DNA from: Malacoraja senta
Taxonomy: Eukaryota
Length of the DNA stretch: 64,000 nucleotides
Assembly: GCA_038087875.1 (NCBI GenBank)
Contig: CM075988.1
Location: 21,826,001-21,890,000 of the forward strand
Reading direction: 5' to 3'
Shown: positions 1-64,000 of the stretch, one piece after another
Layout: the number at the start of each line of letters is the position of its first letter
How positions within the stretch are numbered: position 1 is the first letter of the stretch
The notes under the pieces: generated by a model
The model's input: only the letters and a program-made list of their open reading frames with translations
Told to the model about the DNA's origin: nothing
Database searches by the model: none
Translations under genes and position numbers: made by a program

Positions 1-188
1 GTGGGACTAGTGTAGCTGGGACGTGTTGGGCCAAAGGGCCTGTTTCCACACTGTGTCACTCTATGACTCTAACATGTTGAAAATGCCTCGTCAAGACTGC
101 AAAATGGAGGAACTAAAGAAGGCAGCTGCTTAGGAAGGAGGAGATCTCACCGACGAGCAGTTTTCCCGAGTCAACAATCCGCCAGGTT

Positions 189-202
189 GTTGCCATGGTT
201 AC
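189..202. promoter_or_regulatory. Candidate RFX X-box
   Basis: GTTGCCATGGTTAC (reverse complement GTAACCATGGCAAC) fits the RFX palindrome and lies in non-repeat sequence. Motif match only. Confidence 0.3.
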
Positions 203-289
203 TTGTCTCAGAGACGCTGGCTGTGAACCAACATCCTCCTGAGGCTGAGAGCTCAGGGATGCCGAGGCCCCAGTAATGCCCCACGGTTC

Positions 290-1270
290 AGTGGATACAG
301 TGAAGGCAGAGGTAGATTGATCCTTGATTAGTACGGGCTGAAGAGGTCATGGGGAGAAGGCAGGAGAATGGGGTTAGGAGGGAGAGCTAGATCAGCCAGG
401 TTTGAATGGTGGAGTAGACTTGATGGGCTGAATGGCCTAATTCCACTCCTATCACTTATCAACTTATGAGGAGGGATTTCTTTAGTCAGAGGGTGGTGGA
501 ATTCTTTGCCGGAAGGCAGTGGAGGCAAAGGCTGTGGGTATATTTAAGGCAGAGATAGATAGATCCTTGATTAGTACAGGTGTCAGAGGTTATGGTGAGA
601 AGGCTGGAGCATGGGGTTAGGAGGGAGAGGTTGATCAGCCATGATTGAATGGCGCAGTAGACATGATGGGCCAAATGGCCTAATTCTGCTCCCATCATTT
701 ATGATCTTATGCTGTGAAAGCCCATCAACGCCTCTACTTCCTTAGAAGGTTGAGGAGATTCAGTCGAAGAATACTCTTTTGAACTTCAACAAATTTAGTT
801 TGTAGTTTAGTTTGGGGATACAGCATGGAAACAGGCCCTTCGGTCCGCCGAGTCCGTGCCGACCAGCAATCCCCGCACACTAACACTTTCCTACACACAC
901 TCGGGGCAAGACCGGGGCCTGGATAGAGTGGATGTGGAGAGGATGTTTCCACTAGTGGGAGAGTCTAGGACCGGAGGTCATAGCCTCAGAATTAAAGGAT
1001 ATTCCTTTAGGAAGGCGATGAGGAGATATTTCTTTAGAGGGTGGTGAATCTGTGGAATTCATTGCCACGGAAGGCTGTGGAGGCAATGTCAGTGGATATA
1101 TTTAAGGCAGAGATAGATAGCTTCTTGATTAGTACGGGTGTCAGAGGTTATGGGGAGAAGGGAGGAGAATGGGGTTAGGAGGGAGAGATAGATCAGCCAT
1201 GATTAAATGGCAGAGTAAACTTGATTGGCCGAATGGCCTAATTCTGCTCCTATCACTTATCAGCCTATGA
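290..1270 (+). mobile_element. Cluster of CR1/HER1 LINE 3' fragments; the last interrupts a minus-strand SINE (~790-1325)
   Basis: GLDRVDVERMFPLVGESRTGGHSLRIKG motif; repeated 3' UTR GATCAGCCATGATTGAATGGC..GGCCTAATTCTGCTCC. Confidence 0.85.
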
Positions 1271-1966
1271 ATTTACAATCTTACTAAGCTAATTAACTTA
1301 CAAACCGTACGTCTTTGGAGTGTGCGGTCGAGAGCATATTGACCAGTTGCATCATGGCCAGGTTCGGCAAAGCTCTTTGACTCTATGACTATGGCTTATG
1401 ATTTCTGAATGACCTATTGTGCCTTCTTCATTACAGACTCCAAAACATTATTAATAATAGGTTAATAGGTTAACTGGCCTGCTTTCTGACCCCCCTCCTT
1501 TCTTGGATAGAGGCAGTTTTGAAATCTCCCACGGACCTCATCCAAGATCCAGGGGAGTTTAATAGATCACAGTATTGCATGCACTTCCCATGCAGCCAGC
1601 TTTCTGAAGATCTTGGCTTGTAGGACATTAGGCCGAGACCTTAACGCCAGCAGTCTGAAGAAGGATCTCGAGCCGATAAAGTCACCCATTTCTTCTCTCC
1701 AGAGATGCTGCCTGTCCCGCTGAGTTACTCCAGCATTTTGTGTCTACCGACAATATTTTACGTTGTCATATCAATCTCTCGGTGTTTGCAAGGCGCAGAA
1801 GTCTCTTTGAATCATTACATTCTGCTTCAAGGTTCAAGGTTCACATTTATTTGCCACATGCACTAACTAAGCTGCAGTGAAATGAATTTGCCAGCAGCGA
1901 TGCAATTGGAAAAAAGAATACACAATAGAATTTAACAGAAATATCCACCACAGCATTCTTCACCGT

Positions 1967-2760
1967 AATCTCTCTCTGAACACTAAAAAGACAAAGGAGA
2001 TCATCACTGATTTCAGGCGACATAGAGTGGAGCTCAGGCCACTGGAGATAGGGGGCGAGGAGGTGGAGAGGGTGCCTAGTTTTAAATTTCTGGGGATCAA
2101 CATCAGTGAGGATCTTAAATGGTCTGTGAATTCTGCTGTAGTTGTAAAAAAGGCGCAACAGAGACTTTACTTCCTCAGAACACTGAGGAAGGCCCATCTG
2201 TCTGCTAAACTGCTGGACTCTTTCTACCGCTGTTCGGTAGAAAGCATACTGACTTACTGCATAACTGCCTGGTTTGGGAACTGTTCAGCAGCTGATAGAG
2301 CAGCTCTCCAGAGGGTGATAAAAACTGCCCAGGGTATCATTGGACTCCCCCTGCCCCCTCTGGAAGACATTTACCCCTCCAGATCCCGCAGCAGGACCTG
2401 TAATATCGTGAAAGACATTACACATCCTTGTCACCACCTTTTCACACTGCTGCCCTCAGGAAAAAGGTACAGGTCGCTAAAGTCACGCACTGCCAGACTC
2501 AAGAACAGCTTTTATCCATCAGCAATCTTGGAACTGAACTCTGTCTCGGGAGCGGGTTATGGGGAAGGAGGGGGGGTGGGAGACAGTGTTAATTTATGTA
2601 AATTGGAATCCATGGGTGGGTTTGGGGAGGGAGGGAGGGAGTGTAAAAAGTTTGAGTATGTGAATGTTTGAAGTTCTTTTAAATGGAGATACACAGTAAT
2701 CTCGTTGTATGTGACACATGCAATGACAATAAAGCATTCTGATTCTGATTCTGATTCTGA
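1967..2760 (+). mobile_element. 5'-truncated Rex1/Babar-type LINE (RT C-terminal part, 3' UTR and tail)
   Basis: Open frame from 1967: NLSLNTKKTKEIITDFR..FKFLGINISEDLKWS..KKAQQRLYFLR..FYRCSVESILTYCITAWFG..HPCHHLFTLLPSGKRYRS..RLKNSFYP. Ends CAATAAA + (ATTCTG)4. Confidence 0.9.
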
Positions 2761-2917
2761 AGGCAATAAAGTTCAGTTAAGGGCCTGTCCCACTTTCACC
2801 ACCTAATTCACGACCTTTTTTACTCGTGGACATTTTTCATCAGGCTAGAAAAAATGCCCCGACCTACTTGATGCCACGAGTACCTACGACTAGCATCACG
2901 ACCCGCTACCACCTACC

Positions 2918-3566
2918 TGTAGATGATATATGCATGTGCCTTTAACATAGTGACCTCATACCTACTAACCACTCCCCATATCACAAGTATAACTACAACC
3001 TCCCCACCCACAGATCGCTCTCTAGTTCCTGTGTCAGACCACGTACAGCTAGTGCAATATGTAATGCTCCAGTATGAATAAAGATAGTAAAGTAACGATG
3101 CCTCGTTATAGCTTCTTTACATGGTGTCAGAAGTGGGATGTCGCGGTCTCCTCCGTCTCCTCCCGTTTCCCCCTTTCAGGTTCGTCTGCCCCCATCGGTG
3201 CCTCTTCTTCCTGCCGGAAGGGAGGATGGCGAGATGCGAACCCGGTCGGGACGTCTTGACAAACCGCCTGTCCGCTACGGCGATTTTGTTTAACTGTCCT
3301 AGCGCATGAGCCGTGGTCGCCCTGTCACTATTGTATTTGCCTGTCGTTTCCAAGGGGAAGGATGTAGATGATATATGCATGTGCCTTTAACATAGTGACC
3401 TCATACCTACTGACCACTCCCCATATCACAAGTATAACTACAACCTCCCCACCCACAGATCGCTCTCTAGTTCCTGTGACACACCACGTACAGCTAGTGC
3501 AATATGTAATGCTCCAGTATGAATAAAGATAGTAAAGTAATGATGCCTCGTTATAGCTTCTTTACA
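2918..3566 (+). mobile_element. Complete miniature LTR retrotransposon (TRIM-like), 649 bp (copy B 27231-27879)
   Basis: 204-bp LTRs at 2918-3121 and 3363-3566 with TGTA...TACA ends, 4 differences and an AATAAA. PBS TGGTGTCAGAAGTGGGAT directly follows the 5' LTR; PPT AAGGGGAAGGA precedes the 3' LTR. 5-bp TSD CTACC. 241-bp non-coding interior. Confidence 0.93.
3122..3139 (+). other. Primer-binding site complementary to the 3' end of tRNA-Leu(CAA)
   Basis: 18 nt TGGTGTCAGAAGTGGGAT is the reverse complement of ATCCCACTTCTGACACCA and abuts the 5' LTR. Confidence 0.85.
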
Positions 3567-4244
3567 CTACCTACGACCTCCTACGACCTTGTGACGTCCA
3601 TGCTGCGAGTACGAGTCGAGGGCAAACTCGGCAGAGGTCGTGAAAGTGGGACAGGCCCTTAAGTCCTCCTTTTACACGATTAAATCATTTACACGATTAG
3701 ATTACAGGGCAGCAGGGAGAAGATGTTGTGGGCCAGTTTCACTGTGTTGTTCGCAGGGAATGCGTGAGGCTACTCTGCAGACCAACAGTAAGAGCTTTTT
3801 AATCGGGGTTGGACAAATGCAAACATTAAATGACGATAATAACCGAGGCTGCTCTCTCTCCTGACAATGTGGCAGCCACATGGGTGGCCGTGTTTGCATA
3901 ATTGAGGCAGGTTCGTGTGAAAACAACTCGGGAACAGCAATCTCTATGAAAAGAGAGGGCGACAATTATCTTAATAATTAGGCATAACATCTTTATGTGA
4001 TTATGATTTCTACACAGGTGGATAAAGACCAACCAAACTTATAATGCAGATTTAATGGGATCATCGAAACGTGGGAATGAATTGTAAAAAGCAAAGATTT
4101 CAAGGCTAAGATGGATAGGGAAGGTTTAGATGGGTAGGAAAGATTTAGCAGGATATGGGGCCAAACGCGAGCAAATGGGACTATCTTGGACCATCTTGGT
4201 CAGCATGGACGAGTTGGGCCGAAGGGCCTGTTTCTGTGCTGTAT

Positions 4245-4571
4245 GACAATAGACAATAGGTGCAGGAGTAGGCCATTCGGCCCTTCGAGCCAGCACCGCC
4301 ATTCAATGTGATCATGGCTGATCATCCCCAATCAGTACCCCGTTCCTGCCTTCTCCCCATATCCCCTGACTCTGCTATTTTTAAGAGCCCTATCTAGCTC
4401 TTTCTTGAAAGCATCCAGAGAACCTGCCTCCACTGCCCTATGAGGCAGAGAATTCCACAGACTCGCCACTCTCTGTGAGAAAAAGTGTTTCCTCGTCTCC
4501 GTTCTAAATGGCTTACTCCTTATTCTTAAACTGTGGCCCCTGGTTCTGGACTCCCCCAACATCGGGAACAT
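4245..4571 (-). mobile_element. CR1/HER1 LINE 3' fragment
   Basis: MFPMLGESRTRGHSLRIRSKPFRTETRKHFFSQRVASLWNSLP. A similar fragment lies at 9274-9553. Confidence 0.85.
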
Positions 4572-6999
4572 TGGACTTAGGCTGAGGAAGAACTGAGCAA
4601 GTGGTGCTGAAACAATGAGTGTGAGAGGGTCACCGATGCAAACTGTTTGGATTATTGGTGGTTTTCTTTATGTTAGTTTATTGTCCGTGTACGAGGTACA
4701 ATGAAAAGCTGGGCATGGCCATCAGGAAGGATGAGTAGATGGTGAGGAGGGTTACTGGAATGGCTCCAAAGAGTTTGAGACTCCACTGCTGTGTAGACCT
4801 GGAGAGAATGGGGGTGATTTCCATCAGAATGTGTAAGGATAAGTGAAATGACATTCCATTGGTTTCCTCTGCTCCAGAAACAGGCCCTTCGGCCCATCTA
4901 GTCCGCGCCAACCACCGATCACCCAGTACGCTAACACTATCCTCCACACTAGGGACAATTTACAATCTTTACTGAAGCCAATTAACCGACAAACCTGCAC
5001 GTCTTTGGGGTGTGGGAGGAAACTGGAACACCTGGAGAAACGGGGAGCACGTGCAAACTCCATACAGACAGCACCCGTAGTCAGGATTGAACCCGGGTCT
5101 CTGGCGCTGTAAGACAGCAACTCCACCACTGTGCTGCCTGGCACCAGATACCCCACTTACACCACGTCGGAGATATCTCAGGGCAGCCCAGTGAGGAAGC
5201 ACGTTTAATATATAATATTCATACTGTATATAATATCGGGGTGACACGATAGCTTTTCACACAGACGGCGGTGGGTATATGGAACAAACTGCCGGAGGCA
5301 GTAGTTGAGGTAGGTACTTTGAGTTTGAGGTTAGTTTATTGTCACATGTACCGAGGTACGGAGAAAAGCTTTTGTTGCGTGCTAACCAGTCAGCGGAAAG
5401 GCAATACATGACAAACCATCGACAGTGTACAAATATATTGGTACGTGGAATAGGAAAGGTTTGGAGGAATGTTGGCTGGAAGGTGGGCAGGTGGGACAAG
5501 TGTAGATGGGAGCATCTTTGTCGGTGCAATGAATATTTTACCCATAACCTATCCAGGTCTACCGAGATGCACAAGAAACCAGTTCTCTGCACTACAGGCC
5601 AAATTGAATACCAGTGCAAGGTGAATAGGTGCAGAAGAGGGAGAGGTGTCCCTCAGGGAGTCCAACATCAAACAGAAAGGGACAACAACACAACAAAGAG
5701 TTGGGGAATTCACCGCTGGTGCTGTCAGCAGAGCAATTTGCTGATCTTTGATCAGATAAATCTTTGAGGCCTTAATTATATTAAAAGGATTTCATGTTTG
5801 AAAGTTCCAATTTACAATTCCCAGTAGAGTATCAATAATTTTAAATTATTGGGCAGTAAAAATTAATGGCTATTAATTCGGACTTGGAAGAACATTATTC
5901 TCTAGTATGACCATGAAACAATGTCTTAATAAAACCATGTAATTATTTCAACAATTCAATTTGACATTGAATTTAATTAGTTGACATTTTTGGCTTTAGA
6001 AACCCAAACTACGGCTCGGTTTATGTATATGCAATTAAATGGGGAGCTAAACTCCTTTGAAAGAATCCACACTAATGGAGTACAGTTTCAAAAGTTCAAA
6101 AGCATAGGTAATTTCCCCTTCAAAGAATCCAAGATGTGACAAGACCTTGGTTGGTCTTGGTCTGCAAACATTGACTTCCTGCCACATACACATAGCCCTT
6201 GAATTCAACGTGAAGCTTCAGATTGGTTATTCTGGCAATGTTTTCACAAAAAAATCACCTCTGGAGCGGATTAAAAGTAAGAGTCACTCATTTTGGGACA
6301 GCAGTAGTTGCTGCCTTACAACACCAGAGACCCGGGTTCGATCCTGACTGCAGGTGCTGTCTGTACAGAGTTTGTAGGTTCTCCCCGTGACCACGTGGGT
6401 TTTCACCGGGTGCTCCAGTTTCTTCCCGCAATTTGTCCCTAGTGCCTAGGATAGTGCTAGTGTAAGGAGTGATCGCGAACTCAGTGAGCCAAAGGACCTG
6501 TCTCCACCCTGTATCTCTATTGTCTTAGTTAGGTAGATTAGCTTATTGTCACGTCTACCAAGGCACAGTGAAAAGCTTTTGTTACGTGCTAACCAGTCAG
6601 CGAAAAGACAATACACGATAACAATCGAGCCGTCTACATTGGACAGATAAAGTCCAATATTAAGACAAAGATGAGGTGACATTCCTTCGCGCAGAGTCTT
6701 TAGTATTTGTAACACTTTTTCTCAAAGGGCAGTGGAGCAGAGTCCTAGAATAAGTTTAAGGTAAAGGTAGAACGTTTCTAGACAGACAAGGGGGTGAGAG
6801 GCCAGTGCAGGTAGATGCGGAACTGAGGTTATAATCTGATCAACTTTGATCTGATTGAATGGTAGAACAATGTTACATCTAGTTTTAGAAGCTTACACAC
6901 TGAGTCTACACCCACTCCCCCACCCCTCCCGCCGTTATCCCCCCCCCAAATTAACCTTCTCTGCAATCAAATAAATAAGATTGTTCCTGGTGTGTGTAA

Positions 7000-7905
7000 G
7001 ATAGTGTTAGTGTGCGGGGATCACTGGTCAGTGTGGACTCGATGGGCCGAAGGGCCTGTTTCCACGCTGTATCTCTAAAACTAAAACTAAAACAAAGGAT
7101 AAAGAATGCAGGTATTGACAAAAGACCTGTCAGGTGCTGTGCTGAGGAACAACATTGCTGCACAGTGGATAGTTGGAGACTGGAATGCAATGCAAAGGTA
7201 ATCATGCAGGAAGATCCAGTTGTGGTTTGCAAAGGAATTAATTAAGTGCTTGAAATGAAAAGATTGCAGGGCAGTGGGGAGAGAGTGGGAGCATGTGCAT
7301 TGTTTATTATTGATGCATGCATTCTTCTTCATGCTGTAACTACCTTGTGATAGAACAACTCTTACACCTGCCAATTGTACTGCATTACCGAGATGTGGGC
7401 AGAACCTTGGATCGCTGGTCGGTGTGGACTCGGTGGGCTGAAGGGCCTGTCTTCGTGCTGTATCTCTAAAACTAAACTAAACTAAAACTCGTGCCAACAT
7501 GTGCACTTCCTGCCTTAAAGCCCTGTCCCACGGTACGAGTTCATTCCAAGAGCTCTCCCGAGTTTGCCCTGATTCGAACTCGGAGATTTACAGTAATGGC
7601 CACTCGTCGGTACTCGGGGCTCTCGCGGACATTTTTCAACATGTTGAAAAATCTTCACGCGTCTTCCCGTGCTTACCTGCCGTTAGCGAGTCTTCCCGAG
7701 TACCTGCCGTTAGCGCTAAGAGACGTCCCCGAGCTCCGACGTACCCGCTACGTTCATTCTCCGTGCTTACCACGAGTTTGATTTTTTTTAAACTCGGGAG
7801 AGCTCTTGGAATGAACTCGTACCGTGGGACAGGGCTTTTACATAAGGAGGCCAATACTATGCGTGGAATGTCAGGTCTGGTCTCACCAATGCTCTATATA
7901 ACTGT
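7000..7905 (+). repeat. Local duplicate of ~12235-12811, plus a later MITE insertion
   Basis: Near-identical block from the SINE 3' end through AAGGATAAAGAATGCAGG.. to ATGCTCTATATAACTG. The same ORF translations appear at 7087-7374 and 12322-12609. Confidence 0.9.
7518..7837. mobile_element. PIF/Harbinger-type MITE, 320 bp (copy B 31799-32119)
   Basis: Perfect 48-bp TIRs starting AAGCCCTGTCCCACGGTACG. TTA TSD confirmed by the empty paralogous site TGCC-TTA-CATAAGG at ~12741-12754. Confidence 0.92.
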
Positions 7906-8566
7906 GTGGAGCTGAGGATATAATCAGATCAACTATGGTAGAGCAATGTGATGTGCAGTTTTAGAAGCTTCCACACTGAGCCTACACCCCCACCCCCTAA
8001 AGTAACCTTCTCTGCAAACAACTAATAATGTTCTGTATAAACATCAGTGGTGTTACACTGAAACTCAAATATTAAAGTTGGTCAATGCCAACTCTTTGTA
8101 CTGGTCCTAAATCAAAAGTATTTAATTGTCATATATACCAAAAACAGAACAATACAATTCTTACTTACAGCAGCATAACAGGCCTGTAAACACAGTACTA
8201 AATAGATACTGTAACATGATAAACAAAAAAATCAAGAATTTAAAACAAATATATATATTATTTCTAAAAGCCGGAAGTCCTCAGTGCCGTTACAGTTTAG
8301 TTTATTGTCATGTGCATCGAGGTATAGTGAAAAGATTTTGTTGTGTGCTATCCAGTCAGCGGACGTCAGAAGTTCTTCAGCTTGAAGAAGGGTCTCTACC
8401 CGAAACGTCACCCATTCCTTCTCTCCAGAGATGATGCCTGTCCCGCCGAGTTGCTCCAGCATTTGTGTCCATCAGCGGAAAGACAATATGTGATGACAAT
8501 CGAGCCATTTACAGGGTATAGATACACGACAACGCAGCAACCAAGACAGTTTGTAGTTTATACTTA

Positions 8567-9082
8567 TGCCCCTGTCCCACTTAGGCATTTTTTTAGGCGA
8601 CTACAGGCCCGCATGGCCGTGAGGAGCCTCCTCAGTCGCCCAAAGAATCGTCGCGTTTTTCTGGTCGCCGCTGGATTTTGAAATGTTCAAAACTTTTCGG
8701 CGACAGTGGGTTTGACGCCAATGAGCGTTGCTTGACTTCTCCTGACGTAGGTGCTGTCGTAGGTTGTCGCCAGGATGACGTAGGTTGTCGCCCGTGCTGA
8801 CTTCGGTGAATTCCATTGGCGACTACCTGCGTCAACCAGCGACCGAATTGTCTTACCTTGTGTGGTCGCGGGTGGACGTAGGTTGTCGTAGGTGTGATCG
8901 TAGGTGGATGTCCTAATGAGTCGCCGGCTCTCGGTAGCTTGCCGTAGCTGAACGTCGACTAGGTGGTAGGTTGTCGTAGACATTGCCGTAGGGGGGTCCA
9001 GTCACCGTTTTTCGGCGACCTGCTACGACTATGACAGTCGCCGGCAGTCACCGACAAAAATCGCCTAAGCGGGACAGGCCCA
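8567..9082. mobile_element. PIF/Harbinger-type MITE, 516 bp (copy B 32845-33387, 27 bp longer)
   Basis: Termini TGCCCCTGTCCCACTTAGGC / GCCTAAGCGGGACAGGCCCA, TTA on both sides, interior full of GTCG/CGAC motifs. Confidence 0.85.
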
Positions 9083-10888
9083 TTAGGGTTTGTATACTAG
9101 CATTCAAAAGCCTGATGGTTGCCGTGCCTTGAAGCGAGTGATTGGTACACAAACATGTCGCATACATGTTTCAGTTTTCCCTCACCAAATGGTTTACTAT
9201 TTTGACTTTGCCTCTTTCAGAGAAAACAGAATAATAATTATACCAAAATAAGATCTGAAAACGTGAACACCAAGACAATAGACAATAGGTGCAGGAGTAG
9301 GCCATTTGGCCCTTCGAGCCAGCACCGCCATTCAATGTGATCATGGCTGATCATCCCCAATCAGTACCCCGTTCCTGCCTTCTTCCCATATCCCCTGACT
9401 CCGCTATCTTTAAGAGCCCTATCTAGCTCTCTTTTGAAAGCATCCAGAGAACCGGCCTCCACCGCCCTCTGAGGCAGAGAATTCCACACTCGCCACTCTC
9501 TGTAAGAAAAAGTGTTGCCTCGTCTGCGTTCTAAATGGCTTACTCCTTATTCTTTGAGTCTGCATCGAGCGCACTGCACCTCTGCCCAAGATCATATTAG
9601 GCTGTGAAGGGAGAGACTAAAATCTTTTCTTGCAGGAAGGTCTTTATCTTAGGAAGGAACTGCACATGCTGGTTTAAACCAAAGATAGACACAAAAAGCT
9701 GGAGTAACCCAGCGGGACGGGCAGCATCTCTGGAGAGAAGGAATGGTTGACGTTTCAGGTCGAGACACTTCTTCAGACTCGACCCGAAACGTCACCCATT
9801 CCTTCTCTCCAGAGATGCTGCCCGACCTGCTGAGTTACTCGAGCTTTTTGTGTCTATCTTCAGCTCTTTAGTTTAGCTACAGCATGGAAACTGGCCCTTC
9901 ATCCCACCGAATCCACGCCGACCAACGATCCCTGTACACTAGCACTACCCTACACACCTGGGACAATTTACAATCTTTACTGAAGCCAATTAACCTACAA
10001 ACCTGTACGTCTTTGGAAGAAACCGGAGAAAACCCACATGGTCACATACAAACTCCACACAGACAGCACCCATGGTCATGATTGAACCTGGGTCTCTGGC
10101 GCTGGTTGGCAGCAACTCTACCGCTGCACCACCGTGCCGCGCTATCTAAGTCAGAGCTTGGCATGAAAAGAAAGCTCTCACCCCTTGGGGAAGGTGACTT
10201 TGTTCCAGTGTAGAAGGCCAATGAGGGCAGGATTTATCCTCGTGTAGATCCATCTGTTGACACATAGATGGTGCCCAAGGACAGAAGACTGCAGATGTTA
10301 TGAGGGGTGCTGGGATAAGCTTAGTTACGACAGACCAGTCGGTTTAATCTCAGGAATGGGTGAAGTTAGTCACAGAGACATGCAGTGTACAACCCGCCCA
10401 TTCGGCCCACCAAGTACAAGCCATCTATCAAGCATCCATTCACTCTAATCCTATTTTTTTTCCCTCCCACAGTCCTTTCAACCTCTAGATTCTAACATCC
10501 AAAAGAAAGGTCTTGACCCGATACGTCACCCATTCCTTCTCTCCAGAGATGCTGCTTATCCCGCTGAGTTACTCCAGCTTTTTGTGTCTATCTTCAGTTT
10601 ATGAATGTTTTATTTAGGAACTTTCAACATTGACTCTTTGGAGAATGCATCGTCGATTCACAATGCATTTTCACGTGAAAAACCGCTTACCACGCTGCGT
10701 GCATATTTACCGAAAAAGATTTAAAAAACAATTTGCTCCACTGTTTCCATTTTAAAAATTTTGCTTGACAAAATGTTTTGTGGGAATGCATCTCTAGTTT
10801 AGTTTAGGGATACAGCGCAGAAACAGGCCCTTCGGCCCACCGGGTCTGTGCCGACCAGCGATCCCCGCACATTAACACTAACCTACAA

Positions 10889-11439
10889 GCAATAGACAAC
10901 AGGTGCATGAGTAGGCCATTCGGCCCTTTGAGCCAGCACTGCCATTCAATATGATCATGGCTGATCATCCCAAATCAGTACCCTGTTCCTGCCTTCTCCC
11001 CATATCCCCTGACTCCTCCCCTGACCCCGCTATTTTTAAGAGCCCTATCTAGCTCTCTCTTGAAAGCATCCAGAGAACCTGCCTCCACCGCCCTCTGAGG
11101 CAGAGAATTCCACAGACTCACCACTCTCTGTGAGAAAAAATGTTTCCTCATCTCCGTTCTAAATGGTTTACTCCTTATTCTTAAACTGTGGCCCCTGGTT
11201 CTGGACTCCCCCAACATCGGGAACATGTTTCCTGCCTCTAGCGTGTCCAAGCCCTTAACAATCTTATATGTTTCAATGAGATATCCTCTCATCCTTCTAA
11301 ATTCCAGAGTGTACAAGCCCAGTTGCTCCGTTCTCTCAGCATATGACAGTCCCGCCATCCCGGGAATTAACCTTGTAAACCTACGCTGCACTCCCTCAAT
11401 AGCAAGAATTTACGCTGCACTCCCTCAATAGCAAGAATT
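10889..11439 (-). mobile_element. CR1/HER1 LINE 3' fragment inserted in a minus-strand SINE (10797-11670)
   Basis: QRRFTRLIPGMAGLSY..LGLYTLEFRRMRGYLIETYKI..WNSLP. The SINE halves flank it. Confidence 0.88.
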
Positions 11440-11950
11440 CCCACACACTAGGGAAAATATTTTTACACCTACACCAAGCCAATTAACCTAGAAACCTGCA
11501 CGTCTTTGGAGTGTGGGAGGATACCGAAGATCTCGGAGAAAATCCACGCGGTCACGGGAATAACGCACAAACTCCGTACAGACAGCACCCGTAGTCGGGA
11601 TCGAACCCGGGTCTCTGGTGCTGCAAGCGCTGTAAGGCAGAAACTCTGCTAATGCGCCACCGTGCCACCATATTTCACAACTGAAGGAAGGGCCATCCTT
11701 AAAAGGACACTGAAGAAGGGTCCCGACCCGAAACGTCACCTGTCCATGTTCTCCAGAGATGCTACATGACCCGCTGAGTTACTCCAGCACTCTGCATCAT
11801 TTTGTCCATCCTTAAATTCTATCTTGATTAGACAAGGAGAATTTGTAGCTTTGGTGATAAGATCAAAAACCAAAGGACAAAGAGTGAAATATTGGCAAAA
11901 GACCTTGCCTTACAGTGCGAGAGACCCGGGTTCGATCCTAACTACAGGTG

Positions 11951-12084
11951 GATCCACTGTGGTGGATGTTAATTTGTGTTTATTGTGTGTTTTGTCATTT
12001 ATTATTATATGTATGACTGCAGGCAACGAAATTTCGTTCAGACCGAAAGGTCTGAATGACAAATAAAGGAATCTCTAATCTCTA
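11951..12084 (+). mobile_element. Short LINE 3'-end insertion (Rex1/L2-like) inside a SINE
   Basis: AGGTG direct repeat on both sides, stem-loop TTCAGACC-GAAA-GGTCTGAA, CAAATAAA, and an (AATCTCT)n tail (2 units here, 4 in copy B). Confidence 0.7.
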
Positions 12085-13657
12085 AGGTGCTGTATGTATG
12101 TAGTTTGTACGTTATCCCTGTGACCTGCGTGGGTTTTCTCCAAGATCTTCGGTTCCCTCCCACACTCCAAAGAAGCACAGTTGCAGGTTAATTGGCTTGG
12201 TATGAATGTAAGATTGTCCCTAGATAGTGTGTAGGATAGTGTTAGTGTGCGGGATTCACTCGTCGATGTGGACCCGATGGGCCGAAGGGCCCGTTTCCAC
12301 GCTGTACCTCTCAAACTAAAACTAAAACAAAGGATAAAGAATGCAGGTATTGACAAAAGACCTGTCAGGTGCTGTGCTGAGGAACAACATTGCTGCACAG
12401 TGGATAGTTGGAGACTGGAATGCAATGCAAAGGTAATCATGCAGGAAGATCCAGTTGTGGTTTGCAAAGGAATAAATTAAGTGCTTGAAATGAAAAGATT
12501 GCAGGGCAGTGGGGAGAGAGTGGGAGCATGTGCATTGTTTATTATTGATGCATGCATTCTTCTTCATGCTGTAACTACCTTGTGATAGAACAACTCTTAC
12601 ACCTGCCAATTAGACTGCATTTCCGAGATGTGAGCAGCACCTTGGATCGCTGGTCGGTGTGGACTCGGTGGGCTGAAGGGCCTGTCTTCGTGCTGTATCT
12701 CTAAAACTAAACTAAAACTCGTGCCAACATGTGCACTTCCTGCCTTACATAAGGAGGCCAATACTATGCGTGGAATGTCAGGTCTGGTCCCACCAATGCT
12801 CTATATAACTGAAGCAAAACCTCCCTATTTTTTATTCAACTTCCCACGCAATAAATAATATTTTGCTGGCTTTGCTAATTACTTACTGTATGGCACGCAA
12901 GCCTTTGGTAGTCCCAGCTGTAAGACAGCCAAGTACCATTGTATCTCAGTGTTCTGTAATCTCTCACAGTCAGATAAATGCATTTTTTTTTTTTTGCAGC
13001 CAAATTGGACAATCTAATTTCTACTTGCAAGATATTGTGTTGCCAGATCTTTGCCAACTCACTCAACTGATCTCTTTTCATTTGGTGACTTCCCTTCCAT
13101 CCACTTCACAACTTGCCTTTCTACCTAATGTAAGAAAACAGATGCTGGCTGTGTAGGAAGGAACTGCAGATGCCGGTTTCAACCGAAGATTGACACAAAA
13201 AGCTGGAGAAACAGGCAGCATCTCTGGAGAGAAGGAATGGGTGACGTTTCGGGTCGAGACCCTGGGTCTCGACTTGAAACGTCACCCATTCCTTCTCTCA
13301 ACAGATACTGGTTTATACCAAAGACAGACACAAAGTGCTGGTGTAACTCTGGCAGCTCCGGCAGCAACTCGGGAACAAATGGATAGTGATGTTTCAAGTC
13401 GGGACCCTTCTTCAGACTAAAACAAGTCTCTTTTCTCCAGTCTGAAGAAGGAACAAAGGCTAGAAGTGAAATGGAGACCAAAATCTAATGATAAAGTACT
13501 GTAGTTGGATTATATTTCTGTGCTATTATTAAAGTCTTCTTCTTAATGTAAAGAGGAAGTGGAAAAAATTGTCCTACTAATCAAAGATCAGTATGACAAA
13601 ATGTTATTCTTTTAATTCAGAGCAAATTAGATTCCTTTAATTTCTTTAATTCAGAAC

Positions 13658-13958
13658 AAATGGCGCAGCGGTAGCTTTGCTGCCTTACAGCGGCTGAGAC
13701 CCCGGTTCGATCCTGCCTATGGATGCTATTCATATAGAGATTGTACGTTCTCTCCGTGACCACGTGGGTTTTCTCCGGGTGCTCCGGTTTCCTCCCACAT
13801 CCCAAAGACATGCAGGTTTGTAGGCTAATTGGCTTTGGTAAAATTGTAAATTGTCCTTAGTGTGTAGGATAGTGCTAGTGCGCGGGGATCGCTGGTCGGC
13901 ACGGACTCAGTGGGCCGAAGGGCCTGTATCCGCGCTGTACCTCTAAACAAAACTAAAT
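13658..13958 (+). mobile_element. tRNA-derived SINE (HE1/V-SINE-like), near full length
   Basis: A box TGGCGCAGCGG, B box GGTTCGATCC, central domain, CR1-type 3' end GGGCCGAAGGGCCTGT and CTAAA tail. Confidence 0.85.
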
Positions 13959-15257
13959 AAGCAAGTGATATCAATATCTCTTTTCTTTATCTGCCATTTA
14001 TAAATCCTTCCTAAACATAGTTTCTCAATCATTGCCAAAGAGTATTGATCGATGAGTCTTACTGGAGCTAATATCGTCTCATGGCCACCTGTAAACAAAC
14101 TACTTGAGGCTGTTGGCAATGGTGTTTCCAGGGCTGGTGCCAACAGCTTAAAGTGTTCATGTTCTATTCCTGAAGGTTCCACCTCTGCTACTCGGAAAAG
14201 ATACTTTGCCAAAGAATTTTTTTTTTTTAAACATCATTTCACTTTCTGTTTCTTGACATAATGATAAATTCAAATCCAGACTTGTTATTTCAATGAAAAC
14301 AATCCACAGTGTTTCTGCCCATAACCTTCAGGCAATAAAGATAAAGATAGCACCCTTTAAATTGACTTAACACGTAAAATAACAAAGTCAGAAGAGCAGT
14401 GTTGAACATTTATCCTGGTGCTATGAGAAATAGGAAATAGGAACATTTCTGTATCATTCAACCTCGTGAAAGCCTCGTGTCACAGGTAGATAAGGTGGTC
14501 AAAAATAAATTGCAAAGCTTCAAGAAGACAGCAAGGGATAGGGTTGGGGAGAATGCCTGAAAATGCTTAAAGTCCGCTTCACGTGTTTTTTTGATTCTGT
14601 GCTGTACAGAAGGTTGAAACTGAGCCCGTGTAACTGACACACTGCGGTCGACTTTAGTCAGATTCTGTTCTCTGTTGGCAAAGAACAAATGGCAATCGTA
14701 AAACAATAAAATAAAGTCGAACGGGTAACAGGACCGTTTGCTTGTCTGTAATGGGGTGGAATTGGGCTGTGTTTACTAATTCCGTGTTTTTCAGAGATGC
14801 ACGGTTTAGAGGTGTTATACTGTAAGACCATTCAAAAAATGCTTGTGCCTGCTACAGTAAACAACACATCAAAGGAAAATGATGTATATAAAGAATAGAT
14901 GAATGTTTGTTCGTTGAGCAGTCTCCTACATTGCTCCGAGTGCTCACTGTGTTTGACGCTTTTAAATAAAGTTTTGATTGCCTCGCCCGATCGTGAGTTT
15001 AAAGTTTTCTTTAACAATAGGGTGGTCAAAAAGGCTTTTTGGTGCAATGGTACCTGGAACACATTGGCAGGGAATGGTAGTGGAGGGAGATACAATACTG
15101 GTGTTTAAGAGGCTTTTAGATAGGCACATGGAATGGAAGGGATAAAGATCATGTACAGACAAATTAGATCAGTTTAACTTGATAGCATGTTCAGCACAAT
15201 CATTGTGGGTCGAAGGGCCCGTTCCAGTGCTGTACTGGTCCATGTTCAATGTTGTTC

Positions 15258-16018
15258 GACTGGGCTTATATTTGTTGGAATTTAGAAGGATGAGAAGGGT
15301 TCTTATAGAAACATATAAAATTCTTAAGGGATTGGACAGGCTAGATGCAGGGAAAAAGGCAGGAAACATGTTCCCGATGTTGGGGGAGTCCAGAACCAGG
15401 GGCCACAGTTTAAGAATAAGGAGTAAGCCATTTAGAACGGAGACGAGTAACACTTTTTCTCACAGAGAGTGGTGAGTCTGTGGAATTCTCTGCCTCAGAG
15501 GGCGGTGGAGGCAGGTTCTCTGGATGCTTTCAAGAGAGAGCTAGATAGGGCTCTTAAAAATAGCGGAGTCAGGGGATATGGGGAGAAGGCAGGAACGGGG
15601 TACTGATTGTGGATGATCAGCCATGATCACATTGAATGGCTCGAAGGGCCTGATGGCCTACTCCTGCACCTATTGTCTATTGTCTATTGTCTATTGTGTT
15701 CCCTTGTTGGGGCAGTCCAGAACCAGGGGTCACAGTTAAAGAATAAGGGGTAAGCCATTTAGGACCGAAATGAGGAAAAACTTTTTCAGCCAGAGAGTTG
15801 TGAATCTGTGGAATTCTCTGCCACAGAAGGCAGTGGAGGCCGTCACTGGATGTAATCAAGAGAGAGTTAGATATAGCTCTTAGGGCTAACAGGATCAAGG
15901 GATATGGGGAGAAAGCAGGAACGGGGTACTGATTTTGGATGATCAGCCATGATCATATTGAATGGCGGTGCTGGCTCAAAGGGCGAATGGCCTACTCCTG
16001 CGCCGATTTTCTATGTTG
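15258..16018 (+). mobile_element. Two tandem CR1/HER1 3' fragments
   Basis: LGLYLLEFRRMRRVLIETYKILKGLDRLDAG.., a (CTATTGT)n tail at ~15670-15697, then a second fragment. Confidence 0.85.
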
Positions 16019-17702
16019 TCCAATGCAGTTAAATTCTTGCTTTTGCAAGGAACAGAAATCTTTAATGGTAATGCAGATGTAGTTTCCCCAACACTGTGCA
16101 GCTGGAGCGAGACTTCCTTTACCACACTCCATCTTCTCCGCAATAAATGCCAGCGTTTTATTCGCATTCCTAATCGCCTATCAAGCCTCCCCACTGACTT
16201 CCCCATGTTTCACATACAAAGACAGCGATTCTGTCTGTTCTGCTGGATTTCCTAGCCACTTCTCATTCCTGCACTCGTGCACTTTGGAAGGCACCCAGTC
16301 AAAAACATTCTCTCAAATCCTACTGCTCCAAAGCTTGGTCACAAATTCACCTCCAACCGACTCTCCAATAAACCTGCGAGTGAATAATTGCCTCTAAAAG
16401 CCCGACGTCTCAAATGGTGCACATTCATTAGTGCCTGTCTAAACCTCCTTTTCCTATAACCCTCCGTCAGGTTTTTTCTTAATTATGGAATACATTTTCC
16501 AAAAAGGCATCTGAGACAAGGGTGACCCAAGTGCAGAGAATTCTAACGACCTGCCTCTCTGCAGACATTTGCTATTAATCAGTATTCAATTAAACTCAGT
16601 GCCACATCTCAATTTTAAGATGGTACTTTTAAGATGGAAAGTCAAAAGATCGAAAAGACTGCCGGAGTCCAAATGGACTGATTTTTATTTGCATTTAGTC
16701 AACTTCAAATAGAAAGGGCTTTTAATTCAAACAATATTTAGATGGGAAAGGAGAATACTAAGGGATCAAAGATGCCCCAACAACTGCAGTTCTGCAGAAC
16801 CCAAAGCTAAATCTTCAAAACCAAAAACAGTGCTGGAGAAGCAGAGCAGGAAATAGTGAGTGATACAGTGTGGAAACAGGCCCTTCGGCCCAACGTGCCC
16901 ACACTGACCAACATGCCTCATCTACACCAGTCCCACCTGCCTGCGTTTGATCCATATCCCTCCAAACCTGTGCTATCCATGTACCTGTCCAAATGTTTCT
17001 TAAACGTTGCAATAGTCCTTGCCTCAACTACCTCCTCCGGCAGCTCGGTCTATACACCTACCATCCTTTGTGTGAAAAAGTTACCCCTCAGATTCCTCTT
17101 CAACCTTCCCCCCCCCCCCCTACCTCACCTTAAACCTATGCTGGAATCTTGAGCAAAAGACAAAGTGCCGGAGGAACTCAGCAGGTGAGGTCACATCTGC
17201 AAAGGGAATGGACAGGCAATGTTTCCCCTCACCTCTCTCTACCAAATTCCTCCCCATTACTCGTCTTGAAGAAGGGTCCCAACACAAAACATTGCCTGTC
17301 CATTCCCTCCACAGATGCTGTCTGACCCGCTGAGTTCCTCCAGTACTTTGTTTTTCCTCTCAAGATTCCAGCATCTGCAGTTCCTTGTGTCTCCTCCCTA
17401 ATGACTGGTTACTGAAAGATCTGATCAGCAAGAAGATGATGGCAAATTGGATATACAGGTAACGTTATGATAATTCCTTTACACCGAGTACATTGTTGGT
17501 TTCCCCTTTGTTTTGTCGGTTTTAACATACGTTTTGATCCATTTGGACAGGTACATGGATCGAACATGTTTAGAGAGACATGGGCTAAACGCAGGCAGGT
17601 GTGACCAGCGTAGATAGGGATCTTGGTTGGCATGTGCAAGTTATGACTCTATGACTTTCTCTGGACCACTTGCCCGGATTCACTCTGTTCCCCTTGGCCT
17701 AT

Positions 17703-18080
17703 GTGACCTCCCGCTTGCCAAACATTTTGACTCCCATTCCCATACTAAGCTTTCTCTCCTGGCCTCCTCCACTGCCGGAGTGAGGTAACCCTTGTATTCC
17801 CTCCGCCCCTCCCCCAGCCTCACCACCTTACTAGTTCCACTATTCAAATCCTTCTATCCCTTTGTTACCACCTCTTCCCCAGCCAACAATGGGCCATTGT
17901 GGGCTCCACCCTTCCTTGCTCATCTCTTGCCAGTCCTGCTCTGATCTGGCCTTTTCCTACCTCCGGTTCCCTCCCCTCTATTTTCAGTCTGAAGAAGGGT
18001 CCCGACCCGAAACGTCGACCACCCTATTTCTCCAGAGATGCTGCCTGACCCGCTGAGTTACTCTAGCACTGTGTGTCTAT
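17703..18080 (+). mobile_element. Degraded Penelope-like 3' fragment
   Basis: DLPLAKHFDSHSH.. remnant similar to 21648-21806, then a pyrimidine-rich spacer and the hammerhead-bearing terminus. Confidence 0.65.
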
Positions 18081-18121
18081 GCCCAGATTCCCAATGTTCA
18101 GCCTTGACCACAAATGAGAGA

Positions 18122-18680
18122 TGTGGCAATGGGAGGAGTAGCTAATGGAAGAGTCCCACCCAGTTTACTTGACCAGGTGAACGCACAGAACATTTGAAAA
18201 GGTTAAACACATTTAAATATATAAAAGATACATGGTGGAATATTTGACTAGGTTGTAGCTTGTATTCCAAGAGAGAGAGGTTGATGTATATTGAGACAAT
18301 GACCGATGCCTTTGAAATGTCTTTGTCCTGGAAGTACCAACTGATAAGATGCCTGTGAAATGTGTCTACTAATTGATAAGAGACAAGCTCAGACTTGTCC
18401 TGTGGTAATGGGTATTGACTGCATCTTGTAACCATGACTAAGAACTTTGGTATATGACTAAGTGACACACAGTATAAAACACCATGCACATTTTTGTTCA
18501 TTGAAGTGGTGGAGTGGGGAAGTCAAGTGTCTGTAGCTTACTTGACTGGTGTAACCCCGTCACTTCCGCCAGCTGATGATCGGTAAAGCTTGAGTTAGTT
18601 TACCTAACATTTTTGTGAGTTGTCTGTTTATTAAGAAGTGAACCTTATCACGTTGACCAGAAGACTGGGAGACATAACCG
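18122..18680 (+). mobile_element. Possible old solo LTR
   Basis: TG start, TATAAAA at ~18473, downstream hairpin AGTCAAGT/ACTTGACT, polyA-like GGTAAAGCTT and a GT-rich U5-like tract. No TSD and no CA end found. Confidence 0.3.
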
Positions 18681-18894
18681 GTTATAATTATGAAATGAAC
18701 GTCAAATCTGACCCAAATAAAAGAACTCCTAATTATTTCCCCACCAATTATTTCCAGAATGTTAAAGAACCTGATGCTGCTAATTGCTCTGAAAAGGAAT
18801 TAAAAACTTCAGCTGCCTTCATTCTATATGTAATTCACCAGCTTGTGGGGACGAGCAAAATTTCAAAAGAGAGTCAGGTTCGTTTAAGAACCTG

Positions 18895-19121
18895 TGCAAG
18901 AAGGAACTGCAGATGCCGGTTTAAACCGAAGATAGACACAAAAAGCTGGAGTGACTCAGCGGGACAGGCAGCATCTCTGGAGAAAAGGAATGGGTGACAT
19001 TTCGGGTCGAGACGGGTTATGATCGGTCTGAAGGGTCTCGACCCGAAATGTCACCCATCCCTTCTCTCCAGAGATGCTGCCTGTCCCGCTGAATCACTCC
19101 AGCTTTTTGTGTCTATCTTTA
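18895..19121. mobile_element. Palindromic Penelope-terminus element (inverted plus direct terminal copies)
   Basis: ~85-bp inverted arms at 18929-19013 and 19035-19119. Flanking direct repeat GTTTAAGAACCTG (18882-18894, 19122-19134). Similar palindromes at ~9650-9862, 13150-13420, 17140-17393, 25197-25345 and 59988-60180. Confidence 0.75.
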
Positions 19122-21915
19122 GTTTAAGAACCTGATGGTGTGGGTTTCTATGGGTTTCAGGTTTCTGTACCTCCTGCTCAATGGAGGCAGCGAGAAGGGG
19201 GTTTGATCCAGGTAGTGCTGATAGATGCCACCTTCTTGAGTCAGTACCTCATATCGATGATTCTGATGGTGGGAAAGGCTGTGGGAAAGGGTGATGGACC
19301 GGGCTGTCTCCACCACTCTCTGCGGCCTCTTGCGTTCCTGTGTGTTGTGATCGCTGGTTGCTTCATCAGCGAACTTCCTTCCATGTTGTATTGGCAGATG
19401 GTCCAACCAAGATTTCACGCCCCTCTCCCTCGCAAAATCCGTCACTTCTCCATGTTCTCCAGAGATAGTCATACAGCATGGAAACAACCCCTTCGGACCT
19501 AACTTGCCCACATCGGCCAACATGTCCCAGCTACACTGGTCCCACCTACCAGCGTTTGGTCCATATTCCTCTAAACCTGTCCTATCCATGTACCTGTATA
19601 ACTGTTTCTGAAATGTTGTGATAGTCCCAGCCTCATCTATCGCCTCTGGAGCTTGTTCCAAACACCCACCACCCTTTGTGTGAAAATGTTACCCCTCAGA
19701 TTCTTAGTATAATGGCAGTTTTAGTAACGTTCTCAAGGTCCAACCTTGACAGCCATAACATCTCGTATATGAAACGGCCATAACTAAATCTTTTTCCCCT
19801 TCACCTTAAATCAATGTCCTCTGGATGCTGCCTGACCTGCTGAGTTTCTCCTGCACTTTGTGTCTCTTTGTGTGAGAAGTGAGGAGTTAGGTATGAGAGG
19901 AATCTCGAGACTTTCAGACCATGGTCGGTCAAGTGCAGAGGCCAGACCGTGCAAAGCGTCAAGTGAGTGAATAACAGAAGTTGGAACGCATCCCATCAAG
20001 TCATAACTGTGAGCAGAAGATGGACGTGAGAGATTTTTGGCGTCAGCTACTGGGAGTAGCACTGACTGAAACCACTACACTGTTCCGTGGAATAATACTT
20101 GAAAGGTTCAGGATTGCAGGAATCAGAATCATCTCACGGGATTAATAGCACACCACTCCAGGACAAGACGATGACGGGGTGATGCTCAGCGCAGTGACCC
20201 GCTATCTTCCCATCAAATTAAGGTGACATTTGAAGGGAGTGATTTACTCTCAGCTCTCTGGCCCACGGGAGGAGATGTGGCCGTCAGCTCTTGGTGGTCC
20301 ATCGAGGAGATACAATCACTGACACTCCAATCAAACTGAGGGCATCCGGAGGATAGCAGTGGACCTGACCTTATCTAACTCGAATAAATAAATTGTCAAG
20401 AAACTGCATGTTTATTCCTCGACGTGTTCAAAGATTGAGTGGAACAGCTACCTAAAATTATTCTGCACAGTTGGGTCTTTCATTAAAGGCTGACACGGGC
20501 TGGTTTCAACAAAGAGTTCTGCAGTTAATGATGATAAAGCTACCTACTTCAATTGATCCGTAACTCTGAACTGGACTTCAGGCAATCCCACTTCTCTTTG
20601 TTCTAAGCTGCGTTCTTTGATATCCTACGTAGAGTAGCCTGCGGTAATTAGTTTGATCTTTGTAGATGCTGCAGAGCTGTGCAGATGTTGACTGGTAGAT
20701 AAAAATGCACCAAACTAGGTACAGGTAAATGCTTTGTTTTACATACAACCCGGGCAGTCTACAAGTGTCGTCATGTGTTGGCACTGACAAAGTTACAAAA
20801 GTACCGAACATTCCCATCTACTGCCTGCCCCACATGTGGCAGCATGCTCCCCCCCTCCCCTCCCCTCCCCTCCCCTCCCCTCCCCTCCTCAAGGGTGATC
20901 TCTCATTTTCACACCTTACCCTTCCATATCTCTATGCCTCCCTCTCCCCTGACTCTCACTGTGAAGAAGGGTCCCGACACAAAACATCACCCATCTTTTT
21001 TCTCCATAGATGCTGCCTGTACCACTGAGTTACTCCAGCATGTTGTGTCTTGTGTAAGAATTTCAATGTTCTGTCCGGGACATATGACAATAAATATCTT
21101 GACTCTTGACTCATGAAATGGTGTTAATTTTCGTTATGGGAGTCCTTGGGCTTGTTAGTATGTCTGGCCTATTTTTGATTGAATGATTGAAACATACAGC
21201 ATGGAAACGGGCCCCTCAGCCCATCAAGTCCGCACCGACCATTGATCACCCGCTCACATTAGTTCTATGTTATCCCCCTTTCCCTTCACACTAGGGAGCA
21301 ATTTGCAGAGGCCAACTAACCTACAAACCCGCAGGTCTTTGGGATGTGGTAGGAAACCAGAGCACCTGGAAGAAACCCACCTGGTCAGCGAGGGAACGTG
21401 AAAACTCCACACAGACAGCACCTGAGGGCAGGATCGAATATGGGGCTCTGATGCTGCGAGGCAGCAGCTCCACCAGCTGTGCCATTGAGACAGAGGCAAG
21501 GAGATCACCTTTAATCAAACACCAACCAAATAATTGGGACTTTTCATAAAAGTCATTTTTATATGAACTTGCAGTTTTAATCTTTTTAAATATAATCTCT
21601 TTGATGTCCTCATTTAGTTAAAAGATACGAGGAATAAATATATTACCTTTAACTCCCCATCACATTCCCAATCGGACCTTTCTGTCCTGGGCCTCCTCCA
21701 TTGTCAGAGTGAGGCCCAGCACAAATTGGAGGAACAGCACCTCATATTTTGCTTGGGTAGTTTACACCCCAGCGGTATGAACATTGACTTCTCTAACATC
21801 AAGTAGCCCTTGCTTTCCCTCTCCCTCCATTCCCTCCCCCTTCCCAGTTCTCCCACCAGTCTTACTGTCTCCAACTACATTCTATCTCTGTCCCACCCAC
21901 TCCCCTGACACCAGT

Positions 21916-21943
21916 CTGAAGAAGGGTCTCGACCCGAAACGTC
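21916..21943 (+). ncRNA. Minimal type I hammerhead ribozyme motif of a Penelope terminus
   Basis: CTGAAGA-A-GGGT CTCG ACCC-GAAACGTC: CUGANGA box, stem II, GAAA box, palindromic ACGT stem III, GUC cleavage triplet. Same motif at 11710-11737 and 17989-18016 (CTGATGA in copy B at 42304); variants near 8383, 24300, 57220 and on the minus strand near 13400, 26770, 62055. Confidence 0.7.
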
Positions 21944-21987
21944 ACCCATTCCTTCTCTCCAGAGATGCTGCCTGTCCCGCTGAGTTA

Positions 21988-22305
21988 AGGGCCTGTCCCA
22001 CTGTACGAGGTAATTCAAGAGCTCTCCCGAGTTAAAAAAAAAAATCAAACTCGTGGTAAGCACGTAGAATGTACGTAGCGGCTACGTCGGAGCTCGGGAC
22101 GTTTCTTAGCGGCTCGTAACGCTAATGGCAGGTACTCGGGAAATGCGGTAAGCTCGTGAAGACTCGTGAAGATTTTTCAACATGTTGAAAAATGTCCACG
22201 AGAGCCCCGAGTACCTACGAGCGGCCATTACCGTAATTCTCCGAGTTCGAATCAGGGGAAACTCGGGAGAGCTCTTGAATTAGCTCGTACAGTGGGACAG
22301 CCCCA
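21988..22305. mobile_element. PIF/Harbinger-type MITE, 318 bp, related to 7518-7837 but in opposite orientation (copy B 46303-46620)
   Basis: TIR AGGGCCTGTCCCACTGTACGAG. TTA TSD splits the Penelope terminus GCTGAG-TTA-CTCCAGC. Confidence 0.9.
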
Positions 22306-22637
22306 TTACTCCAGCATTTTGTGTCTACCTTCGATTTAAACCAGTATCTGCAGTTCTTTCCTACACAATATATTACCTTTTGTTTATTTCATCAAAATAT
22401 AGGATGCCATTTCACATTTTGAAAATGTAGTTTATCCTCGATAGTATTATTTACAAAAATTAATCCCACTTGATACCTAGGAGAAAGCTTGCACCGTTAT
22501 CTAAAGCTGTCATGATATTCCATTACATAAGCTCAGTTTGAATTATTTATCATTTGCTAAACTCAAAGTAATCACCAACTTTGTGATTTTACCCATCACC
22601 AGCCATTGCTTACAAATAAATCTCAGATCACTTTGCA

Positions 22638-22780
22638 ATATATATATCAAAATAAAAATATATATAAAATATATATAATAATATATATAAAATAAATATA
22701 AAAATATACAAAATATATATATATATATAAAAATATATATAATGATATATATAAAATATGCAAAATAAATACATAAAAAG
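22638..22780. repeat. AT-rich low-complexity tract
   Basis: Degenerate (TA)n/AAAATAT units. Confidence 0.9.
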
Positions 22781-23613
22781 CTATACCTTTAGACTTCAAA
22801 GATTATAGACTTTAAAGATACAGTGGAGAAACAGGCTTTTTGGTCCACCGAATCTGTGCTGACCATCGATCACTGTACATAACACTGTCCTATACACTAG
22901 GGACAATTTTACAACTTACTGAAGCCAATTAAACTACAAACCTACAATCTTTGGAGTGCGGGAGGATGCCAGAGCACCCAGTGAAAACTCACGCAGTCAC
23001 AGGGAGAACGTACAAACTCCGTACAGACAGCACCCGTGCTCACAGACAGCTCCATACAGACAGAACCCTGTGATAATAAAGTATCTATCAATCAATCAAT
23101 CATTAATTGAAGAGCGTATCAATGAATTCAGATGCTTAATTTCAGATGGTGCATTCTCAATCGTATTGTCCCCATGCATCAGGGAAACATCACCCCTCCA
23201 CTAACTAACTCCAACTCTTTGCTATTAACTAATTTTGTTGATGAACATCGTTCTTTTTGTTACTGTTAATGAAAGCACGTTTACTGGCAATACCTTTCAC
23301 ACATCATCGCGGTTCCACCAGCCTGTTAATTTGCAAGGAAATCAGTATTTATCCAACAGGAAAATCCCAGAGGAACTCTTCCCTGTCCTAGCTCTTGCAC
23401 AGCAGAACTGTGAATAAGATAAACTAGTATTGGTTCACGACACTAAAGTGACTGCTAATTCTTTCCCTGATTGTTTCCAGAAGCAGGGCAACATTGGGGT
23501 TCATAAGTGAAAGGAGCAGAATTAGGCCATTCGGCCCATCAAGCCTACTCCGCCATTCAATCATGGCTGATGTATCTTTCCCTCTTAACTCCATTACTCC
23601 TGACACCCGTACT

Positions 23614-23803
23614 TCTTCTTTTCGTGTCCATCTTGTTACAAATATTGACCTCGCTGTCATCGTCCGTCCTGAAAAGGACGCGAGCTTCCGGCGACAATCA
23701 GTGGAAGCCGTCACTTGTCGCAACAGATGATGGTGGTAGCAGAATTAGCTCAGGATACTTCCAGTTTCCAGCCCCGCGACGTGGACGCTTCTGCTATGGG
23801 GCC
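23614..23803 (-). mobile_element. 190-bp non-autonomous non-LTR retroelement with 5' HDV-like ribozyme and AAG-type tail (Vingi/Ingi-related, inferred)
   Basis: 11-bp TSD ACACCCGTACT at 23603-23613 and 23804-23814. Interrupts a CR1 3' UTR. Minus-strand 3' end ...GGACACGAAAAGAAGA. No A/B boxes, no ORF. Confidence 0.85.
23737..23803 (-). ncRNA. HDV-like (CPEB3-like) self-cleaving ribozyme, 67 nt
   Basis: Minus strand reads GGCCCC (P1) A TAGCAGAA (P2) GCG (P3) TCCACGT (L3, with the P1.1 CC) CGC (P3') GGGGCT (P1', G1-U wobble) GG (P1.1') AAACTGGAAGTATCCTGA (P4) GCTAA (J4/2, catalytic C at 23748) TTCTGCTA (P2'). All helices of the nested double pseudoknot pair. Confidence 0.88.
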
Positions 23804-24661
23804 ACACCCGTACTAATCCAGTATCTAACTATCTCTGCCTTAAAAATATCCATTGACGGCCTCCACAGCCTTGAATATCTTCAGTTTCCTCCCACACTCC
23901 AAAGACATACAGGTTTGCAGGTTAATTAGCTTTGTTAAAATTGTAAATTCTCCCTGGTGTGTAGGATAGTGCTAGTGTACGGGGATCGCTGGTCGGCGCG
24001 GTCTCGAGTCAAAGGGCATGATTCCGCGCTGTTTCTCTAAAGTCTAAAGTGATTTATGCTTTTTATTGTTACAATTCAAAACATATCAGCTTGGTTTTAC
24101 AGTCAGTTAAATTTGAAGCACATTGTTTATCTATTTGTTTATTCTGCAGACAAGTTGTTCTCAGATATTCAAAGTCACAACTTGCCTCAGGTGGGGATTA
24201 GGAGACAGTGAAGAGATTATAAAAGGGTGTTTCTCTTTATTTCATCAGAATGAAGAATCTTACTGATAAGTAAGAGGGGTGGGGGGAACTACTTTCAGTC
24301 TGAAGAAGGGTCCCGACCCGATACGTCACCCATTCATTTTTCTCCAGAGATGCTGCCTGACCCGCTGAGTTACTCCAACACTTATCTTACTATCTGAACG
24401 CTGTTTAAAACAGCAAGTGAAAGGTAGAATATTTATTTAAATGGAAAATCGAGCGCACTAAATGTGGTAGACGGAAAGAGAGATGAATTTAAGAGAGAAA
24501 AGACACAAGAAACTGAAAGAAATCGTGAAAAATAATGATTTATTTTTGAGAAATATTGAGGTTAGTGCACTTTTCAAAAAAACTTTCGCAATCAAACTTT
24601 GAACTGAATTAGCGCCGACATTCTCAGGCAGGTTTAATGCTTATCTATCAGGTAGAATAGA

Positions 24662-24715
24662 GGGGTGGGAGATTGCAACCTTCACGTGGTCCGCCTTGTT
24701 TCGACAAATGCAATC
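24662..24715 (+). ncRNA. Minimal HDV-like ribozyme (P4 essentially absent), 54 nt
   Basis: GGGGTGG (P1) GA GATTGCA (P2) ACC (P3) TTCACGT (L3) GGT (P3') CCGCCTT (P1') G TTTCGA CAAA (J4/2, catalytic C at 24705) TGCAATC (P2'). P2 and P3 pair perfectly; P1 has three G-U pairs. Confidence 0.8.
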
Positions 24716-24802
24716 AACCTGACGTGCACAATCAAATAAGATCAAATAGAACAAGTTGTCCTACAACTTTAGGCTGTGCACGCCGTACGCAAGAAGAAGA
24801 AG
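24662..24802 (+). mobile_element. 141-bp non-autonomous retroelement with 5' HDV-like ribozyme and (AAG)n tail
   Basis: 12-bp TSD AGGTAGAATAGA at 24650-24661 and 24803-24814. Tail TACGC(AAG)4. 3' half has stems CGTGCACA/TGTGCACG and AAGTTGT/ACAACTT. Confidence 0.85.
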
Positions 24803-25359
24803 AGGTAGAATAGACACAAAATGCTGGAGTAACTCAGCGGGACAGGCAGCATCTCTGGAGAGAAGGTATTCCATCCATGTGCCTATCTAAAGGTCTCATA
24901 AATGTCACTATCGTATCTGCCTCCACCACCACCCCTGGCAGCGTGTTCCAGGCACCCACCACACTCTTTGTGAAAAAGTTGTCCCGCGCATCTCCTTTAA
25001 ATTTTGCCCCTCTCACCTTAATTTACCCATAAACTTATGCCAATATCAATAAGGTGCATTTTATTATCCATAAACTCATTTGTGTTCCTACCTCAAAATA
25101 TGGTGGATAACTGGAAATAACAAAACAAAGCTGGAGGCAAAGAAATGAGGTGAAACTGACTGACCTTCATATCAAGGCAGTATTTGATTTAAGTGGAGAA
25201 ACAAGAAACTGCAGATGCTGGTTAACACACGAAAGGACACAAAGTGCTGGAGTAACCCAGCAGGCCAAACGGCATCTCTGGAGATCCGTGTTCTCCAGAG
25301 GTTCTGCCTGACCTGCTGAGTTACTCCAGCACTTTATGTCCTTTTCAGCATTTGATTAA

Positions 25360-25665
25360 GGTGGCGCAGTGGTAGAGTTGCTGCCTTACAGAGCCAGAGA
25401 CCTGGGTTTGATCCTGACTACGGTGGCTGTCTGTACGGAGTTTGTACGTTCTCCCCGTGGCCTGTGTGGGTTTTCTCTGGGTGCTCTGGTTTCCTCCCAC
25501 ACTCCAATGACGTACAGGTTTGTAGGTTAATTAGCTTTGGTAAATATTGTACCCTGTCCCCTAGTGTGTACAGGATAGTGCTGGTGTGCAGAGATTGCCG
25601 GTCGACGCGGACTCGGTGGGCCAAGGGACCTGTTTCAGTGCTATATCTCTGGACTAAACTAAATT
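25360..25665 (+). mobile_element. tRNA-derived SINE (HE1-like); further copies at ~4875-5135(-), 6295-6520(+), 9868-10140(-), 11905-12330(+), 21190-21485(-), 22790-23040(-), 23880-24050(+)
   Basis: GGTGGCGCAGTGGTAGAG..GGTTTGATCC head, shared body and CTAAA tail. Confidence 0.85.
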
Positions 25666-25699
25666 AAGTGAGGCATCAAGGACACTGGTAAAGTGAGAC

Positions 25700-26074
25700 A
25701 CAATGGAGCAAGGAGAACCAGCTGGGAACAGACTTCGCGACCTCCGCAATTCACTGTTGCACCGAACACCACAGCCCCACCCGGCTCGGACCTGCCCCGC
25801 AAAGAGTGGGTCGCCCTGAACCGGCTCCGTACAGGGGTCGGCCGGTTCAACGCCAACATGCATCACTGGGGGGCTGCGTTCATCGGCAGCCTGCGTGTGT
25901 GGTGCAGACCAGCAAACAGCGCAGCAGCACGTCATTTTCGACTGCGCTGTCCTCCGCCCCCCCTGGTGGAGGGGTAGACCTCACGGCCCTCGACAACAGC
26001 ACATTGAAATGGCTACAGCACCTGCAGGGCCTCACATAATCCCTGCTGCCTCAAACACAAGAAGAAGAAGAAGA
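25700..26074 (+). mobile_element. 5'-truncated Vingi/Ingi-clade LINE 3' end, frameshifted (copy B ~50022-50396)
   Basis: Translates across frameshifts to PPGSDLPRKEWVALNRLRTGVGRF..MHHWG / CVCGADQQTAQ / HVIFDC, the NRLRTG + CxCG..H..C zinc-knuckle C-terminus of I-group/Vingi ORFs. Ends in (AAG)5. Confidence 0.8.
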
Positions 26075-26103
26075 TGCAGAATGGAAATTAAGGGAAATAC
26101 TCT

Positions 26104-26117
26104 CCACTAGGTGGAGC
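26104..26117 (+). promoter_or_regulatory. Candidate CTCF core motif
   Basis: CCACTAGGTGGAGC, one mismatch to CCASYAGRKGGCRS. Motif match only. Confidence 0.25.
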
Positions 26118-26135
26118 CAAGTCTAACACTATGCA

Positions 26136-26273
26136 CAATAAATGTGAACCTGGAGATTAATCATACCAGCCCCAGGGCATCATTCCAGAACTTTCCCACT
26201 GCATGGTCATTAAGGCAAGACTCCTTAAAGACTCTGGGGCTGGTATGATTCATCTCCAGGTTCACATTTATTG
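26136..26273. repeat. Isolated 40-bp inverted repeat with 58-bp spacer (copy B 50458-50595)
   Basis: CAATAAATGTGAACCTGGAGATTAATCATACCAGCCCCAG (26136-26175) versus its reverse complement at 26234-26273, one mismatch. Confidence 0.9.
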
Positions 26274-26972
26274 CGTCAAATATGGCATTGCATTGCAAGG
26301 TTAGAAGTTGGGATTTTCATAGATTGCAACATTTCTAAACTCAGAGTCATTGAGTCATACGTTGTGAGAACAGGCCTTCAGTCCAACTTGTCCACGCTGA
26401 CCAAGATGCTTCATCCACACTAGTTGCACCAGCCCACATTTGGCCAACATCCCTCTAAACCTTTCCTATCAATGTATCCAAACCTGAGGAGCAACTTTTT
26501 CACAAACTGCCAGAGGATGTAGTTGAGGCAGCTGTTGTAACAACAGAGTGTCATAGAGCCATACAGGGTGGAAATGGGCCCTTCGGCCCAACTCGCCCAC
26601 GCCGACCAACATTTAAAAGACATTTGGCCAGGAACATGGATCGGAAAGCTTTATGTGCCGATCACAGGTAAAGGGGATTAGCTAAGATGTGGATAGACAC
26701 AAAATGCTGGAGTAACTCAGCGGATCTGGAAGCATCTCTGGAGAGAAGGAATCGGTGACGTTTCCGGTCGAGACCCTTCTTCAGACATCTTAAGATGTGG
26801 ATCTTGGTTGGTATCTTGGCCTAAGGGCTTGAGCCGTACAAATCTATGACTTAATTTCATGAATAGCTGAGGTAGACACTGTGAAATTAAAATGTTGTCG
26901 GTTTGTTAAGTAGCTGTTATTCTAAGGTCACATCTCCTATTCTCTGTCCAATTATTGTAATGGTGTTTTAAT

Positions 26973-27172
26973 NNNNNNNNNNNNNNNNNNNNNNNNNNNN
27001 NNNNNNNNNNNNNNNNNNNNNNNNNNNNNNNNNNNNNNNNNNNNNNNNNNNNNNNNNNNNNNNNNNNNNNNNNNNNNNNNNNNNNNNNNNNNNNNNNNNN
27101 NNNNNNNNNNNNNNNNNNNNNNNNNNNNNNNNNNNNNNNNNNNNNNNNNNNNNNNNNNNNNNNNNNNNNNNN
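26973..27172. other. Assembly gap, 200 N
   Basis: Run of exactly 200 N between the two duplicated copies. Confidence 0.99.
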
Positions 27173-30100
27173 CGACCTACTTGATGCCACGAGTACCTAC
27201 GACTAGCATCACGACCCGCTACCACCTACCTGTAGATGATATATGCATGTGCCTTTAACATAGTGACCTCATACCTACTAACCACTCCCCATATCACAAG
27301 TATAACTACAACCTCCCCACCCACAGATCGCTCTCTAGTTCCTGTGTCAGACCACGTACAGCTAGTGCAATATGTAATGCTCCAGTATGAATAAAGATAG
27401 TAAAGTAACGATGCCTCGTTATAGCTTCTTTACATGGTGTCAGAAGTGGGATGTCGCGGTCTCCTCCGTCTCCTCCCGTTTCCCCCTTTCAGGTTCGTCT
27501 GCCCCCATCGGTGCCTCTTCTTCCTGCCGGAAGGGAGGATGGCGAGATGCGAACCCGGTCGGGACGTCTTGACAAACCGCCTGTCCGCTACGGCGATTTT
27601 GTTTAACTGTCCTAGCGCATGAGCCGTGGTCGCCCTGTCACTATTGTATTTGCCTGTCGTTTCCAAGGGGAAGGATGTAGATGATATATGCATGTGCCTT
27701 TAACATAGTGACCTCATACCTACTGACCACTCCCCATATCACAAGTATAACTACAACCTCCCCACCCACAGATCGCTCTCTAGTTCCTGTGACACACCAC
27801 GTACAGCTAGTGCAATATGTAATGCTCCAGTATGAATAAAGATAGTAAAGTAATGATGCCTCGTTATAGCTTCTTTACACTACCTACGACCTCCTACGAC
27901 CTTGTGACGTCCATGCTGCGAGTATGAGTCGAGGGCAAACTCGGCAGAGGTCGTGAAAGTGGGACAGGCCCTTAAGTCCTCCTTTTACACGATTAAATCA
28001 TTTACACGATTAGATTACAGGGCAGCAGGGAGAAGATGTTGTGGGCCAGTTTCACTGTGTTGTTCGCAGGGAATGCGTGAGGCTACTCTGCAGACCAACA
28101 GTAAGAGCTTTTTAATCGGGGTTGGACAAATGCAAACATTAAATGACGATAATAACCGAGGCTGCTCTCTCTCCTGACAATGTGGCAGCCACATGGGTGG
28201 CCGTGTTTGCATAATTGAGGCAGGTTCGTGTGAAAACAACTCGGGAACAGCAATCTCTATGAAAAGAGAGGGCGACAATTATCTTAATAATTAGGCATAA
28301 CATCTTTATGTGATTATGATTTCTACACAGGTGGATAAAGACCAACCAAACTTATAATGCAGATTTAATGGGATCATCGAAACGTGGGAATGAATTGTAA
28401 AAAGCAAAGATTTCAAGGCTAAGATGGATAGGGAAGGTTTAGATGGGTAGGAAAGATTTAGCAGGATATGGGGCCAAACGCGAGCAAATGGGACTATCTT
28501 GGACCATCTTGGTCAGCATGGACGAGTTGGGCCGAAGGGCCTGTTTCTGTGCTGTATGACAATAGACAATAGGTGCAGGAGTAGGCCATTCGGCCCTTCG
28601 AGCCAGCACCGCCATTCAATGTGATCATGGCTGATCATCCCCAATCAGTACCCCGTTCCTGCCTTCTCCCCATATCCCCTGACTCTGCTATTTTTAAGAG
28701 CCCTATCTAGCTCTTTCTTGAAAGCATCCAGAGAACCTGCCTCCACTGCCCTATGAGGCAGAGAATTCCACAGACTCGCCACTCTCTGTGAGAAAAAGTG
28801 TTTCCTCGTCTCCGTTCTAAATGGCTTACTCCTTATTCTTAAACTGTGGCCCCTGGTTCTGGACTCCCCCAACATCGGGAACATTGGACTTAGGCTGAGG
28901 AAGAACTGAGCAAGTGGTGCTGAAACAATGAGTGTGAGAGGGTCACCGATGCAAACTGTTTGGATTATTGGTGGTTTTCTTTATGTTAGTTTATTGTCCG
29001 TGTACGAGGTACAATGAAAAGCTGGGCATGGCCATCAGGAAGGATGAGTAGATGGTGAGGAGGGTTACTGGAATGGCTCCAAAGAGTTTGAGACTCCACT
29101 GCTGTGTAGACCTGGAGAGAATGGGGGTGATTTCCATCAGAATGTGTAAGGATAAGTGAAATGACATTCCATTGGTTTCCTCTGCTCCAGAAACAGGCCC
29201 TTCGGCCCATCTAGTCCGCGCCAACCACCGATCACCCAGTACGCTAACACTATCCTCCACACTAGGGACAATTTACAATCTTTACTGAAGCCAATTAACC
29301 GACAAACCTGCACGTCTTTGGGGTGTGGGAGGAAACTGGAACACCTGGAGAAACGGGGAGCACGTGCAAACTCCATACAGACAGCACCCGTAGTCAGGAT
29401 TGAACCCGGGTCTCTGGCGCTGTAAGACAGCAACTCCACCACTGTGCTGCCTGGCACCAGATACCCCACTTACACCACGTCGGAGATATCTCAGGGCAGC
29501 CCAGTGAGGAAGCACGTTTAATATATAATATTCATACTGTATATAATATCGGGGTGACACGATAGCTTTTCACACAGACGGCGGTGGGTATATGGAACAA
29601 ACTGCCGGAGGCAGTAGTTGAGGTAGGTACTTTGAGTTTGAGGTTAGTTTATTGTCACATGTACCGAGGTACGGAGAAAAGCTTTTGTTGCGTGCTAACC
29701 AGTCAGCGGAAAGGCAATACATGACAAACCATCGACAGTGTACAAATATATTGGTACGTGGAATAGGAAAGGTTTGGAGGAATGTTGGCTGGAAGGTGGG
29801 CAGGTGGGACAAGTGTAGATGGGAGCATCTTTGTCGGTGCAATGAATATTTTACCCATAACCTATCCAGGTCTACCGAGATGCACAAGAAACCAGTTCTC
29901 TGCACTACAGGCCAAATTGAATACCAGTGCAAGGTGAATAGGTGCAGAAGAGGGAGAGGTGTCCCTCAGGGAGTCCAACATCAAACAGAAAGGGACAACA
30001 ACACAACAAAGAGTTGGGGAATTCACCGCTGGTGCTGTCAGCAGAGCAATTTGCTGATCTTTGATCAGATAAATCTTTGAGGCCTTAATTATATTAAAAG

Positions 30101-33100
30101 GATTTCATGTTTGAAAGTTCCAATTTACAATTCCCAGTAGAGTATCAATAATTTTAAATTATTGGGCAGTAAAAATTAATGGCTATTAATTCGGACTTGG
30201 AAGAACATTATTCTCTAGTATGACCATGAAACAATGTCTTAATAAAACCATGTAATTATTTCAACAATTCAATTTGACATTGAATTTAATTAGTTGACAT
30301 TTTTGGCTTTAGAAACCCAAACTACGGCTCGGTTTATGTATATGCAATTAAATGGGGAGCTAAACTCCTTTGAAAGAATCCACACTAATGGAGTACAGTT
30401 TCAAAAGTTCAAAAGCATAGGTAATTTCCCCTTCAAAGAATCCAAGATGTGACAAGACCTTGGTTGGTCTTGGTCTGCAAACATTGACTTCCTGCCACAT
30501 ACACATAGCCCTTGAATTCAACGTGAAGCTTCAGATTGGTTATTCTGGCAATGTTTTCACAAAAAAATCACCTCTGGAGCGGATTAAAAGTAAGAGTCAC
30601 TCATTTTGGGACAGCAGTAGTTGCTGCCTTACAACACCAGAGACCCGGGTTCGATCCTGACTGCAGGTGCTGTCTGTACAGAGTTTGTAGGTTCTCCCCG
30701 TGACCACGTGGGTTTTCACCGGGTGCTCCAGTTTCTTCCCGCAATTTGTCCCTAGTGCCTAGGATAGTGCTAGTGTAAGGAGTGATCGCGAACTCAGTGA
30801 GCCAAAGGACCTGTCTCCACCCTGTATCTCTATTGTCTTAGTTAGGTAGATTAGCTTATTGTCACGTCTACCAAGGCACAGTGAAAAGCTTTTGTTACGT
30901 GCTAACCAGTCAGTGAAAAGACAATACACGATAACAATCGAGCCGTGACAAAGATGAGGTGACATTCCTTCGCGCAGAGTCTTTAGTATTTGTAACACTT
31001 TTTCTCAAAGGGCAGTGGAGCAGAGTCCTAGAATAAGTTTAAGGTAAAGGTAGAACGTTTCTAGACAGACAAGGGGGTGAGAGGCCAGTGCAGGTAGATG
31101 CGGAACTGAGGTTATAATCTGATCAACTTTGATCTGATTGAATGGTAGAACAATGTTACATCTAGTTTTAGAAGCTTACACACTGAGCCTACACCCACTC
31201 CCCCGCCCCTCCCGCCGTTATCCCCCCCAAAGTAACCTTCTCTGCAATCAAATAAATAAGATTGTTCCTGGTGTGTGTAAGATAGTGTTAGTGTGCGGGG
31301 ATCACTGGTCAGTGTGGACCCGATGGGCCGAAGGGCCTGTTTCCACGCTGTATCTCTAAAACTAAAACTAAAACAAAGGATAAAGAATGCAGGTATTGAC
31401 AAAAGACCTGTCAGGTGCTGTGCTGAGGAACAACATTGCTGCACAGTGGATAGTTGGAGACTGGAATGCAATGCAAAGGTAATCATGCAGGAAGATCCAG
31501 TTGTGGTTTGCAAAGGAATTAATTAAGTGCTTGAAATGAAAAGATTGCAGGGCAGTGGGGAGAGAGTGGGAGCATGTGCATTGTTTATTATTGATGCATG
31601 CATTCTTCTTCATGCTGTAACTACCTTGTGATAGAACAACTCTTACACCTGCCAATTGTACTGCATTACCGAGATGTGGGCAGAACCTTGGATGGCTGGT
31701 CGGTGTGGACTCGGTGGGCTGAAGGGCCTGTCTTCGTGCTGTATCTCTAAAACTAAACTAAACTAAAACTCGTGCCAACATGTGCACTTCCTGCCTTAAA
31801 GCCCTGTCCCACGGTACGAGTTCATTCCAAGAGCTCTCCCGAGTTTGCCCTGATTCGAACTCGGAGATTTACAGTAATGGCCACTCGTCGGTACTCGGGG
31901 CTCTCGCGGACATTTTTCAACATGTTGAAAAATCTTCACGCGTCTTCCCGTGCTTACCTGCCGTTAGCGAGTCTTCCCGAGTACCCTGCCGTTAGCGCTA
32001 AGAGACGTCCCCGAGCTCCGACGTACCCGCTACGTTCATTCTCCGTGCTTACCACGAGTTTGATTTTTTTTAAACTCGGGAGAGCTCTTGGAATGAACTC
32101 GTACCGTGGGACAGGGCTTTTACATAAGGAGGCCAATACTATGCGTGGAATGTCAGGTCTGGTCTCACCAATGCTCTATATAACTGTGTGGAGCTGAGGA
32201 TATAATCAGATCAACTATGGTAGAGCAATGTGATGTGCAGTTTTAGAAGCTTCCACACTGAGCCTACACCCCCCCCCCCTCTCTGCAATCAACTAATAAT
32301 GTTCTGTATAAACATCAGTGGTGTTACACTGAAACTCAAATATTAAAGTTGGTCAATGCCAACTCTTTGTACTGGTCCTAAATCAAAAGTATTTAATTGT
32401 CATATATACCAAAAACAGAACAATAAAATCCTTACTTGCAGCAGCATCACAGGCCTGTAAACACAGTACTGAATAGATACTGTAACATGATAAACAAAAA
32501 AATCAAGAATTAAAAAAATTAAAAAAAATATTATTTCTAAAAGCCGGAAGTCCTCAGTGCCGTTACAGTTTAGTTTATTGTCATGTGCATCGAGGTATAG
32601 TGAAAAGATTTTGTTGTGTGCTATCCAGTCAGCGGACGTCAGAAGTTCTTCAGCTTGAAGAAGGGTCTCTACCCGAAACGTCACCCATTCTTTCTCTCCA
32701 GAGATGGTGCCTGTCCCGCTGAGTTGCTCCAGCATTTGTGTCCATCAGCGGAAAGACAATATGTGATGACAATCGAGCCATTTACAGGGTATAGATACAC
32801 GACAACGCAGCAACCAAGACAGTTTGTAGTTTATACTTTAGTTATGCCCCTGTCCCACTTAGGCATTTTTTTAGGCGACTACAGGCGACTAGGCTGTCGC
32901 CACATGGTGTCGCCCGCATGGCCGTGAGGAGCCTCCTCAGTCGCCCAAAGAATCGTCGCGTGTTTCTGGTCGCCGCTGGATTTTGAAATGTTCAAAACTT
33001 TTCGGCGACAGTGGGTTTGACGCCAATGAGCGTTGCTTGACTTCTCCTGACGTAGGTGCTGTCGTAGGTTGTCGCCAGGATGACGTAGGTTGTCGCCCGT

Positions 33101-36100
33101 GCTGACTTCGGTGAATTCCATTGGCGACTACCTGCGTCAACCAGCGACCGAATTGTCTTACCTTGTGTGGTCGCGGGTGGACGTAGGTTGTCGTAGGTGT
33201 GATCGTAGGTGGATGTCCTAATGAGTCGCCGGCTCTCGGTAGCTTGCCGTAGCTGAACGTCGACTAGGTGGTAGGTTGTCGTAGACATTGCCGTAGGGGG
33301 GTCCAGTCACCGTTTTTCGGCGACCTGCTACGACTATGACAGTCGCCGGCAGTCACCGACAAAAATCGCCTAAGCGGGACAGGCCCATTAGGGTTTGTAT
33401 ACTAGCATTCAAAAGCCTGATGGTTGCCGTGCCTTGAAGCGAGTGATTGGTACACAAACATGTCGCATACATGTTTCAGTTTTCCCTCACCAAATGGTTT
33501 ACTATTTTGACTTTGCCTCTTTCAGAGAAAACAGAATAATAATTATACCAAAATAAGATCTGAAAACGTGAACACCAAGACAATAGACAATAGGTGCAGG
33601 AGTAGGCCATTTGGCCCTTCGAGCCAGCACCGCCATTCAATGTGATCATGGCTGATCATCCCCAATCAGTACCCCGTTCCTGCCTTCTTCCCATATCCCC
33701 TGACTCCGCTATCTTTAAGAGCCCTATCTAGCTCTCTTTTGAAAGCATGCAGAGAACCGGCCTCCACCGCCCTCTGAGGCAGAGAATTCCACACTCGCCA
33801 CTCTCTGTAAGAAAAAGTGTTGCCTCGTCTGCGTTCTAAATGGCTTACTCCTTATTCTTTGAGTCTGCATCGAGCGCACTGCACCTCTGCCCAAGATCAT
33901 ATTAGGCTGTGAAGGGAGAGACTAAAATCTTTTCTTGCAGGAAGGTCTTTATCTTAGGAAGGAACTGCACATGCTGGTTTAAACCAAAGATAGACACAAA
34001 AAGCTGGAGTAACCCAGCGGGACGGGCAGCATCTCTGGAGAGAAGGAATGGTTGACGTTTCAGGTCGAGACACTTCTTCAGACTCGACCCGAAACGTCAC
34101 CCATTCCTTCTCTCCAGAGATGCTGCCCGACCTGCTGAGTTACTCGAGCTTTTTGTGTCTATCTTCAGCTCTTTAGTTTAGCTACAGCATGGAAACTGGC
34201 CCTTCATCCCACCGAATCCACGCCGACCAACGATCCCTGTACACTAGCACTACCCTACACACTAGGGACAATTTACAATCTTTACTGAAGCCAATTAACC
34301 TACAAACCTGTACGTCTTTGGAAGAAACCGGAGAAAACCCACATGGTCACATACAAACTCCACACAGACAGCACCCATGGTCATGATTGAACCTGGGGCT
34401 CTGGCGCTGGTTGGCAGCAACTCTACCGCTGCACCACCGTGCCGCGCTATCTAAGTCAGAGCTTGGCATGAAAAGAAAGCTCTCACCCCTTGGGGAAGGT
34501 GACTTTGTTCCAGTGAAGAAGGCCAATGAGGGCAGGATTTATCCTCGTGTAGATCCATCTGTTGACACATAGATGGTGCCCAAGGACAGAAGACTGCAGA
34601 TGTTATGAGGGGTGCTGGGATAAGCTTAGTTACGACAGACCAGTCGGTTTAATCTCAGGAATGGGTGAAGTTAGTCACAGAGACATGCAGTGTACAACCC
34701 GCCCATTCGGCCCACCAAGTACAAGCCATCTATCAAGCATCCATTCACTCTAATCCTATTTTTTTCCCTCCCACAGTCCTTTCAACCTCTAGATTCTAAC
34801 ATCCAAAAGAAAGGTCTTGACCCGATACGTCACCCATTCCTTCTCTCCAGAGATGCTGCTTATCCCGCTGAGTTACTCCAGCTTTTTGTGTCTATCTTCA
34901 GTTTATGAATGTTTTATTTAGGAACTTTCAACATTGACTCTTTGGAGAATGCATCGTCGATTCACAATGCATTTTCACGTGAAAAACCGCTTACCACGCT
35001 GCGTGCATATTTACCGAAAAAGATTTAAAAAACAATTTGCTCCACTGTTTCCATTTTAAAAATTTTGCTTGACAAAATGTTTTGTGGGAATGCATCTCTA
35101 GTTTAGTTTAGGGATACAGCGCAGAAACAGGCCCTTCGGCCCACCGGGTCTGTGCCGACCAGCGATCCCCGCACATTAACACTAACCTACAAGCAATAGA
35201 CAACAGGTGCATGAGTAGGCCATTCGGCCCTTTGAGCCAGCACTGCCATTCAATATGATCATGGCTGATCATCCCAAATCAGTACCCTGTTCCTGCCTTC
35301 TCCCCATATCCCCTGACTCCTCCCCTGACCCCGCTATTTTTAAGAGCCCTATCTAGCTCTCTCTTGAAAGCATCCAGAGAACCTGCCTCCACCGCCCTCT
35401 GAGGCAGAGAATTCCACAGACTCACCACTCTCTGTGAGAAAAAATGTTTCCTCATCTCCGTTCTAAATGGTTTACTCCTTATTCTTAAACTGTGGCCCCT
35501 GGTTCTGGACTCCCCCAACATCGGGAACATGTTTCCTGCCTCTAGCGTGTCCAAGCCCTTAACAATCTTATATGTTTCAATGAGATATCCTCTCATCCTT
35601 CTAAATTCCAGAGTGTACAAGCCCAGTTGCTCCGTTCTCTCAGCATAGGACACTCCCGCCATCCCGGGAATTAACCTTGTAAACCTACGCTGCACTCCCT
35701 CAATAGCAAGAATTTACGCTGCACTCCCTCAATAGCAAGAATTCCCACACACTAGGGAAAATATTTTTACACCTACACCAAGCCAATTAACCTACAAACC
35801 TGTACGTCTTTGGAGTGTGGGAGGAAACCGAAGATCTCGGAGAAAATCCACGCGGTCACGGGAATAACGCACAAACTCCGTACAGACAGCACCCGTAGTC
35901 GGGATCGAACCCGGGTCTCTGGTGCTGCAAGCGCTGTAAGGCAGAAACTCTGCTAATGCGCCACCGTGCCACCATATTTCACAACTGAAGGAAGGGCCAT
36001 CCTTAAAAGGACACTGAAGAAGGGTCCCGACCCGAAACGTCACCTGTCGATGTTCTCCAGAGATGCTACATGACCCGCTGAGTTACTCCAGCACTCTGCA

Positions 36101-39100
36101 TCATTTTGTCCATCCTTAAATTCTATCTTGATTAGACAAGGAGAATTTGTAGCTTTGGTGATAAGATCAAAAACCAAAGGACAAAGAGTGAAATATTGGC
36201 AAAAGACCTTGCCTTACAGTGCGAGAGACCCGGGTTCGATCCTAACTACAGGTGGATCCACTGTGGTGGATGTTAATTTGTGTTTATTGTGTGTTTTGTC
36301 ATTTATTATTATATGTATGACTGCAGGCAACGAAATTTCGTTCAGACCGAAAGGTCTGAATGACAAATAAAGGAATCTCTAATCTCTAATCTCTAATCTC
36401 TAAGGTGCTGTATGTATGTAGTTTGTACGTTATCCCTGTGACCTGCGTGGGTTTTCTCCAAGATCTTCGGTTCCCTCCCACACTCCAAAGAAGCACAGTT
36501 GCAGGTTAATTGGCTTGGTATGAATGTGAGATTGTCCCTAGATAGTGTGTAGGATAGTGTTAGTGTGCGGGATTCACTCGTCGATGTGGACCCGATGGGC
36601 CGAAGGGCCCGTTTCCACGCTGTACCTCTCAAACTAAAACTAAAACAAAGGATAAAGAATGCAGGTATTGACAAAAGACCTGTCAGGTGCTGTGCTGAGG
36701 AACAACATTGCTGCACAGTGGATAGTTGGAGACTGGAATGCAATGCAAAGGTAATCATGCAGGAAGATCCAGTTGTGGTTTGCAAAGGAATTAATTAAGT
36801 GCTTGAAATGAAAAGATTGCAGGGCAGTGGGGAGAGAGTGGGAGCATGTGCATTGTTTATTATTGATGCATGCATTCTTCTTCATGCTGTAACTACCTTG
36901 TGATAGAACAACTCTTACACCTGCCAATTAGACTGCATTTCCGAGATGTGAGCAGCACCTTGGATCGCTGGTCGGTGTGGACTCGGTGGGCTGAAGGGCC
37001 TGTCTTCGTGCTGTATCTCTAAAACTAAACTAAAACTCGTGCCAACATGTGCACTTCCTGCCTTACATAAGGAGGCCAATACTATGCGTGGAATGTCAGG
37101 TCTGGTCCCACCAATGCTCTATATAACTGAAGCAAAACCTCCCTATTTTTTATTCAACTTCCCACGCAATAAATAATATTTTGCTGGCTTTGCTAATTAC
37201 TTACTGTATGGCACGCAAGCCTTTGGTAGTCCCAGCTGTAAGACAGCCAAGTACCATTGTATCTCAGTGTTCTGTAATCTCTCACAGTCAGATAAATGCA
37301 TTTTTTTTTTTTTGCAGCCAAATTGGACAATCTAATTTCTACTTGCAAGATATTGTGTTGCCAGATCTTTGCCAACTCACTCAACTGATCTCTTTTCATT
37401 TGGTGACTTCCCTTCCATCCACTTCACAACTTGCCTTTCTACCTAATGTAAGAAAACAGATGCTGGCTGTGTAGGAAGGAACTGCAGATGCCGGTTTCAA
37501 CCGAAGATTGACACAAAAAGCTGGAGAAACAGGCAGCATCTCTGGAGAGAAGGAATGGGTGACGTTTCGGGTCGAGACCCTGGGTCTCGACTTGAAACGT
37601 CACCCATTCCTTCTCTCAACAGATACTGGTTTATACCAAAGACAGACACAAAGTGCTGGTGTAACTCTGGCAGCTCCGGCAGCAACTCGGGAACAAATGG
37701 ATAGTGATGTTTCAAGTCGGGACCCTTCTTCAGACTAAAACAAGTCTCTTTTCTCCAGTCTGAAGAAGGAACAAAGGCTAGAAGTGAAATGGAGACCAAA
37801 ATCTAATGATAAAGTACTGTAGTTGGATTATATTTCTGTGCTATTATTAAAGTCTTCTTCTTAATGTAAAGAGGAAGTGGAAAAAATTGTCCTACTAATC
37901 AAAGATCAGTATGACAAAATGTTATTCTTTTAATTCAGAGCAAATTAGATTCCTTTAATTTCTTTAATTCAGAACAAATGGCGCAGCGGTAGCTTTGCTG
38001 CCTTACAGCGGCTGAGACCCCGGTTCGATCCTGCCTATGGATGCTATTCATATAGAGATTGTACGTTCTCTCCGTGACCACGTGGGTTTTCTCCGGGTGC
38101 TCCGGTTTCCTCCCACATCCCAAAGACATGCAGGTTTGTAGGCTAATTGGCTTTGGTAAAATTGTAAATTGTCCTTAGTGTGTAGGATAGTGCTAGTGCG
38201 CAGGGATCGCTGGTCGGCACGGACTCAGTGGGCCGAAGGGCCTGTATCCGCGCTGTACCTCTAAACAAAACTAAATAAGCAAGTGATATCAATATCTCTT
38301 TTCTTTATCTGCCATTTATAAATCCTTCCTAAACATAGTTTCTCAATCATTGCCAAAGAGTATTGATCGATGAGTCTTACTGGAGCTAATATCGTCTCAT
38401 GGCCACCTGTAAACAAACTACTTGAGGCTGTTGGCAATGGTGTTTCCAGGGCTGGTGCCAACAGCTTAAAGTGTTCATGTTCTATTCCTGAAGGTTCCAC
38501 CTCTGCTACTCGGAAAAGATACTTTGCCAAAGAATTTTTTTTTTTTAAACATCATTTCACTTTCTGTTTCTTGACATAATGATAAATTCAAATCCAGACT
38601 TGTTATTTCAATGAAAACAATCCACAGTGTTTCTGCCCATAACCTTCAGGCAATAAAGATAAAGATAGCACCCTTTAAATTGACTTAACACGTAAAATAA
38701 CAAAGTCAGAAGAGCAGTGTTGAACATTTATCCTGGTGCTATGAGAAATAGGAAATAGGAACATTTCTGTATCATTCAACCTCGTGAAAGCCTCGTGTCA
38801 CAGGTAGATAAGGTGGTCAAAAATAAATTGCAAAGCTTCAAGAAGACAGCAAGGGATAGGGTTGGGGAGAATGCCTGAAAATGCTTAAAGTCCGCTTCAC
38901 GTGTTTTTTTGATTCTGTGCTGTACAGAAGGTTGAAACTGAGCCCGTGTAACTGACACACTGCGGTCGACTTTAGTCAGATTCTGTTCTCTGTTGGCAAA
39001 GAACAAATGGCAATCGTAAAACAATAAAATAAAGTCGAACGGGTAACAGGACCGTTTGCTTGTCTGTAATGGGGTGGAATTGGGCTGTGTTTACTAATTC

Positions 39101-42100
39101 CGTGTTTTTCAGAGATGCACGGTTTAGAGGTGTTATACTGTAAGACCATTCAAAAAATGCTTGTGCCTGCTACAGTAAACAACACATCAAAGGAAAATGA
39201 TGTATATAAAGAATAGATGAATGTTTGTTCGTTGAGCAGTCTCCTACATTGCTCCGAGTGCTCACTGTGTTTGACGCTTTTAAATAAAGTTTTGATTGCC
39301 TCGCCCGATCGTGAGTTTAAAGTTTTCTTTAACAATAGGGTGGTCAAAAAGGCTTTTTGGTGCAATGGTACCTGGAACACATTGGCAGGGAATGGTAGTG
39401 GAGGGAGATACAATACTGGTGTTTAAGAGGCTTTTAGATAGGCACATGGAATGGAAGGGATAAAGATCATGTACAGACAAATTAGATCAGTTTAACTTGA
39501 TAGCATGTTCAGCACAATCATTGTGGGTCGAAGGGCCCGTTCCAGTGCTGTACTGGTCCATGTTCAATGTTGTTCGACTGGGCTTATATTTGTTGGAATT
39601 TAGAAGGATGAGAAGGGTTCTTATAGAAACATATAAAATTCTTAAGGGATTGGACAGGCTAGATGCAGGGAAAAAGGCAGGAAACATGTTCCCGATGTTG
39701 GGGGAGTCCAGAACCAGGGGCCACAGTTTAAGAATAAGGAGTAAGCCATTTAGAACGGAGACGAGTAACACTTTTTCTCACAGAGAGTGGTGAGTCTGTG
39801 GAATTCTCTGCCTCAGAGGGCGGTGGAGGCAGGTTCTCTGGATGCTTTCAAGAGAGAGCTAGATAGGGCTCTTAAAAATAGCGGAGTCAGGGGATATGGG
39901 GAGAAGGCAGGAACGGGGTACTGATTGTGGATGATCAGCCATGATCACATTGAATGGCTCGAAGGGCCTGATGGCCTACTCCTGCACCTATTGTCTATTG
40001 TCTATTGTCTATTGTGTTCCCTTGTTGGGGCAGTCCAGAACCAGGGGTCACAGTTAAAGAATAAGGGGTAAGCCATTTAGGACCGAAATGAGGAAAAACT
40101 TTTTCAGCCAGAGAGTTGTGAATCTGTGGAATTCTCTGCCACAGAAGGCAGTGGAGGCCGTCACTGGATGTAATCAAGAGAGAGTTAGATATAGCTCTTA
40201 GGGCTAACAGGATCAAGGGATATGGGGAGAAAGCAGGAACGGGGTACTGATTTTGGATGATCAGCCATGATCATATTGAATGGCGGTGCTGGCTCAAAGG
40301 GCGAATGGCCTACTCCTGCGCCGATTTTCTATGTTGTCCAATGCAGTTAAATTCTTGCTTTTGCAAGGAACAGAAATCTTTAATGGTAATGCAGATGTAG
40401 TTTCCCCAACACTGTGCAGCTGGAGCGAGACTTCCTTTACCACACTCCATCTTCTCCGCAATAAATGCCAGCGTTTTATTCGCATTCCTAATCGCCTATC
40501 AAGCCTCCCCACTGACTTCCCCATGTTTCACATACAAAGACAGCGATTCTGTCTGTTCTGCTGGATTTCCTAGCCACTTCTCATTCCTGCACTCGTGCAC
40601 TTTGGAAGGCACCCAGTCAAAAACATTCTCTCAAATCCTACTGCTCCAAAGCTTGGTCACAAATTCACCTCCAACCGACTCTCCAATAAACCTGCGAGTG
40701 AATAATTGCCTCTAAAAGCCCGACGTCTCAAATGGTGCACATTCATTAGTGCCTGTCTAAACCTCCTTTTCCTATAACCCTCCGTCAGGTTTTTTCTTAA
40801 TTATGGAATACATTTTCCAAAAAGGCATCTGAGACAAGGGTGACCCAAGCGCAGAGAATTCTAACGACCTGCCTCTCTGCAGACATTTGCTATTAATCAG
40901 TATTCAATTAAACTCAGTGCCACATCTCAATTTTAAGATGGTACTTTTAAGATGGAAAGTCAAAAGATCGAAAAGACTGCCGGAGTCCAAATGGACTGAT
41001 TTTTATTTGCATTTAGTCAACTTCAAATAGAAAGGGCTTTTAATTCAAACAATATTTAGATGGGAAAGGAGAATACTAAGGGATCAAAGATGCCCCAACA
41101 ACTGCAGTTCTGCAGAACCCAAAGCTAAATCTTCAAAACCAAAAACAGTGCTGGAGAAGCAGAGCAGGAAATAGTGAGTGATACAGTGTGGAAACAGGCC
41201 CTTCGGCCCAACGTGCCCACACTGACCAACATGCCTCATCTACACCAGTCCCACCTGCCTGCGTTTGATCCATATCCCTCCAAACCTGTGCTATCCATGT
41301 ACCTGTCCAAATGTTTCTTAAACGTTGCAATAGTCCTTGCCTCAACTACCTCCTCCGGCAGCTCGGTCTATACACCTACCATCCTTTGTGTGAAAAAGTT
41401 ACCCCTCAGATTCCTCTTCAACCTTCCCCCCCCCCTACCTCACCTTAAACCTATGCTGGAATCTTGAGCAAAAGACAAAGTGCCGGAGGAACTCAGCAGG
41501 TGAGGTCACATCTGCAAAGGGAATGGACAGGCAATGTTTCCCCTCACCTCTCTCTACCAAATTCCTCCCCATTACTCGTCTTGAAGAAGGGTCCCAACAC
41601 AAAACATTGCCTGTCCATTCCCTCCACAGATGCTGTCTGACCCGCTGAGTTCCTCCAGTACTTTGTTTTTCCTCTCAAGATTCCAGCATCTGCAGTTCCT
41701 TGTGTCTCCTCCCTAATGACTGGTTACTGAAAGATCTGATCAGCAAGAAGATGATGGCAAATTGGATATACAGGTAACGTTATGATAATTCCTTTACACC
41801 GAGTACATTGTTGGTTTCCCCTTTGTTTTGTCGGTTTTAACATACGTTTTGATCCATTTGGACAGGTACATGGATCGAACATGTTTAGAGAGACATGGGC
41901 TAAACGCAGGCAGGTGTGACCAGCGTAGATAGGGATCTTGGTTGGCATGTGCAAGTTGTGACTCTATGACTTTCTCTGGACCACTTGCCCGGATTCACTC
42001 TGTTCCCCTTGGCCTATGTGACCTCCCGCTTGCCAAACATTTTGACTCCCATTCCCATACTAAGCTTTCTCTCCTGGCCTCCTCCACTGCCGGAGTGAGG

Positions 42101-45100
42101 TAACCCTTGTATTCCCTCCGCCCCTCCCCCAGCCTCACCACCTTACTAGTTCCACTATTCAAATCCTTCTATCCCTTTGTTACCACCTCTTCCCCAGCCA
42201 ACAATGGGCCATTGTGGGCTCCACCCTTCCTTGCTCATCTCTTGCCAGTCCTGCTCTGATCTGGCCTTTTCCTACCTCCGGTTCCCTCCCCTCTATTTTC
42301 AGTCTGATGAAGGGTCCCGACCCGAAACGTCGACCACCCTATTTCTCCAGAGATGCTGCCTGACCCGCTGAGTTGCTCTAGCACTGTGTGTCTATGCCCA
42401 GATTCCCAATGTTCAGCCTTGACCACAAATGAGAGATGTGGCAATGGGAGGAGTAGCTAATGGAAGAGTCCCACCCAGTTTACTTGACCAGGTGAACGCA
42501 CAGAACATTTGAAAAGGTTAAACACATTTAAATATATAAAAGATACATGGTGGAATATTTGACTAGGTTGTAGCTTGTATTCCAAGAGAGAGAGGTTGAT
42601 GTATATTGAGACAATGACCGATGCCTTTGAAATGTCTTTGTCCTGGAAGTACCAACTGATAAGATGCCTGTGAAATGTGTCTACTAATTGATAAGAGACA
42701 AGCTCAGACTTGTCCTGTGGTAATGGGTATTGACTGCATCTTGTAACCATGACTAAGAACTTTGGTATATGACTAAGTGACACACAGTATAAAACACCAT
42801 GCACATTTTTGTTCATTGAAGTGGTGGAGTGGGGAAGTCAAGTGTCTGTAGCTTACTTGACTGGTGTAACCCCGTCACTTCCGCCAGCTGATGATCGGTA
42901 AAGCTTGAGTTAGTTTACCTAACATTTTTGTGAGTTGTCTGTTTATTAAGAAGTGAACCTTATCACGTTGACCAGAAGACTGGGAGACATAACCGGTTAT
43001 AATTATGAAATGAACGTCAAATCTGACCCAAATAAAAGAACTCCTAATTATTTCCCCACCAATTATTTCCAGAATGTTAAAGAACCTGATGCTGCTAATT
43101 GCTCTGAAAAGGAATTAAAAACTTCAGCTGCCTTCATTCTATATGTAATTCACCAGCTTGTGGGGACGAGCAAAATTTCAAAAGAGAGTCAGGTTCGTTT
43201 AAGAACCTGTGCAAGAAGGAACTGCAGATGCCGGTTTAAACCGAAGATAGACACAAAAAGCTGGAGTGACTCAGCGGGACAGGCAGCATCTCTGGAGAAA
43301 AGGAATGGGTGACATTTCGGGTCGAGACGGGTTATGATCGGTCTGAAGGGTCTCGACCCGAAATGTCACCCATCCCTTCTCTCCAGAGATGCTGCCTGTC
43401 CCGCTGAATCACTCCAGCTTTTTGTGTCTATCTTTAGTTTAAGAACCTGATGGTGTGGGTTTCTATGGGTTTCAGGTTTCTGTACCTCCTGCTCAATGGA
43501 GGCAGCGAGAAGGGGGTTTGATCCAGGTAGTGCTGATAGATGCCACCTTCTTGAGTCAGTACCTCATATCGATGATTCTGATGGTGGGAAAGGCTGTGGG
43601 AAAGGGTGATGGACCGGGCTGTCTCCACCACTCTCTGCGGCCTCTTGCGTTCCTGTGTGTTGTGATCGCTGGTTGCTTCATCAGCGAACTTCCTTCCATG
43701 TTGTATTGGCAGATGGTCCAACCAAGATTTCACGCCCCTCTCCCTCGCAAAATCCGTCACTTCTCCATGTTCTCCAGAGATAGTCATACAGCATGGAAAC
43801 AACCCCTTCGGACCTAACTTGCCCACATCGGCCAACATGTCCCAGCTACACTGGTCCCACCTACCAGCGTTTGGTCCATATTCCTCTAAACCTGTCCTAT
43901 CCATGTACCTGTATAACTGTTTCTGAAATGTTGTGATAGTCCCAGCCTCATCTATCGCCTCTGGAGCTTGTTCCAAACACCCACCACCCTTTGTGTGAAA
44001 ATGTTACCCCTCAGATTCTTAGTATAATGGCAGTTTTAGTAACGTTCTCAAGGTCCAACCTTGACAGCCATAACATCTCGTATATGAAACGGCCATAACT
44101 AAATCTTTTTCCCCTTCACCTTAAATCAATGTCCTCTGGATGCTGCCTGACCTGCTGAGTTTCTCCTGCACTTTGTGTCTCTTTGTGTGAGAAGTGAGGA
44201 GTTAGGTATGAGAGGAATCTCGAGACTTTCAGACCATGGTCGGTCAAGTGCAGAGGCCAGACCGTGCAAAGCGTCAAGTGAGTGAATAACAGAAGTTGGA
44301 ACGCATCCCATCAAGTCATAACTGTGAGCAGAAGATGGACGTGAGAGATTTTTGGCGTCAGCTACTGGGAGTAGCACTGACTGAAACCACTACACTGTTC
44401 CGTGGAATAATACTTGAAAGGTTCAGGATTGCAGGAATCAGAATCATCTCACGGGATTAATAGCACACCACTCCAGGACAAGACGATGACGGGGTGATGC
44501 TCAGCGCAGTGACCCGCTATCTTCCCATCAAATTAAGGTGACATTTGAAGGGAGTGATTTACTCTCAGCTCTCTGGCCCACGGGAGGAGATGTGGCCGTC
44601 AGCTCTTGGTGGTCCATCGAGGAGATACAATCACTGACACTCCAATCAAACTGAGGGCATCCGGAGGATAGCAGTGGACCTGACCTTATCTAACTCGAAT
44701 AAATAAATTGTCAAGAAACTGCATGTTTATTCCTCGACGTGTTCAAAGATTGAGTGGAACAGCTACCTAAAATTATTCTGCACAGTTGGGTCTTTCATTA
44801 AAGGCTGACACGGGCTGGTTTCAACAAAGAGTTCTGCAGTTAATGATGATAAAGCTACCTACTTCAATTGATCCGTAACTCTGAACTGGACTTCAGGCAA
44901 TCCCACTTCTCTTTGTTCTAAGCTGCGTTCTTTGATATCCTACGTAGAGTAGCCTGCGGTAATTAGTTTGATCTTTGTAGATGCTGCAGAGCTGTGCAGA
45001 TGTTGACTGGTAGATAAAAATGCACCAAACTAGGTACAGGTAAATGCTTTGTTTTACATACAACCCGGGCAGTCTACAAGTGTCGTCATGTGTTGGCACT

Positions 45101-48051
45101 GACAAAGTTACAAAAGTACCGAACATTCCCATCTACTGCCTGCCCCACATGTGGCAGCATGCTCCCCCCCTCCCCTCCCCTCCCCTCCCCTCCCCTCCCC
45201 TCCTCAAGGGTGATCTCTCATTTTCACACCTTACCCTTCCATATCTCTATGCCTCCCTCTCCCCTGACTCTCACTGTGAAGAAGGGTCCCGACACAAAAC
45301 ATCACCCATCTTTTTTCTCCATAGATGCTGCCTGTACCACTGAGTTACTCCAGCATGTTGTGTCTTGTGTAAGAATTTCAATGTTCTGTCCGGGACATAT
45401 GACAATAAATATCTTGACTCTTGACTCATGAAATGGTGCTAATTTTCGTTATGGGAGTCCTTGGGCTTGTTAGTATGTCTGGCCTATTTTTGATTGAATG
45501 ATTGAAACATACAGCATGGAAACGGGCCCCTCAGCCCATCAAGTCCGCACCGACCATTGATCACCCGCTCACATTAGTTCTATGTTATCCCCCTTTCCCT
45601 TCACACTAGGGAGCAATTTGCAGAGGCCAACTAACCTACAAACCCGCAGGTCTTTGGGATGTGGTAGGAAACCAGAGCACCTGGAAGAAACCCACCTGGT
45701 CAGCGAGGGAACGTGAAAACTCCACACAGACAGCACCTGAGGGCAGGATCGAATATGGGGCTCTGATGCTGCGAGGCAGCAGCTCCACCAGCTGTGCCAT
45801 TGAGACAGAGGCAAGGAGATCACCTTTAATCAAACACCAACCAAATAATTGGGACTTTTCATAAAAGTCATTTTTATATGAACTTGCAGTTTTAATCTTT
45901 TTAAATATAATCTCTTTGATGTCCTCATTTAGTTAAAAGATACGAGGAATAAATATATTACCTTTAACTCCCCATCACATTCCCAATCGGACCTTTCTGT
46001 CCTGGGCCTCCTCCATTGTCAGAGTGAGGCCCAGCACAAATTGGAGGAACAGCACCTCATATTTTGCTTGGGTAGTTTACACCCCAGCGGTATGAACATT
46101 GACTTCTCTAACATCAAGTAGCCCTTGCTTTCCCTCTCCCTCCATTCCCTCCCCCTTCCCAGTTCTCCCACCAGTCTTACTGTCTCCAACTACATTCTAT
46201 CTCTGTCCCACCCACTCCCCTGACACCAGTCTGAAGAAGGGTCTCGACCCGAAACGTCACCCATTCCTTCTCTCCAGAGATGCTGCCTGTCCCGCTGAGT
46301 TAAGGGCCTGTCCCACTGTACGAGGTAATTCAAGAGCTCTCCCGAGTTAAAAAAAAAAATCAAACTCGTGGTAAGCACGTAGAATGTACGTAGCGGCTAC
46401 GTCGGAGCTCGGGACGTTTCTTAGCGGCTCGTAACGCTAATGGCAGGTACTCGGGAAATGCGGTAAGCTCGTGAAGACTCGTGAAGATTTTTCAACATGT
46501 TGAAAAATGTCCACGAGAGCCCCGAGTACCTACGAGCGGCCATTACCGTAATTCTCCGAGTTCGAATCAGGGGAAACTCGGGAGAGCTCTTGAATTAGCT
46601 CGTACAGTGGGACAGCCCCATTACTCCAGCATTTTGTGTCTACCTTCGATTTAAACCAGTATCTGCAGTTCTTTCCTACACAATATATTACCTTTTGTTT
46701 ATTTCATCAAAATATAGGATGCCATTTCACATTTTGAAAATGTAGTTTATCCTCGATAGTATTATTTACAAAAATTAATCCCACTTGATACCTAGGAGAA
46801 AGCTTGCACCGTTATCTAAAGCTGTCATGATATTCCATTACATAAGCTCAGTTTGAATTATTTATCATTTGCTAAACTCAAAGTAATCACCAACTTTGTG
46901 ATTTTACCCATCACCAGCCATTGCTTACAAATAAATCTCAGATCACTTTGCAATATATATATCAAAATAAAAATATATATAAAATATATATAATAATATA
47001 TATAAAATAAATATAAAAATATACAAAATATATATATATATATAAAAATATATATAATGATATATATAAAATATGCAAAATAAATACATAAAAAGCTATA
47101 CCTTTAGACTTCAAAGATTATAGACTTTAAAGATACAGTGGAGAAACAGGCTTTTTGGTCCACCGAATCTGTGCTGACCATCGATCACTGTACATAACAC
47201 TGTCCTATACACTAGGGACAATTTTACAACTTACTGAAGCCAATTAAACTACAAACCTACAATCTTTGGAGTGCGGGAGGATGCCAGAGCACCCAGTGAA
47301 AACTCACGCAGTCACAGGGAGAACGTACAAACTCCGTACAGACAGCACCCGTGCTCACAGACAGCTCCATACAGACAGAACCCTGTGATAATAAAGTATC
47401 TATCAATCAATCAATCATTAATTGAAGAGCGTATCAATGAATTCAGATGCTTAATTTCAGATGGTGCATTCTCAATCGTATTGTCCCCATGCATCAGGGA
47501 AACATCACCCCTCCACTAACTAACTCCAACTCTTTGCTATTAACTAATTTTGTTGATGAACATCGTTCTTTTTGTTACTGTTAATGAAAGCACGTTTACT
47601 GGCAATACCTTTCACACATCATCGCGGTTCCACCAGCCTGTTAATTTGCAAGGAAATCAGTATTTATCCAACAGGAAAATCCCAGAGGAACTCTTCCCTG
47701 TCCTAGCTCTTGCACAGCAGAACTGTGAATAAGATAAACTAGTATTGGTTCACGACACTAAAGTGACTGCTAATTCTTTCCCTGATTGTTTCCAGAAGCA
47801 GGGCAACATTGGGGTTCATAAGTGAAAGGAGCAGAATTAGGCCATTCGGCCCATCAAGCCTACTCCGCCATTCAATCATGGCTGATGTATCTTTCCCTCT
47901 TAACTCCATTACTCCTGACACCCGTACTTCTTCTTTTCGTGTCCATCTTGTTACAAATATTGACCTCGCTGTCATCGCCCGTCCTGAAAAGGGCGCGAGC
48001 TTCCGGCGACAATCAGTGGAAGCCGTCACTTGTCGCAACAGATGATGGTGG

Positions 48052-48118
48052 TAGCAGAATTAGCTCAGGATACTTCCAGTTTCCAGCCCCGCCACGTGGA
48101 CGCTTCTGCTATGGGGCC
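48052..48118 (-). ncRNA. Copy-B version of the CPEB3-like HDV ribozyme (element 47929-48118), with a P3 mismatch
   Basis: Same as 23737-23803 except that position 48093 changes P3' from CGC to GGC. Confidence 0.75.
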
Positions 48119-48983
48119 ACACCCGTACTAATCCAGTATCTAACTATCTCTGCCTTAAAAATATCCATTGACGGCCTCCACAGCCTTGAATATCTTCAGT
48201 TTCCTCCCACACTCCAAAGACATACAGGTTTGCAGGTTAATTAGCTTTGTTAAAATTGTAAATTCTCCCTGGTGTGTAGGATAGTGCTAGTGTACGGGGA
48301 TCGCTGGTCGGCGCGGTCTCGAGTCAAAGGGCATGATTCCGCGCTGTTTCTCTAAAGTCTAAAGTGATTTATGCTTTTTATTGTTACAATTCAAAACATA
48401 TCAGCTTGGTTTTACAGTCAGTTAAATTTGAAGCACATTGTTTATCTATTTGTTTATTCTGCAGACAAGTTGTTCTCAGATATTCAAAGTCACAACTTGC
48501 CTCAGGTGGGGATTAGGAGACAGTGAAGAGATTATAAAAGGGTGTTTCTCTTTATTTCATCAGAATGAAGAATCTTACTGATAAGTAAGAGGGGTGGGGG
48601 GAACTACTTTCAGTCTGAAGAAGGGTCCCGACCCGATACGTCACCCATTCATTTTTCTCCAGAGATGCTGCCTGACCCGCTGAGTTACTCCAACACTTAT
48701 CTTACTATCTGAACGCTGTTTAAAACAGCAAGTGAAAGGTAGAATATTTATTTAAATGGAAAATCGAGCGCACTAAATGTGGTAGACGGAAAGAGAGATG
48801 AATTTAAGAGAGAAAAGACACAAGAAACTGAAAGAAATCGTGAAAAATAATGATTTATTTTTTTACCAGCCAATATTGAGAAGTTAGTGCACTTTTCAAA
48901 AAAACTTTCGCAATCAAACTTTGAACTGAATTAGCGCCGACATTCTCAGGCAGGTTTAATGCTTATCTATCAGGTAGAATAGA

Positions 48984-49124
48984 GGGGTGGGAGATTGCAA
49001 CCTTCACGTGGTCCGCCTTGTTTCGACAAATGCAATCAACCTGACGTGCACAATCAAATAAGATCAAATAGAACAAGTTGTCCTACAACTTTAGGCTGTG
49101 CACGCCGTACGCAAGAAGAAGAAG
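48984..49124 (+). mobile_element. Copy-B version of the 141-bp HDV-ribozyme-headed element (ribozyme 48984-49037)
   Basis: Same sequence and TSD as 24662-24802. Confidence 0.8.
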
Positions 49125-52087
49125 AGGTAGAATAGACACAAAATGCTGGAGTAACTCAGCGGGACAGGCAGCATCTCTGGAGAGAAGGTATTCCATCCAT
49201 GTGCCTATCTAAAGGTCTCATAAATGTCACTATCGTATCTGCCTCCACCACCACCCCTGGCAGCGTGTTCCAGGCACCCACCACACTCTTTGTGAAAAAG
49301 TTGTCCCGCGCATCTCCTTTAAATTTTGCCCCTCTCACCTTAATTTACCCATAAACTTATGCCAATATCAATAAGGTGCATTTTATTATCCATAAACTCA
49401 TTTGTGTTCCTACCTCAAAATATGGTGGATAACTGGAAATAACAAAACAAAGCTGGAGGCAAAGAAATGAGGTGAAACTGACTGACCTTCATATCAAGGC
49501 AGTATTTGATTTAAGTGGAGAAACAAGAAACTGCAGATGCTGGTTAACACACGAAAGGACACAAAGTGCTGGAGTAACCCAGCAGGCCAAACGGCATCTC
49601 TGGAGATCCGTGTTCTCCAGAGGTTCTGCCTGACCTGCTGAGTTACTCCAGCACTTTATGTCCTTTTCAGCATTTGATTAAGGTGGCGCAGTGGTAGAGT
49701 TGCTGCCTTACAGAGCCAGAGACCTGGGTTTGATCCTGACTACGGTGGCTGTCTGTACGGAGTTTGTACGTTCTCCCCGTGGCCTGTGTGGGTTTTCTCT
49801 GGGTGCTCTGGTTTCCTCCCACACTCCAATGACGTACAGGTTTGTAGGTTAATTAGCTTTGGTAAATATTGTACCCTGTCCCCTAGTGTGTACAGGATAG
49901 TGCTGGTGTGCAGAGATTGCCGGTCGACGCGGACTCGGTGGGCCAAGGGACCTGTTTCAGTGCTATATCTCTGGACTAAACTAAATTAAGTGAGGCATCA
50001 AGGACACTGGTAAAGTGAGACACAATGGAGCAAGGAGAACCAGCTGGGAACAGACTTCGCGACCTCCGCAATTCACTGTTGCACCGAACACCACAGCCCC
50101 ACCCGGCTCGGACCTGCCCCGCAAAGAGTGGGTCGCCCTGAACCGGCTCCGTACAGGGGTCGGCCGGTTCAACGCCAACATGCATCACTGGGGGGCTGCG
50201 TTCATCGGCAGCCTGCGTGTGTGGTGCAGACCAGCAAACAGCGCAGCAGCACGTCATTTTCGACTGCGCTGTCCTCCGCCCCCCCTGGTGGAGGGGTAGA
50301 CCTCACGGCCCTCGACAACAGCACATTGAAATGGCTGCAGCACCTGCAGGGCCTCACATAATCCCTGCTGCCTCAAACACAAGAAGAAGAAGAAGATGCA
50401 GAATGGAAATTAAGGGAAATACTCTCCACTAGGTGGAGCCAAGTCTAACACTATGCACAATAAATGTGAACCTGGAGATTAATCATACCAGCCCCAGGGC
50501 ATCATTCCAGAACTTTCCCACTGCATGGTCATTAAGGCAAGACTCCTTAAAGACTCTGGGGCTGGTATGATTCATCTCCAGGTTCACATTTATTGCGTCA
50601 AATATGGCATTGCATTGCAAGGTTAGAAGTTGGGATTTTCATAGATTGCAACATTTCTAAACTCAGAGTCATTGAGTCATACGTTGTGAGAACAGGCCTT
50701 CAGTCCAACTTGTCCACGCTGACCAAGATGCTTCATCCACACTAGTTGCACCAGCCCACATTTGGCCAACATCCCTCTAAACCTTTCCTATCAATGTATC
50801 CAAACCTGAGGAGCAACTTTTTCACAAACTGCCAGAGGATGTAGTTGAGGCAGCTGTTGTAACAACAGAGTGTCATAGAGCCATACAGGGTGGAAATGGG
50901 CCCTTCGGCCCAACTCGCCCACGCCGACCAACATTTAAAAGACATTTGGCCAGGAACATGGATCGGAAAGCTTTATGTGCCGATCACAGGTAAAGGGGAT
51001 TAGCTAAGATGTGGATAGACACAAAATGCTGGAGTAACTCAGCGGATCTGGAAGCATCTCTGGAGAGAAGGAATCGGTGACGTTTCCGGTCGAGACCCTT
51101 CTTCAGACATCTTAAGATGTGGATCTTGGTTGGTATCTTGGCCTAAGGGCTTGAGCCGTACAAATCTATGACTTAATTTCATGAATAGCTGAGGTAGACA
51201 CTGTGAAATTAAAATGTTGTCGGTTTGTTAAGTAGCTGTTATTCTAAGGTCACATCTCCTATTCTCTGTCCAATTATTGTAATGGTGTTTTAATACAGCC
51301 AAGCAAAATCACTACGTTATTCACACTCTCGTATGTGATCTCACATTTGACCTTTTCACAAAGGAATTAAAAATGCACAGCTGTCACAGGGACCATCAAA
51401 TAATTTACAGACAGCTTGTTAAGCCTTGTTTTTACATTTTCCTCTGAAGAAAAAATAATGTGCTTTGCACAAATAGAGCCATTCCTACATTAGTGAACCA
51501 GTAACCATAGGAACCAGTAACCATAGCAAATCTGCGTTTAGTTTAGTTATAGTTCAGTTTAGAGACACAGGCCCTTTGGCCCACTGTGTCCGCGCCGACC
51601 AGCGATCCCCGCACACTAGCACTATCCTACGCACACGAATGACAATTTACATTTACACCAAGCCAATTAATCTACAAACCTCTATGTCTTTGGAGTGTGG
51701 GAGGAAACCGGAGCACCCGGAGAAAAACCCACGGGCTCACCAGGAGGACGTACAAAATCCGTACAGACAGCACCCGCAGTCAGGATGGAACCTTTGCGCT
51801 GGGTCTCTGGCGCTGTAAGGCAGTAACTTTACCGCTGCGCCATCGTGCAGGTAGGCGTTCTGTGGGTTGTCCCGCGTGTGCAGGAGAGACGCGGTGGAAT
51901 GAAAGAAAGATGAACTTCCTCGGCCTCTCCGAAGCCTCCAAAGCCCCGAGGAATCAGTGAAGTAATTTGAGGCATAATTTCTTCATGATAATATTATTAT
52001 AATACATAATAAAAAATCAGTAACTATCGCAACATTTAAGTCGGCACTATTGCAACGTTTAAGAAACATTTAGACTTAGGACAGTGT

Positions 52088-52580
52088 TGATAGAAGTTGG
52101 GAGGTCATGTTGCAGTTATATAAGACATTGGTGTGGGCTGCATTTAGCGTATTGTGTTCAGTTCTGGGCAGGGTGTTATAGGACATATGTTGTCAAGCTG
52201 GAAAGGGTGCAGAGAAGATTTACAAGGATGTTGCCAGTACTCGAGGGTGTGAGCTATAGGGAGAGGTTGAGTAGGCTGGGACTCTATTCCCTGGAGCGCA
52301 GAAGGGTGAGGGGTAATCTTATAGAGGTGTACAAAATCATGAGAGGAATGGATCAGATAGATTCACAGAGTTTCTTGCCCAGGGTGGAGGAATTGTAAAC
52401 CAGAGGGCATAGGCTTAAGGTGGAGGGGGAAATATGTTACAGCAATCTGAGGGGTAACTTTTTTCACACAAAGCGTGGTGGGTGTACGGAACGAGCTGCC
52501 GGACGAGGTAGTAGAGGCAGGGACTATCACAATGTTTAAGAAGCAATTAGATAGGTCCATGCTGTATGACTCTATGACTA
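52088..52580 (+). mobile_element. CR1 LINE 3' fragment
   Basis: HLAYCVQFW..KLERVQRRFTRMLP..LGLYSLERRRVRGNLIEVYKIMRG; ACTCTATGACT tail. Confidence 0.85.
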
Positions 52581-52821
52581 TTTATTTCTTTGCAAAGTAG
52601 AAAACTACTATTTGCTGACAGTCAGATTTTACAAACAGCAACTTGACAATGGTTGGAAAAAAAATGATTGTGTTGTTTCACTATCTCCAGGATTGCGGGG
52701 CTCCAAAATTGTTACTTCATGCATTACCAATAATTTTTTTAATAATTTAATTTTTTATATATCATTTTGTGAATAGTAAGTTACAAAGCCATAGTAGTGA
52801 ATTGAAAACTTGAATAATTTT

Positions 52822-53351
52822 ACATAGAAACATAGAAACATAGAAAATAGGTGCAGGAGTAGGCCATTCGGCCCTTCAAGCCTGCACCGCCATTCAATAT
52901 GATCATGGCTGATCATCCAACTCAGTATCCCGTACCTGCCTTCTCTCCATACCCCCTGATCCCTTTAGCCACAAGGGCCACCTCTAACTCCCTCTTAAAT
53001 ATAGCCAATGAACTGGCCTCAACTACCTTCTGTGGCAGAGAGTTCCACAGATTCACCACTCTCTGTGTGAAAAATGTTTTTCTCATCTCGGTCCTAAAGA
53101 ATTTCCCCTTAATCCTTAAACTGTGACCCCTTATCCTGGACTTCCCCAACATCGGGAACAATCTTCCTGCATCTAGCCTGTCCAACGAATTTTGTACGTT
53201 TCTATAAGATCCCCCTCAATCTTCTAAATTCTAGCGAGTACAAGCCGAGTCTATCCAGTCTTTCTTCATATGAAAGTCCTGACATCCCAGGAATCAATCT
53301 GGTGAACCTCCTCTGTACTCCCTCTATGGCAAGAATGTCTTTCCTCAGATT
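52822..53351 (-). mobile_element. CR1/HER1 LINE 3' fragment
   Basis: DRLDAGRLFPMLGKSRIRGHSLRIKG..RVVNLWNSLP; (CATAGAAA)3 tail on the plus strand. Confidence 0.85.
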
Positions 53352-53546
53352 TTGACACAATTATCCATTCAGTTATCATGCTATCTTAAAATATGATCCT
53401 TAGCACCAATGTTGTTATATAGTTGTAGAGTCTTAGATTCATAGAGTCATACAGAGTGGAAATTGGGCCTTCGGCTCAACAAGCCATGCTGACTAACATT
53501 CCCCATCTATACAAGTCCCACTTGCCTCTGTTTGGCTCATATCCCT

Positions 53547-53656
53547 GGGTGAGTGGTGGAATATTGCATTGGGGGAACGGGTTGCGTTGGGGGGACGGGT
53601 GAGTGGTGGATTATTGCGTCAGGGGAACAGGTCCCAACGGGTCCCACTTGGTCTAG
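53547..53656 (+). mobile_element. Short insertion ending in CTAG (possible Helitron-like 3' end)
   Basis: Two GGGTGAGTGGTGGA..TTGC units, then CCCAACGGGTCCCACTTGGTCTAG followed by T. TATCCCT on both sides, which is atypical for Helitrons. Confidence 0.35.
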
Positions 53657-53666
53657 TATCCCTCTA

Positions 53667-54098
53667 GTAGGCCCCCCTCGGCATGACTGACCATGGGTGA
53701 TGCTTCCTGGTCGGATGCAAGCCTGGGCGATGTCATATGGAGGACAGGCTGTTGCCCATGCAGCACTTCCCCCCCTCTCCACGTCGCTGATCGATCCAAA
53801 GGAACAGCAGGGCCGTTACAGTTTGGCACCAGCGCCGTCGCAGGAGCTGCCAGAGCGAGGTTGTTGACAACGACGAACTGCCTTAGGGGCTCCGACTCCG
53901 GATTTTCTTGAGATTTACTCCTGGAGCCTTTTCCATGACTGGATATGGCCACAAGGTAGTGGAGGTTTTAAATCTGAGTTTTCCCTCTCCTAGATGGACT
54001 GCCTACCCAGGCTGACGAGCCCCATCTGCCCGAGACTCGTGGGGGCAGGAGCGTCTACCTTCCCGTGCAGGTCTATAGCCCCTGCCCACTGCCCAGAG
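53667..54098 (-). mobile_element. 432-bp RTE-derived non-autonomous element inside a CR1 fragment
   Basis: TCCCTCTA direct repeat (53659-53666, 54099-54106). Minus strand carries GGCAGTCCATCTAGGAGAGGGAAAACTC, which I recognise as an RTE-clade 5' UTR motif. No ORF. Confidence 0.55.
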
Positions 54099-55311
54099 TC
54101 CCTCTAAACCTATCCTATCCATGTACCTGATAAATGCTTCTTAAATGTTGCAACAATACCTGCCTCAACTACCTCCCCCAGCAGCACGTTCTATCTCCCA
54201 CTACCGTTTGTGTAAAATTGTTACTTCTCATATTCCAATTACATTTTTCCTCCAACTTCCCCCCCCCCCCCCCACCCCTCTTACCTTAAACACACAAGAC
54301 TGTGCGTTTACCCCGATCTATTCATCTCATGATTTTGTACACTGCAATAAGATCACCCCTCATTCTCCTGCGCTCCAAGCAATAAGGCCCAAGCCGGTTC
54401 AATCTCTCCCTATAGCTCAGGCCCTCTGGTCTTGGCAACGTTCTTGTAAATCTACTCTGCACCCTTTCCAGCTAGACAACATTTTTCCCCTAACATGGTG
54501 GCCAAAACTGAACACAATAGACAAAAGCTGGATTAACTCAGCAGGATAGGCAGCATTTCTGAAGAAGGGGCCTCGACCATGAAACATCACCCATTCCTTT
54601 CTCTCCAGAGATGTTTACTCCAGCTTATAGTTTGATAAATTCGCCTGTCCAGCACCTCCAAAGTCCTCAACATGCGGTATAATCAATAGTTTAATGGCAT
54701 GCGAGAAAATCCAATATGTCACAACGAGGCCTTCACAAGTTCACAAGTTATTGGAATAGTATGAGGCCATTCGGCCCATCGAGTCTACGCCGCCATTCAA
54801 TCTGGGCTCACTGCCTCCTAATCCCCATTTTCCTGCCTTTTCCTCATAACCCTTGACACCCATTCTAATCAAGAATGTGTCTATCTCTGCCTTAGACCCA
54901 AGATTGTCACATTTAAGATATCAGTTCTGTCTGTGGGAAATTAAACCTGATTATAATTAATCTAAGGATGATATCATAATGTATAGTAACAGTAGTTGAT
55001 GCACTTAAATATTGAAGAGATATCATTAAACTTGAACACATTATAAGCATTTCATTTTCGTGGTGACAGGGAACCTTAATATAGAATAGTTTATGAGGTA
55101 ATTCTGCCACACTATCTTTTTATTCAGATTAAACTAACAAAGAATTAATAGCTAATTTAACAAAACTGAAGATAAATTCGTCAGAGAAGATTAGGAGATG
55201 ATTTTCCATGGGATAATATTGATCTAGAGATTCAAAGCTACCACAAAGCAACTCCCTTTTTGTGGTTACATCAAAACCTAACTTGCCAAGTTCAGCAGAA
55301 GTTCTTCCTGT

Positions 55312-55630
55312 CTAGTCTAGTTTAGTTTAGTTTCGAGATACAGCGTTGAAACAGGTCCTTCGGCCCACCGAATCCACACAGACCAGCGATCCCCGCACAC
55401 TAACGCCACCCGACACACACTAGGGACAATTTACAATTTTTACTAAGCCAATTGATCTACAAACCTATACGTCTTTGGAGTGTGGGATGAAACCGGAGCA
55501 CCCGGAGAAAAATTCACACAGCCACGGGAAGAACGTACAAACTCCGTTCAGACAGCACCCACAGTCAGGATCGAACCCGTGCCTCTGACGCTGTGAGGCA
55601 TCGACTCTACCGCTGCGCCACGTGCCACCC
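55312..55630 (-). mobile_element. tRNA-derived SINE (HE1-like); further copies at ~51537-51850(-), 56831-57035(+), 58550-58845(-), 60247-60435(-), 60436-60883(+), 62600-62895(+)
   Basis: Reverse complement of the same SINE, with (TTTAG)n at the low-coordinate end. Confidence 0.85.
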
Positions 55631-55639
55631 GGTGTAAGA

Positions 55640-56180
55640 CTTTTCATCTGAAAGAAAAATGACACGATAAAATTCACAATGTTATTTGTGATCTTCAATG
55701 AAATTTGAAACCTTTTGCTGCATTAAACAGAGGTCCCTTGGAGTGTGAAGAGCTATGGTTTTTTCATTTTGCTGGGAGTGAGGGCAATTTAACAATGGAA
55801 GCGCGATTATCATAATTAATTATCCCTGTTCTTTAGCTTGGGTGACAGCCCGTTTTGAATTCAATTCTGCTCTAGCTGTCGGAAAGGTTTGTGCAGACAT
55901 CTTCAATGACCTTTGACACTCACGCCTTAATTAAATGCACTGCTCCGCCAGATTTATTGCCGATGTTAAATTGCTTCTTCCCATATCGGGAGACATCGGT
56001 CCCCATAAATTACCGAATATGTGATTGGAACTTTACTCAGCACCTACACATGGTTCACTTTAATGGGTGAATCTTCCAACATCATTGAGGTAAAAACATT
56101 GTGGCACCGCCTGGATCTATGAGAAGTATTCATTCCTAAATGACAAATTGGTCAATTTCCTGATTGCGTTAAGTGTTCCC
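55640..56180. promoter_or_regulatory. Repeat-free island, candidate conserved non-coding element
   Basis: No recognisable TE. Clustered TAATTA/TTAATTAA motifs and a DR1-like TGACCTTTGACAC at 55907-55919. Confidence 0.3.
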
Positions 56181-56610
56181 AGTTCAACCAGTACTTTCAT
56201 TCAGTCTCAGATTCTGACCTCTGTGGAACAGATATCATCCCTAGACCAGGCCCCTCTGCATCAACTCTGACCCTACAGAAACATGGCCACTCATGTGCAC
56301 TGCCTCAGTGTAATCTATTATTCGTACACTTTTGAATTTAGGTATGATGTGCTTATGTATAGTAGAATTTTTGCTGAATTTCGTGAGAAAGAACCCAATA
56401 AAGCTACGGAAAGGGCCTAATGAACCACAGTGGCCTAAAAATCCATCAGGCGAGAATGAAATGCTCGGAGAAGGAGAAAGAGGTGCAGCGCACAGGCCTT
56501 GAACCTGGTGAGACGACAGGAGGAGCCCCGGCCGGACTCACCCCACAGAGCCCAGTCCCTCCACGCACATAGAGTCTCCCAACCCCTGCAGAGTAGTTAT
56601 TAAGTTGGCT

Positions 56611-56766
56611 GATCCGTGGGCGGTTGCTGCTGGGACGCAAGTCGGGGCCTGATCAACCCCGCTGGGTCGCCTGGGCGAGGGTGTCTGATGCTGTGAGACC
56701 CGAAACTCCCGATGACCCCAGGACACATCAGTGAGGATGCGTCCCAGCGCATCTAGAAGATGTATC
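56611..56766 (+). mobile_element. Probable 3' end of an R2/HERO-like non-LTR element
   Basis: CTGATCAACCCC..GGTCGCCTGGGCGAGGGTGTCTGATG..GACCCGAAAC..GATGACCCCAGG resembles HERO 3' UTRs from memory; not verified. Confidence 0.4.
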
Positions 56767-58092
56767 TTTTCCACACTAGTTTATTTTATTTTTATCTTGC
56801 GCAGTGAAAAGCTTTATGTTGCGTGCTAATGGGTGGCACAGTGGCGCAGCACTAGAGTTGCTCACTTACAACGCCAGAGACCCGGGTTCCGACTACAGTC
56901 GATCCTGACTTCAGATGCTGTCTGTACGGAGTTTGCACGTTCTCCGCATGACCGTGTGGGTTTTCTCCGGGTGCTCCGGTTTCCTCCCGCACTCAAAAAC
57001 TGTACAGGTTTGTAGGTTGATTGGCTTCAGTAAAATGATATAAAAGTCCTGGTGAGTTTCATTCTCTGTAACTCGTTTTCATCTAGCTCACAGCTAACAA
57101 TGGCCTGTTTCCTTTATCATCATCATTTTTTTGTTGTTGCATAATCTTCCATTCATTCGTTCAATATCTCCCTACATCGCCGTCTATATCCCACGCTTCC
57201 CTTTCCCCTGACTCTCAGTATGAAGAAGGGTCCCGACCGGAAACGTCACTCATCCCTTTTCCCCAGAGATGCAGCCTGACCCCGCCTGGTTACTCTGGCG
57301 TTTTGTGTCTATCTTCGGTTTTAAACCAGCATCTGCAGTTCCCTTCCTGCACATTTCGTCTGCATTTACAACTCTTTGTTTCTACCTTCTGAAGAAGTGT
57401 CGCTCATCCGGGCCAGAGAGTTCTCAGATGATCAACAATTTAGCATCAGCTTCCACATGGGTCCCTATCAAAGATGATGCTGACGTCCCTGTGGACTCTC
57501 AACAATACCTATCAATTATGGAGAGTATAATTTTACTGGAATGTACTTTAAACAAAACATTTCACTTTCTAGCTACACGTGACAGTAAGTAACTTTCTAC
57601 GTTATATAATCCTGTGTAGGAAGGAACTGCAGATGCTGGTTTAAATAGAAGATTAGGCACAATATGCTGGAGGAACTCAGCGGGACAGGCAGCATCTCTA
57701 TCCTCCTCAACTTTAACAATACCACCGAAGCCGGAGAACCCGGAGAAAACCCAGGCGGCCATAGGGAGAAGGCACAACCCCTTACAGACATCCTTCCCTC
57801 AGCTCGGGCAAGTATATCTATAATATCTATAATAACAACAACTATCTTTACCCAACAACAAGCGACCGACCTATTTCCAGATCAGGAAGAGGGCCTGTTG
57901 GGGAGGAAGCCTTTTGTCTACTGCCTTTTGTGGCTTCTCGCCAATAAAGATTGTGGATTTGGGAGTGGGGGTCAGGGGAGAGGGGGAGGGGGTGAGAAAT
58001 TGTGGTGCATTTGGTTGGAAAAATGCACACTGTGGTTATGGTGCATCTGTGAAGGAAGGCGTCAACTCTGAGGGTGGTGGGTGGGGTGAGTT

Positions 58093-58440
58093 GGGTAGAG
58101 TGGATGTGGAGAAGATGTCTCCATGAGTGGGGGAGTCGAGAACCAGAGGCCACAGCCTCAGAATTAAAGGACTTACCTTTAGGAAGGAGATGAGGAGGAA
58201 TTTCTTTAGTCAGAGGGTGGTGAACCTGTGGAATTCTTTGCCACAGAAGGCTGTGGAGGCCAAGTCAATGGATAATTTTAAGGCAAAGATAGGTAGATAC
58301 TTGATTAGTCTGGGTGTCAGAGGTTATGGGGAGAAGGCAGGAGAATGGGGTTAGGAGGGAGAGATAGATCAGCCATGATTGGCGGAGTAGACTTGAACAG
58401 GCCGAATGGCCTATTTCTTATCCTATCACATTATGAACTT
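58093..58440 (+). mobile_element. CR1/HER1 LINE 3' fragment
   Basis: GESRTRGHSLRIKGLTFRKEMRRNFFSQRVVNLWNSLPQKAVEA. Confidence 0.85.
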
Positions 58441-59201
58441 GTTAGGAATTTATTATTTGCCTGGATGGTGTTTGGCTTCTTAAAACTTGCTGCCGAAGTC
58501 CATCCCTCCAAGGAGAGAGGGTAAGGAGCGAGATGGTGAAATTGTTTAGCCTTTAGAGGTACAGTGTGGAAACAGGCCCTATGGCTCACTGAGTCCACGC
58601 CAACCAACGATCACCCCATACACTAACACTATCCTACACACTATGGACAATTTACAATTGCCAGAAGCCAATAACCTATAACCCGCATGTCTTTGGAGTG
58701 CGGGAGGGAACCGGGAGCACCCGGAGAAAACCCACGCGGTCACAGGGAGAATACAAACACTGTACAGACAGCACCCGTAGTCAGGATCGAACCCAGGTCT
58801 CTGGCGCTGTAAGGCTGCAGCTCTACCACTGCGCCACCGTGCTGCCGTTCTAAAACATGTTATTGTTAAAAAGGAGATAATAGATGTCTTCATGGACATA
58901 AAGGTGGATAAATCCCCAGGGCCTGATGAGACGTGTCACAGGGCGCACTAATCAAGGATCAGTCTCACCCCGGCCACTCCCTCTATCTCCCCTCTCCCAT
59001 CAGGCAAGAGGTACAGAAGTGTAAAGACGCACACCTCCAGATTCAGGGACAGTTTCTTCCCAGCTGTTATCAGGCAACTGAACCATCCTATCAACAACTA
59101 GAGAGCGGGGGGGGGGGGGGGGAAGAATAAAGGAGGTCCTGGTGCGGGATAATTTGCAACTTTGACAGTGCCCTTTATGTGGCGACTATTTGCACACCTT
59201 G

Positions 59202-59420
59202 GGCAGAGACAAAGCGCAGAGACAAAGCGACAGCACTGTAAGAAGAGAGAGAAGGGGGCTCGACGACTACCAACCACCGCCAGTCTCCACCGCCCACGTT
59301 GCACCAAGGTGTGTGGATCGCGGATCGGCCTCTACAGACATCTGCAGACCCACAAGTGGACGACCCTATGGAGAGGAGAGGACGGTCATACTCATTTCGA
59401 GGGCCCGTCGATGATGATGA
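59202..59420 (+). mobile_element. RTE-clade LINE 3' end
   Basis: AETKRQH.K.RE..PRCTKVCGSRIGLYRHLQTH (terminal C2H2 motif of RTE ORFs) followed by a (GAT)n tail. Confidence 0.78.
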
Positions 59421-61049
59421 CCTTTGGTTGTGCAAGCAAAGAATTTCACTGTGGCTTGTGACATGGCAATAAAGTACATTCAATTCAATGCAATTCAATT
59501 CACTTTATGATGCATCTGTACACTCTGGATGGCTGGTTTGTAATCATTTCCCGCTGACTGATTAGCATGCAAGGAAACCTTTTCACTGTACCTCGGTACA
59601 TGTGACAATAAACGAGACTGAACTAGACGGAAATATCGCTAGCTCTTCAGATATCAGTCGGTAACTAAAGGAAATAATAGGTGATGCTGTGAGGTTTGTC
59701 ATTCCTTTCTGCTACAGGGTGTGTTCATTCGTATTATGCTAAGACTCAACCTTAATTAGACTCCAGGTTTCCAGTTTGGCAACATTGTCGGCAGACTATG
59801 TCATTATCAGCTTTGCATTCTTTCCGATGGAGCAATTGTCTGTCGTAAACGTTCTTGCAAATGCATGTGTGCTTCTACACGCCGGATGTCATTTTAGAAA
59901 CATTAGTAACACAGCACCCAAATAACAGACAACACATAACCAAATGCTGTGACTACAATCTTTGGCCAACAAAGTCAGCATTATCAAGGTAGACAAAAGT
60001 GCTGGAGAAACTCAGCGGGTGAGGCAGCAACTATGGAGCGAAGGAGGCAACGTTTTGGGCCAAAACCCTTCTTCAGCCCGAAACGTTGCCTATTTCCTTC
60101 GCTCCATAGATGCTGCCTCACCCGCTGAGTTTCTCCAGCATTTTTGTCTACCTTTGATTTTCCAGCATCTGCAGTTCACTTCTTCAGCATTATCAAGGAT
60201 CAGTCTCACTCCCTCTTCTCCCTTCTTCCATCAGGTACAGAAGTCATTTAGTTTAGTTTAGAGATACAGCGCAGAAACAGGCCATTCTGCCCACCGATTC
60301 CGCACCGACCAGCGATCCCTGCACACCAGCACCATCCTACACACTAGGGACAATTTACAGGAGCCAATTGGCCTACAAACCTGCGCGGCTTTGGAATGTG
60401 CGAGGAAACCGGACCTCCCCAGAGAAATCCCACAAGGGCGGCATGGTGGCGCAGCGGTAGAGTTGCTGCCTTACAGCGCCTGAGACTTAGGTTTGATCCC
60501 GACTATGGGTGCTGTCTGTACAGAGTTTGTACGTTCTCCCCGTGAACTGCGTGGGTTTTCTCCGAGATCTTCAGTTTACTCCCACGTACAGACGTACAGG
60601 TTTGTAGGTTAATTGACTTAGAGTCATAGGGTGATACCGTGTGCAAACGGGCCCTTCGGTCCAACTTGCCCACACCAGCCAGCATGTCCCAGCTACACTA
60701 GTTCCACCTGCCAGCATTTGGTCCATAACCCTCCAAACCTGTCCTATCCATGACTTGGTATGAATGTAAATTGTCCCTAGTGTGTGTGGGATAGTGTTAG
60801 TGTGCGGGGGTGGCTGGTTGGTGCGGACTCAGTGGGACGAAGGGCCTTTTTCCATACTGTATCTTTAAACTAAACTAAACTAAAATCTACACCAGCCGCA
60901 TCGTTCTCTGCACTCCCTCGATGTTCTTTCCCGAGGAATCCCTGAAATCCGTGGCGCATTCAGACGGTTTCTTTGGTGAGATGGTGATGGGCTGACTCCC
61001 TGGAGAATAGACAGCATTAGGGCCACCCCCATGTTAGTGTGCCCTGGGC

Positions 61050-61625
61050 ATAGAGTCTTACAACGTGGAAACAGGAAAATTGTCCAAGCCCACCAACATG
61101 CCCCATCTACACTAGTCCCACCTGCCTGCTTTTGACCCAGACACCTCTCAACATACCCCACCCACACATCTGTCTAAATGTTTCATAAACATTACGATAG
61201 TCCCTGCCTCAACCACCTCCTCCGGCAGCTCATTCCATACACCCACCTTCCTTTATGTAAAAAAATTGCCCCTCAGGTTCCCATTAAGTTTTAACCCCCA
61301 CCCCACTCACCGTAAACCTATGTCCTCTGGTTCTCAATTGCCCTACTCTGATCAAAAGTGCGTTTACCCAATCTATTCCTCTCATGATTTTGTACACCTC
61401 TATAAAATCACCCCTCATCCTCTTGCGCTCCAAGGAATATAGTCCCAGCCTGCTCACCCTCTCCCTGAAGCTTAGACCCTCGAGTCCAGGCAACATCCTG
61501 GCAAATCTTTTCTGAACCATTGGAAGCTTGACAACATCTTTCCAAAACTGGACACGATACTTTAAATGGGGCCTCACGAACGTCTTCTATATCTGTAACA
61601 TGACCTCCCAACGTCTATACTAGAC
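61050..61625 (-). mobile_element. CR1 LINE 3' fragment
   Basis: RPHLKYRVQFW..VQKRFARMLPGLEGLSFRERVSRLGLYSLERKRMRGDFIEVYKIMRG. Confidence 0.85.
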
Positions 61626-64000
61626 TTACCCAGACACAATCTGAGGGGCAGACAATAGCAGGCACACAAACCAACCTCCCTTCCATTGACTCCATCTACA
61701 CTTCACGCTGCCTCGGCAAGGTCAGTAGCATAATCAAGGACCAGTCGTGCCCTTCCCACTCCCTCTTCTCCCCTCTCCCACCGGGCAAGATTGTACTAAA
61801 GTGTGAAAATGCACATTTCCAGATTCAGGGACAGCTTCTTCCCAGGCAATTCTCTTGAATCTTGAATCTTGAATCATCCTGCCACAAGCAGATAGCAGTG
61901 TTGAGCTATTATCTACCTCATTGGCGACCCTCGGTCTATCTTTAAGAAGGAAATTGCAGATGCTGGAAAAATCAAAGGCAGACAAAAATACTGGGGAAAC
62001 TCAGTGGGCGAGGCAGCATCTTTGGAGCGAAGGAATAGGTGACGTTTCGGGTCGTGATCCTTCTTCAGACTGATGTGGGGGTGGGGGGGGGGGGTGTGTG
62101 GGAAGAAGAATGGAAGAGGTGGAGATTTAAACCAGCATCTGCAGTTCTTTTCTACACACTAAAAGAGGTTCTATTTGGGAATACGGAAATGGCAGTAAAA
62201 TTGTACAAATACACTTTGACTGCATTTATGGAAGAAGGCACAGAACGCCTACAGGAGGAATACAGGTCTGCAGTTAATGAGGAGGTGAAAGGAATTAGTC
62301 TCAGTAAAAACTGGTATTTGATGGAGGAAGCCAAGCCCAGGATAAATCACGCCCTTTACAAAGTATATTCCAGTGAACTCAATGCCATTAATTCTTCTAC
62401 CTTCCTCGCCTGACTCCGTGTCATAAGATAGGTGTAATTAGCCTTGCGTTCCTCCTGCATGCCTTACCACACCCACATTTTTTCTGCCAACTGCAATGAC
62501 TTGGGCTTTCTTCTATCTATGACTGCACCTCCCTTTCTCCAACCGTACATCCTCTGTCTCTCCCTTACCGCTGCCCAAGTGGTTACAACTCTCCACACCG
62601 GTGGCGCAGCAGGTAGCCCTGCTGCCTCACAGAGCCAAAGACCCGGGTGTACAATCCTGACCACGGACGCTGTCCGTGTGGAGTTTGCACGCTCCCCCTG
62701 TGACCGTGTGGGTTTCCTCCGGTTTGCCCGTTTGCAGGTTAATTTTGCTTCTGCAAATTGCCCCCAAAACATAGGGGATTACCGTTAATGCGAAAGAGGG
62801 GTAACAAAGAACTCGTGTGAATAGATGATCGATCGGTGGTCAGCGTGGACTCGGGTTTCCACGCTGCATCTCCAAACGAAACTAAATTAAGCTAAATAAC
62901 CTTAGCATGGACAGTTAAAGCACAATATGCTGGGGTAACTCAGCGGGAGCCCCAAGATGTCCCATTTACACTAGTCCCACCTGCCTGCATTCGACCCACA
63001 GCTGACCAATCCTTTCCTATCCATGTACGTGTCTAAATATCTTTTAAATGATGTCATAGTACCCGGCTCAAGTAACTCCTCCTGCAGCTCGAAGCACAAC
63101 CACATCCATGGTATCACATCCATTGCTTTGATTTTTAACAATGTTCTTTCCATGCAAGAATTAAACACCTCTGTGAATTGTGCCCTATTAACATAAGCAA
63201 TTACCAAACTTTGCTCTCACACAAGGATTATTCTCTGAAAAATGGGAATTTGAGCCGAGAACAAACGTTCAAATTAACCAATCTGCAAAGCATTAACAAG
63301 TCATCTGCAGCCACTGGGATTTGGAAAGTCAGAACGTGATTATTCCTGACATTAATGGAAATGTTTCTGCAAATACTTTGCTTCCCTCTTCATTCTTTGT
63401 GTTACATGGAACAGTACATTGTGCGCAGGAAGGAACTGCAGATGCTGGTTTAAACCGAAGATAGACACAAAAAGCCCGGAGTAACTCAGCGGATCTGGAG
63501 AAAAGGAACAGGTAAATTACAGAAACATTACAGAGGTAATGTTTCGTGTTGTGACTCTTCTTTAGACCAGTACAGCACAGGAAGAGGCCATTCAGCCCAT
63601 AATGTCCGTGCCGAACATGTTGTAAAGTTAAGCTCGTCACCTCTTGCCTGCACATGGTCCACATCCCTTCACTTCCTGTAAGGAATGGACGGCAGACAGT
63701 GTGATTTGGTTCCACCGAGTTCAAGGAGTGTTCAGGAGCCTGTTGCAAGAGTTGAAGAATATTAGATTACTCCTAGATGCAAGAGTCGTCACGTTTCCAC
63801 CACCATCTTGAGCACCTTCATGTTCAGAGTGGTTAAACACTGTCTATTGAAGCCAGTCGTCGGGGGTTGGGGCTTTCCAATTGGGATCATTGAGGTCAAT
63901 GGAAGAATGTGCATGTGAACTGGCCCTCGTTGAAACCTCCAGGATGAGATCAAGAAAGGCATTAAGCGGTCTATCTCTGCGTGAATGTATAGTTCAAAAC

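What the first reader, a model, noticed from the sequence alone, without database searches (positions are those of the whole stretch)
23614..23803. Short retroelement headed by a CPEB3-like HDV ribozyme, starting exactly at the cleavage site
Seen: a 190-bp insertion with an 11-bp TSD, whose first 67 nt on the minus strand form a full HDV-type double pseudoknot (P1 with G1-U, 8-bp P2, P3, P1.1 CC/GG, J4/2 GCUAA). The TSD abuts G1, as expected if self-cleavage made the 5' end of the reverse-transcribed RNA. Known: HDV-like ribozymes lead R2, some RTE and trypanosomatid L1Tc/ingi/SIDER elements. From memory, the human CPEB3 ribozyme has ACAGCAGAAGCGUUCACGUCGC..GCGAAUUCUGCUG; this one has AUAGCAGAAGCGUCCACGUCGC..GCUAAUUCUGCUA. 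The P2/P3/L3 core is therefore almost the same, with a compensated outer pair, while P1 and P4 differ. Inference: a vertebrate ribozyme-headed SINE-like family without a Pol III head, possibly related to the mobile ancestor of the single-copy mammalian CPEB3 ribozyme.
Basis: partly seen in the sequence, partly recalled or inferred. Interest (0 to 1): 0.93.

Follow-up and report, generated by a model that had tools for sequence, protein, structure and literature searches.

The report
Ribozyme-headed short retroelement, CPEB3-like
A 190-base jumping element in a cartilaginous-fish genome starts exactly at the cut site of a self-cutting RNA that closely resembles the mammalian CPEB3 ribozyme. It rides on RTE-type LINEs that carry the same kind of ribozyme, which hints at where the mammalian ribozyme came from.

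Summary
Window 23614-23803 (minus strand) is one copy of a young family of 190-nt retroelements: 2064 candidate places in the genome, and all 40 scored copies are 96-100% identical. Each copy lies between target-site duplications, starts at G1 of an HDV-type double-pseudoknot ribozyme, and ends in GACACGAAAAGAAGA plus a variable (AGA)n tail.

Rfam matches the head to CPEB3_ribozyme only (35.5 bits, cut-off 35). The same genome, a cartilaginous fish judged by CPEB2 similarity, holds at least five more ribozyme families of this type, scoring up to 64 bits. Between families, P1, P2, P3 and P4 change by compensating pairs.

One family heads a 3.15-kb single-ORF endonuclease/reverse-transcriptase LINE of RTE architecture. 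That LINE ends in the same 15 nt and tail, and some copies keep open frames, so it is the likely mobiliser.

The element is therefore a ribozyme-headed, ORF-less non-autonomous RTE parasite. This kind is already described (bipartite non-autonomous RTEs, R2 SIDEs, NARTc).

The less ordinary result is that an unrelated metagenome RTE carries a head identical to the Rfam CPEB3 consensus at 35 of its first 37 nt. This supports an RTE origin of the mammalian ribozyme but does not prove it. Self-cleavage is untested.

The parts
23804..23814 (-). 5' copy of the target-site duplication AGTACGGGTGT, directly upstream of G1
   Evidence: paralogs of the host repeat carry it once
23737..23803 (-). HDV-type (CPEB3-like) ribozyme, 67 nt, G1 = 23803
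   Evidence: Rfam RF00622, 35.5 bits; own model R1, 57.7 bits; covariation between families
23798..23803 (-). P1 5' strand GGCCCC; pairs with 23770-23775 (GGGGCU), including the G1.U34 wobble
   Evidence: P1 columns change on both sides between families
23789..23796 (-). P2 5' strand UAGCAGAA; pairs with 23737-23744 (UUCUGCUA)
   Evidence: 4 of 8 P2 pairs change on both sides; also in the MFE fold
23776..23788 (-). P3 (GCG/CGC) enclosing L3 UCCACGU; C20C21 of L3 pair with G35G36 (23768-23769) as P1.1
   Evidence: this stretch is nearly identical to the Rfam CPEB3 consensus
23751..23764 (-). P4, a weak hairpin with a U.U mismatch
   Evidence: (non-standard pairs flagged)
23748..23748 (-). C56 in J4/2 (AGCUAA), the candidate catalytic cytosine
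   Evidence: Position by alignment to RF00622 and to the other families; its catalytic role is inferred from HDV-family knowledge
23629..23736 (-). Element body (positions 68-175), starting CCACC; no similarity to the partner LINE
   Evidence: blastn shows only ribozyme-core and tail matches; predicted hairpins
23614..23628 (-). 3' box GACACGAAAAGAAGA, identical to the 3' end of the RTE-A LINE; other copies add (AGA)n
23603..23613 (-). 3' copy of the target-site duplication
47929..48118 (-). Same insertion, copied by a 13.4-kb duplication (13614-26972 vs 37932-51294, 99.8% identity); 98% identical; P3 carries a mismatch

Best explanation
The element is an ORF-less, non-autonomous non-LTR retroelement that parasitises an RTE-type LINE.

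Proposed cycle:
1. A copy has no promoter of its own and is transcribed as part of a longer host or repeat transcript (inferred).
2. Its first 67 nt fold into an HDV-type double pseudoknot that cuts the RNA just 5' of G1. This frees an RNA that begins exactly with the element (inferred from the anatomy and from published RTE, R2 and L1Tc ribozymes).
3. The endonuclease/reverse transcriptase of the 3.15-kb RTE-A LINE recognises the shared 3' end, GACACGAAAAGAAGA plus the (AGA)n tail. It primes on a nicked target and copies the RNA to its 5' end. The result is a full 190-nt copy between 9-14-bp target duplications (the pattern is shown; the enzyme assignment is inferred).

Because the whole ribozyme is copied, each new insertion can again free itself from any transcript. 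The ribozyme belongs to a lineage that heads RTE LINEs and is the closest known relative of the mammalian CPEB3 ribozyme.
For: Family and ends:
- 2064 candidate places; all 40 scored are near full length at 96-100% identity.
- 27 independent insertions with unrelated flanks. 20 of 27 have a TSD of at least 9 nt: 13 abut G1 exactly, 5 are ambiguous by 1-2 bases identical to the copy's own first bases, 1 is offset by an extra C inside the copy, and 1 has 2 extra nt.
- 17 of those 20 TSDs start with A. This fits microhomology with the (AGA)n tail, as described for RTE-mobilised elements (PMC6007223, abstract read).
- in run X12, 75 and 109 contig ends lose homology at 23803/23804.

Ribozyme:
- RF00622 hit, and no other HDV-like or ribozyme family reported.
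- Across 22 heads of six families, 89.5% of cells pair, against 35-47% when partners are slid. 15 of 27 pairs change on both sides, and 0-1 of 500 shuffles reach the observed values.
- Among 27 copies the ribozyme departs from the majority base at 0.9% of cells, against 2.4% in the body.

Partner LINE:
- L061 has a ribozyme at its 5' end and a 934-aa ORF with Exo_endo_phos and RVT_1 domains.
- Its 3' end is ...GACACGAAAAGAAGAAGAAGA, and it lies between an ACAGAACAAAA TSD.
- The exact 15-mer occurs in 5 RTE-A loci and in 24 of the 30 W loci.
- 10 of 12 family-A ribozyme loci continue into the ORF.
- Two RTE-A copies keep open frames of 1008-1014 aa.

No Pol III head.

Published: RTE ribozymes cleave at the element's 5' junction (PMC3774820 discussion, citing Ruminski 2011).
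Against: - Self-cleavage was not tested.
- The window copy scores only at the Rfam cut-off (35.5 vs 35). Its P1 has 6 bp, not 7, and its P4 has a U.U mismatch.
- The MFE of the 190-nt RNA is no better than that of shuffles (z = -0.03). Pseudoknots are not modelled there.
- The one RNA run laid (X18, polyA, mostly 90-95% alike, so probably a related species) shows 5-20 reads on each strand over the element and no pile-up of starts at G1.
- The head is not that of the proposed partner. Against RTE-A, blastn finds only an 18-nt core match and the 15-nt tail.
- No LINE with this exact head type was found in the genome.
- The lower variability of the ribozyme rests on related, pre-selected copies.
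Confidence: 0.85

Rival explanations
1. The resemblance to the mammalian CPEB3 ribozyme is convergence within the narrow sequence space of fast HDV-type folds. It says nothing about where CPEB3 came from.
For: - No mammalian locus could be examined.
- HDV-type cores are under strong constraint.
- The window copy itself scores only 35.5 bits.
- 17 of 20 diverse RTE loci with 5' regions have no Rfam hit. 11 of 15 re-scanned with filters off have no hit to my model. So the likeness is not general to RTEs.
Against: - The likeness extends to helices whose sequence is free to vary. The metagenome RTE head (L070) equals the Rfam consensus at 35 of the first 37 nt and 11 of the last 12. Family C also shares the P4 stem sequence.
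- Eight heads score 43.7-64.2 bits, and no other HDV-like or ribozyme family appears up to E 1.
- Similarity falls off with RTE protein distance. Heads of LINEs about 50% identical in protein score 55-66 bits; those at 30-41% keep only L3 and the fold. That is the pattern of descent.
Confidence: 0.3
2. The 5' end at G1 is set by transcription initiation from an internal promoter, as Pr77 does in L1Tc. The fold then serves mainly as a protein-binding or translation module, not as the cutter.
For: In L1Tc the same 77 nt are both promoter and ribozyme (PMC3383444, abstract). Cleavage is untested here. The first 93-100 nt of family-C RTE RNAs, measured in four loci, behave as a separate module in inverted-head insertions.
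Against: - Catalytic-core features are kept in all six families: the G.U or G-C pair at the cut site, the J4/2 C, L3 and P1.1.
- For an ORF-less element a translation role is moot.
- Published RTE heads cleave at the junction (PMC3774820, citing Ruminski 2011).
Confidence: 0.08
3. The 190 nt are an internal piece of a longer repeat, or a Pol III SINE, and not an independent ribozyme-headed unit.
For: The two copies in the window share flanks.
Against: The shared flanks come from a 13.4-kb duplication. The other 26 independent insertions have unrelated flanks, and most have their own TSDs. No tRNA, 5S or 7SL similarity and no B box were found.
Confidence: 0.01

Closest known systems
Bipartite (ORF-absent) non-autonomous RTE elements, e.g. 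MAR4_MD, RTESINE2, WALLSI3 of marsupials (Kojima 2018, PMC5786205; passages read)
   Same: Short, with no ORF and no Pol III head. They keep the 5' end and the 3' end of an RTE-type LINE and are mobilised in trans. The paper itself suggests that the 5' ribozyme explains why such elements keep the LINE's 5' terminus.
   Different: Head and tail here do not come from one LINE. The tail equals RTE-A, while the head is a different ribozyme subtype, closest to a metagenome RTE. The 108-nt middle matches neither. The host is a cartilaginous fish. Whether the marsupial elements carry this ribozyme was not checked.
R2 SIDEs of Drosophila (Eickbush and Eickbush 2012, PMC3414825, abstract; PMC3774820, passages) and NARTc/SIDER of trypanosomatids (PMC3383444, PMC4035085)
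   Same: An HDV-like ribozyme head that frees the 5' end from a co-transcript, plus a LINE 3' end for target-primed reverse transcription.
   Different: Different LINE clades (R2, ingi/L1Tc). R2 SIDEs are specific for rDNA sites, whereas this family inserts anywhere.
HDV-like ribozymes at the 5' ends of RTE LINEs (Ruminski et al. 2011; paper not held here, known through PMC3774820, PMC6765202 and PMC5786205)
   Same: Same position, same fold and same presumed role. The RTE-A LINE of this genome is a direct example.
   Different: In the papers I could search, none says that RTE heads are sequence relatives of CPEB3 (searches).
Mammalian CPEB3 ribozyme (Rfam RF00622)
   Same: The heads score 35.5-64.2 bits on the family model, above its cut-off of 35. 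P2, P3, L3, J4/2 and, in some families, P1 and P4 are nearly identical in sequence.
   Different: [quoted passage not shown] Here the fold is multi-copy, at the 5' end of mobile elements, in a cartilaginous fish and in metagenome eukaryote DNA.

Membership tests
HDV-like self-cleaving ribozymes | Nested double pseudoknot P1/P1.1/P2/P3/P4 supported by covariation | tested here: met
   27 pairs over 22 sequences. 89.5% of cells pair, against 35-47% when slid. 15 pairs change on both sides. The P1.1 C-G pair is invariant (21 of 21).
HDV-like self-cleaving ribozymes | Cleavage-site G1 paired at the base of P1 (G.U here) and a cytosine in J4/2 | tested here: met
   G1.U34 and C56 (window 23748) are read. 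J4/2 is C(G/U/C)AA in all six families.
HDV-like self-cleaving ribozymes | Self-scission 5' of G1 | not testable with these tools
   The RNA run X18 shows no pile-up of read starts, but it is polyA-selected and from a related organism.
Rfam RF00622 CPEB3_ribozyme (as a sequence/structure family) | Score at or above the curated gathering score of 35 bits | tested here: met
   Window copy: 35.5 bits (borderline). In the genome, 39 of 59 scored candidates are over the cut-off, the best at 64.2 bits. The 14 control genomes give none.
CPEB3 ribozyme as the orthologous mammalian element | [quoted passage not shown] | tested here: not met
   Multi-copy and TE-borne. The genome is a cartilaginous fish: its CPEB2 exon is 99% identical only to chondrichthyan proteins. 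It is a relative, not an ortholog.
RTE-mobilised short retroposon | 3' end shared with an RTE-type LINE of the same genome, plus a microsatellite-like tail | tested here: met
   The exact 15-mer and the (AGA)n tail are shared with RTE-A. Tail length varies between copies.
RTE-mobilised short retroposon | Dispersed copies with target-site duplications | tested here: met
   20 of 27 insertions have a TSD of 9-14 nt. Host-repeat paralogs show the unduplicated site.
RTE clade (for the partner LINE) | About 3.2 kb, a single ORF with an N-terminal AP-type endonuclease and a reverse transcriptase, and a short 3' UTR with simple-repeat tail | tested here: met
   Homologs of 46-63% identity on ~3.0-3.5-kb contigs, with the same Pfam architecture, come from many animals. 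No tree with reference RTE, BovB or other clades was built, so the clade name rests on architecture.
Bipartite non-autonomous LINE (5' and 3' parts of one LINE) | Both ends derive from the same autonomous LINE | tested here: inconclusive
   The tail equals RTE-A. The head is a different ribozyme subtype, and no LINE with that head was found in the genome.
SINE in the strict sense | Pol III head derived from tRNA, 5S or 7SL | tested here: not met

The most novel reading that the evidence does not exclude
The mammalian CPEB3 ribozyme is the domesticated head of an RTE-clade retroelement, either a LINE or one of its ribozyme-headed short parasites, that landed in the CPEB3 intron of an early mammal. 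RTE lineages still active in cartilaginous fish and other animals would then supply the outgroup sequences that the literature says are missing. By extension they would bear on the proposal that the HDV ribozyme came from the host transcriptome.
Probability: 0.5. Interest if true: 0.8.

Novelty: new member of a known kind. Interest (0 to 1): 0.66.

Why it matters
As a mobile element it is ordinary in kind. ORF-less RTE parasites, and HDV-like heads on RTE, R2 and L1Tc, are all in print.

Two things give it value.

1. It is a clean, young, high-copy vertebrate case. Head, tail, TSDs and a partner LINE with open frames can all be read from the sequence. The same genome holds a second short family with a minimal, P4-less head. 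Together they make a good system for testing ribozyme-dependent 5' end formation.

2. [quoted passage not shown] If the link is descent, the origin and ancestral states of a ribozyme implicated in memory become directly testable.

Tried and rejected
1. RNA evidence. The look-up of sequencing runs listed no holder on record as RNA. The one raw-read RNA run laid (X18) gave low two-strand depth over the element and no start pile-up at G1. This is uninformative for a short non-polyadenylated RNA.

2. Thermodynamic fold of the 190 nt: z = -0.03. No support, but pseudoknots are not modelled.

3. Search for a LINE with the window's own head type.
- A 620-nt query from the metagenome RTE L070 found only 66-70% matches in the genome, plus one further short-element copy behind a poly-G run.
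- A second RTE lineage (L154, about 50% protein identity, 986-aa open frame) has only a weak, different HDV-like head (E 0.11).

4. CPEB3 locus. A Pfam CEBP_ZZ search found six matches at four CPEB-type places (C2259, two identical copies; C2128; C15; C17). One proved to be CPEB2. I did not pursue the CPEB3 introns, because with thousands of such heads in the genome a hit or a miss there would say little.

5. Papers not held: Ruminski 2011, Webb and Luptak 2011, Webb 2009. What they say about RTE heads or CPEB3 is known to me only through citing papers, so the link may already be in print there.

One search was malformed. One search was badly posed and uninformative. None turned up an RTE-CPEB3 link or RTE head inversions.

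7. Earlier notes of this scan held nothing on this DNA or this question.

8. Rejected readings: a piece of a larger repeat; a Pol III SINE; a retrozyme-like circle. For the last, there is one ribozyme per unit, and I saw no tandem or LTR-like repeats in the 30 loci aligned.

Full report
WHAT IS THERE

Read on the minus strand, window 23803-23614 is a 190-nt unit. AGTACGGGTGT stands directly before it (23814-23804) and directly after it (23613-23603). One search finds this 11-mer 6 times in the window with up to 1 mismatch, against 0.48 expected.

The unit sits inside a common repeat. Three other copies of that repeat in the window (1075-1215, 58251-58390, 517-655) run through the site without interruption and carry the 11-mer, or a variant one or two bases off, once only. 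So this is an insertion with a true 11-bp target-site duplication.

A second copy at 47929-48118 has identical flanks. It lies in a 13.4-kb block (13614-26972 vs 37932-51294) that is 99.8% identical. The two copies therefore record one insertion, duplicated later.

THE HEAD IS AN HDV-TYPE RIBOZYME

- P1: G1-C6 with G29-U34, including the G1.U34 wobble.
- P2: positions 8-15 with 60-67, 8 bp.
- P3: positions 16-18 with 26-28, around L3 UCCACGU.
- P1.1: C20C21 with G35G36.
- P4: a weak stem.
- J4/2: AGCUAA, with C56 at window 23748.

At curated thresholds Rfam finds one RNA family in the whole 64 kb: CPEB3_ribozyme, 35.5 bits against a cut-off of 35, E 9.2e-6. With permissive settings on 23600-23900 it is the only ribozyme family up to E 10, beside two chance-level hits to unrelated families (E 3.9 and 9.6). 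No HDV_ribozyme or other HDV-like model appears.

The plain MFE of the 190-nt RNA is no better than that of shuffles (z = -0.03). That method cannot see pseudoknots.

IT IS A YOUNG, DISPERSED FAMILY WHOSE COPIES ALL START AT G1

The window's own 1.94-Gb assembly gives 2064 candidate places. All 40 that were scored are 96-100% identical. 36 of 40 cover positions 1-190 and the other 4 lack at most 2 nt at an end.

The 30 fetched loci are 27 independent insertions; three pairs share flanks. Their flanks are unrelated.
- 20 of 27 have a TSD of 9-14 nt.
- 5 have only 6-8-nt or imperfect matches.
- 2 have none within reach; one of these has a long (AGA)n tail.

Among the 20:
- 13 TSDs abut G1 exactly.
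- 5 are ambiguous by 1-2 target bases identical to the copy's own first bases.
- 1 is offset by an extra C within the copy.
- 1 has 2 extra bases.

Copies end in GACACGAAAAGAAGA followed by 0 to more than 45 nt of AGA/AAG repeat. 17 of the 20 TSDs begin with A. This matches the reported link between tail repeat and first TSD base in RTE-related retroposons (PMC6007223, abstract).

In the contigs of another public run (X12), 75 and 109 pieces lose homology at 23803 and 23804, with no common continuation.

Mean pairwise identity of the 27 copies is 96.5%. The ribozyme part departs from the majority base at 0.9% of cells, against 2.4% in the body. This is suggestive only, because the copies are related and were pre-selected.

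There is no Pol III head. ARAGORN finds nothing. No B-box match lies inside the element, although the window has 30 matches elsewhere. There is no tRNA, 5S or 7SL similarity.

THE GENOME HOLDS A WHOLE GUILD OF SUCH HEADS, AND THEY COVARY

Searching the assembly with RF00622 gave a rough count of about 102,000 first-look candidates. Of 59 scored, 51 match at E <= 1e-3 and 39 exceed the cut-off, up to 64.2 bits. None appeared in the 14 control genomes.

The 30 loci returned fall into five further families: A (12 loci), B (3), C (5), D (4) and E (6). The last four of the six families below were sampled with three or four loci each.

An alignment of 22 heads from the six families was scored against the double pseudoknot:
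- 89.5% of cells pair, against 35-47% when partners are slid by 1-3 columns.
- 15 of 27 pairs change on both sides: P1 3 of 7, P2 4 of 8, P3 1 of 3, P4 7 of 8.
- 0-1 of 500 shuffles reach the observed values on four of the five measures; the count of further pair types is not above the shuffles (469 of 500).

The window type and the others differ in register at the top of P1, and the window's P4 is out of register in this alignment, which lowers its share of paired cells.

The genome is that of a cartilaginous fish. A CPEB2 exon from it is 99% identical only to chondrichthyan proteins and 95-97% identical to the other named vertebrate proteins listed.

THE AUTONOMOUS PARTNER

Family A heads a LINE. 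In 10 of 12 A loci the ribozyme is followed, about 110 nt later, by a long ORF.

In L061 the element is about 3.15 kb:
- the ribozyme at the 5' end;
- one ORF of 934 aa with Exo_endo_phos and RVT_1 domains;
- a short 3' UTR ending ...CAAAGACACGAAAAGAAGAAGAAGA;
- an 11-nt TSD, ACAGAACAAAA.

This is RTE architecture. Homologs of 46-63% identity, mostly on 3.0-3.5-kb contigs, come from aphids, amphioxus, sea urchins, fishes and Anolis. I built no clade tree.

The last 15 nt of the 190-nt element are identical to the RTE-A end. The 15-mer occurs in 5 RTE-A loci and in 24 of the 30 short-element loci.

Three RTE-A copies have no stop within the match, and two keep open frames of 1008-1014 aa. The partner may therefore be, or recently have been, active.

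Apart from the ribozyme core (18 nt) and the tail, the short element shares nothing with RTE-A. Head and tail thus have different sources.

THE KIND IS KNOWN

Passages read in PMC5786205 describe 'bipartite non-autonomous' RTEs (MAR4_MD, RTESINE2, WALLSI3) that keep only LINE 5' and 3' parts. The paper suggests that the 5' ribozyme explains why they keep the 5' terminus.

R2 SIDEs (PMC3774820; PMC3414825, abstract) and NARTc/SIDER (PMC3383444, PMC4035085) are the same design in other clades.

PMC3774820 states that RTE ribozymes cleave at the element's 5' junction, citing Ruminski 2011, which I could not read.

THE CPEB3 LINK

Eight heads from seven families or sources were scanned in E-value mode. 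They score 43.7-64.2 bits on RF00622, and no other HDV-like or ribozyme family appears up to E 1; the only other rows are sub-threshold miRNA-model hits elsewhere in two loci.

From 80 metagenome contigs that encode RTE relatives, one element present on three contigs (L070-L072, 51% protein identity to RTE-A) has a head at its 5' end:
- It sits directly after a 14-nt TSD.
- It equals the Rfam consensus at 35 of the first 37 nt and at 11 of the last 12.
- It also shares the window type's L3 (UCCACGU), P2 and J4/2 (GCUAA).
- It is not from this genome: only 66-70% matches were found.

Family C shares even the P4 stem sequence with the consensus.

More distant RTEs (30-41% protein identity: L142, L088, L077, L116) carry weaker HDV-like heads 100-150 nt upstream of the ORF. 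These keep L3 UUCACGU or UUCUCGU but little else.

The likeness is not universal:
- 17 of 20 RTE loci with 5' regions have no Rfam hit at curated thresholds.
- 11 of 15 re-scanned without filters have no hit to my model. Some of these may be 5'-truncated copies.

This graded pattern is what descent with the LINE predicts, and it argues against convergence. No mammalian sequence could be examined, so the step from 'closest relatives' to 'ancestor of CPEB3' remains an inference.

[quoted passage not shown] My searches found no paper linking it to RTE. The key primary papers and one review were not available.

VERDICT

The observation and the reading are sound. The element is a new member of a known kind. 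The evolutionary lead to CPEB3 is what deserves follow-up.

Noticed in passing
L035, L039, L043, L042, L046, L052, L055, L048, L054, L056 (families B/C/D) and L038 (family A), around locus positions 1500-1620: Inverted-head insertions. In 10 of 12 B/C/D loci and one A locus, the ribozyme plus a short downstream stretch (about 25-35 nt where measured, in four family-C loci) abuts, head-to-head at G1, a 5'-truncated RTE body on the opposite strand. The truncation falls anywhere from about aa 577 to 909 of the ORF. In three family-C loci the whole composite lies within one exact TSD (L052 ACTGAAATAGA, L042 GATCAGAACT, L055 ACTTCCATA), and L046 has an imperfect one. In those four loci the inverted piece is nearly constant at 93-100 nt, unlike L1 twin priming. 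This suggests that the 5' head is a separate, perhaps protein-bound, module during integration. One literature search found no report.
   Followed up: partly
L051, L057, L058, L059, L060 (locus ~1509-1690); L154 3740-3775: A second short ribozyme-headed family (E, 136-177 nt, TSDs of 11-12 nt). Its head has essentially no P4 and so is a minimal HDV-like form. Its tail ...GGACTCGATAAGAAG resembles the 3' end (GGACTCGAAGAAGA) of a second RTE lineage, which has a 986-aa open frame and about 50% identity to RTE-A. Head and tail again come from different LINE lineages.
   Followed up: partly
L070-L072 (metagenome contigs), ribozyme at L070 2781-2853: An RTE from an unidentified eukaryote in metagenome data. 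Its head matches the Rfam CPEB3 consensus at 35 of the first 37 nt. Its 3' end is ...AGAGACACGAATC. A 3' box GAC[A/T]CGA[A/T] before a simple-repeat tail is shared by this LINE, RTE-A, RTE-C and both short families.
   Followed up: partly
window 13614-26972 vs 37932-51294 (probably ~4.2-27.0 kb vs ~28.5-51.3 kb): A large direct duplication with an offset of about 24.3 kb and 99.8% identity over 13.4 kb. It is either a real recent segmental duplication or an assembly artefact. Within it the two element copies differ at 3 of 190 nt, more than the block average.
   Followed up: partly
L157 3761-3812 (minus strand); L041 upstream of 1501: Partial tandem reiterations of the 5' part of the ribozyme (P2-P3-L3 segment) stand directly upstream of otherwise full-length RTE-A copies. 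In L157 the P1 of the main head is mutated although the ORF is open (1008 aa).
   Followed up: no
window, e.g. 6334, 11597, 13704, 55567, 58783: 30 B-box-like matches (GGTTCGANNCC, up to 1 mismatch) against 9.3 expected. They point to ordinary tRNA-derived SINEs in the same window, in contrast with the promoter-less element studied.
   Followed up: no
all families, first bases after P2: ACCAC or CCACC follows the ribozyme directly in the window type, in families B, C, D and E and in the metagenome RTE, but not in family A (AAACAC). This may be a conserved 5'-UTR box.
   Followed up: no

What the first reader, a model, noticed from the sequence alone, without database searches (positions are those of the whole stretch)
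23614..26074. Putative system: Vingi LINE plus ribozyme-headed non-autonomous partners sharing an AAG tail
Seen: within 2.5 kb lie two ribozyme-headed short elements and a Vingi-type LINE 3' end, ending GACACGAAAAGAAGA, GTACGC(AAG)4 and AACAC(AAG)5 respectively. Known: Ingi-clade LINEs mobilise short derivatives (RIME, NARTc, SIDER) that keep the 5' ribozyme. Inference: these elements are released from host Pol II read-through transcripts by self-cleavage and copied by Vingi RT. Intronic copies in sense orientation could cut host pre-mRNA. The physical clustering itself may be chance.
Basis: inference. Interest (0 to 1): 0.78.

Follow-up and report, generated by a model that had tools for sequence, protein, structure and literature searches.

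The report
Ribozyme-headed retroposons with AAG-tailed LINEs
Two very abundant short jumping elements in this fish-like genome begin exactly at a self-cutting (HDV-type) RNA motif and end in the same AAG repeat as compact LINE elements that carry such motifs too, and one of the motifs closely resembles the mammalian CPEB3 ribozyme.

Summary
E1 (23803 to 23613, minus strand) and E2 (24662-24803, plus strand) are complete, TSD-flanked retroposons. Their first base is the predicted cleavage site of an HDV-like ribozyme, and they end in (AAG)n. The piece at 25698-26074 is a 5'-truncated LINE with the same kind of tail.

E1 and E2 each give more than 1600 first-look candidates in the genome. Sampled copies average 96.6% and 97.6% pairwise identity, with median 12-bp TSDs and a shared YTY|A target context.

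Two LINE families of this kind (about 3.1-3.3 kb, one ORF, APE+RT, no RNase H) carry HDV-like ribozymes at or near their 5' ends. In the younger family 2 the copies start at the cleavage site. In family 1, which includes the window's fragment, every 5' end seen keeps a 15-nt leader.

E1 and E2 share only ACG(N)+(AAG)n with these LINEs, so they are not deletion derivatives of them. Vingi membership fits by architecture but was not tested by phylogeny. Self-cleavage, read-through transcription and host pre-mRNA cutting were not tested.

The E1 head passes Rfam's CPEB3 ribozyme threshold in 17 of 20 copies. The cluster recurs 24.3 kb away only because of a duplication across an N gap. The scan noted ribozyme-headed retroposons before, in fungal genomes.

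The parts
23613..23803 (-). E1: complete 191-nt non-autonomous retroposon. It consists of the ribozyme head, about 110 nt of body, and the tail AAAAGAAGAA.
   Evidence: 40 of 40 scored genome hits were full length at 96-100%, from 2061 first-look candidates.
23737..23803 (-). E1 head: HDV-like ribozyme of the CPEB3 type. P1 GGCCCC/GGGGCU, P2 UAGCAGAA/UUCUGCUA, P3 GCG/CGC, L3 UCCACGU, J4/2 CUAA. The predicted cleavage site lies 5' of the G at 23803.
   Evidence: Rfam RF00622 35.5 bits. Descriptor hit. 20 of 20 other copies are hit by the same model, 17 of 20 at or above gathering score.
23804..23814 (-). E1 5' target-site duplication, AGTACGGGTGT.
   Evidence: It is repeated at 23603-23613.
23603..23613 (-). 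E1 3' target-site duplication. Its first A is ambiguous with the tail.
24662..24803 (+). E2: complete 142-nt non-autonomous retroposon. It consists of the ribozyme head, the body, and ...GTACGC(AAG)4.
   Evidence: 40 of 40 scored genome hits at 96-100%, from 1618 candidates.
24662..24715 (+). E2 head: minimal HDV-like ribozyme. P1 GGGGUGG/CCGCCUU, P2 GAUUGCA/UGCAAUC, P3 ACC/GGU, L3 UUCACGU, J4/2 CAAA, and P4 almost absent.
   Evidence: Descriptor hit with 7/7 P1 pairs. There is no Rfam match at E<=10.
24650..24661 (+). E2 5' target-site duplication, AGGTAGAATAGA.
24803..24814 (+). E2 3' target-site duplication. Its first A is ambiguous with the tail.
25698..26074 (+). 5'-truncated 3' end of LINE family 1. 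It holds the C-terminal coding region with a CxCx8Hx4C motif, a short 3' UTR, and the tail (AAG)5 at 26059-26074. No TSD was found.
   Evidence: Other copies continue upstream into RT and APE.
47928..48118 (-). Second copy of E1. It lies inside the duplicated block and is not an independent insertion.
   Evidence: 98% identity, same flanks..
48984..49125 (+). Second copy of E2, inside the duplicated block.
   Evidence: 100%..
50020..50396 (+). Second copy of the LINE family 1 fragment, inside the duplicated block.
   Evidence: 100%..

Best explanation

Proposed mechanism: a copy is transcribed as part of a longer RNA. The ribozyme cuts just 5' of its own first base, which gives the RNA a defined 5' end. 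The 3' end, ...ACG(N)1-4(AAG)n, is used by the reverse transcriptase of compact single-ORF APE+RT LINEs of the same genome for target-primed reverse transcription. Those LINEs are Vingi-like, have (AAG)n tails and carry HDV-like ribozymes themselves. The result is full-length copies with about 12-bp TSDs.

Shown here: the element structure, TSDs, precise 5' ends, copy numbers, the ribozyme folds, ribozyme-bearing LINEs with the same tail, and the same TSD length and target context for E1 and E2.

Inferred: self-cleavage activity, read-through transcription, and which LINE family is the driver. By age the younger family 2 fits better than the family 1 fragment that lies in the window.
For: 1. 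Precise 5' ends. In 27 independent E1 loci and 28 independent E2 loci the element begins at the ribozyme's first base. TSDs of 10 bp or more abut that base in 21 of 27 E1 loci (10-14 bp) and 20 of 28 E2 loci (10-20 bp). The median is 12 bp for both.

2. Same machinery. Both families show Y at -1 and -2 and A at +1 of the target. The full-length LINE2 copy has a TSD of 9-12 bp. About 9 of 28 truncated LINE1 copies show TSDs of 7-11 bp.

3. Ribozyme folds. Four different sequences (E1, E2, LINE1, LINE2) fit one HDV-like descriptor with different, mutually compensating P1, P2 and P3 helices. Descriptor hits concentrate on element heads: 57 of 62 distinct sites. Rfam gives CPEB3 35.5 bits for E1 and 27-43 bits in 20 of 20 further copies. 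It gives RF02682 28-30 bits for LINE1 heads.

4. LINE2 5' ends. Of 38 non-self hits, 29 start within 3 nt of the cleavage site and none shares the flank. One full-length copy has its TSD abutting the ribozyme.

5. Tails. E1, E2, LINE1 and LINE2 all end in ACG(N)1-4 followed by AAG repeats.

6. Ages. Mean pairwise identity is 96.6% for E1, 97.6% for E2 and 93.2% for LINE1 3' ends. LINE2 3' ends are 96-98% identical to a reference copy.

7. No Pol III head. ARAGORN finds 0 tRNA genes. Rfam at E<=10 lists no tRNA, 5S or 7SL match.

8. A LINE2-derived short element exists. It holds LINE2 positions 1 to about 245 plus an A-rich tail, with a 13-bp TSD.
Against: - No sequence similarity links the E1 or E2 heads or bodies to LINE1 or LINE2. 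Local alignment of bodies against LINE 3' ends gave a best result of 72 of 2000 shuffles reaching the score, and the other three comparisons were at chance. blastn-short found only the tail. The LINE link therefore rests on a 3-4-nt motif plus a microsatellite, TSD length, target context and age.
- LINE1 copies do not start at the cleavage site. All 5 of the 5' ends seen keep a 15-nt leader, and 40 of 40 scored hits extend into the flank. These are duplicates of only two junction types.
- Only two LINE families were sampled.
- The E2 and LINE2 heads have no Rfam support. The descriptor produces roughly one chance site per 35-70 kb.
- MFE folding, which cannot model pseudoknots, gives no signal for the heads (z-scores 0.09 and 1.32).
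- No RNA evidence was obtained.
Confidence: 0.72

Rival explanations
1. E1 and E2 are mobilised by a different LINE that was not sampled here. It could be another family of the same kind that is their true deletion parent, or another clade with an AAG-type tail. In that case the resemblance to LINE1 and LINE2 tails is generic.
For: There is no head or body similarity to LINE1 or LINE2. Only 150 of 72,822 RT candidates were scored. Only two families were examined at their ends.
Against: Both sampled families have the same ACG(N)+(AAG)n end and a 5' HDV-like ribozyme. TSD length and target context agree. LINE2 is as young as E1 and E2.
Confidence: 0.14
2. The precise 5' ends come from transcription starting at the first base, driven by an internal promoter that overlaps the ribozyme fold, as in Pr77/L1TcRz of Trypanosoma cruzi. 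Alternatively the fold serves mainly to protect the 5' end or help translation. On this view self-cleavage of read-through transcripts is not the step that defines the element.
For: DNA data cannot separate a transcription start from a cleavage site. LINE1 copies keep a 15-nt leader, so uncleaved RNA can be copied. The dual promoter/ribozyme precedent comes from PMC3383444 (abstract start in the listing).
Against: Four unrelated head sequences keep the full HDV-like core, including CNAA in J4/2. That is hard to explain by promoter function alone. No Pol III-type head was found.
Confidence: 0.11
3. The ribozyme-like folds are chance matches or dead relics, and these are ordinary tailed retroposons with no ribozyme.
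For: The descriptor has a background rate: 5 background sites, and 18-30 raw hits per shuffle. E2 and LINE2 have no Rfam hit.
Against: The hits fall on the first base of four independent TSD-defined families. E1 passes a curated Rfam threshold.
Confidence: 0.03

Closest known systems
NARTc / RIME / SIDER with L1Tc / ingi (trypanosomatids)
   Same: Short non-autonomous retroposons that carry an HDV-like ribozyme in their first ~77 nt and are copied by a LINE that has the same kind of head. Sources: PMC4035085 and PMC3383444 (abstract starts); PMC5786205 (passages).
   Different: Those elements share the LINE's own 5' and 3' ends (Pr77), have poly(A) tails, and their LINE encodes RNase H. Here the heads differ in sequence from the LINE heads, the tails are (AAG)n, and the LINE lacks RNase H.
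Vingi LINEs and their non-autonomous derivatives (Vingi-1_EE, Vingi-2_ACar/SINE2-1_ACar, Vingi-2_Gav)
   Same: A compact single-ORF APE+RT LINE without RNase H. Published sizes are 3128 bp for Vingi-2_Gav (PMC5786205) and a 993-aa ORF (PMC3708506). Here the LINEs are about 3.1-3.3 kb, an open frame reaches 925 aa, and intact relatives are 970-1050 aa. Both produce short derivatives.
   Different: Clade membership was not tested by phylogeny. [quoted passage not shown] The original Vingi paper is not held.
R2 SIDEs of Drosophila and RTE-derived bipartite non-autonomous LINEs
   Same: A ribozyme-processed 5' end plus a LINE-recognised 3' end. Sources: PMC3414825 (abstract start); PMC5786205.
   Different: Those are internal-deletion derivatives of their LINE, and R2 is site-specific in rDNA. 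E1 and E2 are dispersed and are not derivatives of the LINEs sampled.
Mammalian CPEB3 intronic ribozyme (Rfam RF00622)
   Same: The E1 head matches the curated model at or above its threshold. It is identical to the printed consensus at 42 of 67 core positions, including 20 of 22 across J1/2-P2-P3-L3 and 10 of 11 in J4/2-P2' (my count on the alignment).
   Different: CPEB3 is a single-copy, conserved intronic element of mammals (PMC10919898 passages). E1 is a dispersed retroposon family with more than 2000 candidates. The P1 and P4 sequences differ.
Ribozyme-headed retroposons noted earlier by this scan in fungal genomes (e1-7826908, e1-7826790)
   Same: A non-coding retroposon that starts at the cut site of an HDV-like ribozyme and ends with a LINE tail.
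   Different: These are other kingdoms with poly(A)-type tails. I did not check those notes.

Membership tests
HDV-like self-cleaving ribozyme (fold class) | Nested double-pseudoknot helices P1, P2 and P3 in the canonical order, with a 7-nt L3 | tested here: met
   given as P1 pairs/length and P2 length in bp. E1: 7/7 (with the flank T) or 6/6, P2 8. E2: 7/7, P2 7. LINE1: 7/7, P2 8. LINE2: 6/7, P2 7. P3 is 3 bp in all four.
HDV-like self-cleaving ribozyme (fold class) | Catalytic C in J4/2 directly before the 3' strand of P2 | tested here: met
   CUAA in E1, CAAA in E2, CAAA in LINE1, CCAA in LINE2. CNAA was required by the descriptor.
HDV-like self-cleaving ribozyme (fold class) | Self-scission 5' of the first P1 nucleotide | not testable with these tools
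   Support is indirect only: element 5' ends and TSDs coincide with that position.
Rfam CPEB3_ribozyme (RF00622) | Score at or above the curated gathering score of 35 bits | tested here: met
   For E1: window copy 35.5 bits; 17 of 20 other copies at 35 or above, range 27.3-42.8. E2, LINE1 and LINE2 heads have no CPEB3 match.
Rfam CPEB3_ribozyme (RF00622) | Orthologous position in an intron of the CPEB3 gene of mammals | tested here: not met
   E1 is a dispersed repeat at many loci on many contigs. It is therefore CPEB3-like in sequence but not an orthologue.
Vingi clade of non-LTR retrotransposons | Single long ORF with APE followed by RT | tested here: met
   Pfam finds Exo_endo_phos(_2) and RVT_1 on the L091 copy. 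An open frame reaches 925 aa. Most of the 120 listed longer relatives (850-1342 aa) carry both APE and RT domains, and a few show RT only or extra unrelated domains.
Vingi clade of non-LTR retrotransposons | No RNase H domain (this separates Vingi from Ingi) | tested here: met
   No RNase H family at E<=0.01 in the L091 frames. I saw none among the precomputed Pfam domains of the 120 listed relatives.
Vingi clade of non-LTR retrotransposons | RT-domain phylogeny places it with Vingi reference elements, as sister to Ingi | not testable with these tools
   No labelled reference sequences (Repbase) are on hand. Source names of homologues are uninformative. One relative is from Anolis carolinensis (P0240, 40% identity), a species with described Vingi elements (PMC5786205).
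Bipartite non-autonomous LINE (RIME/NARTc/Bov-A type) | 5' and 3' parts identical or similar to the ends of the parent LINE | tested here: not met
   This applies to E1 and E2 against LINE1 and LINE2, where only the tail matches. It is met for a separate LINE2 5'-solo element.
SINE (Pol III-transcribed head) | tRNA-, 5S-, 7SL- or snRNA-derived head | tested here: not met
   ARAGORN finds 0 genes in 23300-26400. Rfam at E<=10 lists no such family there.

The most novel reading that the evidence does not exclude
The mammalian CPEB3 intronic ribozyme is not an isolated invention. On this reading it is a domesticated head of an E1-like, LINE-mobilised retroposon lineage that is still amplifying to thousands of copies in this non-mammalian-looking genome.

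E1 and CPEB3 share J1/2, P2, P3, L3 and J4/2 almost letter for letter, while P1 and P4 have diverged. That is the pattern expected of homologues rather than of convergence on a fold. Traces of Vingi exist in the human genome (X12_LINE; PMC5753468 passages), so such a donor lineage was available to mammalian ancestors.
Probability: 0.3. Interest if true: 0.8.

Novelty: new variant of a known kind. Interest (0 to 1): 0.58.

Why it matters
Ribozyme-terminated LINEs and their short parasites are known from trypanosomes, insects and RTE elements. Three things are new here.

1. **A further kind of LINE.** A vertebrate-type, compact APE+RT LINE (Vingi-like) uses HDV-like ribozymes. The passages I read do not list that clade among ribozyme bearers.

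2. **Independent ribozyme heads.** At least two very abundant short families have their own, unrelated ribozyme heads and share only the LINE's microsatellite end. A ribozyme can therefore play the part that a tRNA or 5S head plays in SINEs.

3. **A dispersed relative of the CPEB3 ribozyme.** One head passes the curated model of the CPEB3 ribozyme, whose origin is open. That origin becomes testable by comparative genomics.

Thousands of potentially active self-cleaving motifs in introns would also matter for host RNA processing. Vingi-type elements are being developed as gene-insertion tools with their native 5' UTRs kept (PMC13708176), so a structured ribozyme in that UTR is of practical interest.

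Tried and rejected
- **RNA evidence.** The look-up of sequencing runs listed no holder on record as RNA and one raw-read RNA run.

- **MFE folding.** Plain folding of the heads gave z-scores of 0.09 and 1.32. This is uninformative for a double pseudoknot. Folding of the four 3' ends gave z between -1.57 and +0.67 and showed no shared structure.

- **Body similarity.** I looked for similarity of the E1 or E2 bodies to LINE ends and found none beyond the tail. A 10-nt match GACGAUGACA between E1 and LINE2, each next to a hairpin, is not significant (72 of 2000 shuffles).

- **More LINE fragments in held sequence.** tblastn of the LINE ORF against the window and all loci found only the known fragment and its duplicate.

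- **A supposed third family.** LINE2 head plus new body at L097 was rejected, because the downstream sequence is single-copy.

- **Clade assignment from names.** Database names were uninformative.

- **Papers not held.** The original Vingi paper and the Ruminski 2011 paper are not held.

- **Earlier notes.** There are none for this genome.

- **Literature searches.** A search for Vingi plus ribozyme found 6 papers. I read passages in three of them, and none says that Vingi carries a ribozyme. A search for CPEB3 ribozyme plus retrotransposon plus origin found 19 papers. I read passages of two, and neither links CPEB3 to a retroposon head by sequence. This does not show that the link is not in print.
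Full report
**What is in the sequence**

Read on the minus strand, 23803 to 23613 is a 191-nt element, E1. It starts GGCCCC, ends ...GGACACGAAAAGAAGAA, and is flanked on both sides by AGTACGGGTGT. On the plus strand, 24662-24803 is a 142-nt element, E2. It starts GGGGTGG, ends ...GTACGC(AAG)4, and is flanked by AGGTAGAATAGA. The stretch 25698-26074 (+) is the 3' end of a LINE and ends ...AACAC(AAG)5.

**The heads are HDV-like ribozymes**

A scan of the whole window with Rfam at gathering level gives one match: CPEB3_ribozyme at 23738-23811 (-), 35.5 bits against a threshold of 35. At E<=10 nothing matches the E2 head.

I wrote an explicit descriptor for the HDV-like fold. It requires:
- P1 of 6-7 bp,
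- J1/2 of 0-3 nt,
- P2 of 6-8 bp,
- P3 of 3 bp,
- L3 of 7 nt,
- the 3' strand of P1 directly after P3,
- 5-60 nt of P4 region,
- CNAA directly before the 3' strand of P2.

All four heads studied here fit it. Their helices differ in sequence but stay complementary:

| Head | P1 | P2 | P3 |
|---|---|---|---|
| E1 | GGCCCC/GGGGCU | UAGCAGAA/UUCUGCUA | GCG/CGC |
| E2 | GGGGUGG/CCGCCUU | GAUUGCA/UGCAAUC | ACC/GGU |
| LINE1 | AGGGCUC/GAGCCCU | GUUGUCG/CGACAAC | ACC/GGU |
| LINE2 | GGAGGAG/CUACUCC (one mismatch) | AAAGACA/UGUCUUU | GCC/GGC |

In the window the descriptor hits only the E1 and E2 heads. In 343 kb of held sequence, both strands, it gives 62 distinct sites:
- 24 at the heads of the 28 E1 loci scanned,
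- 25 at the heads of the 28 E2 loci scanned,
- 4 in the window,
- 3 at LINE1 heads,
- 1 at the LINE2 head,
- 5 elsewhere.

Raw hits were 146, against 18-30 in five dinucleotide shuffles. The descriptor alone is therefore only moderately specific. Its coincidence with the first base of four TSD-defined families is not chance. Plain MFE folding cannot see a double pseudoknot and gave no signal.

**E1 and E2 are abundant, young and precisely terminated**
- E1 has 2061 first-look candidates, and all 40 scored are full length at 96-100%.
- E2 has 1618 candidates, and all 40 scored are at 96-100%.
- After loci with identical flanks were dropped, 27 E1 and 28 E2 loci remained.
- TSDs of 10 bp or more abut the first ribozyme base in 21 of 27 E1 loci (10-14 bp) and 20 of 28 E2 loci (10-20 bp). 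The median is 12 bp in both. Several of the rest have imperfect TSDs visible.
- Both families show the same target context, pyrimidines at -2 and -1 and A at +1. The +1 A is partly confounded with the tail.
- Mean pairwise identity is 96.6% for E1 and 97.6% for E2.
- No tRNA-like head is present, and Rfam shows no 5S, 7SL or snRNA match.

**The LINE**

The window fragment is 5'-truncated. In 28 other loci the similarity continues upstream for varying lengths, as expected of LINE copies. A longer copy (L091) shows an element of about 3.1 kb with APE (Exo_endo_phos_2, E 1.5e-11), RVT_1 (E 5e-17) and a weak zf-RVT match over a CxCx8Hx4C motif. It has no RNase H.

A six-frame RT search scored 150 of 72,822 candidates. 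They fall into two groups:
- a group at 75-100% identity to the query (family 1), with an open frame of up to 925 aa;
- a group at 56-60% identity (family 2), with many open frames of 400-677 aa on the large contigs.

Most of the 120 listed longer relatives in the protein collection (850-1342 aa) carry APE plus RT domains. Most sit on contigs of 3.1-3.6 kb, and one is from Anolis carolinensis.

This matches what I could read about Vingi:
- a single ORF of 993 aa (PMC3708506, passage);
- Vingi-2_Gav at 3128 bp (PMC5786205, table passage);
- no RNase H (PMC13708176, passage).

It is not a phylogenetic placement. The original paper is not held.

**Do the LINEs carry the ribozyme?**

Yes, with a difference between the families.

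*Family 1.* Rfam's HDV-F-prausnitzii model matches at 28.4-29.7 bits, below its gathering score of 44, with E-values of 0.003-0.03. The match lies about 70 nt upstream of the ATG and about 195 nt upstream of the APE start, and the descriptor fits. All 5 of the 5' ends I saw (two in L091, plus L092, L093, L094) carry a 15-nt leader, TTTTATATAACACAY, before the predicted cleavage site. Four of them share at least 100 nt of AT-rich upstream sequence (at least 140 nt in L092-L094).

All 40 scored hits to that 5' region extend into the flank. Many lie on small contigs, and two copies on one contig lie 9.64 kb apart. These copies therefore belong to a larger repeat that was amplified as DNA, and they are not independent insertions. 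For family 1 it is not shown that the 5' end equals the cleavage site, and at least one copy was made from RNA that kept the leader.

*Family 2.* One full-length copy of about 3.27 kb is flanked by a 9-12-bp TSD that abuts the first ribozyme base. Of 38 non-self hits to its 5' end, 29 start within 3 nt of that base. One reaches query position 4, and none shares the flank. Its 3' end reads ...GACATACGACAG(AAG)4.... It has 1270 candidates, and the scored ones are 95-100% identical to the reference copy, mostly 96-98%.

**Link between the short elements and the LINEs**

All four ends read ACG, then 1-4 nt, then AAG repeats. E2 and LINE1 share ACGC(AAG)n. E1 and LINE2 share GACA..CGA.A.AAGAAG. Beyond that there is no similarity:
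- blastn-short finds only the tail;
- local alignment of bodies against LINE 3' ends is at chance in three comparisons and weak in the fourth (E1 against LINE2, 72 of 2000 shuffles);
- the heads are about 50% identical pairwise, as expected for a shared core.

E1 and E2 are therefore not internal-deletion derivatives of the two families sampled. They look like independent ribozyme heads joined to a minimal LINE-type end. Sampled LINE1 3' ends are older (93.2% mean pairwise identity) than E1, E2 and LINE2 (96-98%). By age, a family 2-type LINE fits as the driver better than the fragment that happens to lie in the window. All these identity values come from the best-scoring 40 hits, so they are biased samples.

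A direct LINE-derived short element also exists. Of the 38 hits to the LINE2 5' end, 18 stop at positions 229-273. One of them consists of LINE2 positions 1 to about 245 followed by A10, with a 13-bp TSD. It ends where the LINE has an internal A-rich stretch. A second such copy showed no clear TSD. A third is followed by single-copy sequence.

**The CPEB3 resemblance**

The CPEB3 model hits 20 of 20 further E1 copies at 27.3-42.8 bits, and 17 of 20 reach the threshold. It hits none of the other three heads.

On the printed alignment I count 42 of 67 core positions identical to the consensus. These include 20 of 22 across J1/2-P2-P3-L3-P3' and 10 of 11 in J4/2-P2', while P1 and P4 differ. Only about six nucleotides are said to be invariant among HDV-like ribozymes (PMC8256844, passage). 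This level of identity in helices that are free to vary therefore suggests common descent. The passages I read describe the CPEB3 ribozyme as mammalian and say nothing of its source.

**Clustering**

Window 2860-26972 is repeated at 27173-51294 at 99.4-99.9% identity across a 200-N gap. The second E1/E2/LINE cluster is therefore not independent, and it may be an assembly artefact. With at least 2061, 1618 and 601 candidates in 1.94 Gb, three such elements within 2.5 kb is unusual for a random spot. It was picked after the fact, and I treat it as chance or regional accumulation of repeats.

**What remains open**

Self-cleavage, the transcription source, the identity of the driver LINE, the clade, and any effect on host introns are all untested.

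**Literature**

[quoted passage not shown] A search for Vingi plus ribozyme found 6 papers. I read passages in three of them, and none attributes a ribozyme to Vingi. I cannot exclude that Repbase entries or papers outside the library do.

Noticed in passing
window 2860-26972 and 27173-51294; N run 26973-27172: A 24.1-kb direct duplication at 99.4-99.9% identity flanks a 200-N gap. It is either a very recent tandem duplication or a false duplication made at an assembly gap.
   Followed up: partly
window 25247-25329 (+); similar words at about 24810-24860, 24300-24380 and 26700-26790: A hairpin-forming short repeat (...GCTGGAGTAACTCAGC...) gives sub-threshold miRNA-model matches (mir-607, 35.1 bits against 94). 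It recurs in the flanks of many loci and looks like an abundant palindromic, MITE-like element.
   Followed up: no
window 26129-26282: A long inverted repeat matches a plant miRNA model far below threshold on both strands (about 30 bits against 96). It is probably another MITE-like hairpin.
   Followed up: no
L091 (G000:C1885:66400-72400), minus strand: This is a composite of two LINE family 1 copies. The first holds positions 1-1677 and has a 64-nt deletion in its ribozyme. About 18 nt of filler follow, then a full copy with the 15-nt leader. The same junction is present in 38 of 40 scored hits on many small contigs, and two copies on one contig lie 9.64 kb apart. The composite was therefore amplified as DNA within a larger repeat.
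   Followed up: partly
L098/L099 (G000:C3:18354030-18354400): A 5'-solo retroposon consists of LINE family 2 positions 1 to about 245 (ribozyme, 5' UTR, first codons) followed by A10, with a 13-bp TSD. It ends where the LINE has an internal A-rich stretch. 18 of 38 hits to the LINE2 5' end stop in this region, which suggests reverse transcription can begin at an internal A-rich site.
   Followed up: partly
5' junctions of E1 copies, loci L001-L030: The last base of the TSD, just before the first ribozyme base, is T in 22 of 27 independent E1 loci, against 13 of 28 for E2. The T is also present in the 3' TSD copy, so it comes from the target. This could be a preference of second-strand nicking or joining, or microhomology with an untemplated base added to the cDNA.
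   Followed up: partly
L091 minus strand, just upstream of the APE start (translation): The peptide ...STDVEP(D/N)GITLLQLN... looks superficially like a 2A motif (D-V-E-x-N-P-G-P) but lacks NPGP. Ingi and L1Tc have 2A-like sequences at this place, and none was reported for Vingi (PMC3708506).
   Followed up: no
G000:C21:5827027-5827940, C1:305998097-305999064, C1:210782316-210784134: In three places a LINE2 5' fragment lies on one strand and a LINE2 3' end on the other, within 0.7-1.6 kb. This arrangement looks like inversions formed during insertion (twin-priming type).
   Followed up: no
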